Shown here piece after piece: positions 1 to 64,000 of a stretch of DNA of 64,000 bases. The notes below the pieces were generated by a model. It saw only the letters and a list, made by a program, of their open reading frames with translations. It was not told where the DNA came from and made no database searches. The stretch lies in IMG/VR virus record IMGVR_UViG_3300037440_000222; one strand, written 5' to 3'. A program made the position numbers and the translations under genes. This stretch comes from a virus. Each line of letters opens with the position of its first letter. The first letter of the stretch is position 1.

Positions 1-714
1 ACCTGCATCGTCTGACGCTTGCTCATCTGGTATATAAATCATCAATGACGCGGTATGTAACCAATCCTTGACTTTCCCAACATCTTCATCTGACAAAATA
101 TCCTCATACTCCCGAAACGGAAATGGGTCTAGGCTATAATCGTCCATTAGCTTATACGTTACATCAAACGAGTTGAATTTCACCAATTCCTCATTCGCAT
201 CATGCCCCTCATCGCACACTACCACGCCGCCACGTTGCTTTATCATCCCTGACAACGCGGCATATCTATAAGTACACGCAGTCCTATCTGCCGCCGCTGC
301 CTGACTCTTAGCGTTCAAATACGGACACGCTTCTGCAACGGGACAATTGTGCATCGGAACAAAGTGACAGTCCGCAGCGGTCGGTTCGCGCCCATAATCA
401 CGTTTCCATTGGATAACTTTTTGGGATAATACGCATGGATATTCTTGCCGTCCCTTGACGATGGTGAATTTATATTTCTTTTCGTATTGGTCTAGTAAAC
501 CTAATGTATGACACAAGACTAATACACGGCTATCTTTGCCGAGTGCAGTCCCAATTGCGGATTTTCCAGAACCAGTATTTAGCTCTAGGAAAATAGTCGC
601 ATCTGTCTGACTTTCCTTAACGTCAAGAATATCCTGCAACGCCTTCTGCTGATTAGGTCGCCACTCGTCATGCTCAACGCCAAACTTGCGCGGGGATGGA
701 AACTGGTCAGGCAT
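1..714 (-). CDS. DinG/XPD(Rad3)-like SF2 helicase, N-terminal part (gene runs off the left edge)
   Basis: Own translation of the minus strand from ATG 714..712: MPDQFPSPRKFGVEHDEWRPNQQKAL...ELNTGSGKSAIG (Walker A)...GGVVVCDEGHDA (DExH box). A Cys cluster lies between them (YPCVL, ADCHFVPMHNCPVAEACPYL, TACTY), as in Fe-S helicases. The frame stays open to nt 1. The start overlaps the upstream stop (ATGCCTGA). Not in the ORF track because it is truncated. Confidence 0.6.
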   Translation of the reverse strand, partial: MPDQFPSPRKFGVEHDEWRPNQQKALQDILDVKESQTDATIFLELNTGSGKSAIGTALGKDSRVLVLCHTLGLLDQYEKKYKFTIVKGRQEYPCVLSQKVIQWKRDYGREPTAADCHFVPMHNCPVAEACPYLNAKSQAAAADRTACTYRYAALSGMIKQRGGVVVCDEGHDANEELVKFNSFDVTYKLMDDYSLDPFPFREYEDILSDEDVGKVKDWLHTASLMIYIPDEQASDDAG

Positions 715-1243
715 GTTTTTCAACAAATTCTTCTGGTGTCATGTTGAACATAGCAAAAAACTTCTCAACATTTTCTTGTCCAATTTCGTTCGCAAGCGCA
801 TCTAAATCGAAAACAAGTTTATCTTCGGGAAACATTTTAGTATATTCAATAAACTTTTCTAATGCAAATAAATATTGTTTTAATGAAAGTTTTCCTTTTC
901 CCGATATTCCTTTCAATATTTGTTCACACTCTAATCGCTTAATTTGCTTATTGGTTAGCAACTTACTCATCCGATACCCACGCTTATAAACGGTAATAAT
1001 AACGTCCTCCCCAAATATCTGACGCAATCGTGAGATAGCATTCTGCACCTTGTAACGAATATGCTTTTGTGAAATCTCTCTCTCACCATTCCCCCAAGTT
1101 TCAACCGCAATCTCTCTAAGACTCTTAACGCGATATGGGTCAGTTGTTAAATAGTTCCAGACCGATTGTAAATGCGGAGTGAACGAAACACCGTTAATTA
1201 TCGGATGAGTATATCGATTCGCCATCGTCATCGTTTTCAACAA
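707..1243 (-). CDS. winged-helix (OmpR/PhoB trans_reg_C-like) DNA-binding protein
   Basis: FTPHLQSVWNYLTTDPYRVKSLREIAVETWGNGEREISQKHIRYKVQNAISRLRQIFGEDVIITVYKRGYRM follows the OmpR-type wHTH pattern (W...vdvhI..LR.kl...I.Tv.g.GY.l). The track start is TTG; ATG at 1234 is an alternative. Confidence 0.6.
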   Translation of the reverse strand: MLKTMTMANRYTHPIINGVSFTPHLQSVWNYLTTDPYRVKSLREIAVETWGNGEREISQKHIRYKVQNAISRLRQIFGEDVIITVYKRGYRMSKLLTNKQIKRLECEQILKGISGKGKLSLKQYLFALEKFIEYTKMFPEDKLVFDLDALANEIGQENVEKFFAMFNMTPEEFVEKHA

Positions 1244-1472
1244 TCGCAGTAATTATCTCAACATCACTTTCTGGAACAATCAACAACGCTTGCAACGGTT
1301 CTAGGATAGAACGTGGCAGTTCCAGTTTTAGATGAATTACTGGCGCACCAATAGGGGTAGTTGGTCTGTTTACTGTAGCCTTACTCACCCGCGCACCAGT
1401 TACTTTTTTCCCTCTATATCCAAATGTAGGTTCAAGCGTCAGATAACAACTTGTTTTGATAATGTCAGTCAT
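1194..1472 (-). CDS. hypothetical protein, acidic C-terminus
   Basis: ORF track. Sits in a tightly packed minus-strand operon, 1 nt from the upstream stop. Confidence 0.45.
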   Translation of the reverse strand: MTDIIKTSCYLTLEPTFGYRGKKVTGARVSKATVNRPTTPIGAPVIHLKLELPRSILEPLQALLIVPESDVEIITAIVENDDDGESIYSSDN

Positions 1473-1473
1473 A

Positions 1474-2268
1474 TTACACTCCTATTGATGGAAATTCCCG
1501 AATACCCCATTCTTTCGGTAACTCACTCAAATCCCCGCCCTTCTTATCCAAACACCCTAATTCCCTCGCTAACACCGACCCTGTTTGTTTGAAGAAATAG
1601 GGAACGCCAGCGTCTTGACATTGTTTACGGTGACTATCTATCCATTCTGGACTCATTCGTCTAACATCGAATCCGCTTTCACCGCCGTCAATCCACCATA
1701 CTTGTTTACCCAATGATAAAAACGAAACAGGAATATCAATTTGACCCAATAACGGTTCGGCAGAAACGAACACTATAGAAAATAACTGAGCAACAGGTTC
1801 TACAGTTAACCAGCGTTTATCGAACCATTCCTGATTTTCTGCGCTAAATCCAAACCAGATATTCTGAGGTATTGCGCTCATCCACCGTTCTGCTATAAAC
1901 CTAATCAAGTTCTCAGGTCTTTTCGTTAACAATAACCAGCGTAAGTTAGGAGTTTGCTCAATTAGGTCAAACGTTTTCTGACGTGGTTCGACCCAATCCT
2001 CATGTTCTTCTCCTATATCTGCCATTGATGCGCAGAACACCTTATGAACCTCACCTACTTGATTGGCACGTTCATTCCATACTAACGGCTTATTCCAATA
2101 TTTCTCACCAAATTGACGACGGTTACTATCCACTCCCCATATATCTTTCCCGAACCGTTTGCTCAGACCTTCGGCATAACAATGTTTACAGCCTGGGGAA
2201 ATCTTGATACAACCCCAAACTGGATTAAATGTATGGTCAGTCCATTGAATTTTGCTATTTTGACCCAT
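1474..2268 (-). CDS. phage Gp37/Gp68 family protein (DUF5131)
   Basis: The N-terminus KIQWTDHTFNPVWGCIKISPGCKHCYAE is the family signature (IEWTD.TWNP..GC...S.GC..CYA). Length is about 260 aa. Confidence 0.85.
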   Translation of the reverse strand: MGQNSKIQWTDHTFNPVWGCIKISPGCKHCYAEGLSKRFGKDIWGVDSNRRQFGEKYWNKPLVWNERANQVGEVHKVFCASMADIGEEHEDWVEPRQKTFDLIEQTPNLRWLLLTKRPENLIRFIAERWMSAIPQNIWFGFSAENQEWFDKRWLTVEPVAQLFSIVFVSAEPLLGQIDIPVSFLSLGKQVWWIDGGESGFDVRRMSPEWIDSHRKQCQDAGVPYFFKQTGSVLARELGCLDKKGGDLSELPKEWGIREFPSIGV

Positions 2269-2269
2269 A

Positions 2270-2482
2270 TCAGTTACTCACTTCGTTTATGGCGCGTTCA
2301 AGTTCTTTTTGACTAAGAGCATTCAGCAAGTCAACTAAAACCCAAGTGCCAATGTACGCTTTACATTCCTTGTCTTCGCAACGAAAACCCGACAACCTAT
2401 CGTTCTGTTCATAAGTTGTCCAATGCTCTTTCCATATATGTTTATGATTTTTTATGAAGTTAGCCACAACAACCTCTTTCAA
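2270..2482 (-). CDS. hypothetical small protein (TTG start in track)
   Basis: ORF track. Abuts the downstream gene and has a sigma70-like promoter just upstream. Confidence 0.4.
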   Translation of the reverse strand: MKEVVVANFIKNHKHIWKEHWTTYEQNDRLSGFRCEDKECKAYIGTWVLVDLLNALSQKELERAINEVSN

Positions 2483-2498
2483 CTAAACCACTATTTAC

Positions 2499-2527
2499 AT
2501 TATACTCGCAAACGCACTTTTACACAA
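2499..2527 (-). promoter_or_regulatory. sigma70-like promoter (TTGTGT-17-TATAAT)
   Basis: Minus-strand reading is TTGTGTaaaagtgcgtttgcgagTATAAT. It is followed by the AAATAGTGGTTT box shared with other promoters in the window. Confidence 0.45.
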
Positions 2528-2591
2528 CCCCCTTCCCCTTATTCAATTGACTTACCTACTTCTACCGTCTATATAACGGTTTTTTGACCAA

Positions 2592-3449
2592 TTACACAGG
2601 TACAGGCGAAGTCGCTAACCCTTCTATACGATTTTGTGTAACAATTCTTCGGGAATCTTTCGTATATAACGAGTTCTTTTTCCAGTTTATTTTGCTAGGA
2701 ATGACCTTCAATTTGCGTACCGACTGCATCACTTGATGTCCATTTTCTTTCAATCTTCGTGAAACAATGTCAGTAAGTTTCCAAAGCGCCTGCTCAACCT
2801 CTTCGGGAGTCTTGGGGTCAAGGTCTTCAGTTTCTTGAATTGCGCTTTGCATCGTACCGATTACTTCTTTTTTGTCTGCACTTGTTGAAAATTCTGGTAC
2901 GTTGATTGTTGTACCTTCCTCTTTCTTTTCGCCAACCAACGATTTCTTTTTTGTTAATTGACCAGATACCGCACGTCCCTCTGGCGTATTTGTGTATTCG
3001 CGCCAATCCATATTTGATACGTCCTGCGACTTTAGAATTGCATATCTAAAATTGCTATCACGTATGTCCCTTACCGCATCAAGATTGACGAGAATTTCAT
3101 TACCATTTTCGTTAGGAAACTGCATGTAGCTATCTGCTGCAATTCCATGTTTTGTTCGGAAGTTCTCAAAATCTTCCTCTAAGTTTGTTACTCGTGCTAT
3201 CTTGATGCCTGATGAAATCGCGTTCTGGATTTCTGCTTTGAATGCTTCTGCACGTTTGTGTCCGCACCGCTTACAAATGCGGAACATGCCACATTCGTAT
3301 GTGTAAAATACAATATCTTTGGTATGGTGGTCAAACCTGTACTTCATCTTTCCACATTCCCCAAGACGATACTTGCGTTTTTCTTCCTCATCATCAAGGT
3401 CTGACTGTGCTTGATATGCTAATATTTCTTCCAGCGTCTCGTTAGTCAT
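2592..3449 (-). CDS. hypothetical protein with N-terminal Cys4 zinc-ribbon-like motif
   Basis: ORF track. Cys pairs at GECGKMKY...YECGMFRICKRCGHKR. RBS GGAGAG lies before the ATG. The 3' end contains one copy of the TATATACGAAAGATTCC box. Confidence 0.6.
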   Translation of the reverse strand: MTNETLEEILAYQAQSDLDDEEEKRKYRLGECGKMKYRFDHHTKDIVFYTYECGMFRICKRCGHKRAEAFKAEIQNAISSGIKIARVTNLEEDFENFRTKHGIAADSYMQFPNENGNEILVNLDAVRDIRDSNFRYAILKSQDVSNMDWREYTNTPEGRAVSGQLTKKKSLVGEKKEEGTTINVPEFSTSADKKEVIGTMQSAIQETEDLDPKTPEEVEQALWKLTDIVSRRLKENGHQVMQSVRKLKVIPSKINWKKNSLYTKDSRRIVTQNRIEGLATSPVPV

Positions 3450-3564
3450 TTTTCTCTCCGGCTATGGGTATATATTTACCAGTTTATTTGGCGCATTGGT
3501 GGTAAATCCGAGTACATTGATTTTAGTCGCGTCTGACATCGTTCTCTCCATTTTTAGATAGTTA

Positions 3565-3734
3565 ACAAACAAGTCCACTTTACTAGAGCTTCTGGCTTTT
3601 GGATTCACCTAGCCGTTGCAGATACACCGCTTAAACAACAGTTAGGTAAGTTGCCAAAAGCCCTAGTAAAATGGACTTTAGGGAATTGCGGTGTATCTTA
3701 TGTTAAAGTCTTGTGAGTCGAATCCGTAACTCAC
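3565..3734 (-). ncRNA. promoter-driven structured RNA (rod-like hairpin plus 11-nt loop pseudoknot); sRNA or 5' leader of 2592..3449
   Basis: Long interrupted stem 3571-3602/3654-3678 and inner stem 3608-3618/3636-3646. Apical loop segment 3620-3630 is perfectly complementary to 3688-3698. The single arm mismatch is C.A on plus but G.U on minus. A consensus promoter sits at 3741-3768, and GUUUGUU follows the rod. Confidence 0.45.
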
Positions 3735-3740
3735 GCGCTC

Positions 3741-3768
3741 ATTTTACCATATGTAAAAGTTCTGTCAA
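3741..3768 (-). promoter_or_regulatory. sigma70 promoter (TTGACA-16-TAAAAT)
   Basis: Minus-strand reading is cccTTGACAgaacttttacatatggTAAAATgag. Confidence 0.65.
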
Positions 3769-3776
3769 GGGTTATC

Positions 3777-4550
3777 TTATCGACGTGCAATCCACACACG
3801 GATAACTTGAATAGCAACGCCTGATGCGCCTACTAATATTAGGATGAGTATCAACGTATTCAACCGTTGCAATTGTGTAGTTAACTCACTCACATCAAGC
3901 GGGTTCACAACTTCAACCACCGTCTCAGACTGACAACCGCAACACATCTCACACCCACAAGAACTGGATTCGGGTGTGATGGTCGCGGTCGGTAATTCAC
4001 AGACGTAACCAGTTGCGGTCGGGGTTGGCGATTGATGAACAAATGTACAATTTATCAGACAACCTTCATCAGTTGCAGTCGGTGTTTTAGTCGGTCTATG
4101 TGTGTTAGTTGCGGTGGGTGTGCTGGTTGGCGTGTCAGTCGGAGTATTTGTATTCGTTGGGGTTGCGGTGTCGGTTGGAGTAGAAGTTGGGGTATCGACT
4201 GGTGTATTCGTCGGAGTCGGTGTATCAACCACTTCCCCAAATTCCAACTCAATGTGCGAAATCTCTTTGCACTCACTAGACTCAATAACGCGGTCAATGA
4301 CAACGCTATCGCCATCAAACACAACTTCGTAACACTCATTCTCGCTCTCAGGATAGACGTAGCAAGCATCGCCAGCTTTGACACCGACGTGAGTAATTTC
4401 TTCACCGTTGGGGGAAGTATATTCGTAATGTTCTGCTGAATTGTCTATCTTGTGGTCATAGGGAAAACAATGATAATTTTCCTGATTGTTAGCTGCGATG
4501 AAAAGTGGTGATAATATGGCTAAAAGAACGAGCGCGATTTTTGCTTTCAC
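3777..4550 (-). CDS. secreted/membrane-anchored Cys-rich protein with Thr/Pro-rich repeat linker
   Basis: ORF track 3777..4610 (TTG start, would abut the tRNA). GTG at 4550 with GAGG 8 nt upstream gives the signal-like N-terminus [22 protein letters not shown]. Repeat [42 protein letters not shown]-terminal TM segment [18 protein letters not shown]. Confidence 0.65.
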
Positions 4551-4611
4551 GTATCTACCTCTAGGTTTTAGATTGGGATTGATTGTAGCATAATGTGACC
4601 TAAAAATCAAG

Positions 4612-4682
4612 CTGCGGTGGATGGACTCGAACCATCGTTTTGAAATTCAAAGTTTCACGTCCTACCATTAGACGACACCGCA
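4612..4682 (-). tRNA. tRNA-Gln (anticodon TTG)
   Basis: Hand-folded cloverleaf: acceptor TGCGGTG/CACCGCA (U1:A72), D arm GTCT-AATGGTA-GGAC, anticodon arm TGAAA-CTTTGAA-TTTCA, T arm GATGG-TTCGAGT-CCATC. Confidence 0.85.
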
Positions 4683-4695
4683 ATTTGCAGTCAAG

Positions 4696-5466
4696 TTATT
4701 TGCTATAAAATTCAATCAGATATTCTGGAACAATGATTAAGTCTGAGACATGCAAGGCATACAGTTCGGCATATAATTCCGAATATCCGCCCCACGTTTG
4801 TCCAAAATACTTGTCGTTTGGTGAACTCCCAACACCAGGAAAAATAGTCACGTATGAACTAAGAGTCGGTGAGCATCCGAGTTCATGTATATTTGACCAA
4901 TCCTTTGAGCAACTGGCAATAGCGTTCCTGAACTCCAGCGTCTTAGAAGGCCAGCCTAAAGTGCTATCAATGTGATGTCCTATTTCATGTAGGCATGAAT
5001 ATTCATCGGTACACCATATTAAACCGTTGCCACCGCCTATAGGAGTGTAAAAACCGCTCCATTGGGACAGCCAGATTAGAAGCCCTACTGTGAACGTGGC
5101 AAAAAGTGGTATTAGGAATAACTTTTTGTTGGAATATTTCTTTATATTTAATTGATTAATAATATTGTCTAAAAAATTTTCATAATCATCTAATTTTATA
5201 TGTGCTCTCTCAACATAGCCACTGTCATTGTTTGGGGTTACATCATATACAAATATTCTTTCTGACTTATTATTATCTTTAGTTTTAAATTCCTCTCCTT
5301 CTCCTATCCATAATCCCATCATTTCCCCATCTTTTTTATTTTTCTTATTATAAAGGAGTGCTTTATCATCGGTAATACCTGTTCTTGGAAATATTATTTT
5401 ATTAATTTTATCGAAGATAATATATGCCATTAAACTTTCTATTATAAAAGATAATAAATCAGACAT
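4696..5466 (-). CDS. membrane-associated HExxH zinc-metallopeptidase-like protein (paralog of 18763..19149)
   Basis: WCTDEYSCLHEIGHHID...WGGYSELYAELYAL aligns with WCSDEFSCLHEVGHFVD...WGGYRELYAELYAL of the 128-aa ORF. A hydrophobic segment lies before the motif. Confidence 0.6.
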   Translation of the reverse strand: MSDLLSFIIESLMAYIIFDKINKIIFPRTGITDDKALLYNKKNKKDGEMMGLWIGEGEEFKTKDNNKSERIFVYDVTPNNDSGYVERAHIKLDDYENFLDNIINQLNIKKYSNKKLFLIPLFATFTVGLLIWLSQWSGFYTPIGGGNGLIWCTDEYSCLHEIGHHIDSTLGWPSKTLEFRNAIASCSKDWSNIHELGCSPTLSSYVTIFPGVGSSPNDKYFGQTWGGYSELYAELYALHVSDLIIVPEYLIEFYSK

Positions 5467-5652
5467 TTCATAATCCTTGTATCAATATAATTGCAATTTG
5501 CAGTCGACTTGCAACCTCACGCTTACAAATGAACAATACTTCTGAGGAGAAGTAGAAACTAGCCGTCAAGCTATATTCCCTTTACTAACGTTGCGTAAAT
5601 TCCCAAGTGCGACTGCACCCGAAAAACTCTAGTTTTTCTAGTAAATCGGTAG

Positions 5653-5725
5653 GGTGAACGGTGGGAGTCGAACCCACAATCATCGCATTCACAGTGCGAT
5701 GCTCTACCATTGAGCTACGTCCACC
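5653..5725 (-). tRNA. tRNA-His (anticodon GTG) with encoded G-1
   Basis: Acceptor GTGGACG/CGTTCAC preceded by G-1 and followed by C73 (the bacterial His identity pair). Anticodon arm TCGCA-CTGTGAA-TGCGA. T arm GTGGG-TTCGACT-CCCAC. Confidence 0.85.
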
Positions 5726-5728
5726 ATG

Positions 5729-5947
5729 TTACTTTTCTTCAACCGTCACCACCAACTTCGCGTTATCCAATTCTGTCCCTTCAATCTCCAACTTGACATC
5801 TACATCATCCGCATCCACTTGCGCTTCAAACGCATTGACTGACTGTACGACAACAATGTCTAGTTTATCATCGTCAATGACTTGTCTAAGCGGTACTCGG
5901 TTGCGAAATGTCATGGGTAACTTTGGGTATCCTTTACGTTTGTTCAC
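5729..5947 (-). CDS. hypothetical small acidic protein
   Basis: ORF track. ATGA overlap with the upstream ORF. Confidence 0.5.
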   Translation of the reverse strand: MNKRKGYPKLPMTFRNRVPLRQVIDDDKLDIVVVQSVNAFEAQVDADDVDVKLEIEGTELDNAKLVVTVEEK

Positions 5948-6153
5948 CAGATTTTAGCAATAATCGCCTTACTCTCAGTCCTAAACTCACCTATTACTGC
6001 TTGCGGACTAACACTTAACGTCACACCGAATTTATCCTGCACAACGATGCTTTTCTCATCAATATGTCTAAACACGTAAGAGTCACCAACAATCACGTCT
6101 TTGTCAGAATTGAGCGCGTCCTCAAACTGTTTAGGTGTCATAAGGTCGGTCAT
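5944..6153 (-). CDS. hypothetical small protein
   Basis: ORF track. Translationally coupled to its neighbours. Confidence 0.5.
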   Translation of the reverse strand: MTDLMTPKQFEDALNSDKDVIVGDSYVFRHIDEKSIVVQDKFGVTLSVSPQAVIGEFRTESKAIIAKIW

Positions 6154-6155
6154 CG

Positions 6156-6365
6156 TTACTTTCTTTGGAACTTGAATTTATCGTGACCAAGATGATAATG
6201 TCCACAAAATCCGCATTTATAAACTGCAAGACGCTTATGTGCCTTATCCTTCTTTATCATTTTCTTCTTGACTTGCATCGCGTCTCTGCGGGTATGGTGT
6301 CGAACTTTACCTAAGCATCCCTTATCTAGTTGTCGTCGTTCACGCTCCCCTTGAATATCAGTCAT
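6156..6365 (-). CDS. small basic zinc-ribbon-like protein
   Basis: ORF track. C-terminal YKCGFCGHYHLGH. Confidence 0.5.
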   Translation of the reverse strand: MTDIQGERERRQLDKGCLGKVRHHTRRDAMQVKKKMIKKDKAHKRLAVYKCGFCGHYHLGHDKFKFQRK

Positions 6366-6382
6366 TTGTATCTTCCTAGATG

Positions 6383-6592
6383 CTAGTTTTCAGTTGCGTA
6401 TTGTCCTGTATATGGAAACGGGTTCTCATCGCACTTTATCTCGTGGAACACCTTTCCTTCAGTATCATCGCCGCAATACACGCATGTCTGACTAGTGGAT
6501 AGATTAGCAGGTTTAGGCGGCAGTTTGCTAGTCGAGTTGGGAGTGGGGTTGTTAGTCCCACTCCCGTTTTCGTTACCGTTCACAACTAGCAA
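6383..6592 (-). CDS. hypothetical small Cys-containing protein
   Basis: ORF track. Overlaps the upstream ORF end by 7 nt. Confidence 0.45.
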   Translation of the reverse strand: MLVVNGNENGSGTNNPTPNSTSKLPPKPANLSTSQTCVYCGDDTEGKVFHEIKCDENPFPYTGQYATEN

Positions 6593-7212
6593 CTAAGCGT
6601 CGGGTTCAGGTCAAAGAACTCGATATGAATGTTCCTGACGAAATAACCCGCGCCCCTCGGCCCGACCACGATGAACCAAATCGTTCCACCATCGCCTAAA
6701 ATCTCTTCATTGATGACGAAGAAGTGGTCGCCCCATTCGTATTGAATGCGGTTGCCGTTGTCATCCTCAAAAATATCCATGACCGGCTTACCGGCTTTGT
6801 TGTTGAACAGGACGTGGAACAAATTGGTCTTTGCACCATCTTCGCCGCGATGCGCAATCACTTCCGCAACGTTAGATGGAACAACGCATGTCGAAGTAGG
6901 CACAAGCGTTTCCGTTGGGGGAACTAGCGTTGCAGTCGCGGTTGGTTCAACTACAACCTCGGTCGCTGCCTCAGTTGATTCAGGCGCGTTCTGCGTCAAA
7001 AATGCATCCTGCGTCTGTTCGACCTGAGCCAGCAACGCATCGGCGGTCATCTGTGCAGAATTCACATCGTCTGCGAATTCAACTGCCCGACCGCCGAAGA
7101 AACCAGCGACCAGCGTGATAACGGTAGCAATCGTAGCAAGCACCCATCTGACAGTTTTGACAGGTAGTTGCAACGAAAAGCCACCTTTTCCTTTCTCGTT
7201 ACTCATAAACAT
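6586..7212 (-). CDS. membrane-anchored protein with Thr/Pro/Glu linker
   Basis: ORF track. N-terminal TM VRWVLATIATVITLVAGFFGG, then the low-complexity stretch PESTEAATEVVVEPTATATLVPPTETLVPTST. Confidence 0.55.
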   Translation of the reverse strand: MFMSNEKGKGGFSLQLPVKTVRWVLATIATVITLVAGFFGGRAVEFADDVNSAQMTADALLAQVEQTQDAFLTQNAPESTEAATEVVVEPTATATLVPPTETLVPTSTCVVPSNVAEVIAHRGEDGAKTNLFHVLFNNKAGKPVMDIFEDDNGNRIQYEWGDHFFVINEEILGDGGTIWFIVVGPRGAGYFVRNIHIEFFDLNPTLSC

Positions 7213-7314
7213 ATCTCCTTTGCAAAGTAGATAAAAGTTGATGGTGGTGTTGAGGTAGGGATGAATGTCCTAAGACCCTTCTGCGCCACACCACCATCGG
7301 GAAGGGGCGCATAG

Positions 7315-7386
7315 CTGTTCGGTCAGGACTCGAACCTGAAACCCATTGATTAACAATCAATTGCTCTACCATTGAGCTACCGAACA
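7315..7386 (-). tRNA. tRNA-Asn (anticodon GTT)
   Basis: Acceptor TGTTCGG/CCGAACA. Anticodon arm ATTGA-TTGTTAA-TCAAT. T arm TCAGG-TTCGAGT-CCTGA. Confidence 0.85.
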
Positions 7387-7387
7387 A

Positions 7388-7579
7388 TTATTTGATACCT
7401 TTGAATATAACTCTGGTCGGTTTCCACACGCGCACCAAATGTTCAAAGTGGTCACGCGACTTCTTACCGTCTATAATATTCAACACGGGACAATCTATCC
7501 TGTGGCGAAACTCGTTGCGCTTATGCACATCTTGTTCAACGCCACATTCAGGACAGCGATAGGTATATGTAGGTTTCAT
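7388..7579 (-). CDS. FmdB-like CxxC zinc-ribbon protein
   Basis: MKPTYTYRCPECGVEQDV... plus a second Cys region, resembling the YEY.C..CG N-terminus of FmdB-family proteins. Confidence 0.5.
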   Translation of the reverse strand: MKPTYTYRCPECGVEQDVHKRNEFRHRIDCPVLNIIDGKKSRDHFEHLVRVWKPTRVIFKGIK

Positions 7580-7677
7580 AGAAATATAAAGATAGTTACT
7601 AGAATAGCCACAACCAGCAATATACCACGAAACAGTAGTTTATAGAAGGATATGCAAATCTTATATTCATCGTGCAT
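7576..7677 (-). CDS. possible 33-aa membrane peptide
   Basis: Own translation MHDEYKICISFYKLLFRGILLVVAILVTIFIFL. ATGA overlap with the start of 7388..7579. Below the ORF-track size cutoff. Confidence 0.3.
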   Translation of the reverse strand: MHDEYKICISFYKLLFRGILLVVAILVTIFIFL

Positions 7678-7811
7678 AATGTTTTATCCAAAATCTGGTA
7701 GTCGGAAACTCACTTCTCACGGAGTGGCAGACCTTATCGTTTCCTACAGTTGTGTACATCAACCTGACCTTTACCTCTGCCTTGACCAGCATTGTTATTT
7801 GTCGTGCATAG

Positions 7812-7884
7812 AGTCTCTGGTGAGATTCGAACTCACGTCCTGCGGATTAGAACTCCGCTGCTCGTCCAGTTGAGCTACAGAGAC
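7812..7884 (-). tRNA. tRNA-Arg (anticodon TCT)
   Basis: Acceptor GTCTCTG/CAGAGAC. Anticodon arm GCGGA-GTTCTAA-TCCGC. T arm GTGAG-TTCGAAT-CTCAC. Confidence 0.85.
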
Positions 7885-8019
7885 AAGTAGGGGGGGGAAT
7901 GGTAACTTCCTCGTCCCCCCCCTTGACCAATTATTAGCTTGTCTCGGCTCGGTCATCTACCTTGACTATTTACACCGCAATTGTCAGAAGTGGACTGACA
8001 TCCACATTGCGGACGCTAG

Positions 8020-8092
8020 TACGTCGGGCATGACTCGAACATGCAACCTGCGGGATATAAGCCCGATGCTCTAACCGTTGAGCTACCGACGT
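8020..8092 (-). tRNA. tRNA-Ile (anticodon TAT)
   Basis: Acceptor ACGTCGG/CCGACGT. Anticodon arm TCGGG-CTTATAT-CCCGC (first pair mismatched). T arm GCATG-TTCGAGT-CATGC. Confidence 0.7.
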
Positions 8093-8100
8093 TTGTATCA

Positions 8101-8224
8101 GGTATTCAATAGATGGCGGTGCGTTATCCGTTTTTCAGCCTAATCCAGCCTCGGCATTGAAGTCGTCGCTTCCCTGACAGATAAACGCCTTACCGCTGGC
8201 TTGACCGCCACCTATTGAATATCC
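8101..8224 (-). ncRNA. structured spacer RNA H1 (17-19 bp closing stem around an ~85-nt core)
   Basis: ATTCAATAGGTGGCGGT pairs with ACCGCCATCTATTGAAT on the minus strand with one G.U. The same position is A.C on the plus strand. Lies inside the tRNA operon. Confidence 0.45.
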
Positions 8225-8238
8225 AATGTTAATGTTGT

Positions 8239-14882: not shown

Positions 14883-16401
14883 GAGTCACCGTGTTTCTGA
14901 TTCTAGGAATCTCAACTTCCATAATCTTATCCACCAACGTCCGTGCTGGCGGCCCACCGAGCAGTTGTACAACTTGGTCTAGCACGTAATAATCTGACCC
15001 ATCGTACTCAAACACGTCAGGGTCAATATGTGCATATTCCTGAATGCTCTCAATGAACAGTGGCATTTTGCGATAATCAGACCCGCGACTAATACCTAGC
15101 ACGACCACACGCGGGACGACCGAATTCTGTTCCGTATAGTGGTTGAGTGACTTAGCAAATTCACCAATATGGTTCTCGCCGCCGTCCGTCACGATAACGA
15201 TAGCTTGCGGGGTGAAACCGGCGCGTAACGCAATCTCAAAACCGGCTTGTACATTTGTCCCACCTGCTGCACGAATAGCGCGGAACGCATGATTCCATCC
15301 TTGCAGCGAGTCGCGTTCCCCAATATTCATAATAAGACCAGCGTTGTTGAACGTCGATACTGCCAATTCGCCATCGACGCTAGGAGCTATACGAACACCT
15401 AACTGTTTCGCTGTCTCAATCGCGTCCTCCATCGACCCGCTGCGGTCAATCATGAGCAGGGTGTCAGACTCTATGCGCTTGCCAGTTTCAACAGACTTCT
15501 GTTTTGCTTGCGCAATTGCTTGTGAGATACGCGTATCCGCGCCTTGCGCCGATTTACGGTGTTCAGCGGATGCAACGGATACAGGTGCGGAAGCAATCTT
15601 GCGCTCATAGACTTCGCGCACTTCGGGGATGGATAGCAAGCCAGACTGCTCAACTGCACGACGGGCATTCATCGCTTCAACAGGTGACATATTGTTAATT
15701 AGAGCAACGCCGACTTGGGGAGTCTTTCCAGTCAAAGTCATGGCGATGCGATACGGAATACGATTTTCGATAATAAGCGATGCTTGCTCAGAAGCGTCAC
15801 TTGATGCCGCGATTTTTTTCAGTGCGTCGAACATTGACCCTTCTGGCGGCGCATCTTCGTGCAGGATGAGACGTGCGCGTTCAGACGGAGCGACGTGATA
15901 GGTGATATATGCGGAACGGACAGCTTGGCGGTTCTGGATAACTACTGCATCCCACCAGTCGGTATCCTTCTCCAGCGTTTTGAGATAGTCGTGAGCTATA
16001 CGTTTCAACACGCGGGGGATTTTGCGACGTAACGGTGCAGGAACATCTTCTGGTGGATGGTTAATGAAATCAAGGATGCGGAAGATACGGTAAGGTGGAA
16101 GTCCTGAGAAGTTGTGTTGGTGGTCGATGTCATAGAAGGACGAACCGAGCAGGATTGCGCGACCAGCTTCACGATATTCAGGAAAGTCGTTAGGTGATTG
16201 GAGCAAAGTGATGATTGCAATATCCTCTTGGTCACGGATAGACGTGTTACCGGCGCATAGATAAACGCACATTCGAGCAACGAAGTCGGGGTCAGTTTCA
16301 AACGCTTCGTGGAATGCGACGACAGGTTCGGCATATTGACGATGCGGTACGGAGAGTAATTGTCGGTGCAGGATAGTACGTGCGCGGTTTTGTTCGGTCA
16401 T
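14863..16401 (-). CDS. vWA-domain protein with TROVE/Ro60-like N-terminal region (putative Ro60/Rsr orthologue)
   Basis: MIDAS LLMIDRSGSM, GGTNVQAG and IVIVTDGGEN define a C-terminal vWA domain. The preceding ~300 aa are helical with Ro60-like segments (NNMSPVEAMNARRAVEQSGLL). RBS AGGAG. The TROVE assignment was made by eye only. Confidence 0.5.
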   Translation of the reverse strand: MTEQNRARTILHRQLLSVPHRQYAEPVVAFHEAFETDPDFVARMCVYLCAGNTSIRDQEDIAIITLLQSPNDFPEYREAGRAILLGSSFYDIDHQHNFSGLPPYRIFRILDFINHPPEDVPAPLRRKIPRVLKRIAHDYLKTLEKDTDWWDAVVIQNRQAVRSAYITYHVAPSERARLILHEDAPPEGSMFDALKKIAASSDASEQASLIIENRIPYRIAMTLTGKTPQVGVALINNMSPVEAMNARRAVEQSGLLSIPEVREVYERKIASAPVSVASAEHRKSAQGADTRISQAIAQAKQKSVETGKRIESDTLLMIDRSGSMEDAIETAKQLGVRIAPSVDGELAVSTFNNAGLIMNIGERDSLQGWNHAFRAIRAAGGTNVQAGFEIALRAGFTPQAIVIVTDGGENHIGEFAKSLNHYTEQNSVVPRVVVLGISRGSDYRKMPLFIESIQEYAHIDPDVFEYDGSDYYVLDQVVQLLGGPPARTLVDKIMEVEIPRIRNTVTHVKSKK

Positions 16402-16426
16402 TTAGTTAGTCTCCTGATTTATGAGA

Positions 16427-16576
16427 TTAGGCGATGATTATTGCAATACCAGCTAGAAATATAATAACTGTGCCTATATAAACTTGATTATCGTTATTTC
16501 GTGACAGTCCAAAGTCAAACATATGTATACCTAATAAACCTATTAGAAAGAGTGCTAAATGAATAGGTGCTATCAT
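16427..16576 (-). CDS. possible 49-aa two-TM membrane peptide
   Basis: Own translation MIAPIHLALFLIGLLGIHMFDFGLSRNNDNQVYIGTVIIFLAGIAIIIA. TGATG overlap with the upstream stop. Below the track cutoff. Confidence 0.4.
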   Translation of the reverse strand: MIAPIHLALFLIGLLGIHMFDFGLSRNNDNQVYIGTVIIFLAGIAIIIA

Positions 16577-17151
16577 CAGAATCCCAACTCCTTATCAATT
16601 TGTTCACCGTCGCGTACTTTCCCTTCTGTCTGTATCTCAATTTCGCCAGCGTCTAGTTTCTGTTCCAAAAGTTCGTCCGCGCTTATTGCATCAACACCGT
16701 CATCATGCTTTTTATCATCGGGTCTATTGGGTGGCACGTTCACTACCAGCCACAGTTTATTCTCACGTGCATACTTTGACACCAGTTGATAAACCTTCCC
16801 ACCGATACGTACCCGCCGTTCAGCCTTCTCATAAGTGTCACAAATCGCGGGAGTCAGACCATTCTCTTTAGCTGAATGAATAATGGTTGCAAGCGCATGA
16901 TAGCAAACTGCACGAGTCCCACCTTTGCAATGTTCAGCACCGATACCCATTCCGGTATCTAGTAAACATTCGGTTTCAATCACATTCGGAGCAAACCTGC
17001 GCAGAATGACGTTGTACATTTTGGCGTGAGAACCTGGTACAAATGCGTCGGTGATACGTCCATCGGAATCACGCTTATTGACCGTGACGTGGCCGATGTT
17101 CGCAAGATGATGCGCTTTTTGGAAACGGTCAACTCTGGGACGATTATTCAT
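16576..17151 (-). CDS. SWIM zinc-finger-like protein
   Basis: YNVILRRFAPNVIETECLLDTGMGIGAEHCKGGTRAVCYHALATII resembles the SWIM CxCxnCxH motif. The start is taken at ATG 17151 (GGAAAGGAAA RBS) rather than the track start 17178. Confidence 0.45.
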   Translation of the reverse strand: MNNRPRVDRFQKAHHLANIGHVTVNKRDSDGRITDAFVPGSHAKMYNVILRRFAPNVIETECLLDTGMGIGAEHCKGGTRAVCYHALATIIHSAKENGLTPAICDTYEKAERRVRIGGKVYQLVSKYARENKLWLVVNVPPNRPDDKKHDDGVDAISADELLEQKLDAGEIEIQTEGKVRDGEQIDKELGF

Positions 17152-17548
17152 CGTGTTTTCCTTTCCGAATACCAACATAGCTAACAGTCACCATTTTCAG
17201 AGCCTTCTCAATAATTTCATCCGTAGGCGAAGGAACTTCGCTACGTTTCATAGTATCATCACGTCGGTCAAAGTTTCCCCATGAGCCAACAAACTCAACG
17301 ATTTTTTTCAGCGCGTCGAACATTGACCCTTCTGGCGGCGCGCCTTTTTCATTTTCTGATTGAATGCGTAATGTCCATGCGTCGGAGGTAAATTTATGAC
17401 GTTTGGTTACTCGACGCGCAATTTCATAATATGAACATTCTAATTCTATTCGTGGATTGAAAACTGGCGATGAACGTCCAGCAAGCGAGAATCCCCACGT
17501 TTCCCGCTTCAGTTTATCGTCTGAGATAATTTCAATTCTGATTGTCAT
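17144..17548 (-). CDS. hypothetical protein sharing the APPEGSMFDALKKI segment with 14863..16401
   Basis: ORF track. Consensus promoter 25 nt upstream. Contains a 42-bp near-identical DNA repeat. Confidence 0.6.
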   Translation of the reverse strand: MTIRIEIISDDKLKRETWGFSLAGRSSPVFNPRIELECSYYEIARRVTKRHKFTSDAWTLRIQSENEKGAPPEGSMFDALKKIVEFVGSWGNFDRRDDTMKRSEVPSPTDEIIEKALKMVTVSYVGIRKGKHDE

Positions 17549-17573
17549 ATCTATCTAACCTCTAGTAAGCACA

Positions 17574-17602
17574 ATCATACCACGCAAACCACTATTTGTC
17601 AA
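17574..17602 (-). promoter_or_regulatory. sigma70 promoter (TTGACA-17-TATGAT)
   Basis: Minus-strand reading is attcaaactcTTGACAaatagtggtttgcgtggTATGATtg. Confidence 0.65.
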
Positions 17603-17616
17603 GAGTTTGAATTTGA

Positions 17617-17949
17617 CTAGATAACACCTGCTATACGTGCATTGATAAGGCATCTAAAGATAGCCATTTCAAATGTGTTACCGCCGCCGAATATATACTT
17701 CAATCTCTTACGTTCTTTGATAGACAGCATTTGTGGCTGACCATAATCAAACGGCGAAACGGTTAAGTCTATTTTTTTCTCCCAATTCTTCCTATGTAAA
17801 TATGCTGTAATATTAAACCACGTATAATCGAAAGTCAACTTATATTCATTTGCCTGTTTCGCGGCACAGTATTTAGGAATGTTGTGACAATGCCCTTTCA
17901 TTAAGCCTAAATCACAGAATTCTATCCATAATTCTTCTATTGTTTTCAT
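17617..17949 (-). CDS. hypothetical protein
   Basis: ORF track. Confidence 0.5.
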   Translation of the reverse strand: MKTIEELWIEFCDLGLMKGHCHNIPKYCAAKQANEYKLTFDYTWFNITAYLHRKNWEKKIDLTVSPFDYGQPQMLSIKERKRLKYIFGGGNTFEMAIFRCLINARIAGVI

Positions 17950-17952
17950 ACG

Positions 17953-18441
17953 TTAATTGCTCTCCTCGGCCAAGAGTGTAATTGCAAACTTTTTCATATT
18001 CTCACGCACTTGTTCTCTCACGCTCGGATTAGCAATAATATCGCCCAACTCTTTAGCAACTTCTTCAATGTTCCAGTCCGCAATCACTGACACCAGCATC
18101 CGTAACGCAAGTTCCCCAAGCGGACTCATCGCGCCTCTGCCACGCACAATCTCGACTCCGGTAAACGTCTCAACAAAATCTCTAAACGCACTATTCGTCT
18201 CAGGAGTGATAGTAATTTGTAACGGTACACGGTTGGACTTGCCAGTAACTCGCACTCTGTCTTTATCATACAGACTATTCACTTCGTCATAATCAAACGC
18301 CGTTTCCGTATCTTCTTCATAGTCTGCACCGTGTTCCACCAACGCATCGTTTGCCAAATCAAACGCTTCCCTAAACGCAGGCGGCTCTACGGGAATTTCA
18401 TCTTCGCCAATTGGAAGTCCGTACTCGTCTCTGTCAATCAT
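17953..18441 (-). CDS. hypothetical acidic protein
   Basis: ORF track. 1-3 nt gaps to its neighbours. Confidence 0.55.
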   Translation of the reverse strand: MIDRDEYGLPIGEDEIPVEPPAFREAFDLANDALVEHGADYEEDTETAFDYDEVNSLYDKDRVRVTGKSNRVPLQITITPETNSAFRDFVETFTGVEIVRGRGAMSPLGELALRMLVSVIADWNIEEVAKELGDIIANPSVREQVRENMKKFAITLLAEESN

Positions 18442-18442
18442 G

Positions 18443-18760
18443 CTATTCTCCTAGTAACTTATTTATATTTGCTTCTGCTTCAATAAATTCCTGCTTATCA
18501 ACGGGTTCGTCTACTCTTGTTTCAACTGACTTATTCCGTTTTATTTCCTGAAACTCTTGCAACAATCTATCCATTAGTCTGGACATATTCTCAATGTTCT
18601 CGCTAACTTTCTTTGTTCCGCGTTCTTCCTCGATGTAACTACGCAACGCCTTTTTGACAATCACATTACGCTCAGAGTCGTCCTTGAACCTATCGAGGTA
18701 TTGGATAATATCCCAATCCTTCTCGGTTGTAAGTTGTAGATCGAATTGCGTTGATGCCAT
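18443..18760 (-). CDS. hypothetical protein (possible RHH-like N-terminus)
   Basis: ORF track. The VIVKKALRSYIEEE segment is RHH-like, which is weak evidence. Confidence 0.45.
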   Translation of the reverse strand: MASTQFDLQLTTEKDWDIIQYLDRFKDDSERNVIVKKALRSYIEEERGTKKVSENIENMSRLMDRLLQEFQEIKRNKSVETRVDEPVDKQEFIEAEANINKLLGE

Positions 18761-18762
18761 AA

Positions 18763-19149
18763 CTACTCTTTGAAGAACGCAATAAGTTCATAAGGCAACT
18801 GAAAATCGGATTGATAAAGCGCGTACAGTTCCGCGTACAGTTCCCGATACCCACCCCATTCAAAGCAACCATTCTCAATCGGAAATTCAATCAGCATGTT
18901 ACGCAATTCCTGATTTGCACAAGTCTCAATACAGTTCTGCACAGCAACCCTAAATTCCTCAGACTGCGATGGATTATCCAGTTTCGTATCTACAAAATGA
19001 CCAACCTCATGCAGACACGAAAACTCATCGCTACACCAGATAACGTTGATATATGGCGCGTATAGACCAGTAGAGCCGCGATATTTTGTCCACGTAGTTG
19101 CGATTGCGACTATCCAGATTGCAACTGTAAGATATTTCAGTAGTTTCAT
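18763..19149 (-). CDS. membrane-anchored HExxH metallopeptidase-like protein (short paralog of 4696..5466)
   Basis: N-terminal TM LTVAIWIVAIATTW. Motifs CLHEVGHFVD and WGGYRELYAELYAL are shared with the 256-aa ORF. Confidence 0.6.
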   Translation of the reverse strand: MKLLKYLTVAIWIVAIATTWTKYRGSTGLYAPYINVIWCSDEFSCLHEVGHFVDTKLDNPSQSEEFRVAVQNCIETCANQELRNMLIEFPIENGCFEWGGYRELYAELYALYQSDFQLPYELIAFFKE

Positions 19150-19283
19150 AACAGCGGTAAAATTCCGTTTATCCAGAGTGCTACGATTGCGTATACCAGA
19201 ATACTGATAATCAGCACCAGTACCGCATAGACGATAATCTGTCCAAGAACGAACGCGACTTTATCCTTTACGACACGCTTCAC
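19146..19283 (-). CDS. possible 45-aa membrane peptide (GTG start)
   Basis: Own translation (M)KRVVKDKVAFVLGQIIVYAVLVLIISILVYAIVALWINGILPLL. ATGA overlap with the downstream start. Confidence 0.35.
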   Translation of the reverse strand: MKRVVKDKVAFVLGQIIVYAVLVLIISILVYAIVALWINGILPLL

Positions 19284-19284
19284 A

Positions 19285-20244
19285 TTATTCACAACGGTTC
19301 TCCTGTAACCACTCATCAACTTCTACCAACGCACGATACTGATACGGCTCATTTCCATTAGGTCTAGGTAGTAATTCCAGCACAGTATAGTCTAGCGACC
19401 AATGACAATAATTGTACTCATCACCAAACACGTTGTTGAACGCGAATACTGACCAATCTACCTGTTGCTCAAAACTCAGGTCAGTCCAGAATAACACGCG
19501 AATTTGCTCAACGGTTTGAGCAACAAAATCGACAGGTTGCTCGCGGAACTTGACACCTATCTGTTCACCCAACGCAACCATCACGTCGCGCCAGCGCAAT
19601 TGACGGTGGAAGTATCCGTTAGGCGAGTTCTTGCGCATTCGAGCGTAGCAAAGTAGCTCATCCCCATTCATAGAATAGGTTTCACCTTCTACAAACGTGT
19701 ACCAGTTATCACCACATTGGTCATGGGTGTTTACCGTTGCGGTCAGTTCCACCCCGCCTAGACCGTCCACAAAGTAGACAAAGTTGCTCATGTTCACCAA
19801 CACGATACCCTCTAATTCAATCCCCCACTCGTTTTGATAATAGTCATAGATACATGTGTATCCACAATGCGCAAAGTGCTGGTTGATTTTTAGATTGCGG
19901 TCAGCGTCTAACAGTTCTCTAGCTAAACTGTAGGTGTTGATGGTAACTGGCGGTTCGGTGATGGATACCAACACGATAGCATCGGTCTGCTGTCCCGACT
20001 CGGTGCGTATAGCATCACCTGCACGATAGTCGCCACCGTATAGGATGAACCAATGGACAGGACGGTCAGGGATAGGGGTAGCGATAGTCGGTGTCGGTTG
20101 CTCAACTGTGTGCAACTCATTGATAGAAGCAAGCGTGTCCATTAGGTTACGAGTAGCGACGATATTCTGCAAGTGACCAAACAATTTGCCACCGAACCAG
20201 CAGAGTGCAAACAGGGATACTAAAAGGAACAGTTTAGTTTTCAT
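19285..20244 (-). CDS. LytR-CpsA-Psr (LCP) family protein with N-terminal TM anchor
   Basis: QTDAIVLVSI...FVYFVDGLGGVELTA...FVEGETYSMNGDELLCYARMRKNSPNGYFHRQLRWRDVMVAL follows the LCP pattern (RsDtimlv..., DalGGv.v, G...l.G..AL.YaR.R...gDf.R..RQ). Start at ATG 20244 (MKTKLFLLVSLFAL). Confidence 0.75.
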   Translation of the reverse strand: MKTKLFLLVSLFALCWFGGKLFGHLQNIVATRNLMDTLASINELHTVEQPTPTIATPIPDRPVHWFILYGGDYRAGDAIRTESGQQTDAIVLVSITEPPVTINTYSLARELLDADRNLKINQHFAHCGYTCIYDYYQNEWGIELEGIVLVNMSNFVYFVDGLGGVELTATVNTHDQCGDNWYTFVEGETYSMNGDELLCYARMRKNSPNGYFHRQLRWRDVMVALGEQIGVKFREQPVDFVAQTVEQIRVLFWTDLSFEQQVDWSVFAFNNVFGDEYNYCHWSLDYTVLELLPRPNGNEPYQYRALVEVDEWLQENRCE

Positions 20245-20713
20245 CAGTTTTTTTGAGTGCGTTGATAGCGGCACTTATAAATGACTTGAATTCCCTTTCT
20301 AGTTTATAGGTCTGATATGCAAGTGTATTGCGACTTTCACCAAATCGTGCATCAAATTGTGGAAGTAATTCAAGTTCTTCATCCCACTCGCAATTGGGAC
20401 ATTGCTCATTGTGTGCAGTTTTCAATTCCTCATAATCAAATACATTCACGTCGTCTTTGACTGGTTGCATCAATGTGATGCGTTCAAGCCATTGGTGTGG
20501 AGGTTTTGCTTTTACTATTTCTGCAACGCGATTTTGATAACCGAAATAAGTCTTAGCATATGTGAGCATTGGTGTATGCCACACATGCCAAAATAACTTT
20601 TCGCCTTCCCATTCAGGAATAATTAAGGAGGGATTTATTCCCCTTATCGTTAACTCACTAACTGCTCTTTCAAATCTTTGTTGATAAAAGTCGGACATAT
20701 TCAGATTGCTCAT
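20234..20713 (-). CDS. hypothetical protein
   Basis: ORF track. ATGA overlap with the ParM-like gene. Confidence 0.55.
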   Translation of the reverse strand: MSNLNMSDFYQQRFERAVSELTIRGINPSLIIPEWEGEKLFWHVWHTPMLTYAKTYFGYQNRVAEIVKAKPPHQWLERITLMQPVKDDVNVFDYEELKTAHNEQCPNCEWDEELELLPQFDARFGESRNTLAYQTYKLEREFKSFISAAINALKKTDEN

Positions 20714-21702
20714 TTAGACACCGCTTTCATTGCAAGTTTCAAATACCCATTCACATTACTAAACACAGGGTCATCGACTACACGCACATTCTCATGTTCA
20801 AACAACCCGATAATCGTTTCCCCAAGTAAGTTCGCGCCGCCGCCCGTTAGTAGAATCGCGCCAAGTTTACCCGTATCCCACAGTCCATTTGCCGCCGCAA
20901 CAATATTCTCGGACATTGGGGTCGCGTTGGTCGTGATAATATCTGTCAGGTCGTTGGCCTTACTGTTGTACGTTACCCTGCGTTCCCTAACCGCATCCGC
21001 AATCTCATGGTCAGAGAAATTGGAGTTGGGACACAGTTCTTCAATCGGTTGTCTCATCGCTGCGACCAAATCCCAACCACCTAGATTGATACTTTCAGTC
21101 TCGCGCCGAATATCACCAAGTTTATTCGCGTGCATGATGTTAGTTGTTTTGCCGCCAATGTCAATGATACCGACGCTACCAGTTGCAAGCTGTGGGTTCA
21201 CAACCTTACCGTTTTCATCCAACGCTTCGTTCAGCAACGTGCCGGACGCTTGCGGAATAACAGTACATTGCAGAATATTCACAACGATACGCGACTGTCC
21301 TTCGCGTTCAATTGCGTGTACACCTTCAAATACCGATTTCAACATATCTTTGTCCAAGTCATGAAACGCGATGGGAAGACCGGTGACAACGTGCGCCTGT
21401 GTCTCGCCATTTCCGCCAGCTACAGACGCAAGCGCGGCATACATTAGCACACGATAATCCTTTGTGGTAATCCAGTCACGCGACTCCTGACGAGTAGAAA
21501 AGCGTGATTGTCGGATAACGCTTTCGCCAACGTTGTACCCGCGTCCATCCAGTTTGATAACCGTATCAGTCGCCCCCATTAGCTTGAACTGGGACTTTTC
21601 GGGAGTGCCGATTATAGATGGAAAGATACGTTTGTGACGCGGAGATACGATTTTGGTATTTGCGTATCCGATGTCAATGCCGATGGGTAAAATTTCAGCC
21701 AC
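20710..21702 (-). CDS. ParM/StbA-like actin-fold ATPase
   Basis: Phosphate-1 IGIDIGYANTKIV, phosphate-2 GIIDIGGKTTNI and adenosine motif AILLTGGGANLL appear in the canonical order. Confidence 0.75.
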   Translation of the reverse strand: MAEILPIGIDIGYANTKIVSPRHKRIFPSIIGTPEKSQFKLMGATDTVIKLDGRGYNVGESVIRQSRFSTRQESRDWITTKDYRVLMYAALASVAGGNGETQAHVVTGLPIAFHDLDKDMLKSVFEGVHAIEREGQSRIVVNILQCTVIPQASGTLLNEALDENGKVVNPQLATGSVGIIDIGGKTTNIMHANKLGDIRRETESINLGGWDLVAAMRQPIEELCPNSNFSDHEIADAVRERRVTYNSKANDLTDIITTNATPMSENIVAAANGLWDTGKLGAILLTGGGANLLGETIIGLFEHENVRVVDDPVFSNVNGYLKLAMKAVSK

Positions 21703-21725
21703 TAGAAGTCTCCTGTACCTATAGT

Positions 21726-22148
21726 TTAGAGTTGTTCAACCAGATTTTGCATATGACCGATTAGTGAATTCCAATCACTATTTTCATTCAGCAACGGCGC
21801 ATAATATTCGTCGCCAGCAATTTTTAGCAGCATCGCCAGATAGTTACTTACAATACCAGCTAACGGAATTGGGTCTATCATTCCTGACTGTGCGCCGCCC
21901 GATGCTTCGCTGATAAGTTCGCTAATTGCGGACGCGATTTCGTCATGGACAAGTGCAAACGGTTCGATGCGCCAATGCCAATTATATTCGTCGGGTTGGT
22001 TATAGGGCAGTTTCCAACTAGACAAATGTATCTGGTCATTATCGTGTACTGGAATTGCAGAAAGCTCATCATTTACCTGTTTCATCACTTCCGCAAGTCT
22101 GAAACGGTATTGAGATAGCAAGATAGATAGTTGCGCGTTAGTTGCCAC
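21726..22148 (-). CDS. hypothetical protein
   Basis: ORF track. Confidence 0.55.
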   Translation of the reverse strand: MATNAQLSILLSQYRFRLAEVMKQVNDELSAIPVHDNDQIHLSSWKLPYNQPDEYNWHWRIEPFALVHDEIASAISELISEASGGAQSGMIDPIPLAGIVSNYLAMLLKIAGDEYYAPLLNENSDWNSLIGHMQNLVEQL

Positions 22149-22338
22149 GTTTTGACCACCATTTATTTATCTTCTCATAAGTGAATACCAATACTATAAT
22201 CCAAACAACTTGAATAAATAGAGAGCCTACGATAGTAGAAATATCATAAGCAAAATTTGATAGATTCTCTTCGTTCGGAAGCCCATACATCAACGGCCAG
22301 GTAAGAAACTCTATCAACAATCTAGTTACCGTTTCCAT
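22138..22338 (-). CDS. small membrane protein
   Basis: ORF track. Two hydrophobic segments. Confidence 0.45.
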   Translation of the reverse strand: METVTRLLIEFLTWPLMYGLPNEENLSNFAYDISTIVGSLFIQVVWIIVLVFTYEKINKWWSKRGN

Positions 22339-23086
22339 TTTTCACCTTCTTCAGTAACAGCATAATATCGTTCATATCAACCGTGTGTCCACGCGCTTCC
22401 ATCGCGTCCTTATACTTGAACGGCGGCTGATTATTACCAATTTCTTGATAGACTTCCTTCATATCCTTCATCATCGCCTGCTGTTCCGGTGACAATTCTT
22501 CTACTGGAATGTAATCTTCATCCGCATCTTGCCAGTACAAGTCCAACGCAACGCCTAAGCGACTAGCCGCTTTCTTGAACGCATCCGACTCAGCAGACTT
22601 AATCATGCCCCCCCACGTCATACCTTTGATAACTTCTTTCTCGCCGGTAGATGCTTTGATAATGGTTACAACTTTAGACAAATCCTTCTGGTCATAGTGG
22701 ATACGGACAGTCAATTTCCCATGTACGATAATCGACGCAGGACGACTTTGTTCCGGTTGACCCTCGATATAGGCGTAGATTTTTCCATCGGCTTGCGGGA
22801 TGATTTCAAAGTCCCAATCGAAACCGAACGCTTTATTTAAGACGGCAGTAACGTATCCGTGCGGGACGTAACTGAAATTCTTGCCGCCTTTACCTGGACG
22901 TACCTTGATATATTTACGCGGTGTGCGCCCTTGCAGGACTTTGAATTGCGACTCGCTGATAGCACTCTGTAGAACCTCGTCGTATTTCTGAATGGAATAG
23001 TTTTCGTTGTGATTCACCGTTTCGACATCGGACTCGTGCGCGTCTAACGCTTCCATAAGTTCCTTATTCTCAGGTTTATCCGACAT
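22322..23086 (-). CDS. Rad52/Sak-family single-strand annealing protein
   Basis: GGKNFSYVPHGYVTAVLNKAFGFDWDFEI and C-terminal KSAESDAFKKAASRLGVALDLY match the Rad52/22 pattern (lsYi....v...Ln..fG..W ... sdA.KRa...fG....LY). Confidence 0.65.
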   Translation of the reverse strand: MSDKPENKELMEALDAHESDVETVNHNENYSIQKYDEVLQSAISESQFKVLQGRTPRKYIKVRPGKGGKNFSYVPHGYVTAVLNKAFGFDWDFEIIPQADGKIYAYIEGQPEQSRPASIIVHGKLTVRIHYDQKDLSKVVTIIKASTGEKEVIKGMTWGGMIKSAESDAFKKAASRLGVALDLYWQDADEDYIPVEELSPEQQAMMKDMKEVYQEIGNNQPPFKYKDAMEARGHTVDMNDIMLLLKKVKNGNGN

Positions 23087-24002
23087 TTCCTAACTCCTCA
23101 TAGGTCACTTCATCATTGATAACTTCTAACTGCAATCGCATCAGGTTAGTCAACTCATTCCGACTAAATCCAAAGAACTCACGCACACCTTCTATCGTCT
23201 TTGCACCAATCCCTTTGATGCGGTCAGTATCCGCGTTAGGATTGGTCAGCCAGCACAGGATACTTGCCACGTCCCCATTGAACTCATCCCATAGTGCTTG
23301 TGCAGTTGTCACTCCAACATTCGGCAGCGCGGTGAGCAAGTTGCGTCCGTCATGCACCTCAACTGGTAGTTGCAACGCGCCTTCCAACTCGGTCATCGTT
23401 GGCTTGGCGTGATAAACGCGCTTGATACCGTTCTTTAGATATTCGTCAACGTGTCTTTCTTTCAACTGTAACCATTGTTCCAGCAGGGATACACGCGGTA
23501 GAAATTCTACAACGCCGCCTCTATCATGCCACTTGCTAACTGCGCTCTGCACAGACCAGTATTTTGCATACGCCTCACGTCCGTCTATCATCGCGTTGCC
23601 GTTGTCCATGCAGTTAAGTGTTCCTATAAATAGCAGGATACATTGTGGCTGGCGTGTACCAAATGAGCGCATCCGTGCAAGTGAATGGTTCATGCGGTCG
23701 CCGATGGACGCAGCTAAGTCGTGACCTTGTTTTCGTTGGATAAGTAGCGCGTATCCGTCCTCAATGTGTTTACGGATAAGATTCTCGTTGGTCATTGGTA
23801 GTTTCAGGTTAGAGACTACGATGTCCGCGCCAGTCATTTCTTCCAATCCGTTTACGACCTTTGCGTGTTCAATAAAAGGCATCAGTGAGGACGTGGATGT
23901 TTCGGAAGGGTCTAGGTATATTGTCATTAGATAATAGTTAGATAATAGCAGGGTAGGGGCAGTCGTATCAACCACCCCTGCCCATCGGATAAGAAAACCC
24001 AA
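23076..24002 (-). CDS. ERCC4/Mus81-type nuclease with C-terminal helix-hairpin-helix repeats
   Basis: GADIVV...GYALLIQRKQGHDLAASIGDRMNHSL resembles the ERCC4 core (gD....iERK...Dl..Si.dgR). C-terminal LPNVGVTTAQAL and IKGIGAKTIEGV are HhH-like. The track start is TTG; ATG at 23927 is an alternative. Confidence 0.5.
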   Translation of the reverse strand: MGFLIRWAGVVDTTAPTLLLSNYYLMTIYLDPSETSTSSLMPFIEHAKVVNGLEEMTGADIVVSNLKLPMTNENLIRKHIEDGYALLIQRKQGHDLAASIGDRMNHSLARMRSFGTRQPQCILLFIGTLNCMDNGNAMIDGREAYAKYWSVQSAVSKWHDRGGVVEFLPRVSLLEQWLQLKERHVDEYLKNGIKRVYHAKPTMTELEGALQLPVEVHDGRNLLTALPNVGVTTAQALWDEFNGDVASILCWLTNPNADTDRIKGIGAKTIEGVREFFGFSRNELTNLMRLQLEVINDEVTYEELGNVG

Positions 24003-24005
24003 GCC

Positions 24006-24761
24006 TTACGCTTGAGATTTCAACTTTGCTAGGAACGGAACAGGGATAGCCCAATTGTCAGACACTTCCTTGATGGGTGTACCCTTTTCCAGTTCTGCGA
24101 TAACCTGACCCTTTAGTTCGTTCCAAGTGTCCTCGGAATAACCTTCGGGGATGTCGGTAGTTGCGGTTGCGACGGGGGTGGAAGTTGTTTCGCCAGAAGT
24201 CGCGCCCTCCGCAAACTGAGCGCGGTTCTTTTCGTAAGCGGCGTATGCTTCGTCCTTCGTTTGGAACACTTTAGCAAGCGCGATAGTGTTGTATTCGGGA
24301 TTACGCGCTTGGGGAACATCATGGACTTCGATATATGAACCATGCAGTTTCGCCAGCGTCTTACTGTAGTTACCAGCATTCATGCTGTCCTTACCGAACA
24401 CGCGCTGTACAGACGGGACAAAAATCTGCCGCCAGTCCTTATCGCCAACGTTGACATTGCGCTCGTACTGAAAATCTAATTCAGGGTTGAATTCCTGAAT
24501 GTTGACTGAGAATTTCAGTTGCATCGAACGCGAACGTTTATCGGTCTGACGATAATCTGCAAGCGAGATTTCAACAGGCATACGTTTCTCTTTGACGTTT
24601 CCGTCCGCATCAGTTTCTTCGCCAACCACTTCCCAACGCTGATAAGTTGGGGCGATGGTCAACTGACCAAAGTTCTTGCGGATACCGAACGACTCTGCGG
24701 CTGTAGCTGCTGCTTCGAGTTCATCCAGAAATCCTTCTTCAAACGGGTTTGCGTTATTCAT
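24006..24761 (-). CDS. hypothetical protein (251 aa) in the recombination module
   Basis: ORF track. RBS GGAG. Two 12-bp palindromes lie upstream. Confidence 0.6.
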   Translation of the reverse strand: MNNANPFEEGFLDELEAAATAAESFGIRKNFGQLTIAPTYQRWEVVGEETDADGNVKEKRMPVEISLADYRQTDKRSRSMQLKFSVNIQEFNPELDFQYERNVNVGDKDWRQIFVPSVQRVFGKDSMNAGNYSKTLAKLHGSYIEVHDVPQARNPEYNTIALAKVFQTKDEAYAAYEKNRAQFAEGATSGETTSTPVATATTDIPEGYSEDTWNELKGQVIAELEKGTPIKEVSDNWAIPVPFLAKLKSQA

Positions 24762-24925
24762 TAGAATAGTTCTCCTATAGGTGTGATAGTTGGTACACTA
24801 GCTAGTGCATAATGAGTTTTGTGTACAGTTGAATATTCAATTGTCAGTTATCCAATAGAGCCTCCACAACGAAACCTATTTCAACGATGGACAGGATTAT
24901 ATCAACAAATAGTGGTTTAGTCAAG

Positions 24926-25213
24926 TTAATAGTCAACGGTTGAATGAATGCGTCGATAAACTTTCGTACTAGCATCTTCGCGTCCCATCCAGATATGATT
25001 GGATAGAATTGAGCCAGACGTGTATACCCTGATTTTACCAATATCTGCTACTTCAACAAATTTAGGTACGTTGGGTGTGGCGATGTTAACGTAGCAGATG
25101 TCTGGTCAGATGCGGTACTTTTTGAAATAGTATTCGGCGGCTTTACCCACCTTGGCCGTCAATTCGGTCTTTGGGTCGTTATCGAACCATAAAAATCCCA
25201 CGTTCATAGTCAT
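24926..25213 (-). pseudogene. small conserved-looking ORF interrupted by one in-frame TGA (codon 36); pseudogene or readthrough/recoding candidate
   Basis: Own translation: MTMNVGFLWFDNDPKTELTAKVGKAAEYYFKKYRI*PDICYVNIATPNVPKFVEVADIGKIRVYTSGSILSNHIWMGREDASTKVYRRIHSTVDY. TGA is at 25108..25106. The distal part has no start codon of its own. Confidence 0.5.
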
Positions 25214-25216
25214 AAT

Positions 25217-26755
25217 TTACCCTTCCGTTCCTTGTACAAAGAATAGTTCACTTTTAGCACGAGTAATTGCTACATATTTCAAATTGTATTCCTGTTCCAA
25301 CTGCCAACTTTGACGGGACATTTTATGCGGTATGATTTCTGGCAGTAGGATGAACACGCGCTCTGCCTCCAACCCTTTAGCTTTATGAATAGACGAGAAC
25401 GTCACTCCCTGTCGTTCATCGTTGAACACTTCGGCAATACGCACATTCAGGTCAGAGATAGTTTCACATTGGGACGCAAGCGCGATGATAGTATTCGTCT
25501 GGTCGTCAAGGGATGCTGCGCGTGACTCTTTCTTTGCAGACATTAGCTTGACCACTTCTGAGTCCCGATAAGAAACTAATTCGCGCAAGAACGGGGTCAG
25601 GTTATAAATAGATGAACGTTTCTGCACTAACCGAATAAGGTTTTGCAACCCTTTGCCAATGTCTCTACCAAGAACGACTGCTTTAGTTCCTGACCTGATT
25701 AGATGGAACGCAGGCGCGATAAGTGGCGCGTTGACTCTACAGATAACAAAGTCACCTTCTTGTACGTGCGCGGTAAGGTCGGTGTCTAAGATGTAGTGGA
25801 CTTTTCCTTCTGGAGCGTCAGGACGTGGTTCTATGTGGGGGACGATTTGTTGCGCGAGTGAGACTACGGAAGTTGGACAACGGTAAGTGATGGACAGGGG
25901 GAGTTCGATTGCGTTGGTACGTTGCTTGAAATAGTCCATTGCTTCAGTATCGCTACCAGCAAAACCATAAATTGCTTGGGAAACATCGCCTACCCCGATA
26001 ATACGTGTATTTTCATGGGTTGCTTTGAGGATAAATTCGGTCTGAGCGCGGTTTACGTCCTGAAGTTCATCGCAGAAAATGAAATCAAACTGTTGTGCAG
26101 GACAATATCCAATTGCAGTTGCATAAATCATATCGTCAAAGTCTACCCAACGGTCAAGTGCGTCAAATGAACGATTATGAAGTGCGCGTACAGCTTGATA
26201 GATAGTAGTCTCATTCCCGTTTGTATGAATACCGTAGCGGTCAGATAGATAGTCGAGGTTATTATCAGTAGGTTCTAGCAACCATGCTTTAGAAAGAGAT
26301 AGCAGTTCCTTGACTGTGCCACCAAATTGTTTCAACACTTCTCCGTCTGACCAATGTTTAGATTTGGAATAATCATCTAGCAGTAGCCATATCTTTTTTG
26401 CATCGACTTTGACGTGACCAACGTGACTGGTTAGATTTTTTAGACCTAGTGAGTGCAGGGTGGATATGTGGACGTGAGGTAGATGGACACGACGAGATAA
26501 TTCGTCTGCTATGTGCTTATTGAATGCAACGAAAGCGACTTTAGAATTGGTCGGTGTGTAATTTAACGCTTCAACAATCGTCGAGGTCTTCCCCGACCCT
26601 GCGACTGCTTCAACAATAGCATTTCCCTCACCGTTTTCAACAAAGTCAAATACGGCTCGTTGGTAATGCGACCACACGATTTCGTCATTCGGGTCGTCGG
26701 ACGGAAGCGCGTCGGAGTCAATGGATTCTAGTGCGTTGAGAAGGTCGTCGGTCAT
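25217..26755 (-). CDS. UvrD/Rep/PcrA-like SF1 helicase
   Basis: Motifs in order: AVAGSGKTST (I), FIFCDELQDV (II), GVGDVSQAIYGFAGS (III), SITYRCP, SIHKAKGLEAERVFIL (V), YVAITRAK (VI). Confidence 0.85.
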   Translation of the reverse strand: MTDDLLNALESIDSDALPSDDPNDEIVWSHYQRAVFDFVENGEGNAIVEAVAGSGKTSTIVEALNYTPTNSKVAFVAFNKHIADELSRRVHLPHVHISTLHSLGLKNLTSHVGHVKVDAKKIWLLLDDYSKSKHWSDGEVLKQFGGTVKELLSLSKAWLLEPTDNNLDYLSDRYGIHTNGNETTIYQAVRALHNRSFDALDRWVDFDDMIYATAIGYCPAQQFDFIFCDELQDVNRAQTEFILKATHENTRIIGVGDVSQAIYGFAGSDTEAMDYFKQRTNAIELPLSITYRCPTSVVSLAQQIVPHIEPRPDAPEGKVHYILDTDLTAHVQEGDFVICRVNAPLIAPAFHLIRSGTKAVVLGRDIGKGLQNLIRLVQKRSSIYNLTPFLRELVSYRDSEVVKLMSAKKESRAASLDDQTNTIIALASQCETISDLNVRIAEVFNDERQGVTFSSIHKAKGLEAERVFILLPEIIPHKMSRQSWQLEQEYNLKYVAITRAKSELFFVQGTEG

Positions 26756-26761
26756 AAATGG

Positions 26762-26815
26762 CTACCACATTCCTGAATTTTGGGTCAATTTCCGAGTCCG
26801 AGTTGGGTCGGGTTT
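26762..26815. repeat. orphan copy of the TACCACATTCCTGA...GGGTCGGGTTT repeat unit
   Basis: CTACCACATTCCTGAATTTTGGGTCAA...GTTGGGTCGGGTTT lies between the UvrD-like start and the RtcB stop. It is the same two-box unit as the 29.4-29.85 kb array. Confidence 0.6.
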
Positions 26816-26840
26816 CAGTCGTTGTAAATATGTAGTGATT

Positions 26841-28133
26841 CTAGTCACCATCATCTGAACGACCGCCCATTATAACGACTAACGGTTTCATTTCAGCAAC
26901 TATATCAATGAGGTCGGTTTGTTCAGCCAATACTGCATGAATGTTTTTATAAGCTAGGAAAGTCTCGTCTTCAGCTACGCCAAAGTGGAGGATATTTTCC
27001 ATCCGTTGCTTAAATTCTACTTGGTTGTGACGTTTCTTGGCTACTGTGCGGCTAAAAGGTCGTCCCGCGCCATGACTAGATGAATTCAGACTATTCGGAT
27101 TACCTTTGCCGCGCACAATGTAGGACGGTGTGCCAGATGTTCCGGGGATTAGTCCCAATTCGTTCATATGAGCAGGTGTCGCGCCTTTGCGATGCAGGAT
27201 TCCGTTATCAGTCTGCCACGCAAAGTTGTGCCTGTTCCAAATGTTCTGGCGGACTTGTAGGTATGCGATTTTAGCAAAAGTAGTATGGATTAGTTCGTGG
27301 TTAGCATAGGCATATTCGCCCATTAATAGCATAGCCTCAAAATATTCTTGACCAGCGTCGGTATCAAATCTTAACCAGCCATGCTCTTTAGGAATACTGT
27401 TGGCAACACGCTTTGTTTCCTCACTGGCTAACTTAGTATATGCCGTTGCAATTTTGTGTCCTGCGCCTCGACTGCCAGAATGGGTGAGTAATCCGATATA
27501 AGGCGTATTTCCTTCGACTAAAACTAAGTCTGCAAAATGATTGCCACCGCCGCTTGTACCAATTTGTTCAACCGCCTTATTTCTTTGGTTAGCGACTGCT
27601 TGCGAGATTGACCAACGTTTATCGTCAAGGACTGGATGGTCATATCTTTTCCAGCCCTGACCAATTCCGAAATGGGTATTTTCACGCAATAATTTAGCAA
27701 AGTTGTCTCGGTGAGTGACGAATTCTTCGGGAGATAATTGGAACACGGAAAGCATCATCATGCACGAAATATCATAGCCGATGTAACTAGGTGATATAGC
27801 GTTGTCAAGCGCAATCACGCCACCTATAGGTAGTGCGTAACCTAGATGAGCGTCAGGCATCAAAGCACCGTTTAGGGCGGGTGGAATACGGAGTGCGGTT
27901 TCCATTTGTTCAATAGCGGCAGGCTCGATAAGGTCTTTGCCCCAAATGTTGTAGGGTGCGTGTTGTTCAGACATTTTCATTCTAGGTTGTGGTGCGCCAA
28001 AGTGTGAGTGAACAGAAGATAACAGGTCGGCTTCCGTAATATCAGGAGTGGACGCTAACTTTTGCGCATATTGAGCGATTTCGGGATAGTTAGGTTCGTC
28101 CCAATAGTCTGAAAGAAGAGAGTGAGTATTCAT
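26841..28133 (-). CDS. rtcB: RtcB RNA ligase (3'-phosphate/2',3'-cyclic phosphate to 5'-OH)
   Basis: Signature series LMPDAHLGYALPIGG, GGGNHFADL, HSGSRGAGHKIA, NRHNFAW, HRKGATP, IPGTSGTPSYIV, SSSHGAGR. Confidence 0.9.
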   Translation of the reverse strand: MNTHSLLSDYWDEPNYPEIAQYAQKLASTPDITEADLLSSVHSHFGAPQPRMKMSEQHAPYNIWGKDLIEPAAIEQMETALRIPPALNGALMPDAHLGYALPIGGVIALDNAISPSYIGYDISCMMMLSVFQLSPEEFVTHRDNFAKLLRENTHFGIGQGWKRYDHPVLDDKRWSISQAVANQRNKAVEQIGTSGGGNHFADLVLVEGNTPYIGLLTHSGSRGAGHKIATAYTKLASEETKRVANSIPKEHGWLRFDTDAGQEYFEAMLLMGEYAYANHELIHTTFAKIAYLQVRQNIWNRHNFAWQTDNGILHRKGATPAHMNELGLIPGTSGTPSYIVRGKGNPNSLNSSSHGAGRPFSRTVAKKRHNQVEFKQRMENILHFGVAEDETFLAYKNIHAVLAEQTDLIDIVAEMKPLVVIMGGRSDDGD

Positions 28134-28142
28134 AATCAGACT

Positions 28143-28733
28143 TCAATTGAGTGATGAGAATTTTGCATCAAGCGCGTTCTTAATTTCGTCTTCCGTTTTA
28201 CCAAGTATAGTTTTGAGAAAGTCTATATGTTCCTCTGCTTCCTTGATTTCTTGCGTCAATTGTTCAATTCGTTTGCGAAAAACAGATATTCCCTTAGACA
28301 CAATTTCATTCGCGTTTGTAGCTTGAACAAGTGATTTATCAATTTTATCCTGATGTGCAAACAATCCTTTGCCATGCACAATTTTGTAGAATTTAGGAGT
28401 TTCGTCAATGACTTTCGCAAATCCAAATTTTATGACCTGCGAGTATCTGCTTGTACCAACGCGATAGATACGTTTCATATTATCTGTTTTCGTTTCTCCC
28501 TTTATAACCATTTTACGTTCAATCTGTTTCATATGTATAGTGCAGAATCCATGACCCTTGAACGTTTTAGTCGCTTTCTTATGGCATTGGCCTATATCCC
28601 CCCATCGACCATAGGAACGATACACGCTAGCGTGACAACGTGTACCCGCGTTTCGTGGCTCAATTACAATAGAGATATAGTTTTCAAGACGCTCAGTTTT
28701 TATGTCACCCATTTTCTTTATCCTTATGTTCAA
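28143..28733 (-). CDS. hypothetical Cys/His-rich protein
   Basis: ORF track. Contains RCHASVY...CHKKATKTFKGHGFCTIH. Confidence 0.55.
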   Translation of the reverse strand: MNIRIKKMGDIKTERLENYISIVIEPRNAGTRCHASVYRSYGRWGDIGQCHKKATKTFKGHGFCTIHMKQIERKMVIKGETKTDNMKRIYRVGTSRYSQVIKFGFAKVIDETPKFYKIVHGKGLFAHQDKIDKSLVQATNANEIVSKGISVFRKRIEQLTQEIKEAEEHIDFLKTILGKTEDEIKNALDAKFSSLN

Positions 28734-29166
28734 ACGCGCTCAAATCGCTGTCAATCCGTGTAGTCGGTTCTTGCGTGATGGTTACTCCATCAGGACGCAA
28801 TTCTTTAGCAACCTTTTTCAACGCGCTTTCGTCCAGTTTGATACAGATTTTACGCTCCATTGCCCAATTCAACGCCGACTGTTCATTGGATACTGTGATA
28901 ATTGTACGATTGATAACTTTACCACATGGAAAGTCGATTAGACCTTCGTATTTGTACTTTGATAACATTTGTAAGGATAGATTAGATTTTGTCGTACCTT
29001 CCTCTTGGACAAGAGTGGATAATTCTTCGCGCAAGGATTGTAGCTGGCGATATTCGGGTAACTGTTCCAACTTTTCCTGCGCGTTGGCTATCATAGACTT
29101 CTGTGCAAGGATAGATGCGCGAGTGTTAGCAAGGATGGATGCAAGTTCGTTGATACGGTCAGTCAT
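28705..29166 (-). CDS. hypothetical coiled-coil-like protein
   Basis: ORF track. First gene behind the promoter at 29200-29228. RBS AAAGGAGAG. Confidence 0.55.
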   Translation of the reverse strand: MTDRINELASILANTRASILAQKSMIANAQEKLEQLPEYRQLQSLREELSTLVQEEGTTKSNLSLQMLSKYKYEGLIDFPCGKVINRTIITVSNEQSALNWAMERKICIKLDESALKKVAKELRPDGVTITQEPTTRIDSDLSAFEHKDKENG

Positions 29167-29199
29167 TTGAATCTCTCCTTTTTATCTGCAAGTCTATCA

Positions 29200-29228
29200 A
29201 TATTATCACACAAACCAACATTTGTCAA
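29200..29228 (-). promoter_or_regulatory. sigma70 promoter (TTGACA-17-TAATAT)
   Basis: Minus-strand reading is attcaaactcTTGACAaatgttggtttgtgtgaTAATATtg. Confidence 0.65.
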
Positions 29229-29351
29229 GAGTTTGAATACTCAATCCTACCATCCACTTTACCCTTTACCACACTCTCAAAGCTATATATGACTATACGA
29301 AATCATCAATTTTATTAGGTTATCAATTTGTGGAATATTTTTTTCTTTAGT

Positions 29352-29846
29352 TATATACGAAAGATTCCTGAGTTTTGTTACGCATCTTTGTTACAGGTAT
29401 CGTTTTTGTTACGATTTTACTCTACTTTTACGCTTACATAACCTGTCGTTGGCTAATCACATTCCTAAAAACGCGTACCACATTCCTGAAATAGGGTCTA
29501 ACATGGGTCAAAATGTCGGGTCGGGTTGCGTATAGTCATATCGGGTTGGGCGAAAGTCTAAAAACACGTACCACATTCCTGAGATTTGATTGATATAGAT
29601 ATTAACGTCGGGTTCAGTCTGGTTTCTATATGTAGTCAAATCCTAAAAGTGCCTACCACATTCCTGAGTTTTGAACACTTTAATACAATAAGTCGGGTCG
29701 GTCAAGCGGCTACAGGGTGGGGTACATTCCTGAAAGTTGGTTCAATCTACAATTTAGTCGGGTTGTTGGGTTTGGTCAAATATGAAAAGAGGGGGGTACA
29801 TTCCTGAGTTTTTGGTCAAAATAGGGTTAATAGTCGGGTCGGGTTT
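29352..29846. repeat. array of 7 same-orientation, degenerate 70-95-bp units built on an ATTCCTGA core (iteron-like)
   Basis: Cores lie near 29364 (TATATACGAAAGATTCCTGA type), 29461 (ATTCCTAA), and 29476, 29569, 29654, 29722, 29796 ((G)TACC(A)CATTCCTGA type). Most are followed after 25-35 nt by GTCGGGT(C/T)(G)GGTT. The region is a 780-bp gene-free gap. Confidence 0.7.
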
Positions 29847-29884
29847 AGCGCATTTGGGTAGTATAGTAACTCGGTGGGAAGAAA

Positions 29885-29942
29885 TATGCCTGCTGCTTGC
29901 TGTTGCTAATTATTATCAGTCAGTCAGCAAGCAGCAGGCATA
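29885..29942 (-). terminator. intrinsic terminator after 29953..30534
   Basis: Perfect 18-bp inverted repeat TATGCCTGCTGCTTGCTG/CAGCAAGCAGCAGGCATA with a 22-nt loop. AUUUCUUCC follows on the minus strand. Confidence 0.6.
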
Positions 29943-29952
29943 GCTAACGCCA

Positions 29953-30534
29953 CTAGGTTGTGGTCGCCGCTAACAGCCGTTCGATTTGTCGTTTTCTCGC
30001 ATCGGCATCAGCGGCAGCATCAGCGGCAGCATCAGCGGTGGCATAAGCAGCATTAGACGCGACAGTAGCGGCACGGGTAGAATAGGCAGCAGCAGCGGCA
30101 GCATTAGCGGCGGCATGAGCAGCATAAGCAATAGCATAGGCAGCAGCAGCGGCAGCATCAGCGGCAGCATCAGCGGCAGCATCAGCAGCATCAGCAGCAT
30201 CTTTCAATTCCGTTATTGTTGCTTTGCCAATTAGATATAGACGTGCTGCTTCAATAGCCTTTTGTGGCCTGCTGTCATTTGGGTATTTTTCCTCAAAAAC
30301 TGGCAAGACTATCTCGGCTTCTGCCAGGGCGAATTCCTGCACGGTTCGCATCGGCATTGTGTAGCAGGCCAGCCACACTTTATCGGCGGCGGGTATGCGT
30401 TCATCCTTTAGCGCAGTGGATAACTGCACAGATTTACGCCCGCCAAAGAGGGCTTTCAGGTGATCGCGGGTATATTCCGCGCACGGGTTGAGTGCGAGAA
30501 TGCTATCAATTGTCAGTCGTGGATTGTTATTCAT
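29953..30534 (-). CDS. protein with Ala-rich A-A-D/Y periodic repeat C-terminal half
   Basis: ORF track. Contains KDAADAADAAADAAADAAAAAAYAIAYAAHAAANAAAAAAYSTRAATVASNAAYATADAAADAAADADARKRQIERLL. RBS GGAGAG. The other frames through the repeat are also open, which is an artefact. Confidence 0.6.
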   Translation of the reverse strand: MNNNPRLTIDSILALNPCAEYTRDHLKALFGGRKSVQLSTALKDERIPAADKVWLACYTMPMRTVQEFALAEAEIVLPVFEEKYPNDSRPQKAIEAARLYLIGKATITELKDAADAADAAADAAADAAAAAAYAIAYAAHAAANAAAAAAYSTRAATVASNAAYATADAAADAAADADARKRQIERLLAATTT

Positions 30535-30578
30535 CGTTTATCTCTCCTGCCCGATACCGTCGGGCGCGGGTTGGTTTG

Positions 30579-30752
30579 CTAGACGTAAAGCGACTTGCGT
30601 TGTGTCTGGTCGAATATGGACTCGTCCCAATCTTGTACAAATAGTAATTGGTTCAGTTCATCCTCGACCGCCGACTCGTCTAACGTCAAGCAGTCATCGC
30701 ATAGGGTAGTGCGTACGGTGACGGGTTCGCCGCAAATAGCGCAGGTGTGCAT
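30579..30752 (-). CDS. 57-aa zinc-ribbon-like protein
   Basis: Own translation MHTCAICGEPVTVRTTLCDDCLTLDESAVEDEL... RBS AAGGAGTC lies before the ATG. Below the track cutoff. Confidence 0.5.
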   Translation of the reverse strand: MHTCAICGEPVTVRTTLCDDCLTLDESAVEDELNQLLFVQDWDESIFDQTQRKSLYV

Positions 30753-30783
30753 GATGGACTCCTTTTGGTAAATAGTTAGTTGC

Positions 30784-31023
30784 TTATGAGTAAGCGTCTA
30801 ATACTGCTGCCAAAACTTCAGCGGGGCATCTATCAAAATCTAGACCTCTATCATAGTTATATATCATTTTGCCATGACGTTTGTCTTCATAACCTGATAC
30901 TTGATAGATTGATAGCTTCGATACGCGCCCATCATTGATACCAAACTTTGAGCCTGAATCATAGACCTTAGCTTGATACCAGTATTCGATTAACTTATGG
31001 ATAATCTTCCCATTGCGCCACAT
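30784..31023 (-). CDS. hypothetical small protein
   Basis: ORF track. RBS AAGGAGTC. Confidence 0.55.
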   Translation of the reverse strand: MWRNGKIIHKLIEYWYQAKVYDSGSKFGINDGRVSKLSIYQVSGYEDKRHGKMIYNYDRGLDFDRCPAEVLAAVLDAYS

Positions 31024-31050
31024 AGTAGACTCCTTTTGTCTAGTGAATGG

Positions 31051-31185
31051 TCAGCTAACTATCACGTACCCAATCGCACATATAAACGCGGTAAGCGATG
31101 CAAGTATCCATATAGCTAACAGGATGATTGTCTCGGTGCGTGTGCGCTGGTTGCGTTTGTGGGTCTTGAGGGTGGTAGTATTCAT
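31051..31185 (-). CDS. 44-aa membrane peptide
   Basis: Own translation MNTTTLKTHKRNQRTRTETIILLAIWILASLTAFICAIGYVIVS. RBS AAGGAGTC. ATGA overlap with the upstream stop. Confidence 0.45.
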   Translation of the reverse strand: MNTTTLKTHKRNQRTRTETIILLAIWILASLTAFICAIGYVIVS

Positions 31186-31373
31186 GCGGACTCCTTATCG
31201 TTTAGGTCTAGCTTTTTTAGGTCTATATGTGCTTGACGCGCCGCTTCCTCTATGGCTGCACGTAGAAGCAACTTTTCTGTCCCTTTGCGCTTTGTATAGC
31301 CATACTTGCGCAAAAGGTAGTAGCGCAATCTGCGTTCTTCATTATCAGATATTTTTATCGTAATAGTTTTCAT
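31182..31373 (-). CDS. hypothetical small basic protein (possibly RHH-like)
   Basis: ORF track. RBS AAGGAGTC. Confidence 0.5.
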   Translation of the reverse strand: MKTITIKISDNEERRLRYYLLRKYGYTKRKGTEKLLLRAAIEEAARQAHIDLKKLDLNDKESA

Positions 31374-31385
31374 GCGGACTCCTTC

Positions 31386-31817
31386 TTATGTTAGTTGCGT
31401 AAATGAACCATCGCGCAAACTGAAGCGGAAGCGAATACCGTCTCTGCGCTTGACGTGGATATACTTCTCGCCAGCTTTCTTGCCTCTGCCGGTGCTGCGA
31501 CGCACTTCGCAAGGGATATTAGTGCCGGGAATAATAGCCGGATACCATTCGCCCGGTGTCCAGCTATCGGGATGCTGCCTATTGAGCATGTGGGCGGTAA
31601 GGTATTCGTCGCTTTCCTTATATGGCCGCCAGCCGCCCAGCCGCCAGTTATAGCCCTGATAACTACGGTCAGTATAAATATGTATGTCGGTGTCATCGTG
31701 CATATGTGCAATAGATGAATATATTTTTTCAAACGCCTCATCATAGCCACGCGCTTGCACAGTTTGGACTTCGGATGTGTCTTTATTCGGTTCTTCGGTG
31801 GTGTAGTAGAATTTCAT
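31386..31817 (-). CDS. hypothetical protein
   Basis: ORF track. RBS AAGGAGTC. Confidence 0.55.
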   Translation of the reverse strand: MKFYYTTEEPNKDTSEVQTVQARGYDEAFEKIYSSIAHMHDDTDIHIYTDRSYQGYNWRLGGWRPYKESDEYLTAHMLNRQHPDSWTPGEWYPAIIPGTNIPCEVRRSTGRGKKAGEKYIHVKRRDGIRFRFSLRDGSFTQLT

Positions 31818-31993
31818 AGCGACTCCTTTTGTTTCAGATAATCGACTGCATCGTTTACCGTCTTATTAACCGCTGTATGATAGACTTTGCAACTGCGGCA
31901 ATAGTAGATAATCCCTACTTGTGCAAGGCGTTTGCAATCCTTACGTGATAACTGTAGAGACTCGCAACTTTCTATAAGTAGCCGTGTTTTCAT
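31814..31993 (-). CDS. 59-aa Cys-containing protein
   Basis: Own translation MKTRLLIESCESLQLSRKDCKRLAQVGIIYYCRSCKVYHTAVNK... ATGA overlaps at both ends. Confidence 0.45.
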   Translation of the reverse strand: MKTRLLIESCESLQLSRKDCKRLAQVGIIYYCRSCKVYHTAVNKTVNDAVDYLKQKESL

Positions 31994-32499
31994 TCTATGG
32001 TTTCCTCTTGTCCAATCGGATTAAACAATTCGTCAGTTTCAATTGCGCTGTCAAATGTCAAAGGCATCAGTACCGCTGCTTGCTCTCTTCCCTGAATCAT
32101 GACCGGCGAGTTGCGCGTAGTGAATTTTAGACGAACATATCCCATGTCTTTAACAATGGATGCAAGCAACTTACCGTTAATATCAATTTCAAACGATGGT
32201 TCGGTAGTGGGTACGATGCGCAACCAATCAGGAAATGGGATTGTTTCTGTATCGTCTATTTCGATATACTCCCCTGATACACGCGGGGATTTATCTAAAA
32301 TGATTGTAGCTCCGTTCTCGGTGTTGTCTGCTAACGATTGTGGAAGCGGTGTGATGCGCATCTGGTGACCGTCTGCGGTGATAGCGCGATTCCCGTCGTG
32401 ATAGATGCCGCGTATTCCTTCACGGTTTTTATGGGTTGCATCGTTAAGCCAGCGAATGATATGCGACTCGTCTTTAGGAAAGTTGATTATTTTTGCCAT
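31990..32499 (-). CDS. beta-sliding-clamp (DnaN)-like mini protein, paralog of 12289..12846
   Basis: AITADGHQMRI and IPFPDWLRIVPTTEPSFEIDI resemble the DnaN motifs ATDGHRLA and FPDY..VIP. RBS AAGGAGTC. Confidence 0.45.
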   Translation of the reverse strand: MAKIINFPKDESHIIRWLNDATHKNREGIRGIYHDGNRAITADGHQMRITPLPQSLADNTENGATIILDKSPRVSGEYIEIDDTETIPFPDWLRIVPTTEPSFEIDINGKLLASIVKDMGYVRLKFTTRNSPVMIQGREQAAVLMPLTFDSAIETDELFNPIGQEETIE

Positions 32500-32588
32500 T
32501 GGTGACTCCTTTTCTAGTTGTCTACCTAAGCGTCTAATGTGCTTACTTCCCCCTTTGTAAGAACACTAGAGCGTAACGTTACGTCGAG

Positions 32589-32966
32589 TTATCCTATAAT
32601 TTGTATTAGGCCGCCCTGTATATAATACTGGAACGCGCTGTCATTTTTGTCAATCACGGTATATATAGGCGCGTACCAACTATGCCAAGCATTACCGGCA
32701 TCTGTGTGTCCATCGTAACGAATACAAGCAAAGTTTTCGAGAACATCTTCCTCGCGATAACCAAAAGGATTATTTTTGCGTTCTTTTCCTTTTGGTGTTT
32801 TCCACTGGTCAAGCAGCCAATCTAAACCTTTGCGCTCCTGCTCGGCTGATAAGCGTAGCCCCTCATTGATTGCCTTGTTATGTAGGTCGGAAAGTTCGCC
32901 TAAAGGCTTTTCGTTATTGAGCCTGCGGCCAATCAAATTAATTTGCTTTTCTGTTATTGTGTTCAT
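32589..32966 (-). CDS. hypothetical protein
   Basis: ORF track. RBS AAGGAGTC. Confidence 0.55.
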   Translation of the reverse strand: MNTITEKQINLIGRRLNNEKPLGELSDLHNKAINEGLRLSAEQERKGLDWLLDQWKTPKGKERKNNPFGYREEDVLENFACIRYDGHTDAGNAWHSWYAPIYTVIDKNDSAFQYYIQGGLIQIIG

Positions 32967-32994
32967 CGATTGACTCCTTTTTATAGTTGATAAA

Positions 32995-33363
32995 CTAGAG
33001 TGCCGCCATTTCTGGACGTATAAAACGTGTGGTATCTAGGGTTGCATGTGCATCTTCGCGTTCGTTCAGCCATACCGTTTTTACCCTAAGCGTTTCCATA
33101 ACGATTACTAGAATTAGGTCAAATTGTTGATTGTAGCGTGTGCGATAAACAACTTTATGAATACGTTTATCCCGCACTTCGACCTCGACCGCTTCGCAAT
33201 TCGCAAAGTTGACGCGGTTAGGTAGGTCGATTTTATCGTAACGATCAAGTTGTGCTGCGCGTCTGGCGTGTCCGGTGTAATCTAGGCGGTAGGGTTTGCC
33301 CTCAAATTTAGCAAGGGTTTGGGTAACTGGTTCGGGGTATCCTACGTCTTTATGAAATAGCAT
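32995..33363 (-). CDS. hypothetical protein
   Basis: ORF track. RBS TAGGAGTC. Confidence 0.55.
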   Translation of the reverse strand: MLFHKDVGYPEPVTQTLAKFEGKPYRLDYTGHARRAAQLDRYDKIDLPNRVNFANCEAVEVEVRDKRIHKVVYRTRYNQQFDLILVIVMETLRVKTVWLNEREDAHATLDTTRFIRPEMAAL

Positions 33364-33384
33364 CGGTGACTCCTAGTAGTTAAG

Positions 33385-33627
33385 TTACAAATTGATAATA
33401 GCGATAATTGCTAAATTGACAACGATAACGAACATAGTCATCATTCGCATAACTTCGCCGCCTGCACGTTGATTAACTGCGCGTGCTATTTCAATCGGTC
33501 TAGCGGTTTGTGCGTTGCTAGTTGCGAATAAAGAAACAAGGACGACTGGCAACCCTATCACTAGTGGAAGCAAAACGATTAGTCCTTGAATGGTTTCAAT
33601 TGTGCTTGCGGTTAGTTGTGCTTCCAT
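33385..33627 (-). CDS. small membrane protein
   Basis: ORF track. Two TM segments. RBS TAGGAGTC. A promoter lies 20 nt upstream. Confidence 0.55.
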   Translation of the reverse strand: MEAQLTASTIETIQGLIVLLPLVIGLPVVLVSLFATSNAQTARPIEIARAVNQRAGGEVMRMMTMFVIVVNLAIIAIINL

Positions 33628-33646
33628 TATGTGACTCCTACCTATA

Positions 33647-33674
33647 AGTATATCAGAATATCATGATTTGTCAA
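33647..33674 (-). promoter_or_regulatory. sigma70 promoter (TTGACA-16-TATACT)
   Basis: Minus-strand reading is attcaaacgtTTGACAaatcatgatattctgaTATACTtat. Confidence 0.6.
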
Positions 33675-33733
33675 ACGTTTGAATTGTCATTTATGCGCAT
33701 AGCCGATAGGCAATTAGTGCTAGGACTGCGGTA

Positions 33734-34021
33734 CTATTTAGTGTCTTCTTGATTTCCGTTTTCATGGAATCTCATTCGTACCAGTACAACCTCGCCAGTT
33801 GCTTTACATGGCGAGGCAAAGTATCCATTTTCATATCCGCATCCAGGACACGTTGCTATAGAAGTTAACATAAAAATGTGTCGCCCGTCATAAAATCCTT
33901 CCCACCCCAAGCCCATATGTATACCGGATAATTTTCCTACGTCCGTTTTGCATTTGTGACAATTTACATTGCCAGTATAGGGTCGTCCAATTTTCCAGTC
34001 ACATTTCCAGCAGTATGCCAT
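33734..34021 (-). CDS. Cys-rich zinc-binding-like protein
   Basis: ORF track. Cys pairs at CWKCDW...CHKCKT...CPGCGY. Confidence 0.5.
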   Translation of the reverse strand: MAYCWKCDWKIGRPYTGNVNCHKCKTDVGKLSGIHMGLGWEGFYDGRHIFMLTSIATCPGCGYENGYFASPCKATGEVVLVRMRFHENGNQEDTK

Positions 34022-34032
34022 TGTTTTACCTT

Positions 34033-34263
34033 TTAGGGATAGGTTTTGTAATCGGTGAAGTTAGTAAAATCATCCAGCGCAGGGCCGCAAATATAATTAT
34101 CATACCGGCCATTTTCAAAGTTGCCAACGCCCACAAGCACAACGTCCTCGTTGCAAGTAGGGATAGGGCGGTAGTATGCGCGATAATGGGAAGCAAAGAA
34201 CAGGGCAAGGAATAGAAGGGATAGTAGCGCGGTGGTGATAGAGATTAATCTTAGTGCTTTCAT
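34033..34263 (-). CDS. small secreted/membrane protein
   Basis: ORF track. N-terminal signal/TM LISITTALLSLLFLALFFA. RBS AAGGAGTC. The alternative overlapping ORFs in the track were rejected. Confidence 0.5.
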   Translation of the reverse strand: MKALRLISITTALLSLLFLALFFASHYRAYYRPIPTCNEDVVLVGVGNFENGRYDNYICGPALDDFTNFTDYKTYP

Positions 34264-34688
34264 TTGTGACTCCTTTTGAGCATGTAATGGAAACTAATAG
34301 TAAGCATGACCCATAGAAATACATTAAACAATAGTGAGGCATCAGTTACAGGCGAGAAGAAAATTAAGGGATGTTCATCCAGCCAGGGTAAAATTGTGGG
34401 AAGCGGTCTACCATCTAGCCAGTAATATAACAAATCTTCAACGCCCATCATAAGAGCTAGTCTAAAACTTACGGCAAACCAAACTGCATCACGTCCAGCA
34501 GGGAGTAGACCGGCGACTCCTATGGACAAAAGTCCCCACATAGCAATAAAGTATCCATAATGATATTGGCCGGGGTTAGAGCCGATAAACTCCCACAGTT
34601 CATTTGCCTCAAAGATGCGCTGCCATAAAGCAATGTCAATTGCCGTGATAGATATTATGGCAAGAATAAGTATTAGTAGCTTCTTCAT
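34260..34688 (-). CDS. multi-pass membrane protein
   Basis: ORF track 34260..34736. Start taken at ATG 34688 (MKKLLILILAIISI, TAATG overlap). At least 4 hydrophobic segments. Confidence 0.55.
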   Translation of the reverse strand: MKKLLILILAIISITAIDIALWQRIFEANELWEFIGSNPGQYHYGYFIAMWGLLSIGVAGLLPAGRDAVWFAVSFRLALMMGVEDLLYYWLDGRPLPTILPWLDEHPLIFFSPVTDASLLFNVFLWVMLTISFHYMLKRSHK

Positions 34689-34909
34689 TATCGACGCTCC
34701 AGCAATCCTGTTATCATTGCGATTGTGTCGTCCCAATTGTCAATCATTTCGACCTCTTTGAATTGAGCCAAGAGCAATAAGATCTCTTTTCTTTGGGTAG
34801 GAGTCAGATGCTTAACGATTGTAATGCGCTCCAATTCTGAACCTTGTCCGAGGCTTACTTTGATATTGTTTTTGGTCATATTATCTCGAATATAATTTTT
34901 GTCATTCAT
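34688..34909 (-). CDS. hypothetical small protein
   Basis: ORF track 34688..34984. Start taken at ATG 34909 (MNDKNY), preceded by AAGGAGTC. Confidence 0.5.
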   Translation of the reverse strand: MNDKNYIRDNMTKNNIKVSLGQGSELERITIVKHLTPTQRKEILLLLAQFKEVEMIDNWDDTIAMITGLLERR

Positions 34910-35315
34910 TATGCGACTCCTTTGATTTAGCAATTTCATACCGCATCTTAGTATATGCATATAACTGCATAACTTTCGTATCAAGTTCGCCGGTATCTAA
35001 TAAATACGTGTGCGTTTCCGGTATTAGTTCGTTAGCGACTGAGTGCCAATAATCGGCAGGGTTGCAGTTTGCAGGTATCATCTGTTTGTTATTTTCTACT
35101 AGTGACTCCACAATCTCACGAGCGCGTGCAATGCCGCTTTCCATATTGTCAGCTTCTTCTACAATGTATAAATAGCAAGGTTCAAAAAAAGCATTGACGG
35201 CTTCGCCCATGCGTGTACCAATTATGCGAATAGCAACAGGCGGAATAGTGGTATATTGATAATCAGTAATCTTTATGGTGTAACCGTGTTTCGTTTCTGT
35301 AAAGTGTCTTTTCAT
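34902..35315 (-). CDS. hypothetical protein
   Basis: ORF track. RBS TAGGAGTC. Confidence 0.55.
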   Translation of the reverse strand: MKRHFTETKHGYTIKITDYQYTTIPPVAIRIIGTRMGEAVNAFFEPCYLYIVEEADNMESGIARAREIVESLVENNKQMIPANCNPADYWHSVANELIPETHTYLLDTGELDTKVMQLYAYTKMRYEIAKSKESHNE

Positions 35316-35323
35316 CGTGACTC

Positions 35324-35863
35324 CTAGTTAGATTTCCAATAGGTGCAAATAACACACGTCCTACCGTAGCCGCTCGGTGCTGGTTCAAATACGTGACGAT
35401 GAGCGCGGCTTTTCTTTGCGTAAGGTTTGAGAATATCTGGCACTTCCTTTTTATAGCCGCCGCGCCGCAATCCTCTATCAAAGGTCATTTGGATATAACG
35501 CTCATAACGGTCTAATACTTTGCGCGGAACGCTGTAGCCTAATTCGCGCATCTTGTCTATCGCCCATTGGGTAGCGTGTGCTTCTTCTTCAGCGCGTGTT
35601 CCTTTTGCGCCGTTAGCGTCTACGATATGCCCGATTTCATGCAGTAGTTCAAATAGGGACACGCGGGATTTTGGAAGTTCCATTTTGCAAATCGTGCGCG
35701 TGGTTGGATGTGCGTGGACGCGACTCCAGCAGACGGATTCAGGGTTCAGAATGATTGAGTATTCCTTAAGCAGGTCGAGTCCGGTCTGCTGGAACGCGGT
35801 CAAGTTATCGTAGCGATTGCGTAAAAATGCTTGATTGAATTTGACTTCCGTGTCTTTTTGCAT
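35324..35863 (-). CDS. HExxH zinc-metallopeptidase-like protein
   Basis: LFELLHEIGHIVDANGAKGTRAEEEAHATQWAIDKM contains an HExxH motif plus a downstream E/H. Confidence 0.5.
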   Translation of the reverse strand: MQKDTEVKFNQAFLRNRYDNLTAFQQTGLDLLKEYSIILNPESVCWSRVHAHPTTRTICKMELPKSRVSLFELLHEIGHIVDANGAKGTRAEEEAHATQWAIDKMRELGYSVPRKVLDRYERYIQMTFDRGLRRGGYKKEVPDILKPYAKKSRAHRHVFEPAPSGYGRTCVICTYWKSN

Positions 35864-35951
35864 TTGTCTATCCTTCTGGTATCTGGTTAGTAATTTGTTG
35901 CTATCCTGTAATATCTAGTTGCTATCTATCTAGTATCTATCTGGTATCTGC

Positions 35952-35979
35952 TTGATAATTTTTTATAATCGTGTATAAT
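35952..35979 (+). promoter_or_regulatory. plus-strand sigma70 promoter (TTGATA-16-TATAAT) firing straight into a terminator hairpin
   Basis: cTTGATAattttttataatcgtgTATAATtgcg. There is no plus-strand gene downstream. Confidence 0.5.
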
Positions 35980-35983
35980 TGCG

Positions 35984-36029
35984 ATAGCGCGGTTGTGGCG
36001 ACTGTGGAATGCAACCGCGCTATTTTGTT
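35984..36029 (+). terminator. intrinsic terminator hairpin (12-bp stem + TTTTGTT)
   Basis: ATAGCGCGGTTG/CAACCGCGCTAT with the T-run on the plus strand. It also lies immediately 3' of the minus-strand gene 36028..36306. Confidence 0.55.
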
Positions 36030-36306
36030 AATTGAGATGATTGATAAACTTGTAACCGTTTTCGATAGCATGTGCGATTGCTTGCGTTTCGATAGCTTTG
36101 TTAAGGTCTTGCGTTTTTGCCTTCTTGATATAGCTATCGGGATACAAGTCGCTGGCGAGTTCATAAGCTGCTTGACACGCTTCCTTTGCATAAGGGAAGG
36201 TGATAAATGTATCGTTCAAAACATGCGCATCGTCCCGAACGACTCCCATGTATTCGCCTCTACCAATGCGCACTGCGAAAACTTGAATAGTATCTCGTTG
36301 CATCAT
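36028..36306 (-). CDS. hypothetical protein, first gene of the leftward arm
   Basis: ORF track. RBS AAGGAGTC. A consensus promoter lies 45 nt upstream. Confidence 0.6.
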   Translation of the reverse strand: MMQRDTIQVFAVRIGRGEYMGVVRDDAHVLNDTFITFPYAKEACQAAYELASDLYPDSYIKKAKTQDLNKAIETQAIAHAIENGYKFINHLN

Positions 36307-36349
36307 CGTGACTCCTTTTTATCAACTACAAAATTCAAACGTTTGAATA

Positions 36350-36378
36350 ATTATATCAAATCATGGTTCACTTGTCAA
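36350..36378 (-). promoter_or_regulatory. consensus sigma70 promoter (TTGACA-17-TATAAT) of the leftward arm
   Basis: Minus-strand reading is gcgcTTGACAagtgaaccatgatttgaTATAATtattc. It is followed by the palindrome TTCAAACGTTTGAA. Confidence 0.7.
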
Positions 36379-36411
36379 GCGCAATTTTCCTAGTTCGTGA
36401 AGGGTTTCACA

Positions 36412-37062
36412 ATGTCAAATGATGCCGTTTCTTCTAAGCCGTTAACCAACGTAGACCTTGAATATTCCTACAACCGAGGCGCGGACAAATTATCGCCTGA
36501 ACGAATCCGTACCGCGCTAACCGGACGCTATTCCCTATGTACCCCTGAGAAAATCGAGGCTATTCAGCAGTCCATCATCCTCGGCCTAAATTACAAGGAC
36601 GCTGCACACGCTAACGACGTAGACCCGCAAACCCTTTACGTCTGGCTAACCAGAGGCAAGAATCAAATCGAAATTTGGCGTAACAAAGAAGACTATGAAA
36701 TACCAGAAAATGAACGAATGTTCGTTTTGCTTACTATCGCGGTACAGGACGCAATCGCCAAACGGAAGGCAAATTGGTTAGCAAAATTGCAAGAGTTGGA
36801 TACGAAATCATGGCAGCGGTTCGCGTGGTTGTTGGAACGGTTGCATACTGACGAGTTCGGGAAGTCGCTGAAATTGGAAATTAACGACTGGCGGCGGGAT
36901 GCGGTGGAGTTGGTGAAACAGGGGTTGCAATTCGAGCAGGCTGTTGAGTCGTTTGGTGAACAGGAAGCGGTTAAATTGTTCGAAGCTGCGGGGCGCAAGG
37001 TGGACGCAGAAATTATAGACGCTGAATTTTCGGACGCGGAGTCGGAGTCGGATAATGACTAG
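36412..37062 (+). CDS. terS: terminase small subunit (by position; HTH-like N-terminal half)
   Basis: Lies directly upstream of and overlapping the TerL gene. GLNYKDAAHANDVDPQTLYVWL is HTH-like and the C-tail is acidic. The track start is GTG 36397; ATG 36412 has GAAGGG upstream. Confidence 0.55.
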   Translation: MSNDAVSSKPLTNVDLEYSYNRGADKLSPERIRTALTGRYSLCTPEKIEAIQQSIILGLNYKDAAHANDVDPQTLYVWLTRGKNQIEIWRNKEDYEIPENERMFVLLTIAVQDAIAKRKANWLAKLQELDTKSWQRFAWLLERLHTDEFGKSLKLEINDWRRDAVELVKQGLQFEQAVESFGEQEAVKLFEAAGRKVDAEIIDAEFSDAESESDND

Positions 37063-38668
37063 CAGCGCACTTGACGAGCTAACGCCGGAAGCCTATAACG
37101 CGCTGATGATGGAACGGGTGCGGAATTTGCAACGCAAGGTCAAGCTAGACCCAAGTTTGCTGAAGCAGACGGGTTATAGCGAGTTTCAGCAGAAGTATCA
37201 ACTAGACGCGGCGGGATTCGTGCAAGATTGTATTCAATGGAAGGAAGGTCAGAGTCCGACGTTCTACCAGTTAGAGATTTTGCATCGGTGGAACGAGGTC
37301 GATAGGCAGGCGATACGCGGCCCGCACACGCTAGGTAAAACGGCGTTAGCTAGTTGGTGTATTCTGTGGTTTGCGTTGACCAGAGATGGGGAAGATTGGT
37401 TAATCCCGACAACGGCATCGGTCACGCGGCAGTTGACTAAATACCTGTGGCCGGAAATACATAAATGGGCGCGGCGGCTGCGGTGGGATATTATAGGAAG
37501 AGAACCGTTCAACACAAGGACGGAATTACAGTTGCAGACGTTACGATTAGCAACTGGACAAGCGTATGCAATGGCGAGTGATAATCATGAGGCGTTAGAA
37601 GGTGCGCATGCTGACCATATTCTATACATATTCGACGAGTCGAAGGCGATCAAAGAACAGACATTTGACGCGGCTGAGGGCGCGTTTGCAGGCGGTGAGG
37701 ACGCGGAAGTCAAAGTGCTTGCGGTGTCGACTCCGGGCGAGTCGGTGGGGCGGTTTTACGATATTCACCGTCGCAAGTCCGGTCTAGAAGATTGGTTTCC
37801 TATGCACGTAACCGCCGAGGATGCTATCAAAGCTGGACGCATGACTCGTGAATGGCTGGAGCAGCGTAAACGGCAATGGGGCGAAACGTCCAGCTTATTT
37901 CAACGGCGCGTATTGGGCGAGTTTGCCGCAGATGATGCTGACGGTATCATCCCGCTATCATGGGTTGAACGTGCTATCCGACTATGGGAACAGGTTACAG
38001 AAGACCCCGAATTTCATAAGGGCGAGTTGTTTGCTATCGGCACAGATGTAGGTCTAGGCGGCGAGAATTCTGACCGTACCGTATTTGCTAGGTGCTATCG
38101 CACAGTCTACCAAGACTCGCCCCTGCTATTCATCGATGAGCTAGTAACGCAACCGCGCGGTTCAGTGGACACGGCAACTATGCAAACCGCTAACTACCTC
38201 ATGCGTACCCACGATGCGCACGGCGGCAAACGTGGCAGACCCTTTAGCTACATCGACTCAATTGGCATCGGTGCGGGTGTGTACCATCGCCTACGCGAGG
38301 AGGGGTACAAATCTGCACGCGCATTCAACGCATCCGAAAAAACCTTACGCACAGACCAGACCGGCGAGATGCACTTTGCCAACAAGCGTACCGCTGCATG
38401 GTGGCTGACTCGCGAGTCCCTAGACCCTACCAGCGATACCCTCATAGCCCTACCGCCTAACGACGACCTGCTAGCCGAGCTAACCACTACGCGCTATAAG
38501 GAACGACCAGGCGGCGCAATCATAGCCGAGTCTAAAGACGACATCCGCAAACGCCTATCCCGTTCTACCGACTCCGCCGATGCTACTATCCAATCCCTTA
38601 CTGGCGACTTACTAGCTTTACGCCCACGCGCTAGAGTCTACGTGCCAGGTCGCGGTTACATTGACTAA
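37055..38668 (+). CDS. terL: terminase large subunit
   Basis: ATPase motifs RGPHTLGKTALAS (Walker A-like) and HILYIFDESKAI (Walker B). C-terminal RNaseH-like nuclease acidic motifs AIGTDVGLGG and SIGIGAG. 537 aa, followed by the portal gene. Confidence 0.8.
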   Translation: MTSSALDELTPEAYNALMMERVRNLQRKVKLDPSLLKQTGYSEFQQKYQLDAAGFVQDCIQWKEGQSPTFYQLEILHRWNEVDRQAIRGPHTLGKTALASWCILWFALTRDGEDWLIPTTASVTRQLTKYLWPEIHKWARRLRWDIIGREPFNTRTELQLQTLRLATGQAYAMASDNHEALEGAHADHILYIFDESKAIKEQTFDAAEGAFAGGEDAEVKVLAVSTPGESVGRFYDIHRRKSGLEDWFPMHVTAEDAIKAGRMTREWLEQRKRQWGETSSLFQRRVLGEFAADDADGIIPLSWVERAIRLWEQVTEDPEFHKGELFAIGTDVGLGGENSDRTVFARCYRTVYQDSPLLFIDELVTQPRGSVDTATMQTANYLMRTHDAHGGKRGRPFSYIDSIGIGAGVYHRLREEGYKSARAFNASEKTLRTDQTGEMHFANKRTAAWWLTRESLDPTSDTLIALPPNDDLLAELTTTRYKERPGGAIIAESKDDIRKRLSRSTDSADATIQSLTGDLLALRPRARVYVPGRGYID

Positions 38669-38877
38669 CCCCCTATTCACGACACGCAACGCATGACACA
38701 CTTGACATGACACTCATTGCACGACTCGCAACTGTTGAAAAATTTTTCCTGATTCTGTGGAGTGTGAGCGGCGTTATTCAGCACCCGTCTATATTATTCG
38801 TTCCACCATTAAAAAGAGTTTGTGCAATTTTTCACATATTATCAGTTAGTTATTCTTAGCACACTAGGACGTAAGCT

Positions 38878-40674
38878 ATGGCAGACGCATTGAAGAATCA
38901 GAACGGAAGTGTAAAATCGGTATCGACTAGGCTCGTACAGTCGTCTACACGCAATACCGTACAGGACTTCTCGCCGTCAGAGGGTGGGCCGGGCAGCAAC
39001 GATATATTGTCACGTTTTGCCATAATGCAGGCGCGTGATTTGTTACCGATGTGGTGGTCGAGAGCGCGGGATGCAGCGTTAGAAAAGTTATGGCACGATA
39101 GCAATTTGTTATCGGGTGCAATGTACGCAATGTCAAGCAAGATGTGTACTATCCCGTTTCATATAGAACCGTTGGATATGTCCATCACTCAGCATATGCG
39201 TGATGCCGATATGTTTCAACGCAGATTATACGAAGGCGCAGAATTTGGACAAGGGTGGGATGAATTCTTTAGCTTACAGGTACAATCATTGCTTGGTCAG
39301 GACAATGGACGGTTTTTTGAAATCATTGATGCTGCCAGTGATAAAACTGGTCGAGTAACTGGCGCAGCTTTAACTGTAGCTCATCTATCTCCTGACCGCT
39401 GCACCCGTACCGGCGACCCTGAGTTCCCAATCCTTTATCAACGCATAGATGGTAAACGTGTAAAACTACATTTCACCCGCGTTGGCTACGATAGTCAGTT
39501 ACCGTCTACTCGTGCCGAAATGTTTAGGGTCGGCTTTTGCGCTATTTCACGCGCTACTCACTACGCCCGTCTAATCCTAGACATTAACCGCTACTACGCT
39601 GAAAAACTTGGTTCGCGTCCGTTACGTGGCATTTTATTAGCAGGCGGCGGGTTAGATGCAGAAGTGGTCGGGAACGCAATTGAAGCAATCTCGTCCAAGT
39701 CTGATGCGGAAGGGTTTATGAACTTTTCGCTATTGCCGATTATCGGTGAGCAGGAACTTGACACACCCTCACTTGAACTAATCTCGCTATCCTCACTACC
39801 TGAAGGATTTGACGAAGAAACCTCTACCGGAATAGCGATGGCCGCAATCGCATTAGCAATGGGTGTGGACATACGCGAACTGTGGCCGTCCTCACAACAA
39901 GGTGCTACTCGTGCAGACGCATTGCTTCAACACATTAAGCAACGTGGCAAAGGGCCTGGTCATATCATTACACGCACAGAACAGTTAATCAATTCCAAGT
40001 TCCTTCCCGCACATCTGAAAATCGTCTTTGACTATCAGGACGATGCGCAAGACCGCCAACGCGCAGAAATCTCCGAGTCCCGTTCCAAAACGCGCCGTCT
40101 AAATTTGGAAGACTCGTCCACCGACACCCGCATCGAGCGCGAACTGATGCTCCAAAATGGCGAAATCAATTCTGCACAATTCAACTCACTCGAATTAGCT
40201 TCTGGCCGCCTACCTGATGGGCGCGATATTCAAATCCTGTTCTATTCTGAGGATGAAACTGAGTCCGAACTACTGACCATCGCGGAACTATCCGACCCGT
40301 TAGACTTTGATGCGCACGACCCTGAAACCGCCATTAGAGCCATTGATAAGCAAATTCGTGAAGTCTACAAACTGGCTGCTCAGAGTATCGGTGTTCGTAA
40401 TACAGTCGCTATTGAACAATCATTGGCCGCACTAAAATTCCTACGCAAAGAGTATGAGAAAATCCTATTAGTCGCACAAGTTGAGGAACAGACTGAACGC
40501 GAGAATACCCCTGATTCAACTGTCGGAACAGCACCGTCGCAACAAATTCGCAACTCAGCCGAATCCGAAACTCCTGTCAATCAACGTCCCGACGATGAAC
40601 AAGAGGTGATGTCGCTAGAATTGAACCCGCGTGAGCTATCCGATAAGCAGAAACAGTTGCGCTTACTGGACTAA
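38878..40674 (+). CDS. portal protein (by size and position)
   Basis: 598-aa ORF immediately after TerL. RBS AGGA. Acidic C-terminus. No motif-level confirmation was possible. Confidence 0.55.
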   Translation: MADALKNQNGSVKSVSTRLVQSSTRNTVQDFSPSEGGPGSNDILSRFAIMQARDLLPMWWSRARDAALEKLWHDSNLLSGAMYAMSSKMCTIPFHIEPLDMSITQHMRDADMFQRRLYEGAEFGQGWDEFFSLQVQSLLGQDNGRFFEIIDAASDKTGRVTGAALTVAHLSPDRCTRTGDPEFPILYQRIDGKRVKLHFTRVGYDSQLPSTRAEMFRVGFCAISRATHYARLILDINRYYAEKLGSRPLRGILLAGGGLDAEVVGNAIEAISSKSDAEGFMNFSLLPIIGEQELDTPSLELISLSSLPEGFDEETSTGIAMAAIALAMGVDIRELWPSSQQGATRADALLQHIKQRGKGPGHIITRTEQLINSKFLPAHLKIVFDYQDDAQDRQRAEISESRSKTRRLNLEDSSTDTRIERELMLQNGEINSAQFNSLELASGRLPDGRDIQILFYSEDETESELLTIAELSDPLDFDAHDPETAIRAIDKQIREVYKLAAQSIGVRNTVAIEQSLAALKFLRKEYEKILLVAQVEEQTERENTPDSTVGTAPSQQIRNSAESETPVNQRPDDEQEVMSLELNPRELSDKQKQLRLLD

Positions 40675-40681
40675 CATGACT

Positions 40682-40903
40682 CTACTTACGACGATGCCGA
40701 TGACCAGTTTCCTCTTTCCGTCTTTCAAGTTTCTTCCGTCTGCGCCACTCCCGCATATAAATTTTACGTCGCTCCCTATTCTTTTCGTACCATTCGCGCC
40801 ACACTTCCTGATTGCAACGCAGACAAGTGCGCTTACCCTTCACAAATTCACCAACCTCTTTCGTCTCTCCACACCGCCAACACTCTTTCATTACTTTGAC
40901 CAT
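40682..40903 (-). CDS. small zinc-ribbon + Arg/Lys-rich protein, opposite strand inside the structural arm
   Basis: ECWRCGETKEVGEFVKGKRTCLRCNQ followed by RERRKIYMREWRRRKKLERRKEE. RBS AAGGA. A TTGGAT-17-TATGAA promoter-like sequence lies upstream. Confidence 0.55.
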   Translation of the reverse strand: MVKVMKECWRCGETKEVGEFVKGKRTCLRCNQEVWREWYEKNRERRKIYMREWRRRKKLERRKEETGHRHRRK

Positions 40904-40992
40904 TTGTCACGTCCTTTTCATAAAATTGACCCAAATTTTATCCAATTCTAGTAACAATGATACCACACTACTCATAACAAAACTACCGTAAA

Positions 40993-41261
40993 TGCGTAAC
41001 AGTAATGGTGCTTGTAACAATTATTCAGGAATCTTTCGTATATATACAGATTATTTAACTATAAAAATCACTCATTTTACTAGTATTAATCTAGTTAATA
41101 ACTAGTTATAACTAGTATCTAACTAGATTAATTAAGGGACTACTTGAATGAACACAGAAATAGCTAGAAACCTTATGTTTACCCGCTGGAAAAGCGTCCA
41201 GCTTTTCGGTATATACGAAAGATTCCGGCAACTTTGTTACAGGTGCTATCTTTGTTACGCA
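40993..41261. repeat. ~52-bp imperfect inverted repeats (40993-41044 / 41210-41261) flanking an AT-rich palindromic core
   Basis: Both arms read TATATACGAAAGATTCC-N7-TTGTTACA-N10-TGTTACGCA. The core holds the 12-bp IR TTAATCTAGTTA/TAACTAGATTAA (41086-41097 / 41120-41131) and reiterated ACTAG. A third, direct copy is at 29352 and a partial copy at 2652-2668. Confidence 0.65.
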
Positions 41262-41407
41262 AATGTACTCTACGCCTCCCTTCCCGACAATCTAGTTAAC
41301 GACACAGTTGAGCCTAGATGCTTTTCTAGGCGGTCAGTCAGATTTGTTCGGCTATGCGCATTAAAAGGGGACTTTCCCCTTGAACCCCTAAAATTGGAGT
41401 CAATCTA

Positions 41408-41905
41408 ATGGCTGGTTTCAACGTAGCAATATTTATCAAGTCGCTCGCGCCGCGTCCGTTCCGAGTAGCTGGCTACCGTAGCGAAATCCTACGCACGCTC
41501 CGCAAAGAGGGTAACGAAATCAAACTCTTATGGGACAAGGCTACAAACACATGGACTCCCAAGCCTCGTTTCCGCGTAGATACCCGCGTCGCAGGCGTTC
41601 ACGCAGAAGTCACTGTATCCACCCTTGATAAGCGCGTTTTCTACGTTGACCAAGGCACTAAGAAACGGTGGGCGGTGATGTCCAATCCCTACTCGCCCAA
41701 ATCGCGTGTGCGCCGCTTACAATCTTATCGCGGTTCGGGACAACCAATAATCGCTGGTCGTCGCGCAATGCAAGCACGCGGTATTCCGGCTCAAAAAGGT
41801 ATCGCACCCCGTCTATTCTCTGTCGAAATCCGCAAACTACGCCGGACAAAATTCTTTTCAAATATGCGTTCAGCAATGGACAGAGCAGCGGACAAATCAT
41901 TCTAA
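41408..41905 (+). CDS. hypothetical basic protein (head-module position)
   Basis: ORF track. RBS GGAG 9 nt upstream. Confidence 0.55.
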   Translation: MAGFNVAIFIKSLAPRPFRVAGYRSEILRTLRKEGNEIKLLWDKATNTWTPKPRFRVDTRVAGVHAEVTVSTLDKRVFYVDQGTKKRWAVMSNPYSPKSRVRRLQSYRGSGQPIIAGRRAMQARGIPAQKGIAPRLFSVEIRKLRRTKFFSNMRSAMDRAADKSF

Positions 41906-41917
41906 GGTGTAATAAAC

Positions 41918-42415
41918 ATGAGCAATATTTTACGATGGGATAACATTAATGTGAACGAGATACTAACAAGCTATCTGCGTGATAAATATGGTGATATTCT
42001 TGAATATCGTGTAGACGAGATAGAACCTAACAATGAACACATCGTTTTACAAACCATTGTTGATGTACTTCAAGCATCTTCTGAATTCACTTGGCACGAT
42101 ATTGAGTTGTTCAGCAACACTATTGCCACAAATCGAGACAATCTCGAAAAAGTCAGTTTGTCAGAATGGAAGTTATTATCTGAATTGTTAATTCGTCGTC
42201 TAAGCGGTTTTATAAATAGTGTAGACGATTTAGTTTTGTTTAGTCGTTTTCCTAAAAATATACGTGGCGAGAATCATACCTACTTTCAGAAACATGGTCT
42301 ATTTGTAACCTTATCAACAGAAACACAACGTTGGGACACGAAATTCATTCTGACCGCTAATGTTGGAATTGGACAATTTGCTAAACTTTACCAACTCACA
42401 AAACAAGGAATCTAA
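41918..42415 (+). CDS. hypothetical protein
   Basis: ORF track. Confidence 0.55.
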   Translation: MSNILRWDNINVNEILTSYLRDKYGDILEYRVDEIEPNNEHIVLQTIVDVLQASSEFTWHDIELFSNTIATNRDNLEKVSLSEWKLLSELLIRRLSGFINSVDDLVLFSRFPKNIRGENHTYFQKHGLFVTLSTETQRWDTKFILTANVGIGQFAKLYQLTKQGI

Positions 42416-42682
42416 ATGTCATCCAATCATCGACCAGAAGACATCAGACCCGCATGGTACAACGTTGTTCGTCGAATGCAATCGGTAGCTCGTAACAATC
42501 AAGGACTCGCAATTGTCCAAATGACCGTCCTTGTAAACGCGGACGGAAACCCTATTCTATGGCGTGAACCAGACTTCATCAAGTTTGAACCGCGCCATTC
42601 CGAAGCATTTGAGAAACTTATGCGTGACGAAATCCTTGAACCTGACGACATGATGAGTATTCTCAAACTTATGGTGAAGTGA
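42416..42682 (+). CDS. hypothetical small protein
   Basis: ORF track. The start abuts the upstream stop. Confidence 0.5.
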   Translation: MSSNHRPEDIRPAWYNVVRRMQSVARNNQGLAIVQMTVLVNADGNPILWREPDFIKFEPRHSEAFEKLMRDEILEPDDMMSILKLMVK

Positions 42683-42816
42683 CGCAATTTAACTAAAACT
42701 TCCTAATAATATAAAATGTGTCTAATTCGGACAATTGGAGAATAAACAATGGGCTGGTGGATTGTGGAGTGGAATCGGATAGCAATTTCAGAACATTATG
42801 GTAAAATAGAATAGTT

Positions 42817-44349
42817 GTGGCGCAACCTTTTATCTTCCCACCAGAAGAGTCTATCTCTATTATCAACGCGGATGCGGTTCGTTACGCACGTCGACTCGCA
42901 GCATGGAACTATCTGAACCCCGACCAAGCATTTTATTATCACGCTCTCTTGTGCGACCCTCCGTATCACCTAACATCTATCACTAAACGTTTTGGTAAAA
43001 AGAATTCTGCGCCTGCTAAATATGGACAAGACGGTGCGTTTTCCCGTGCATCTAGTGGGTTCATGGGTAAAGAATGGGACGGTGGTGACATCGCCTTTGA
43101 CCCTGCTACGTGGCGTGCCTTCAAAAGAATACTATATCCAGGCGCGTTCGGTATGGCGTTCGCGGGGTCACGCGGATGGCATCGGATGGCCGTTGCTATA
43201 GAAGATGCGGGGTTTATTATCCATCCGACTATATTCTTATGGGGATATGGTAGTGGTTTTCCGAAGGCTACTCGAATCGACACGCAGATTGACCGAGCAG
43301 ACGGTTATCAAATCCCAACTGGTGAGTTGATAACTGAGAACAATTCTATGTCGGGTGTAATTTCCCCCCGACATAATTACGATGCTCAATCTGAGTTAGC
43401 ACAAATATGGCAAGGACACCGTTACGGACTGCAAGCGATGAAACCCGCAACAGAACCTATCATCGTGTTCCAAAAACCCTACGCTGGTCGTCCAATAGAC
43501 AACATGATAGAGACAGGTGCAGGCGCGTTGAATATAGACGGCGGACGAATAGGAACTGATAAAATGTTGAACCAAGCTGTCCAGCTTGGTTCAAATGGTA
43601 TCTATAGCAAGATGGATAGAAACAATAGCCAAACAATAGCCAACGGTCGCTGGCCTGCTAATTTCATTCTCGTTCATACCCCTGACTGTCGCATAACTGG
43701 TTATAGGGAATCGGACAGTTATGTTATCAACCGCTTTGACGACGGCATGAAGCCGTTTGGCGACGGCGCGGGACATGAATATAGCACAGAAGATACTAGC
43801 GGTGGATTACAACCCGTTTGGGAATGTGTGGAAGGTTGTGCGGTAAAAGCGTTGGATAAACAAGGTGGCAATTCACATATCGTTGGCGAAGGTGATACGT
43901 CCCGTTTCTTTTATCAAGCAGGATGGTCATACGAAGTTGCTGAACAACTACTCAACGCTGACCCTGTGAAATATCAAGCAAAGGCGAGTCGCTCCGAACG
44001 CGATGCAGGTTTAGAAAATATAGAGCCAACTACTCCAGAACGATATGGCGAATTCAAGGGTACAGAAGAACATGCTCCGAATAAACAAAATTTACAACGC
44101 AATCCTCATCCTACTTTAAAACCTATCGACCTCACCCGCTATTTAGCAACTTTACTCCTACCTCCAGACCATTACGCTCCCCGTCGTATCTTCATCCCTT
44201 TCGCCGGTGTTGCGAGTGAAGTAATAGGCGCATATCAAGCACAATGGGAAACCGTCACCGGACTTGAATTAGAATCTGAGTACGTCCCTATCGCGCAACA
44301 ACGTTTGAAATATTGGATAGAACAGGGCATTCAACTACCATTATTCTAA
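42817..44349 (+). CDS. N6-adenine/N4-cytosine DNA methyltransferase (N6_N4_Mtase type, beta-class order) with a large central insertion
   Basis: Motif IV LLCDPPYH near the N-terminus. NPHPTLKPIDLTRYLATLLLPP and IFIPFAGVASE (AdoMet motif I region) lie near the C-terminus. GTG start. Confidence 0.75.
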   Translation: MAQPFIFPPEESISIINADAVRYARRLAAWNYLNPDQAFYYHALLCDPPYHLTSITKRFGKKNSAPAKYGQDGAFSRASSGFMGKEWDGGDIAFDPATWRAFKRILYPGAFGMAFAGSRGWHRMAVAIEDAGFIIHPTIFLWGYGSGFPKATRIDTQIDRADGYQIPTGELITENNSMSGVISPRHNYDAQSELAQIWQGHRYGLQAMKPATEPIIVFQKPYAGRPIDNMIETGAGALNIDGGRIGTDKMLNQAVQLGSNGIYSKMDRNNSQTIANGRWPANFILVHTPDCRITGYRESDSYVINRFDDGMKPFGDGAGHEYSTEDTSGGLQPVWECVEGCAVKALDKQGGNSHIVGEGDTSRFFYQAGWSYEVAEQLLNADPVKYQAKASRSERDAGLENIEPTTPERYGEFKGTEEHAPNKQNLQRNPHPTLKPIDLTRYLATLLLPPDHYAPRRIFIPFAGVASEVIGAYQAQWETVTGLELESEYVPIAQQRLKYWIEQGIQLPLF

Positions 44350-44369
44350 ACTTGTTCAACATGTCACTA

Positions 44370-44398
44370 TTGACAAATATCTAAAAATCCTCTAAAAT
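44370..44398 (+). promoter_or_regulatory. sigma70 promoter (TTGACA-17-TAAAAT)
   Basis: ctaTTGACAaatatctaaaaatcctcTAAAATctc, 19 nt before the ATG at 44417. Confidence 0.65.
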
Positions 44399-44416
44399 CT
44401 CTATACATCTCCATCT

Positions 44417-46210
44417 ATGGGCGTTCGGACTGGGCGCGTTGAGTCATTGTTTGATAACGACTCACGCGCTCAGTTCCGTTTAACCAACAAAATTATGCCT
44501 TACTCTATTGTCAAGAACCATGCAGACTGTCCTGATGGAAAACCTTATGCAATTATCAAAGACTCGGACGGTAAGAAAATGGGATGCCACAAAACCAGGA
44601 GCGACGCGGTGAAGCAAATAGCAGCAATTGAAGCGAACGAGGATAAACAAATCGACCCGTCAACCATCCCGCCCTTTGAAAAAGCAACTGACGAGGAAAA
44701 GGAATTATACGCCGATTACTATTCTGGCGAAGTCTACGACACCGACGATTACGTTCCTTACGGCGTGAAATCTTTTAGCGAATATGATGCGCTACTTCAA
44801 AATCGCAAACGTGCATCGTCTGTCAAGAAAGATACCGAATACCTGAAACAGTTTATCGACAACATCTTCTCCGACTCGGACACCACTGAAGAACAGAAGT
44901 TTGCTGAAGCGTCTGCGCTAATGAAAGAATTTCAATCCCGCGTGTCCTCAATTCCAGACATGGAAGACAAAGCTGTCACCTTCAACTTCAACTTCCCGCC
45001 TGCTATCAACAAAGCACTTGATAAGGTCAAGGCCGTTCTAAGCGGCAACGACGATGGAGCGCATAACATCCGTGACTTACCCACCGCCCCTGACTTGACC
45101 AAATCCTTCTCAATCTACAAATCTGCCGATGGACAGTTGCGCTGGTTCGCGGTCTATTCTAACAATTACATCGACGAAGACATGCCGCCCGACATCATTT
45201 CAGAAAAGTCCCACACCGATTTCGTTGCGCGTGTCGACTCCGGCGAAGACCCTTTTCCTGAACTCTGGCACTACCACATTGATGGCACTCGCTTTGGTAT
45301 CACCGACTTCCTTGATTACGCTGACGGGTTCGCAATTGCATCCGGCACAATTGACGAAGGACACGAGAAAGAAGCCTACGCATTAGCCGAAGCTGACAAC
45401 ATCGGTGTTTCTCACGGTATGCACGGTTCGTCTATCGAACGCGACTCCCAACACAAACACGTCATTATCCAACATACCACGCACGAAATTTCCCCTCTAC
45501 CTATGGATAAAGCCGCGAACAAACTGACCGGCTTCCACATTTTTACTAAGGAGCAAGTTATGTCTCTCACAGACGACAAGAAAGCGTATCTGCGCGATGT
45601 CATTCGTCTCGATGACAATGCAATCAAGGATGTCGAGAACGGTATTACTGAACGCAAGAAACAAGCGGAACAGTTGCGGCTTGAATCTAAACAAGCGGGT
45701 GACGATGCGGACGTTCCTGTTGAGGAAACTCCCCCAACCGAACCTGTTACCGAACCTGTTACTGAGCCTGTAACGGAAACCAAGACCGCACCGTTCAGTG
45801 ATGACCAAACTACCCAACTGAAAGAAGCGTTTGCAGCGTTCAGTGAAAATCTGGTGAAGGAATTCCTGACCCCGCTCACTGAGCAGGTCACTAAACTTTC
45901 GTCAGAAATCGCTACGTTGAAGGACGAGGGCGGCGCACTCAAATCGGCAGAACGTCTTACTCCGAAAGCTGCCCGTTTCTCGCTTACCGACCAGCTATTC
46001 GGTGAAGAACTGAAATCGCTATCTGCAACCGAGGACGAGGATAACGTCGTTGATGGGCGCACCAAAATCGGTAAGTCCGCGCCAGCCGAGACTGAAGACG
46101 AAAAAACTGTTATCAAGTCCAACGACGCACTAGCCGATACCATCGTAAACGGCATCTTCAACCAAAACCTTGACAAGTATCGCGGTCAGACAAGACAGCC
46201 AATCAACTAA
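44417..46210 (+). CDS. putative prohead protease/scaffolding-like protein
   Basis: 597-aa ORF directly upstream of the capsid gene. The C-terminal half is acidic, coiled and repeat-rich (PTEPVTEPVTEPVTE). The N-terminal MPYSIVKNHADCPDGKPYAIIKDSDGKKMGCHKT...AIEANE recalls phage capsid-assembly proteins. Positional call. The internal start at M27 is possible. Confidence 0.4.
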   Translation: MGVRTGRVESLFDNDSRAQFRLTNKIMPYSIVKNHADCPDGKPYAIIKDSDGKKMGCHKTRSDAVKQIAAIEANEDKQIDPSTIPPFEKATDEEKELYADYYSGEVYDTDDYVPYGVKSFSEYDALLQNRKRASSVKKDTEYLKQFIDNIFSDSDTTEEQKFAEASALMKEFQSRVSSIPDMEDKAVTFNFNFPPAINKALDKVKAVLSGNDDGAHNIRDLPTAPDLTKSFSIYKSADGQLRWFAVYSNNYIDEDMPPDIISEKSHTDFVARVDSGEDPFPELWHYHIDGTRFGITDFLDYADGFAIASGTIDEGHEKEAYALAEADNIGVSHGMHGSSIERDSQHKHVIIQHTTHEISPLPMDKAANKLTGFHIFTKEQVMSLTDDKKAYLRDVIRLDDNAIKDVENGITERKKQAEQLRLESKQAGDDADVPVEETPPTEPVTEPVTEPVTETKTAPFSDDQTTQLKEAFAAFSENLVKEFLTPLTEQVTKLSSEIATLKDEGGALKSAERLTPKAARFSLTDQLFGEELKSLSATEDEDNVVDGRTKIGKSAPAETEDEKTVIKSNDALADTIVNGIFNQNLDKYRGQTRQPIN

Positions 46211-46254
46211 CCTATCAACCACTCGGATAAGAAAACTAAACGAAGGAAACTACA

Positions 46255-47697
46255 ATGGATAAGGAAACCCAAGCACTTTTTGAAAATATGAGTGGTCTGA
46301 TGGAAAAGCAGACCGCTGTCTTAGAAAAAGCGTTAGACTCTAATAAAGCTGCCGCATCCACTATGACCGCCAACACCTTACACGGCGGCGGCGGTCTGTG
46401 GTCAGTTGCCGGACTTGAGCAGGAAATCGTCACCGCCCACATCCGTCCGCAAGGTATTGACCGCGTTCTACCCCTGTTCGCCACCAACAAGGAAGACCCG
46501 CGTTTCGGCGGTCTTACAGGCTTCACAGACGTGACCGGCGCAGAACCGGACAACGCTTGTGACGACGCTCCCACTGGCTTTATGAAGGGATGCACCCTAA
46601 CTGCCCGTTTCGGCATGACCCGTCGTGACACGAACACGATGGAGTTCAACAAAATCATCACCCGTTTGCACAGGGGCGATTTCATGGACTTGCGCTTAGT
46701 CGGGTCTGTCCTCGGTCTGACCAATCTACAACCTCGTGGTTTGAACGAGCAGGAAATCCTGACCCTTGTCACACAGGCCGAAATGGTCACAGCAGCCGTC
46801 AATGCTGAACGCAAACTGGTCAAGGAAATGTGGCAGGGTACTTACGGTACGTCCACCGAGTTCCCTGGCCTTGATTCCCAAATCGCGACTGGACAGAAGG
46901 ATGCTGACAACGGTGTCGCATGTCCCGCGCTTGATAGTGACGTGAAAGACTTCAACTTCAACAACGTCGAAGGCGCGTCCCCGTCCATTGTCGAGTACCT
47001 ATCAATGCTTGAGTGGTTTATCCACTTCAATGCTGAACGGATGGGACTGTTACCCGCATCGTTCTTCATTGCGATGCGCCCCGAACTGTGGCAAGTCTTA
47101 ACCGAAGTGTGGCCGTGCCAGTACAACACCGGCAAATGCGCCACTTCCATCGTCGGTAACGGCTCTCGCGTGATTATCGACGGTCGTGACAACATCGCTG
47201 ACCGTGACTCAATGCGCCGTTCAATGACAATCGAAGTCAATGGTCGCGTGTATCCAGTTGTCACCGACGACGGTATTCACGAAGCTACCAACATCACTAA
47301 CGGCAACTTACTGGCTGGTCAGTACGCATCCAGCATCTACTTCGTCCCGCTGACCGTTGCCGGTAACTTCCCTGTCACTTACCGTGAATACCTTGACTAT
47401 CGTTCGCCAATTGCCAACGCCAACTCCGCGTTACTGCGTGGTCGTCAAGACTTCTGGTCAGATGATGGAGTGTACCTGTGGTTCATCGAGAACAACAAGT
47501 ATTGCTACAAACTCGGTCTAAAAACTGAGCAGCGTATCGTTCTGCGCACACCGCAACTAGCTGGTAAAATCCAGAACGTTATGTACGAGCCGCTGCAACA
47601 CCTGCGTTCTAGCGACCCCGCGAGTCCATATTTTAGTGACGGGGGCGTTAGTCTCAAAGGCGGTTTGAGTGAACCTAAGGCAGTATGGAACAGCTAA
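46255..47697 (+). CDS. major capsid protein (by position, size and strong terminator)
   Basis: 480-aa ORF after the scaffold-like gene. RBS GAAGGAAA. Followed by a strong intrinsic terminator. Confidence 0.6.
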   Translation: MDKETQALFENMSGLMEKQTAVLEKALDSNKAAASTMTANTLHGGGGLWSVAGLEQEIVTAHIRPQGIDRVLPLFATNKEDPRFGGLTGFTDVTGAEPDNACDDAPTGFMKGCTLTARFGMTRRDTNTMEFNKIITRLHRGDFMDLRLVGSVLGLTNLQPRGLNEQEILTLVTQAEMVTAAVNAERKLVKEMWQGTYGTSTEFPGLDSQIATGQKDADNGVACPALDSDVKDFNFNNVEGASPSIVEYLSMLEWFIHFNAERMGLLPASFFIAMRPELWQVLTEVWPCQYNTGKCATSIVGNGSRVIIDGRDNIADRDSMRRSMTIEVNGRVYPVVTDDGIHEATNITNGNLLAGQYASSIYFVPLTVAGNFPVTYREYLDYRSPIANANSALLRGRQDFWSDDGVYLWFIENNKYCYKLGLKTEQRIVLRTPQLAGKIQNVMYEPLQHLRSSDPASPYFSDGGVSLKGGLSEPKAVWNS

Positions 47698-47724
47698 TAG
47701 ACTAGTAATAACCTACCAACTATC

Positions 47725-47756
47725 AAGAGTCGGGATAACACCCGACTCTTTTTTTA
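47725..47756 (+). terminator. intrinsic terminator after the capsid gene
   Basis: AAGAGTCGGG-ataaca-CCCGACTCTT followed by TTTTTT. Confidence 0.8.
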
Positions 47757-47833
47757 TCCATCTAGTTTATACCTATGCGAACCCAACCCCTGACCATCCC
47801 CCATTCACAACCCCTACATCTACCGTTTTACCC

Positions 47834-47862
47834 TTGACAAATCTAACAATTCGTGCATAATG
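47834..47862 (+). promoter_or_regulatory. sigma70 promoter (TTGACA-16/17-CATAAT)
   Basis: cccTTGACAaatctaacaattcgtgCATAATgg. No ORF lies between it and the hairpin at 47908-47953. Confidence 0.55.
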
Positions 47863-47907
47863 GAACTAGCCACAACGAAGACCTATCTAACCTCTAGGTC
47901 GCGCAGC

Positions 47908-47953
47908 ACCAAGAACCGAGTGTCTTATTCCAAACACTCGGTTCTTGGTTTAT
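47908..47953 (+). terminator. hairpin terminator (16-bp stem) ending a ~90-nt promoter-proximal transcript
   Basis: ACCAAGAACCGAGTGT/ACACTCGGTTCTTGGT followed by TTTATATAATT. Convergent with the minus gene 47974..48360. Confidence 0.5.
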
Positions 47954-47973
47954 ATAATTGGTGAATGATGGGG

Positions 47974-48360
47974 TTATTTCTTAGAAGACTTGCTGGACTT
48001 TGGGGAACTGAACGGTTCAGACTCGTCGCCTTCGTCCTCATCAACTTCCTCAATGTCTTCGATTGCAGCATCTTCAAAAGACGCTTCGGGCGAAGTATTG
48101 CCACTTACAGAAGTTGAGTCACTATCCGCCGGTTCAAATTCAAAACCAACTGGCTCATCATACTCATCATACGGATGCCACTCACCTTGACCAGTCCCAC
48201 GCTTGACCGACGTGTACAATTTAGCAACGCCCTCTTCATTCGTCGCACCGAACACGCGCAAACTAACAAAATCATCTGAAAACACTTCGACAATGACCGC
48301 AGCACGCGCACCGTTCTCGCTTTCAAAATGCACAATCCTGCCTAGACCTGTTTCAAACAT
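47974..48360 (-). CDS. hypothetical protein with acidic Ser/Glu/Asp tail, opposite strand
   Basis: ORF track. Confidence 0.5.
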   Translation of the reverse strand: MFETGLGRIVHFESENGARAAVIVEVFSDDFVSLRVFGATNEEGVAKLYTSVKRGTGQGEWHPYDEYDEPVGFEFEPADSDSTSVSGNTSPEASFEDAAIEDIEEVDEDEGDESEPFSSPKSSKSSKK

Positions 48361-48438
48361 AATAGACCTCCGTAATCAAATTTACCAAAAAGCTGGACGC
48401 TTTTCCAGCAGGTATTGAAACCCCATTATACCACTCCC

Positions 48439-48467
48439 TTGCATAACGTGTCAAAGTGGGGTAAAAT
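48439..48467 (+). promoter_or_regulatory. sigma70 promoter (TTGCAT-17-TAAAAT)
   Basis: ccTTGCATaacgtgtcaaagtggggTAAAATcacttatccATG. The -10 ends 9 nt before the ATG, which implies a near-leaderless mRNA. Confidence 0.55.
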
Positions 48468-48476
48468 CACTTATCC

Positions 48477-48665
48477 ATGTCAAACGATAAACAGCGTGTC
48501 CGCAAAACTATCTATCTTGACTCCGACGTTGCTGACCGTCTTCAGGAACTTGCGGATAAGAATAGACGCTCATTTGCGGGTCAAGCTGAATTCATTATAA
48601 ATAACGAAATTGAGCGCGACGATGCGCGTGTCCCATTGGTAAAAATCAATGACCCTAAAAAGTGA
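48477..48665 (+). CDS. ribbon-helix-helix (CopG/Arc-like) DNA-binding protein
   Basis: KQRVRKTIYLDSDVADRLQELADKNRRSFAGQAEFII fits a beta-strand plus two helices RHH layout. Confidence 0.6.
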   Translation: MSNDKQRVRKTIYLDSDVADRLQELADKNRRSFAGQAEFIINNEIERDDARVPLVKINDPKK

Positions 48666-48885
48666 GACTATCGTTTACCGTCACGCCTATTTCTACATTG
48701 TCAAACGAGTGAACTCCGCAGGCGACAAACGTTATACTCCCGTTATCGACAACAAAATGACACGCATCTCATGGACAACTTCGGGGATGGCTAGGCTATA
48801 TGGTGAAGCGGTTGCGTTGCGTTTGCGTAAGAAACGATTAGTCGCGCTACAATCTGTCATATCTAAACCACAAGAGAAAGAATAA
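48649..48885 (+). CDS. hypothetical small protein
   Basis: ORF track. Overlaps both neighbours. Confidence 0.5.
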   Translation: MTLKSETIVYRHAYFYIVKRVNSAGDKRYTPVIDNKMTRISWTTSGMARLYGEAVALRLRKKRLVALQSVISKPQEKE

Positions 48886-50231
48886 TGGAACAAATCGCAC
48901 GCACCAACCACGACTCGTTATACTGGCTAGACGGAAAGACTGGTAAGCCCGTAACTACCCGTCACAAAGATACTACATGGTGGACGCAGAAGAAAGACTA
49001 TCCTTATCCAATGACGATAGAGATTATGTCCACGCCCAACGGTGGCGGCAATTCACCGCGCTATAACGATGAGTGGTTAGAATGGCTTATCGAACTAAAT
49101 AACCGTCATGGACAGAACAATTCCCAACAAGCTATCCGCAGACTAGCTGCCGTCTTATTCAATCGTGCAGCAAACTCACACTTATCCCACAAGAAATATG
49201 TTGAGCTAGGTGACAATCCCAAAGCGGAAGCAATCACGACCGGAAGCGGTTATACAGTAGGCGGTGTCTATCTTGCTAACTATGTCAAAATTATTGGCGA
49301 TAAACAAAACAACGCTTATCCTATCGAAACTCTTTGCATCAAAGACCGTCCGCCCAATCTTGACGAAGTTAACCCCGACACTCACCGCTGGCTATTTTGT
49401 CTAGGAACTTCCATCGACAATGGCAAAATCCTTGCGCCCGATAATTTACCCGCAACTGGTTATGCGCCAAACGGATACCCTACAATAACGTGGTGGCCGT
49501 TGCTAACAAAGGAACGAGTAGCATTTATCCGTGCAGAAAAAGTCACTATCGGTGTATCTATCCCGACCAACTCAAAACCTATTCCCGAACCTGACAGGAG
49601 TAATCAAATGGCTAACAAAGGTTTCATCGCAATTGTAGATAACGACCTCGGAGTTCACGTTCTACGCGAGTCCACCGACCCTGAGCGTTATCAAAATATT
49701 ATTGATGTTGCGTTCACGCCCCAAGTGCCGCCTGACCCCAAACCCGTTCCAGAACCTGACCAACTTACCCTGCTCTGGCCTACTGTCGAGAAGCGCGTGA
49801 CCCAACGGTTCGGCGTAAATGCACATATCTATTCCAAATTCGGACTTCCTGCGCACGGCGGACTCGACTTAGCCGCACCGATGGATAGCAAACTGTTCGC
49901 AGTTACGGATATGAAATGCAGTCGCGTCGATACACAGACTCAGCATCCGTCCTACGGTTGGTCTGTCCGTTTCGAGTTCAAACATGCAGGTTTCACCTAC
50001 GAAGTCACCTACGCTCATCTAATCAGACCCGCTAAAGTTCGTGTGGGCGATGTTGTGCAACGCGGCGCGGTTATTGGGTTCGCGGACAGTACGGGGAACT
50101 CAACAGGTTCGCATCTGCATATTATGTTGAAGAAGTTTGGCGCGACTGCACGGAAAGAGAATGTTTATAACGGTGTTCAGTGGCCTTTCGACATCGTGGA
50201 CGTTACCCCATACTTCGCTGAGTTGCGTTAA
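48885..50231 (+). CDS. M23 (LytM-type) peptidoglycan metallopeptidase, probable endolysin or virion lysin
   Basis: C-terminal HGGLDLAAP (HxxxD), YAHLIRPAKVRVGDVVQRGAVIGFADSTGNSTGSHLHIML (HxH). Confidence 0.8.
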   Translation: MEQIARTNHDSLYWLDGKTGKPVTTRHKDTTWWTQKKDYPYPMTIEIMSTPNGGGNSPRYNDEWLEWLIELNNRHGQNNSQQAIRRLAAVLFNRAANSHLSHKKYVELGDNPKAEAITTGSGYTVGGVYLANYVKIIGDKQNNAYPIETLCIKDRPPNLDEVNPDTHRWLFCLGTSIDNGKILAPDNLPATGYAPNGYPTITWWPLLTKERVAFIRAEKVTIGVSIPTNSKPIPEPDRSNQMANKGFIAIVDNDLGVHVLRESTDPERYQNIIDVAFTPQVPPDPKPVPEPDQLTLLWPTVEKRVTQRFGVNAHIYSKFGLPAHGGLDLAAPMDSKLFAVTDMKCSRVDTQTQHPSYGWSVRFEFKHAGFTYEVTYAHLIRPAKVRVGDVVQRGAVIGFADSTGNSTGSHLHIMLKKFGATARKENVYNGVQWPFDIVDVTPYFAELR

Positions 50232-50233
50232 TC

Positions 50234-50788
50234 ATGCACCGCTGGCTAGCATTAGTTGAACAATTTGACAACGAAAATCTACGTCCTATTCCTGAACCAT
50301 TGTCAGGCATTCGTTATACGTTTCAGGAATTGTCTGACAATGGTATCAGCATTGTTCGTAGGATTAAGGCGTTCAACGGAACAGATACCTACATCTATAT
50401 CCTAAAACGCTCCATTCCCTATCTCATCGAAAACGAAGTGGCGTTCCTTAATGTCATGCAATCCTCTGGCTACGTCCCACGCTTTGACCGCTATGACAAA
50501 TATACTCTACGCATAGAGGACTTGGGACAGTCCGAACCTGTTACCAACTGGTCTATATTCCGTGACCATTGTGCTAAATTGCTACACGCGCTAAGTTCCC
50601 GTTCTGTCAGGCACGGTGACATCACTGAGCAGGCGGTTATTATCCGTAACAATAAACCGTATCTGATTGACTTCGCGGAGTCCCGTTGGAAATATGACTC
50701 TGCGCCAGATAAACAGGGTAAGACTGATGAAACCCTAATGGGTGAATTGGTGCATCGTTTAGTTGCAAGAGCTACTACGAGCGCGTAA
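50234..50788 (+). CDS. small protein-kinase-fold (RIO/Kdo-kinase-like) protein
   Basis: SVRHGDITEQAVIIRNNKPYLIDFAES resembles the catalytic loop plus metal-binding DF motif of RIO/LPS kinases (HGDL.e.N.l......lIDf). Confidence 0.45.
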   Translation: MHRWLALVEQFDNENLRPIPEPLSGIRYTFQELSDNGISIVRRIKAFNGTDTYIYILKRSIPYLIENEVAFLNVMQSSGYVPRFDRYDKYTLRIEDLGQSEPVTNWSIFRDHCAKLLHALSSRSVRHGDITEQAVIIRNNKPYLIDFAESRWKYDSAPDKQGKTDETLMGELVHRLVARATTSA

Positions 50789-51576
50789 TGACTGAAATAG
50801 ACGACTTGGTAACTATCTCTGCCGATGACGGCGACATCATCCTCGTTAAGACAGACAATAATGATGCGTTTCATTCATTCGTTGACATCTACGGACGCGC
50901 CAATCCACAAAAGCGCGTAGTGTTCCTTGCCGTCGAGTCCCTGGATGACGTTCGTAAAGCTGACCCCCGCGCATTGTGGAAACTAGGACTGTTGCAAAAT
51001 AATTTCAAGTTCCCGTCCGACACCAATACTCGCGCAGAAGCAATGTGGTTTTTTATCCAACAAACTGTTCACTTTCAGGGCAAGAATGTCATTGACTTAG
51101 GTTGCGGAACAGGCGACTTCCTTCATCGCGCATTTGAAGCGGGAGCGCAACACGTTCAAGGCGTTGATAAAGACCCGTCGCGCATCCACGTCCCATCTAT
51201 TTTTATCGGCAACCGTATGCTTATTGCTGCAAATAACGTTCTCGGTGGTGTTGGTAAAAACCTATCCTTTGACCTAAATGCTGCAATAGCCGAGGACTTC
51301 CGTTTCCAACCGAAATATGAAATTGCGTTCTGTTTTAGCGTCCTACCGTATCTTGACGACCCACATGTAGCTTTGAAATGGATGCACAGCAACTTTGATA
51401 CGCTTGTCCTTGAATTTCAATATGCTGGCGATGGCAACGGATTTGACTTTATAAAAGATGATACAGATGCGCTGGAACTTATCAGAACGAACACCGACTA
51501 TAAACTAGAGGTAATCGGTAAAACTCCTGTCAAAGAGGACAAATTCTATCGCACTATCTGGCTATGCACAAAATGA
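50788..51576 (+). CDS. class I SAM-dependent methyltransferase
   Basis: Motif I VIDLGCGTGDFLHRAFEAGAQHVQGVD. TAATG coupling with the upstream gene. Confidence 0.75.
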   Translation: MTEIDDLVTISADDGDIILVKTDNNDAFHSFVDIYGRANPQKRVVFLAVESLDDVRKADPRALWKLGLLQNNFKFPSDTNTRAEAMWFFIQQTVHFQGKNVIDLGCGTGDFLHRAFEAGAQHVQGVDKDPSRIHVPSIFIGNRMLIAANNVLGGVGKNLSFDLNAAIAEDFRFQPKYEIAFCFSVLPYLDDPHVALKWMHSNFDTLVLEFQYAGDGNGFDFIKDDTDALELIRTNTDYKLEVIGKTPVKEDKFYRTIWLCTK

Positions 51577-52328
51577 CAAACACCGACCTACAAATCATCG
51601 TCACCACCTGTGACAAATACGCGTGGGCATTGCGACCATCTGCATACTTATTCAACACTCATTGGTCTGCATCCGCACTTGTCCACGTCCTTTGCGAGTC
51701 ACCCATCAGCAATCTACCTCCCAACTTCCAACCACGTCCTATCTCGCTACCCGATAACGGCGGTTGGCCTCGCAAATTATGGACAGACGGTTTGATAAAA
51801 TACCTGCATTCCATCCCGCAGCAATTTGTCATTATCATGTTAGAAGATTACTGGCTGACCCGCGACGTGAACCTACCTGCCATCGACTACGCGCTGGAAT
51901 ACATGATGCAATACCGTTCTATCCTGCGCGTTGACTTAACTACTGACCGACTCTACGCCGGTGGAGTTAAGCAACACGACACTTACCGCTGGTTAGACTT
52001 TGTGCAAGCTGACCATTCCCCTTACGAAATGTCGCTGATGCCTGGGTTGTGGAACAAGAAACTGTTACTGGATATTTTAGAACCTGGCTGGTCGCCTTGG
52101 GACGTAGAAACTATCGGAACGAACAAGGTTAACGAGAGCGAAATGGTTGTGCTTGGAACACGTCAGAACCCTATCACTTTTGTTAATGGGATGCGCGACC
52201 ATACTGAAGACGTGAATGTCAACGGTATAAAAGAACCGCATCGCTCAAAGGTAAAAGAATGGATTCCGACCAATGCGGAAATTGTTGATTTTCCCTGGCA
52301 CGAACGACCGAACAATAAACCTGATTAG
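51564..52328 (+). CDS. hypothetical protein in the glycan island
   Basis: ORF track. An alternative ATG at 51573 gives an ATGA overlap. No motif recognised. Confidence 0.55.
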   Translation: MHKMTNTDLQIIVTTCDKYAWALRPSAYLFNTHWSASALVHVLCESPISNLPPNFQPRPISLPDNGGWPRKLWTDGLIKYLHSIPQQFVIIMLEDYWLTRDVNLPAIDYALEYMMQYRSILRVDLTTDRLYAGGVKQHDTYRWLDFVQADHSPYEMSLMPGLWNKKLLLDILEPGWSPWDVETIGTNKVNESEMVVLGTRQNPITFVNGMRDHTEDVNVNGIKEPHRSKVKEWIPTNAEIVDFPWHERPNNKPD

Positions 52329-52334
52329 GAGTTT

Positions 52335-52718
52335 GTGATGATTGAAAGAATTCTCAAAAAGTTTGGTTATTTGAAATATTCAGAATTGTCAAAATTACTA
52401 AATGAACCCAAAAAGACAAGGGTCAAATGGATAACCATAGAAAATGCAAGTAGCAAAAAAAAGAATTTCTATCATAAACTTAGAGTGAAAGATATTAGTG
52501 AATATATCTTTCCAGATTTTCCGAGTCCTTATTTTCTAGCGCCTGATGATGATAAAAGTATACGAGAGAAATTGCCAGAAAGTGCCGAGATTACTTTTAT
52601 CATGAATTCGGGAAGAATTATCAAAACCAAAGTGGCTATCAGACATTTAGACGCGATTACTAAAATACTTGATGAGGAGTTATATCAATTTTATTCCTCA
52701 TACCGTGTTTGGGAATAA
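52335..52718 (+). CDS. hypothetical protein, AT-rich coding region
   Basis: ORF track. RBS GGAG. Confidence 0.5.
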   Translation: MMIERILKKFGYLKYSELSKLLNEPKKTRVKWITIENASSKKKNFYHKLRVKDISEYIFPDFPSPYFLAPDDDKSIREKLPESAEITFIMNSGRIIKTKVAIRHLDAITKILDEELYQFYSSYRVWE

Positions 52719-53302
52719 CAATGACAACTAAATCCTACGAATTACAACGCGCACTCGGATATTTACATATCCCTGAACTTGACTTACTTATTCACACAGT
52801 CAAATCCCTGCCCGCTAATCCAATTGTAGCCAATTTGGGCGCAGGTGGTGGCACGTCAGGAACGGCAATTGCGGAATCCCGCAACGACGTAACTCTTATC
52901 ACCGTTGATAAAACTTTTGACGCCTCCCCGCTTGGTTGTATAGTTGCAGAAATCAACGCATTGAAAGAAATTGGCTTACATGACAAAATGGTTAAAGAAA
53001 ACCGCTATTTCACTATACACGGTAACAGTCCCGACGTTGGACTCTATTGGGAACAACACGCTAACCAATTTGGTATCCATCCTGAACTAGATATGGTATT
53101 TATCGACGGCGACCACTCCTATGAAGGATGCAAAGCAGACATCGAAATGTGGACACCGCACATCAGACACGAAGGTATCGTTGCTATTCACGACTATGAC
53201 CCTGTTATGTGGCAAAGCGTGGTGAAGGCAACTGACGATATGATGAAAGACCATGTTCAGATAGCGTTAGTGGATAGTCTTATCGTGTTTGAGTTGCGCT
53301 AG
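52709..53302 (+). CDS. class I SAM methyltransferase (Methyltransf_24/CmcI-like)
   Basis: VANLGAGGGTSGTAIAE (motif I) and MVFIDGDHSYEGCKADIEMW...GIVAIHDY. Confidence 0.65.
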   Translation: MGITMTTKSYELQRALGYLHIPELDLLIHTVKSLPANPIVANLGAGGGTSGTAIAESRNDVTLITVDKTFDASPLGCIVAEINALKEIGLHDKMVKENRYFTIHGNSPDVGLYWEQHANQFGIHPELDMVFIDGDHSYEGCKADIEMWTPHIRHEGIVAIHDYDPVMWQSVVKATDDMMKDHVQIALVDSLIVFELR

Positions 53303-54017
53303 ACAGATGTCAAAGGAACAAATCCATGTCGTAGGCTATCCGCGTTCCGGTAACGTCTGGATGTCACGATTACTAGGTGACGCGCTAGACAGTCCTGTAA
53401 AATCAGGTGGCGGCAAGGTTTCTATTGCGGACGAAGGATTAGACCGTCGGGGAAACTATATTATCCGCCAGCGTCACTTAAAACGACTACCGTCTGAGGG
53501 AAAAATCGTGTTCGTCTATCGTGACCCGCGTGATGTCGCAGTATCGTTCGCCCACTATTGGCAAACAACGTTACAGGACGCGATTGACCGCATCGGACAC
53601 GGAAACCCTAAACATCTAAAAGGTTGGTCGTGGTTGCGTTTCATGCAGCATTGGTACGAAACTAAATATGAGAACATGACGTGGGTAAGCTACGAACAGT
53701 TGCAAAGGAACACGGTCGGACATCTAAAAATCATCATGTTCATCCTTGACTTGAAACCGACCAAACCGTTGCAGCGTGTGGTTCATAGACAATCCTTTGC
53801 AGTACGCAAACGCCTAATCTCATACTTAGGTGACAATTGCAAAACCTATAACGCTGGAATTCAGAATCAATCTATGCGTGCAGGACGTTCAGGTGATTGG
53901 TGTGAACAATTCAATCCTGAACAGCGTAAGCAAACGCATGATTTATGGTGGGATTGGTTGAAGTTGCTAGGTTACGAATCTGATGAAAATTGGTGGATGG
54001 ATAAATGTCTAATCTAA
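53289..54017 (+). CDS. sulfotransferase-domain protein
   Basis: 5'-PSB-like IHVVGYPRSGNVWMSRLL and 3'-PB-like IVFVYRDPRDVAVSFAHY. An internal ATG at 53307 is possible. Confidence 0.7.
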   Translation: MSCARQMSKEQIHVVGYPRSGNVWMSRLLGDALDSPVKSGGGKVSIADEGLDRRGNYIIRQRHLKRLPSEGKIVFVYRDPRDVAVSFAHYWQTTLQDAIDRIGHGNPKHLKGWSWLRFMQHWYETKYENMTWVSYEQLQRNTVGHLKIIMFILDLKPTKPLQRVVHRQSFAVRKRLISYLGDNCKTYNAGIQNQSMRAGRSGDWCEQFNPEQRKQTHDLWWDWLKLLGYESDENWWMDKCLI

Positions 54018-57000
54018 AAGTCTTGATGAAGCCGCATCTTGATAGTTTTGATAAACACGAATCAGGTATTCGTCGTGTAATTGAGCAATATTTCCGCCTA
54101 CTTCCCAATTATGGTATCGACCTTGTTAATTCCGACGCAACCAGCTATGATTTGCTTGCAGTACATGCAGGTATGACGGGGGCAGATGCGGATATAGCGC
54201 ATTTACACGGAGTATATTTTACTGCCGACTATCCAGCATCCGCATGGGAATATCGAGCAAATGAACACATTGTCCACGCGCTACGCAACGCTTTAGAAGT
54301 CACCGTTCCGTCAAATTGGGTCGCAGAAACTATCCAGCATGATATGCGTTTCAATCCTACCGTTGTTCCGCACGGTATTATTCCTGAAGAATGGGAACAC
54401 TCTTACCGACTACAAGACTATATCTTATGGAATAAGAATCGTAACGCAGATGTGTGCGACCCGACTCCAGTTATCAACCTTGCACGCTTACGCCCCAACG
54501 CACAGTTCAAAATCACGTTCTATCCTACTAATCAGACCGCACCGTTGAAAAATGTGCAAGCAATCGGGATGCAGCAGCATGACGTTATGAGACGAATAAT
54601 CAAATCTGCACAAGTCTATCTATCCACAACTAAAGAGACGTTTGGCATCGGCATCCTAGAAGCACTTGCAGCAGGCGTTCCGGTTCTAGGCTATAAGTAT
54701 GGTGGTAACACTATGCTGGTCGAACATGGTATCAACGGCTACTTAGCGCGAGTCGGGGACGTTGAAGACCTTGCGCGTGGTCTAGATTACTGCATAAAGC
54801 ACCGTGACGTTCTATCTGCTAACGCACGAGTCACCGCCAAAAAATGGGATTGGCCGAGCGCGGTTGAGAAAGTTGCGCAAGTTTACCAACGCGCTTACCA
54901 GAAGAAACTAGCAATTTCTTCATCCGATTACTATTCCACCGCCGTTGTTATCCCATGTTACAACTATGCTCACACGTTAGAACGTGCTGTCAAATCTGCA
55001 TTGTCCCAAACGCACCAACCTACTGAAATCATCATTGTCGACGATGGTTCAACTGACAACACCCGTGAAGTTGCGGAACGTTTACAATCCGAACACGCTA
55101 TCGTTGAATACGTCTACCAAGAGAATTTAGGTGTCGCTCATGCCCGTAACACAGGTATCTCATTATCAAAGTCTAATTTTATTTGTTGCTTAGACGCTGA
55201 CGATGCGCTCGAACCCCGTTTTCTGGAAGCGTGTATAGACCCGTTCCGCACCGACCGTTCACTCGGAATCACCTACACCGGCATCATGACCGTTCACGAA
55301 GATGGACGGCAGGAATTGTCACAATGGCCGGAAGAATTCAACGCAGACAAACAACTATCTCCACGCGGCGCAGACAATCTACGTGGTCAGAATCAGATAC
55401 CTACGTGTAACGTGTTCAAACGTCAAGCGTGGGAGCGCACAGGCGGTTATCGGCAACGGTACGCACCACTAGGTGCAGGCGCGGAAGATGCAGAATTCTG
55501 GACACGTATTGTCTCACTCGGCTACGGTGCTAAAAAAGCGACCAACGCGGGACTGTTCTTGTACTCACTCAATTCTGGCGGAGTGTCCCGCGCATGGAAC
55601 GATGGGTCAGTTGACAAGAATTTGCTAGAACCGCAATGGCTATCTATGCACCCATTTTCGCGTGACCGCCGTCACCCATTTGCCAGTCGTGCCACTCCGG
55701 TCAATGGCGTTTCGCACCCTGTTAGACAGTATGACGAGCCAGTTGTGTCAATTGTCATTCCTGTAGGAATAAGTCACTTGCAGCAGGTTATCAACGCGAT
55801 AGACTCGGTGGAAGCGCAGTCCTACCGTAAGTGGGAGTGCATCGTAGTCATTGACGGCGTACTCATTCCTGACGAATTGGAAACTGCGTATCCGTTTGTA
55901 AAATTTTATTCAACAGGCTACGGACGCATCGGTGCAGGTGCAGCACGTAATCTAGGCGCAAAACACGCACGCGCCCCGTTTCTGGTATTTCTGGACGCGG
56001 ACGACTCATTACACCCCGACTTTCTGCTAAAGTCCCTAACTTACTGGCGCGAGTATAAATCTATCATCTATACCGATTACGTTAATAAGATTATCGTCTC
56101 GCCTGAAGGTCTGCAAGACTTTCCGCAACAAGACGTGCTATCCTACATTGAGAAAACGCAGGAAGCGGTCATTGCTGGACGTTCAGCAGACTATGACTGC
56201 GACCGCGCACAGGCGCAAGGCGACTCAGGCAACCGCGACCTGTACCATTGGTGTCTAGTTACCTGTCTTGTCCCGAAAGTCTGGCACGATGAAATAGGCG
56301 GGTTCGATGAGAAAATGCAGACCTTTGAGGACGTACTCTACCATTGGTCACTTGCCCGAAAAGGATATTGTTACACCCGACTCCCCGAACAACTTATCGT
56401 TTACCGAATGTATACCGGACAACGACGCGAATTAGCATCACTCTACACCGACGAAGGTAGACAGAACGCGACCAAGATGCTAGAATATGCTTGGTCACAA
56501 CTACAAGGAATAGAAAAAATGGCGTGCGCAAAATGTCCCACCCCCAAACGACAAACTATCAATTTGGAACAAAGTATGGTGTCACTTATGAGTAACCCAA
56601 CTAATCAGCAACAGACAGGTAAAGAAGACGACAACTACGGAATGTATGACTACACGCATCCTAATCGCGGCAATCACAAAGTTGTTGGTGCGGTTACTAG
56701 ACGAGACTACGGATACCGTCAAGGCGGTGAGCGTTTCTTAGTCCATCACGCAGACGCACAAGCACTTCCGCAATATTTCCGTCTAGTGCAGGAAACGACT
56801 ATCGAAGGCGTACCTGACATTGTTGATATTCCCGCCGCACCGCAGCCTATTCAGCCAATTATCCTTGACAGACCTGCTGAACAACCTGTTACAGAACACG
56901 TTACAGCGCAACTTATTGCAGAAATCAGCGATGATGACCTTCTATCCCATATCGCACCCGTTGCAGACACCGACCCTAAACGCATCATTGACGAGGAAAC

Positions 57001-57268
57001 TGACACGGTAAAGGACGAAATTGACCCCGAACCGCGCACCATCGCGTCCGCAGATGAACCAATCGACTTGACCAAACTTCCAGGTATCACTCCCGTAATC
57101 GCCGATATGTTACGTGCAGACGGTGTTGATACGAAGGCGAAAGTGCTTGCGTTGGGAGTAGAAGGATTGCAGAAATATTCAGGTATCGGTGAAGTCCGCG
57201 CAATGGGGATTATCACCGCGCTTGAAATTGACCAACGTGACGCAGAAACGGTTGTAGAGGAAGTGTAA
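54005..57268 (+). CDS. 1087-aa multidomain glycosyltransferase (GT4-like + two GT2-like modules + C-terminal HhH-like tail)
   Basis: GT4: TKETFGIGILEALAAGVPVLGYKYGGNTMLVEHGINGYL. GT2-1: VVIPCYNYAHTLERAVKSALSQTH..IIIVDDGSTDNT, CLDADDAL. GT2-2: SIVIPVGISHLQQVINAIDSVEAQSY..CIVVIDG, FLDADDSL. Confidence 0.85.
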   Translation: MSNLKVLMKPHLDSFDKHESGIRRVIEQYFRLLPNYGIDLVNSDATSYDLLAVHAGMTGADADIAHLHGVYFTADYPASAWEYRANEHIVHALRNALEVTVPSNWVAETIQHDMRFNPTVVPHGIIPEEWEHSYRLQDYILWNKNRNADVCDPTPVINLARLRPNAQFKITFYPTNQTAPLKNVQAIGMQQHDVMRRIIKSAQVYLSTTKETFGIGILEALAAGVPVLGYKYGGNTMLVEHGINGYLARVGDVEDLARGLDYCIKHRDVLSANARVTAKKWDWPSAVEKVAQVYQRAYQKKLAISSSDYYSTAVVIPCYNYAHTLERAVKSALSQTHQPTEIIIVDDGSTDNTREVAERLQSEHAIVEYVYQENLGVAHARNTGISLSKSNFICCLDADDALEPRFLEACIDPFRTDRSLGITYTGIMTVHEDGRQELSQWPEEFNADKQLSPRGADNLRGQNQIPTCNVFKRQAWERTGGYRQRYAPLGAGAEDAEFWTRIVSLGYGAKKATNAGLFLYSLNSGGVSRAWNDGSVDKNLLEPQWLSMHPFSRDRRHPFASRATPVNGVSHPVRQYDEPVVSIVIPVGISHLQQVINAIDSVEAQSYRKWECIVVIDGVLIPDELETAYPFVKFYSTGYGRIGAGAARNLGAKHARAPFLVFLDADDSLHPDFLLKSLTYWREYKSIIYTDYVNKIIVSPEGLQDFPQQDVLSYIEKTQEAVIAGRSADYDCDRAQAQGDSGNRDLYHWCLVTCLVPKVWHDEIGGFDEKMQTFEDVLYHWSLARKGYCYTRLPEQLIVYRMYTGQRRELASLYTDEGRQNATKMLEYAWSQLQGIEKMACAKCPTPKRQTINLEQSMVSLMSNPTNQQQTGKEDDNYGMYDYTHPNRGNHKVVGAVTRRDYGYRQGGERFLVHHADAQALPQYFRLVQETTIEGVPDIVDIPAAPQPIQPIILDRPAEQPVTEHVTAQLIAEISDDDLLSHIAPVADTDPKRIIDEETDTVKDEIDPEPRTIASADEPIDLTKLPGITPVIADMLRADGVDTKAKVLALGVEGLQKYSGIGEVRAMGIITALEIDQRDAETVVEEV

Positions 57269-57305
57269 AATGAGTTCTTGCTACTCACGAGATATACCCT
57301 AAACA

Positions 57306-57334
57306 TTGCAATAAATTCAAGAATGTTGTAGAAT
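57306..57334 (+). promoter_or_regulatory. sigma70 promoter (TTGCAA-17-TAGAAT)
   Basis: caTTGCAAtaaattcaagaatgttgTAGAATata. Confidence 0.55.
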
Positions 57335-57365
57335 ATATCTAACTGAATATTGCTGTTCGCTATCG

Positions 57366-57412
57366 AACTGGTGGCTTGCGTCTTTGACTAGATGCTTGCC
57401 GCCAGTTTTTGA
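57366..57412 (+). terminator. promoter-proximal intrinsic terminator/attenuator
   Basis: AACTGGTGGC/GCCGCCAGTT (one U.G on the plus strand) followed by TTTTTGATT. It ends 10 nt before the ATG at 57422. Confidence 0.55.
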
Positions 57413-57421
57413 TTAACTACT

Positions 57422-57739
57422 ATGTACTTCTATTTCTACTTTTTACTCACCGCACTTGCTATCTGGCGCATATCCTCACTTTTAGCGCGTGAGGACGGTC
57501 TATTTAACATCTTCCTACGCATCAGGCACTACGTTGGGGTGCGCTATGACGACAAATCGGAAACCTACGGAACGAACACCGTCTCTAAGGGAATTCTGTG
57601 CGTATGGTGTTCTTCCCTGTGGTTCACACCGTTCGCGTCGCTCCTGTTCGCTACAGACCCCGTAGAATGGTTGATTTATACACTATCGCTGTCCACAATC
57701 GTTATCTTGTTTGAGTCTACTATCACAAGGTTAAGTTAA
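57422..57739 (+). CDS. DUF1360-like membrane protein
   Basis: LTALAIWRISSLLAREDG...GILCVWCSSLWFTPFA resembles the DUF1360 pattern (fR...L...D ... C.wC.s.W). Confidence 0.45.
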   Translation: MYFYFYFLLTALAIWRISSLLAREDGLFNIFLRIRHYVGVRYDDKSETYGTNTVSKGILCVWCSSLWFTPFASLLFATDPVEWLIYTLSLSTIVILFESTITRLS

Positions 57740-59094
57740 TGTCCCGCGCAGACACACCAACCCTTCTACCTCTAGACACCTATGCTCGCATAATGGGACT
57801 AAACCCGCTTGCGTTCAATCAAGCTGTCGGACACGGAACAGATGACCGCGAGATATTCAAAATTGCCAACGCGCAGCAACCTATCACGTTCCAATACGAC
57901 TATCAGGGTCATTCACAACTGAGCCGCGAAACACTTGCACTCGCTATCAATCGTGCAGAACATGACATTGCTACCTATCTCGGATGGTGGCCTGCTCCTA
58001 TATGGATTTCGCAAGAAGTTAAACGTTTCCCGCGTCCATTTCTGAAATATGCGTTTGGCGACGGACTTGATTTACGCGGCCAAGAGAAGGCTGTCCGTAC
58101 AGAATGGGGCAAAGTGATACAAGGTGGTCGTCGCGCAACGACTCTGCTGGATACCGCCAACAAAGCTGTTGAAATGGTGTTTTCAGACGAGGATGGTGAC
58201 GGGTTTGACGAAACTGTCACTATCACGATTACGGGACTGACCATCACCAACGTCTGTGAAGCAAAGGTTTACTTTGCAGGTAAATCTGCTGACCCCGTGT
58301 GGGAGATACGTCCATTTCGTTCCAAAACGCTTACTGCCGGAACACTCGTTATCGTTGCTGATAGCTGGCTGTTCCTAGACCCCGACTTGCAGAACGCAAT
58401 CCCTATTGGTGACGACCACCCTGTTATCGACGCGGATGACATTGCCAATTACGTCGACTCCGTTGAAGTCTACCGTGAATTTACCGACTTTTCGCAAGCA
58501 TCTGCACAATTCCTGTGGGAACGCCAACCTAATCTAAAGCTAACATTTTGCACAAATTGTAGCAATACAGGTTGCGAAACCTGCTCTTACGTTGCACAAG
58601 ACGGCTGTCTGCTTCCTAAAAATCCGCACATGGGACTGGTATCGACTTCAGCAGCAGAATACGACTCTGTTGAAGAAGTCTGGAATCCGGTCAATTATGC
58701 TAACGTATGTTCAGCACTCGGAAACGGACGCGAACCAGATATTGTGAAACTGTGGTACTACGCTGGTTTCCTTCCGCAACGATATTTGGATGGGACGGTC
58801 TGCAACCCGCTTTCATTAGATAACCAACTTGCTCACGTTATTGCCTATCTTGCGACTGCACGATTAGATTGCGACTTCAACGCCAATAATAACGTTGCGC
58901 AACGGATGAAAATGTTGCAGCGCGACCACAGCGAGTCATTTGAGGGTGGAAGCACATTCTTTGTCGAACCGTCACTTTTAGATAATCCGTTTGGAACGCG
59001 ACTTGGCGAACTACGTGCCTATAAGACGCTCAAACAATTTACTGGACGCGGCGACCAGAAACGCATTGGTCAATGGTCGGCGGTGGCGGCGTAA
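57739..59094 (+). CDS. hypothetical virion-module protein (451 aa)
   Basis: ORF track. TAATG coupling on both sides. Confidence 0.55.
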   Translation: MSRADTPTLLPLDTYARIMGLNPLAFNQAVGHGTDDREIFKIANAQQPITFQYDYQGHSQLSRETLALAINRAEHDIATYLGWWPAPIWISQEVKRFPRPFLKYAFGDGLDLRGQEKAVRTEWGKVIQGGRRATTLLDTANKAVEMVFSDEDGDGFDETVTITITGLTITNVCEAKVYFAGKSADPVWEIRPFRSKTLTAGTLVIVADSWLFLDPDLQNAIPIGDDHPVIDADDIANYVDSVEVYREFTDFSQASAQFLWERQPNLKLTFCTNCSNTGCETCSYVAQDGCLLPKNPHMGLVSTSAAEYDSVEEVWNPVNYANVCSALGNGREPDIVKLWYYAGFLPQRYLDGTVCNPLSLDNQLAHVIAYLATARLDCDFNANNNVAQRMKMLQRDHSESFEGGSTFFVEPSLLDNPFGTRLGELRAYKTLKQFTGRGDQKRIGQWSAVAA

Positions 59095-59429
59095 TGAAAA
59101 CTGTAGACATCTACGACGAGCAAGGATGGTTACGCCGTTACGAAATCCGCGACGACATGGTTGAATTTGAAGCAACAGCGGGTCTACCTATCTCCCCACC
59201 CGACCTTACGTTGCTCAATTGTGACGAAATCCTAAAAGAGTTGCACAATATGTTAACCGAGCGCAATCTAATCACCATCGACGATATTCAACGCACTAAC
59301 ACACGTTTATCCAACACCATCCTTGCAGTCATGTTGCCTAAAATCATGAACCTTTATAAGCAATTATCCGCAGAACCAATCATTATCGGTACAAATGGTA
59401 AATCACACCTTCAGGACACTAGGAGTTAA
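59094..59429 (+). CDS. hypothetical protein (111 aa)
   Basis: ORF track 59073..59429. ATG 59094 gives a TAATG overlap with the upstream stop. Confidence 0.5.
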   Translation: MKTVDIYDEQGWLRRYEIRDDMVEFEATAGLPISPPDLTLLNCDEILKELHNMLTERNLITIDDIQRTNTRLSNTILAVMLPKIMNLYKQLSAEPIIIGTNGKSHLQDTRS

Positions 59430-59431
59430 CA

Positions 59432-60943
59432 ATGGCAGGAACAGGACAATCACAACGCGACGCAATGGTCAATTCGCTAAACCGCGCATGGATTATTGCG
59501 GGTCGGGCGCGTCCAGACCACACACCCGACTATCAATCCTACACGCGTCTCGGCCCGATTACGTGGAATATCGGTTCGGTCAATCCTATCTTTGACCCTG
59601 ACCCGCAGAAACTTGGGTCATTTATCCAGACAGGTTCGTTCCGTGATGCGGAAGAACGTCCAACAACGTCGCTCATCAGTCACTACGCTGCTGACATCAA
59701 ATCGGCGCTCATTGACCTTGCGACTAAGAAATGCCCCGCAGATATTCAGTTGCACATTGGTAAATGCGAAGACCCGTCCATCTTTGAGAACTATGTCAAA
59801 GCGATTATCTTTGAAGATGTGCAGTTAGAGACGTACTCGACAGAAGACCTCGGCGCATTAGAACCTGGTGAACAGGGGAAAGTTGATGAAACTGGTGAAA
59901 TCTCAGCAGCGCGGTTCTACGAGTTCCGTCCGCTATCGGTTTCTGCGCGTACCCCGTCTGCCGTTACTAATCGTGTAATCGACGTAGTGATTTGCGACAA
60001 TCAATCCTGCGGCGACTGCGAAGATGAATCAGACGGCTGCCAGCGCATCATCGCTATTACCAATGCGGCAGGCGGTTCACCGTCCACACCGGCAGACATC
60101 GTGTACTCGTTGGACAAAGGACTGACGTGGTTAGCACATGACATCGACAGTCTGGACGCGGCGGAAGACCCTAGCGAAGTTGATTGTGTTGGCCGCTACG
60201 TGGTAGTGGTCAGTAATGCGAGTGGTTCGCTGCACTACGCGCCGCTTGCTGAACTCAAAGCAGGCGTTGACCCCGATTTTACCGAAGTTTCAACAGGATT
60301 TGTTGTGAACGGTGAACCTAACGCTATTCACTCGGTCGGACGGAAAGCGTACATCGTTGGTGATTTGGGTTATATCTACACCACCACCGACCCGACCGCA
60401 GGTGTCACGCCTATCGACGAAGGTAGCGCAACGGTCGCAGTTCTGAACGCCGTTTACGGTCTGAGTGAGGAGTTTGCGGTTGCTGTTGGTAACGACGGCG
60501 CAATCATAGTTATCAACAACGACCTCGCGTCCTCTCTGACCACGACTCCTATCGCAATTGGCGAAGATATTATTTCTGTCTTTGTCAAGAATAGGAAAGA
60601 GTGGTTCATCGGAACAGCGTCAGGTAACTTCTGGTACACGCTGGACGGTGGTGAAACTTGGACTCAGAAAGTCCTTGACGGTAGTCCAACCGCTGTTACT
60701 GCGATTGATATGCCGACCGCAAGTGTCATGTACGTGTCGGCCACAGTCTCAACTGGCGGCACGGTGTATCTATCAATCAACGGTGGACAATCCTTTGAGC
60801 GTCTGCCGAGCGACACAGGCATCTTCCCGCCGAACGATGAGATTGATGCAATTGCGGTATGTGCATTTGACCCTGACTTCTTTGTCGCGGTTGGTCTAGG
60901 CGACGATGCAACGGACGGGTTTATCGCTATTGGAAACGACTAA
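59432..60943 (+). CDS. putative major tail protein with C-terminal BNR/Asp-box-like repeats
   Basis: Lies immediately before the chaperone/tape-measure pair. Asp-box-like SLDKGLTWLAH, TLDGGETWTQK and SINGGQSFERL. Confidence 0.4.
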   Translation: MAGTGQSQRDAMVNSLNRAWIIAGRARPDHTPDYQSYTRLGPITWNIGSVNPIFDPDPQKLGSFIQTGSFRDAEERPTTSLISHYAADIKSALIDLATKKCPADIQLHIGKCEDPSIFENYVKAIIFEDVQLETYSTEDLGALEPGEQGKVDETGEISAARFYEFRPLSVSARTPSAVTNRVIDVVICDNQSCGDCEDESDGCQRIIAITNAAGGSPSTPADIVYSLDKGLTWLAHDIDSLDAAEDPSEVDCVGRYVVVVSNASGSLHYAPLAELKAGVDPDFTEVSTGFVVNGEPNAIHSVGRKAYIVGDLGYIYTTTDPTAGVTPIDEGSATVAVLNAVYGLSEEFAVAVGNDGAIIVINNDLASSLTTTPIAIGEDIISVFVKNRKEWFIGTASGNFWYTLDGGETWTQKVLDGSPTAVTAIDMPTASVMYVSATVSTGGTVYLSINGGQSFERLPSDTGIFPPNDEIDAIAVCAFDPDFFVAVGLGDDATDGFIAIGND

Positions 60944-61008
60944 TAACTAACTAACAACGGGAGTTTAGGGGGAACTCCCACTATAAATTCTTCAAACTGG
61001 AGAGAACA

Positions 61009-61674
61009 ATGACTGAGCAAACTGCTGAGAAAGAAACGCAAGACGAATTATTGCCTGAACCAAAGGAACAGGAAACGGATGGGGGAAGCGTGAACGGTAA
61101 ACCGACCTCAAAGCGCAAAACACCTGCTGCTGCGAAAGTCGCTAAACAGCGCGAGATTCAACTGAACGAGGATGATGAACTCGTTATCAAAGTTGTTAAA
61201 GAAGTTGATGATGACGGGAATACTGTCAAACGCGATGTACGTGTGCGCTTCAAATCCGTCGCCCCCTATCTGCTTTATGAAGTGACGCAGGCAATTGAAC
61301 AACCAACCCCACCGACTTATATCAATCCTAAATCGGAAAAAGAAGAATTCAACTACGACAGTCCGCAATACGAGTTGGATATGAAAGCGTACCAGCAAGA
61401 AGTGGACGAAGCAGTTGCAGACGCGCTCATTTTATTCGGTGTAGAAGTTATTGGTGAATATCCTAAAGAGTTTTATAACGATGAGTGGATTGCATCGTTG
61501 CGCTATACGAAAGTCATTGACCCGCAACTGAACACCGACGACGAATTCACGCGCAAGCTACTCTATAAGAAATTCATTCTAGGTATCGCGCCTGAACATA
61601 TCCGCAAACTGACTGAAATGTCGTCCGTGACGCAGGAGGAAATCGCGCAATCGCGAGACTCCTTTCAAGGTTAG
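61009..61674 (+). CDS. tail assembly chaperone (G-like, 0-frame product)
   Basis: Acidic 221-aa ORF directly upstream of the tape-measure gene. It is followed by a start-less overlapping ORF. Confidence 0.55.
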   Translation: MTEQTAEKETQDELLPEPKEQETDGGSVNGKPTSKRKTPAAAKVAKQREIQLNEDDELVIKVVKEVDDDGNTVKRDVRVRFKSVAPYLLYEVTQAIEQPTPPTYINPKSEKEEFNYDSPQYELDMKAYQQEVDEAVADALILFGVEVIGEYPKEFYNDEWIASLRYTKVIDPQLNTDDEFTRKLLYKKFILGIAPEHIRKLTEMSSVTQEEIAQSRDSFQG

Positions 61675-61951
61675 TCATTTAGGATACCCGATTGGTGAGG
61701 CGAGACTTAGGTTCGGTGTTGACCCACATATATCTTTCGGAAGCAAGTTTGAGGAATATCAGGCGTGCATCGCGGCGCGACTCGACTTATGGAAATGGGT
61801 ATCGACAGAGGAATATCCTAAATGGTTCAAAGCGGATGTCATCGCGTTTCACCAATTGAATAATTTAGTAAAAGTCTATACGCAGGACGAAGTAAACAAG
61901 AAACAGGATACGGAAGCTAAGAGAGCTAAAGCGAAGTCTAAGAGACGATAA
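61631..61951 (+). CDS. +1-frame extension ORF (T-like part of a G-T frameshift fusion)
   Basis: The +1 frame relative to 61009..61674 is open from 61631 to TAA 61949-61951. It has no ATG/GTG/TTG and reads ...LGYPIGEARLRFGVDPHISFGSKFEEYQACIAARLDLWKWVSTEEYPKWFKADVIAFHQL... The TAA overlaps the tape-measure ATG. Confidence 0.5.
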   Translation, partial: RRRKSRNRETPFKVSHLGYPIGEARLRFGVDPHISFGSKFEEYQACIAARLDLWKWVSTEEYPKWFKADVIAFHQLNNLVKVYTQDEVNKKQDTEAKRAKAKSKRR

Positions 61952-64000
61952 TGGCACGATTTGAGGAAGTAGGAGTACGAGCAACTGTTCAGAATTTTGG
62001 ACAGTTCATGGCGCAACTAGGTGCTATGCAACGCGCCATAGGCGGTTCTGGCGCGGCAGCATCCGCAGCAGCTACAGGACTCAGAACTATGAGTGGGACG
62101 CTGGCTGCGGTTACGCTCGGTGCGGCTGCTGTTGTCGCGGGTGTCGGCGCGGTCGTTGCTGGTTTTGCCGCAATCGGTGTAAATAGCGTTCGTACCGCTG
62201 CAAGTATGGAGTCTGCGTTCGCCGGTATTCTCAAAACGACTGAAGGATTAGGTAACAATTTATTTGAATTAACTGGACAAGGTGAGCAGGTCTTTCGTCA
62301 ATTTCGTGATTTAGCGTTACGCATCCCGATACCATTTGAGGAACTTGCGCGTATTGGTGAAATCGCGGGGCAGTTGGGGGTTGCAGAAACTGCATTAGCT
62401 GGTTTCACAGAAGTTGTCGCCAATTTAGGAGTCTCAACAGATTTGGCAGTAGAGGAAGCTGCATTTGTATTATCAAGATTTCTCAGCGTTTTCCAAGTAG
62501 CAGAATCACAAATGGTTGATGTAGCTAGTCGAGTGGGTTCTTCAATTGTTGAATTAGGTAACAATTTTGCTTCAACAGAACCTCAAATTACTGATTTTTC
62601 TAACAATCTTTTAGGCATCGCTCGTGTAGTCGGTTTTACGCCTGCTGATATTCTTGCGGTTGCAACTGCTTTCACGTCAGTTGGTGCGAAAGCAGAGGCA
62701 GGTGGTACAGCGGTACAACGTGTTCTTTTAGATATGAACAAGGCTGTACTGACAGGTGCAGGAACAATTGACAAAGAGTGGCAAGGTATTTTACGCACTA
62801 TCGTTCATCAAAGCGAAGTTTCTGTAAGAGAATTGGTAGATGCTTTTATTGAAGGGGGGGATGATATTCAAAAGATTTCCCGACGCACAGGCGTTAGCGT
62901 TGAAAATATTGGTAGCGCAATAGCTTTTGGTCTAGGTGAACAAGGGTCGGAGAAGCTAGAAATATTTGCTAGAACTGCTGGTGTCACGGCAGAAGAATTT
63001 GCTAAAGCGTGGCAGGAAAGACCCGCAGAAGCGTTTTCTATGTTTATTAATGGCTTAAGTGCAGCCGGAGATGAAGCCACTCTGATTCTTGAAGATTTAG
63101 ATGAAGATACACAACGAATGTTACGCTCAATTCTCCCCTTAGTTGCTGCTGAAGGAAGATTAGATGACGCCTTATTATCAGCAGCAGACTCTTTCGGTGA
63201 AAATATTGCACTGACAACTGAAGCCGAAAAACGTTACGCAACTTTTGAATCACAACTACAACTGTTGAAAAACGTTGTCCGCGATGTCGGACTTGACATC
63301 GGTTTATTGCTGATACCGCCGTTGTTAGACTTATTTGAAGCGTTGAAACCGCTAGTACCGTTGATTGGCGGCGCATTAGTTCCGATATTTCAGGGATTTG
63401 CAGGCGCGTTACAACTTTTAGCTGACTCAATCAGTTTTGCATCTGACGTAGCAAGTGGGTTTAGCGACGTTCTATCTCTGATTGCTGGAACGGATGCGGC
63501 TGCACCTGTCATTGACCTTGTTCCAGAAGTTGATACCAGTAGCGTCAAAAGTGTTCAGGAATTCAAGGATGCAATTGACGGCATAGACGATACAGTCATT
63601 GTCACCACAGAAAATGTCAGGGCATTCAAAGATGAACTGGAACAACCACCCGATGTTTCTGGCGCAATCTCTGCCGCTGACCAATTGGGACAAAGCCTTC
63701 ACGACGCTTTAGCAGGCGTTGGTGATGTCATTGATGAACAAGCACCTGTGTTGTCCGACTCTTGGCAAACGTTCACGACTAACATTGAGTTGATTTGGGA
63801 ACGACATGGGGATAATATTATCGAAACTGCTAGAAATACTGGTCAGAGATTACGTGACGCTTGGCAGTTGGAGTTAGACGCACTCGGATTAATCTGGCAA
63901 GAAGGTATTCTGACAGTAATAGGCGGGGTGCTAACTGCACTTTTGGAAGTTGTCAACACTATTCTGATAGCACTTAACGCGGATTGGAGCGCGATATGGC
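61951..64000 (+). CDS. tail tape measure protein (partial, continues beyond the window)
   Basis: Own translation MARFEEVGVRATVQNFGQFMAQLGAMQRAIGG...SAFAGILKTTEGL...FEELARIGEIAGQLGV...LGVSTDLAVEEAAFVLSRF is typical of a TP901-type TMP core. Open to nt 64000. Not in the track because it is truncated. Confidence 0.8.
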   Translation, partial: MARFEEVGVRATVQNFGQFMAQLGAMQRAIGGSGAAASAAATGLRTMSGTLAAVTLGAAAVVAGVGAVVAGFAAIGVNSVRTAASMESAFAGILKTTEGLGNNLFELTGQGEQVFRQFRDLALRIPIPFEELARIGEIAGQLGVAETALAGFTEVVANLGVSTDLAVEEAAFVLSRFLSVFQVAESQMVDVASRVGSSIVELGNNFASTEPQITDFSNNLLGIARVVGFTPADILAVATAFTSVGAKAEAGGTAVQRVLLDMNKAVLTGAGTIDKEWQGILRTIVHQSEVSVRELVDAFIEGGDDIQKISRRTGVSVENIGSAIAFGLGEQGSEKLEIFARTAGVTAEEFAKAWQERPAEAFSMFINGLSAAGDEATLILEDLDEDTQRMLRSILPLVAAEGRLDDALLSAADSFGENIALTTEAEKRYATFESQLQLLKNVVRDVGLDIGLLLIPPLLDLFEALKPLVPLIGGALVPIFQGFAGALQLLADSISFASDVASGFSDVLSLIAGTDAAAPVIDLVPEVDTSSVKSVQEFKDAIDGIDDTVIVTTENVRAFKDELEQPPDVSGAISAADQLGQSLHDALAGVGDVIDEQAPVLSDSWQTFTTNIELIWERHGDNIIETARNTGQRLRDAWQLELDALGLIWQEGILTVIGGVLTALLEVVNTILIALNADWSAIW

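Follow-up and report, generated by a model that had tools for sequence, protein, structure and literature searches.

A capsid-adjacent glycosyltransferase module with a predicted sulfotransferase in a lineage of uncultivated tailed phages

Gene content of the locus

The window considered here is the whole 64,000-nucleotide stretch of the IMG/VR record IMGVR_UViG_3300037440_000222. Seven consecutive ORFs, described in a first-pass annotation made from the sequence, occupy 50234-57268 on its plus strand, between the major capsid gene and the tail genes (Table 1). The setting it had given, within the virion-gene arm and reaching from a lysin to the tail genes, also held, with the capsid gene upstream, an M23 domain protein adjoining, and the tape-measure gene downstream. 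Most of the seven ORFs overlap their neighbors by start and stop codons, and all enzymes of this overlapping gene string are soluble proteins. The ORFs beginning at 52709 and 53289 were called from TTG, the longest possible start; their real starts may lie a few codons further downstream. For six of the seven ORFs, dozens of related contigs carry homologues arranged in the same order, and these six are therefore genuine genes, not chance ORFs. The 127-aa ORF had neither a family match nor a homologue in any related locus. The G+C content of the cassette (0.43-0.48) is no different from that of the remaining window.

Table 1. Features of the capsid-to-tail region of the window.
Coordinates	Strand	Feature	Basis
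46255..47697	+	Major capsid protein, HK97 fold; upstream anchor of the module	AlphaFold2 and Foldseek
47725..47750	+	Terminator-like hairpin just 3′ of the capsid gene	Consensus match only
48885..50231	+	448-aa protein with C-terminal M23 peptidase domain	Pfam
50234-50788	+	184-aa kinase-fold protein	Family profile versus PDB
50788-51576	+	262-aa class I SAM methyltransferase	Pfam Methyltransf_23
51564-52328	+	Predicted 254-aa GT-A-fold glycosyltransferase	AlphaFold2 model and Foldseek
52335-52718	+	127-aa orphan ORF	ORF only
52709-53302	+	197-aa Methyltransf_24 methyltransferase (CmcI-like clan)	Pfam
53289-54017	+	Predicted 242-aa PAPS-dependent sulfotransferase (Sulfotransfer_1)	Pfam
54005-57268	+	1087-aa GT4+GT2+GT2 enzyme	Pfam
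54005..54904	+	GT4 (GT-B fold) domain of the 1087-aa enzyme	Pfam
54917..55684	+	First GT2 (GT-A fold) domain	Pfam
55727..56494	+	Second GT2 domain	Pfam
56507..56779	+	Conserved C-terminal domain (CxxC, then HPNxGxHxVxG...YGxRxGG)	Alignment
57065..57223	+	Helix-hairpin-helix domain, C-terminus of the 1087-aa enzyme	Pfam
57422..57739	+	Small membrane protein	phrog_781 (5.8e-7), weak DUF1360
57739..59094	+	451-aa conserved Cys-rich protein; downstream anchor of the module	Conservation
59432..60943	+	503-aa probable major tail protein, C-terminal BNR/Ycf48-type β-propeller	Profile
61942..64000	+	Tape-measure protein, running past the window end	Pfam PhageMin_Tail, 68.4 bits

The AlphaFold2 model of the capsid protein (pLDDT 83.5, with low confidence in the C-terminal tail) retrieved phage capsids as its top Foldseek matches, namely those of PhiTE (3.5e-10), Mic1, SPO1, and HK97. 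More than 1121 homologues were found in metagenomes, with 54-69% identity among the 120 matches listed. At the C-terminus, DGGVS-x-R is followed by six to eight hypervariable Ser/Thr/Pro-rich residues and then AVW; this tail is a candidate glycan acceptor. The hairpin behind the capsid gene has a 10-bp stem with six G-C pairs and is followed by TTTTTAT. The 448-aa protein, the "lysin" of the first-pass annotation, carries its Peptidase_M23 match (54.4 bits) at residues 324-419, and the three closest relatives have shorter M23 genes within the cassette.

Downstream, the small membrane protein (50 of 82 sources) follows the large glycosyltransferase in most relatives and is the sole recurrent membrane protein of the module. 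The 451-aa Cys-rich protein, found in 73 of 82 sources, gave no match in PDB and PHROG searches; its position suggests a role in head-tail joining. Residues 328-460 of the 503-aa protein matched Ycf48 (6e-13) and GH74 propellers by profile. The gene lies upstream of a 221-aa ORF (61009-61674) and of the tape-measure gene, whose frame stays open from 61942 up to the end of the window, and this position would fit a tail-tube protein.

Predicted activities of the cassette enzymes

In the HMM classification, the sulfotransferase, both methyltransferases, and the GT4 and GT2 domains all passed their Pfam cut-offs. The 242-aa product is, to judge from family match and motifs, a PAPS-dependent sulfotransferase: it scored 65.5 bits against Sulfotransfer_1 (PF00685; cut-off 22), its relatives pass as well, and the PSB and PB motifs claimed for it were present together with the remaining PAPS motifs. 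GYPxSGNxW, His63, RDPRDxxxS, and RKGxxGDW are kept in 23 homologues (YPRSGNVW, RDPRDVAVS, and RAGRSGDW in the window copy), among which R78, S86, G199, G202, and W204 are invariant. His63 (in RQRH), the putative catalytic base, is nearly invariant in the family and was assigned by position, as it lies two positions off the template His in the pairwise alignment with 5x2b. The best PDB matches were cytosolic sulfotransferases (5x2b, 4.8e-11). With these (PF00685, e.g., mouse SULT7A1, 5x2b), the phage enzyme has the fold family, the 5′-PSB, the 3′-PB, RKGxxGDW, and the catalytic His in common, whereas it is shorter (about 240 aa), phage-encoded, and placed among glycan enzymes. No PAPS synthesis gene was found among the window ORFs by Pfam scans, so sulfation would depend on the host.

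A sulfotransferase had been considered new for such a cassette. A literature search yielded no paper on one in a phage virion-glycosylation cassette, and tblastn against 50,697 GenBank phage records gave no match; however, the family occurs in about 19 relatives (20 of 82 sources), with all three closest ones among them, so the gene is not peculiar to this phage. Metagenome surveys have already counted sulfotransferase genes as such among viral auxiliary genes (PMC8290583).

The assignment of the 184-aa product as kinase-fold protein was upheld by a family profile match to Rio2 in the PDB (7.4e-6) but not by Pfam, where RIO1 stayed below threshold (17 bits versus 22). We propose that it is a minimal RIO/Bud32-like kinase-fold protein that would phosphorylate a sugar. 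K58, E68, H127-G128-D129, N140, and D146 are invariant among eight homologues. In the window copy, Ala replaces the usual metal-binding Asn at position +5 from the catalytic Asp, and the kinase may thus be inactive. The class I methyltransferase encoded next to it, recognized as such before, matched Methyltransf_23 (36 bits versus 27), and its family profile, of 172 positions, matched WbdD over positions 24-169 (5e-11). WbdD entries ranked second to fourth in the PDB, after CmoB, which covered half the profile. The two genes are adjacent in most loci having both and are fused in three (L056, L060, and L081), and the fusion protein L081:5384-6481 had WbdD as its top, albeit weak, PDB match (E 0.0026). 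Over its full length, the methyltransferase thus appears closest to the methyltransferase domain of WbdD, and methylation of a phosphate is proposed.

WbdD ends the lipid-linked O-antigen of E. coli O9a by a mechanism that has been described (PMC3482155). Like the present gene pair, it (PDB 4azs, 4azw, and 4uw0) combines a kinase-fold domain with a class I methyltransferase. The arrangement differs in that the domain order is reversed in the fused relatives, that the kinase here is minimal and RIO/Bud32-like (about 160 aa) whereas that of WbdD is large and of eukaryotic type, that the coiled-coil ruler is missing and two separate genes are present in the window, and that the window kinase lacks the catalytic Asn. 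The second methyltransferase passed Methyltransf_24 with 45.2 bits (cut-off 26.3), in agreement with the earlier CmcI-like call; its gene was found in 40 of 82 sources, mostly directly upstream of the large glycosyltransferase gene.

One of the two products previously left as unknowns, that of 254 aa, could be assigned by structure prediction; for the other, the 127-aa orphan, the label stands. Pfam and NCBIfam searches gave no family match for the 254-aa protein. Its AlphaFold2 model (pLDDT 94.1) matched POMGNT1, GnT-I, B4GALNT1, SpsA, and TarP in Foldseek (E from 2e-6, TM about 0.5), and D95 of its LEDYW motif is invariant among homologues. It is thus, as modeled, a GT-A-fold glycosyltransferase, and its gene, which 51 of 82 sources have, ranks as the module's second core gene.

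For the 1087-aa protein, the GT4+GT2+GT2 architecture reported before was recovered, all three domains passing Pfam cut-offs and carrying their motifs. The GT4 domain matched Glycos_transf_1 (57.6 bits versus 26.4), with E211-x7-E219 invariant. Glycos_transf_2 reached a total of 182 bits in two stretches. The best stretch of the first GT2 domain spans residues 314-476, and D346-D347 as well as D397, D399, and D400 (LDADD, 396-400) are invariant; the second GT2 domain, which also matched Glyco_trans_2_3 at 661-801, has D664, D666, and D667 (LDADD, 663-667) and E775-D776 invariant. Together with the GT-A protein, four intact glycosyltransferase catalytic domains are therefore encoded. The conserved domain behind the second GT2 was found in about 23 of 71 distinct homologues and constitutes a separate ORF in two loci (L071 and L094). 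The helix-hairpin-helix match (HHH_5, 24.3 bits) lies under its cut-off of 27 and was also recorded for homologues, being detected in only about 14 of 71 distinct ones.

The best NCBIfam models for the GT2 and GT4 domains were TuaG, EpsD, PgaC, and BshA, all below their cut-offs. When the large glycosyltransferase was searched by tblastn against the 50,697 GenBank phage records, only partial, generic GT2 matches of at most 35% coverage were obtained; neither the ten most frequent organism names nor the 30 records listed included a Mycobacterium phage. The best PDB matches of the tandem GT2 region were the E. coli K4 chondroitin polymerase (2z86, 3e-33) and the Pasteurella heparosan synthase (8vh7, 1.4e-13), which likewise carry two GT-A domains per chain. 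The alignment to the A2 domain of the K4 polymerase (81 bits, 124 residues) comprises residues 306-429, that is, the N-terminal half of the first GT2 domain; only this nucleotide-binding half aligned well, and the second GT2 domain gave no significant alignment. A bifunctional glycosaminoglycan synthase was therefore rejected, as the match reflects the generic GT2 fold and not collinear kinship.

The module in related phages

The enzyme with GT4+GT2+GT2 architecture is encoded by 76 IMG/VR loci and, in addition, by metagenome contigs; in about 70 related uncultivated phages, its gene comes after that of the capsid. The order is constant: scaffold-like protein, capsid, GT-A enzyme together with variable enzymes, large glycosyltransferase, membrane protein, 451-aa protein, and tail genes. 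In three loci (L023, L027, and L065), the large glycosyltransferase gene is placed directly between the capsid and the 451-aa genes. When loci were picked on capsid similarity alone, a cassette marker followed the capsid gene in 8 of the 10 that had downstream sequence. Capsids of the lineage range down to 31% identity. Because the large glycosyltransferase gene follows the capsid gene in so many relatives, the module is, as far as gene order can tell, ancestral to the lineage and not an insertion; the term "island", used for it before, is not warranted.

The large glycosyltransferase is constant in the lineage, and the tailoring genes around it are freely swapped, varying among related phages much as genes do in bacterial surface-polysaccharide loci. 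The variable genes encode DegT aminotransferases (20 loci), 4,6-dehydratases/epimerases (10), PseB-like enzymes (5), and also GNAT, extra GT2, GT8, and GT10 enzymes; their predicted functions point to unusual amino and deoxy sugars. No membrane segment was predicted for 363 of the 442 cassette ORFs, and none of the polytopic membrane proteins among the cassette ORFs of the relatives was recurrent. Likewise, about 50 fully spanned cassettes contained no recurrent candidate for a phosphoglycosyl transferase, flippase, ABC transporter, polymerase, or ligase.

A possible virion glycan and its alternatives

These observations are best explained, with a probability of about 0.5, by the cytoplasmic assembly of a methylated, sulfated, and methyl-phosphate-capped glycan on virion proteins. 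Working in the cytoplasm on nucleotide sugars of the host, the four transferase domains would put together an oligosaccharide at least a few sugars long; the Methyltransf_24 enzyme would methylate a sugar, and the sulfotransferase would O-sulfate one with host PAPS. Kinase and WbdD-like methyltransferase would add a methyl-phosphate to the non-reducing end, as WbdD does on the O9a O-antigen. That the acceptor is a virion protein is suggested less strongly, by where the genes lie and by the lack of export genes that recur. The foremost candidate is the C-terminal tail of the capsid protein, which is disordered, hypervariable, and contains Ser/Thr; the tail tube comes second. If a virion protein were the acceptor, released particles would bear an anionic coat of glycans that differs from one related phage to the next. 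Virion glycosylation, as proposed in the first-pass annotation (if not as the property of an island), thus remains the most economical reading, since a core glycosyltransferase gene lies beside the capsid gene lineage-wide, the enzymes are soluble, and export machinery does not recur.

Several features argue against a virion acceptor and for a remodeling of the host envelope instead, in which a polysaccharide built on a lipid carrier of the host, or on phage or host proteins that are exported, would alter the surface of the infected cell; this might mask receptors, exclude other phages, or aid release. TuaG, EpsD, and PgaC, relatives of the GT2 and GT4 domains (all sub-cut-off), are enzymes of lipid-linked cell-surface polymers, and WbdD, the closest structure to the methyltransferase, terminates such a polymer (PMC3482155). 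The small membrane protein is conserved directly after the large glycosyltransferase. The LCP-family transferase reported at 19285..20244 was also recovered (60 bits; ORF 19285-20274) and may attach a polymer to peptidoglycan. The Thr/Pro-rich proteins that had been put forward as substrates (3777-4610 and 6586-7212) both start with a hydrophobic, anchor-like segment, the former having another at its C-terminus; their Thr/Pro stretches are hence probably extracytoplasmic and fit the envelope better than cytoplasmic glycosylation. On the other hand, a lipid-linked route is at odds with the lack of recurrent export and polymerization genes in the spanned cassettes, and the module belongs to the late structural arm as its constant core, unlike a moron of sporadic occurrence; Pfam scans detected no integrase family in the window. 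Moreover, the LCP gene lies 30 kb off on the opposite strand, and a search of viral contigs yielded no relative of it. Envelope remodeling is accordingly considered rather unlikely.

The solubility of all enzymes and the similarity of the sulfotransferase to cytosolic enzymes acting on small molecules would also suit another soluble acceptor, that is, either a small molecule or some phage or host protein that is not structural, glycosylated and sulfated during host takeover, with the position next to the capsid gene being a historical accident. This is improbable, as placement in the structural arm, kept across capsids down to the lowest identity in the lineage, would be hard to account for if there were no connection with the virion, and surface glycans are the typical products of multi-sugar assembly that ends in a terminating cap. 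Even less probable is that the enzymes decorate bases of the phage genome, the helix-hairpin-helix domain holding the large enzyme on DNA. 5hmC-glycosylating clusters of uncultivated phage contigs do resemble this setting, with GT-A and GT-B enzymes, epimerases, second glycosyltransferases, and APH-type kinases, at times near structural genes (Pyle et al., bioRxiv 10.1101/2023.12.21.572611), and a DNA methyltransferase-like gene is present at 42817-44349 (phrog_67, 1.2e-13). However, that gene has no homologue in any relative, and the helix-hairpin-helix is detectable in only a minority of the homologues. Neither a 5-methylpyrimidine dioxygenase (5mYOX) nor a thymidylate-synthase-type hydroxymethylase, one of which such pathways need close by, was detected in the 64-kb window (Pfam scans of called ORFs with 60 aa or more) or among the annotated relatives. 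The chemistry is also much more elaborate: four glycosyltransferase domains with amino-sugar synthesis, sulfation, and methylation exceed the mono- to trisaccharides reported on DNA.

If the virion reading is carried to the whole lineage, a tentative and rather doubtful step, capsids and perhaps tails of a widespread group of uncultivated tailed phages from sediments and similar habitats would be coated with complex anionic glycans, O-sulfated and methyl-phosphate-capped in this phage and its nearest relatives. A large environmental phage lineage would then have glycan coats as a constant trait tied to the capsid, and the chemistry of phage virion glycans would extend to sulfate and methyl phosphate. 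Sulfation is not known from any phage particle; this sulfated glycoconjugate would be the first to come from a bacterial virus. The swapped tailoring genes would give each phage a 'glyco-serotype', an evolving layer comparable to bacterial O-antigens. A charged coat could, by inference, alter sticking to minerals, organic matter, and host envelopes, as well as survival time. The small sulfotransferase, the fused three-domain glycosyltransferase, and the minimal kinase-methyltransferase capping pair may serve as glyco-engineering tools, and the cassette is compact and soluble, hence amenable to direct testing.

Building a capsid glycan in the cytoplasm has a counterpart in the chlorovirus PBCV-1, a virus of eukaryotic algae unrelated in sequence, where multi-domain cytoplasmic enzymes, the three-domain A064R among them, add methylation to glycosyltransferase domains and dispense with the host secretory machinery. 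To our knowledge, neither sulfation nor a methyl-phosphate cap has been reported for its capsid glycans. Among bacteriophages, our literature search found virion glycosylation only for a few actinophages, where it alters antibody recognition. As far as described in two articles that both cite Freeman et al, 2023 (PMC11600133 and PMC12619734), mycobacteriophage glycosyltransferases, encoded in tandem, and an O-methyltransferase modify capsid and tail-tube subunits, with the glycans of Che8, Corndog, and Myrna residing on the C-termini of these proteins. Phage-encoded glycosyltransferases and a methyltransferase are likewise combined here, but sequence kinship beyond the generic glycosyltransferase fold was not detectable, and as similarity to GenBank phage enzymes does not exceed the fold level, the parallel is one of analogy, not homology. 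In contrast to the mycobacteriophage cassettes, three transferase domains are fused in a protein of about 1000 aa, a sulfotransferase, a kinase, and a WbdD-like methyltransferase are added (and amino-sugar synthesis genes in relatives), and the module abuts the capsid gene, constant across the whole lineage.

Composition and setting of the cassette

The window is a segment of a tailed-phage genome, in which no integrase family was detected. Genes for replication, recombination and RNA repair occupy a minus-strand arm, and the virion genes lie in a plus-strand structural arm. The cassette was found where the first-pass annotation had placed it, between head and tail genes: the capsid gene, directly followed by a strong terminator-like hairpin, is upstream, and downstream come genes for a small membrane protein, for proteins of 451, 118, 503 and 221 aa, and for the tape-measure protein, the last of which continues past the window end. 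The 503-aa protein, a probable major tail protein, has a BNR/Ycf48/GH74-type β-propeller in its C-terminal half; such propellers usually bind or cleave carbohydrate. Profile searches of PDB and PHROGs returned no match for its N-terminal half, and none for the 451-aa protein, which has a conserved cysteine cluster (consensus CxxCxGxGCxxC...GC). Inside the structural arm, a lone gene on the minus strand, for a 128-aa protein with an acidic C-terminus, is preceded by a promoter-like site with a perfect 12/12 sigma-70-type match, after which a small ORF with a weak ribbon-helix-helix match follows; together, these elements, which lie ahead of the cassette, may form a regulatory switch.

Features of the window, with positions and, where available, strand
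Feature	Position	Strand	Remarks
Eight tRNA genes (cluster)	4611-9075
HExxH-type protein	4696-5466	-	CLHEIGHHID
512-aa protein, C-terminal VWA domain	14863-16401	-
HExxH-type protein	18763-19149	-	CLHEVGHFVD
LCP-family (LytR-CpsA-Psr) glycopolymer transferase	19285-20274	-	Pfam 60.1 bits; N-terminal hydrophobic segment
Actin-like ParM/ALP protein	20710-21702	-	ALP_N 95.8 bits; MreB-like_C 44.4 bits
RtcB RNA ligase	26841-28133	-	231 bits
Imm5-like protein	29953-30534	-	45.7 bits
Small terminase gene	36397
Large terminase gene	37055
598-aa ORF	38878-40674
DNA-methyltransferase-like gene	42817
Major capsid protein, 480 aa, HK97 fold	46255-47697		Model pLDDT 83.5; best Foldseek matches phage capsids, from 3.5e-10
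128-aa protein	47974-48360	-
Promoter-like site	48454-48425
Small ORF	48477-48665	+
Kinase	50234-50788	+
Class I methyltransferase	50788-51576	+	Methyltransf_23, 36 bits
GT-A protein, 254 aa	51564-52328	+
127-aa ORF	52335-52718	+
Methyltransf_24 methyltransferase	52709-53302	+	45.2 bits
Sulfotransferase	53289-54017	+	Sulfotransfer_1, 65.5 bits (cut-off 22)
Large glycosyltransferase (GT4+GT2+GT2), 1087 aa	54005-57268	+	Glycos_transf_1, 57.6 bits; Glycos_transf_2, 182 bits, two stretches
Helix-hairpin-helix tail of the above	57065-57223	+	HHH_5, 24.3 bits (cut-off 27)
451-aa protein	57739-59094	+
Probable major tail protein, 503 aa	59432-60943	+

All seven plus-strand ORFs named in the first-pass annotation (50234-57268) were recovered, most of them sharing a start/stop-codon overlap with a neighbor. 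Pfam agreed, with scores above the cut-offs, on the sulfotransferase, both methyltransferases and the GT4+GT2+GT2 enzyme. The solved structures nearest to the sulfotransferase are cytosolic sulfotransferases (5x2b, 4.8e-11), and an alignment of 23 homologues shows conservation of the 5′-phosphosulfate loop GYPxSGNxW, His63, the 3′-phosphate motif RDPRDxxxS, and RKGxxGDW. In the large glycosyltransferase, the GT4 motif E-x7-E is invariant, as is LDADD in both GT2 domains. Beyond the domains already listed for it, this enzyme has two more: a conserved C-terminal one that contains a CxxC motif, and a helix-hairpin-helix domain, of DNA-binding type, scoring below the Pfam cut-off. Only a minority of homologues have this tail and the conserved domain preceding it; at one related locus both reside in a separate ORF after the glycosyltransferase gene (L071:13072-13617), and at another the conserved domain alone does so (L094:17203-17856).

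One of the two ORFs previously listed as unknown, that of 254 aa, turned out to have a GT-A glycosyltransferase fold in its AlphaFold2 model (pLDDT 94.1), the nearest structures being POMGNT1, GnT-I, B4GALNT1, SpsA and TarP; its acidic motif LEDYW is invariant, and it has no sequence-family match. The other, of 127 aa, had no homologue in family searches or in related loci. The kinase call is weaker than the others: the protein scored under the Pfam cut-off, but the family profile found Rio2 at 7e-6. Among its catalytic residues, Lys, Glu and two Asp are invariant, but the copy in the window carries Ala where Asn is expected, five residues past the catalytic Asp.

In most relatives possessing both, the kinase and class I methyltransferase genes adjoin, and in L056, L060 and L081 (related phage loci) they are fused into a single protein, the best PDB match of the L081 fusion being WbdD (weak, E 0.0026). 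With the methyltransferase family profile, WbdD was matched along nearly the full length (5e-11); the sole better-scoring match, CmoB, spans only half of the profile. In E. coli, WbdD phosphorylates the O9a O-antigen at its terminal mannose; it next methylates this phosphate, which stops chain growth (PMC3482155). Because of this likeness, the kinase and the methyltransferase are proposed to cap the glycan with a methyl phosphate. The cassette pair differs from WbdD, however, in that the domain order is reversed, the kinase is of another kind, and the Asn is absent.

Distribution of the module among related phage contigs

No GenBank phage record matched the cassette region at the DNA level. 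In these records, homologues were likewise absent for the capsid protein, the GT-A protein and the sulfotransferase. Homologues of the sulfotransferase in metagenomes numbered 42, and all contigs inspected had one gene order; for the capsid protein, homologues numbered more than 1100. Searching IMG/VR with a profile of the large glycosyltransferase yielded 76 loci. Over the 82 related sources compared, the large glycosyltransferase was present in 79, the 451-aa protein in 73, the capsid protein in 66, the tail protein in 63, the GT-A protein in 51, the membrane protein in 50, the Methyltransf_24 methyltransferase in 40, the sulfotransferase in 18-20, and the kinase in 14. The order is invariant: scaffold-like protein, capsid protein, GT-A protein plus variable enzymes, large glycosyltransferase, membrane protein, 451-aa protein, tail genes. 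At three loci (L023, L027 and L065), the genes for the capsid protein, the large glycosyltransferase and the 451-aa protein are directly consecutive. When loci were picked by capsid similarity alone, cassette markers came after the capsid gene in 8 of the 10 with downstream sequence, even at 31-38% capsid identity. The variable genes encode DegT aminotransferases (20 loci), NAD-dependent epimerase/dehydratases (10), PseB-like dehydratases (5), GNAT acetyltransferase, and additional GT2, GT8, GT10 and GT1-like enzymes.

The earlier observation was therefore confirmed and is wider than stated: the cassette is a lineage-wide, capsid-adjacent module of variable content. This distribution makes it ancestral to the lineage. 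The notion of an island in the sense of a recent acquisition does not hold, as the module is lineage-wide and the G+C content of the cassette (0.43-0.48) is similar to that of the remainder of the window. The sulfotransferase gene is a recurrent accessory, stable in the sub-clade of the window: each of the three closest relatives (capsid identity 66-68%) has a sulfotransferase from this family as well as an M23 peptidase and the GT-A gene, and in two of them the large glycosyltransferase comprises 1104-1130 aa. Over 51 full capsid-to-451-aa intervals, the sulfotransferase accompanied the GT-A gene at 13 of 14 loci (p = 0.004), GT8 in 3/3 and a GT10 fucosyltransferase-like gene in 4/6 cases, and one extra-GT2 family in 0/12; uncorrected for shared ancestry, these counts are hints only.

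Among the relatives, two HNH homing-endonuclease genes on the opposite strand break the glycan cassette of one locus (L001:9345-9842 and L001:12347-12904, both minus), and a large gene of another (L096), matching the 598-aa ORF of the window, contains an intein with a LAGLIDADG domain.

Candidate acceptors of the glycan

Glycosylation of virion proteins is the best-supported reading, with a probability that we put at roughly one half. The position of the module beside the capsid gene is constant across a deep lineage, and its enzymes are all soluble. In relatives and window, 363 of 442 cassette ORFs lack a predicted membrane segment, and no recurrent polytopic membrane protein, a candidate for flippase, transporter, polymerase or initiating transferase, occurs among the 442. 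The absence of integrase families from the scanned window points the same way. These features favor the virion substrate proposed in the first-pass annotation, but its acceptor is still only a candidate. This candidate would be the capsid C-terminus, disordered in the model, in which a conserved DGGVS-x-R is followed by 6-8 hypervariable residues, nearly always with Ser or Thr among them, and then by AVW. According to two reports, glycosyltransferases and an O-methyltransferase of mycobacteriophages act on capsid and tail-tube subunits at their C-termini (PMC11600133; PMC12619734). These genes appear closest to the module in mode of action, but the enzymes show no sequence kinship to it beyond generic fold. 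A further parallel is offered by the multi-domain capsid-glycan enzymes of chloroviruses.

Given an intact enzyme encoded among glycan enzymes, it is reasonable to infer that the glycan is sulfated, which would depend on PAPS from the host. Sulfotransferase genes are already among the viral auxiliary genes of metagenome surveys (PMC8290583); the literature search returned no report of one in a virion-glycosylation context, in line with the remark made in the first-pass annotation. A chondroitin-sulfate-like polymer, made by a glycosaminoglycan synthase plus sulfotransferase, was considered as K4CP and heparosan synthase topped the PDB matches; it was rejected because, at residue level, the alignment was confined to one GT2 domain, of which it covered just the generic nucleotide-binding half.

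Alternatively, the enzymes could remodel the envelope of the host. By sequence, the transferase domains are nearest to enzymes that, like WbdD, act on lipid-linked surface polymers, the small membrane protein is conserved 3′ of the large glycosyltransferase, and the window encodes an LCP transferase as well as two Thr/Pro-rich proteins starting with a hydrophobic, anchor-like segment. The LCP protein scored 58.6 bits with the NCBIfam domain model, slightly under the cut-off of 62.3, and a single-sequence scan found no relatives of its gene in viral contigs. Glycosylation or hypermodification of DNA is a minor rival, suggested by the helix-hairpin-helix domain on the large glycosyltransferase and by recent work placing sugar-hypermodification clusters near structural genes (Pyle et al.). 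Such clusters, however, need a 5-methylpyrimidine dioxygenase (5mYOX) or a thymidylate-synthase-type (ThyS) enzyme, neither of which was found in the window or the annotated relatives; moreover, the helix-hairpin-helix is detectable in only ∼14 of 71 distinct homologues, and the DNA-methyltransferase-like gene of the window has no homologue in the relatives.

Source labels and other genes of the window

Relatives of the capsid gene occur in MAGs labeled Gammaproteobacteria, Desulfuromonadales, Anaerolineales, Saccharibacteria, Altiarchaeales and several candidate phyla. This spread points to mis-binning, and host assignment from these labels was dropped; the sole source label found was "marine sediment metagenome".

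Two paralogous proteins with HExxH-type motifs share a C-terminal GGYxELYAELYAL stretch and matched no Pfam family; from their motifs, they look like small metallopeptidases. The VWA protein is encoded next to the tRNA cluster and in the same arm as RtcB, and the relative L001 has one gene for a TROVE (Ro60-like) protein and another for a RimK-like ligase; taken together, this suggests an RNA-repair set of the Ro/RtcB type. The window also encodes an actin-like ParM/ALP protein, and a protein with an Imm5-like immunity-protein domain and, behind it, a long low-complexity repeat rich in Ala and Asp.
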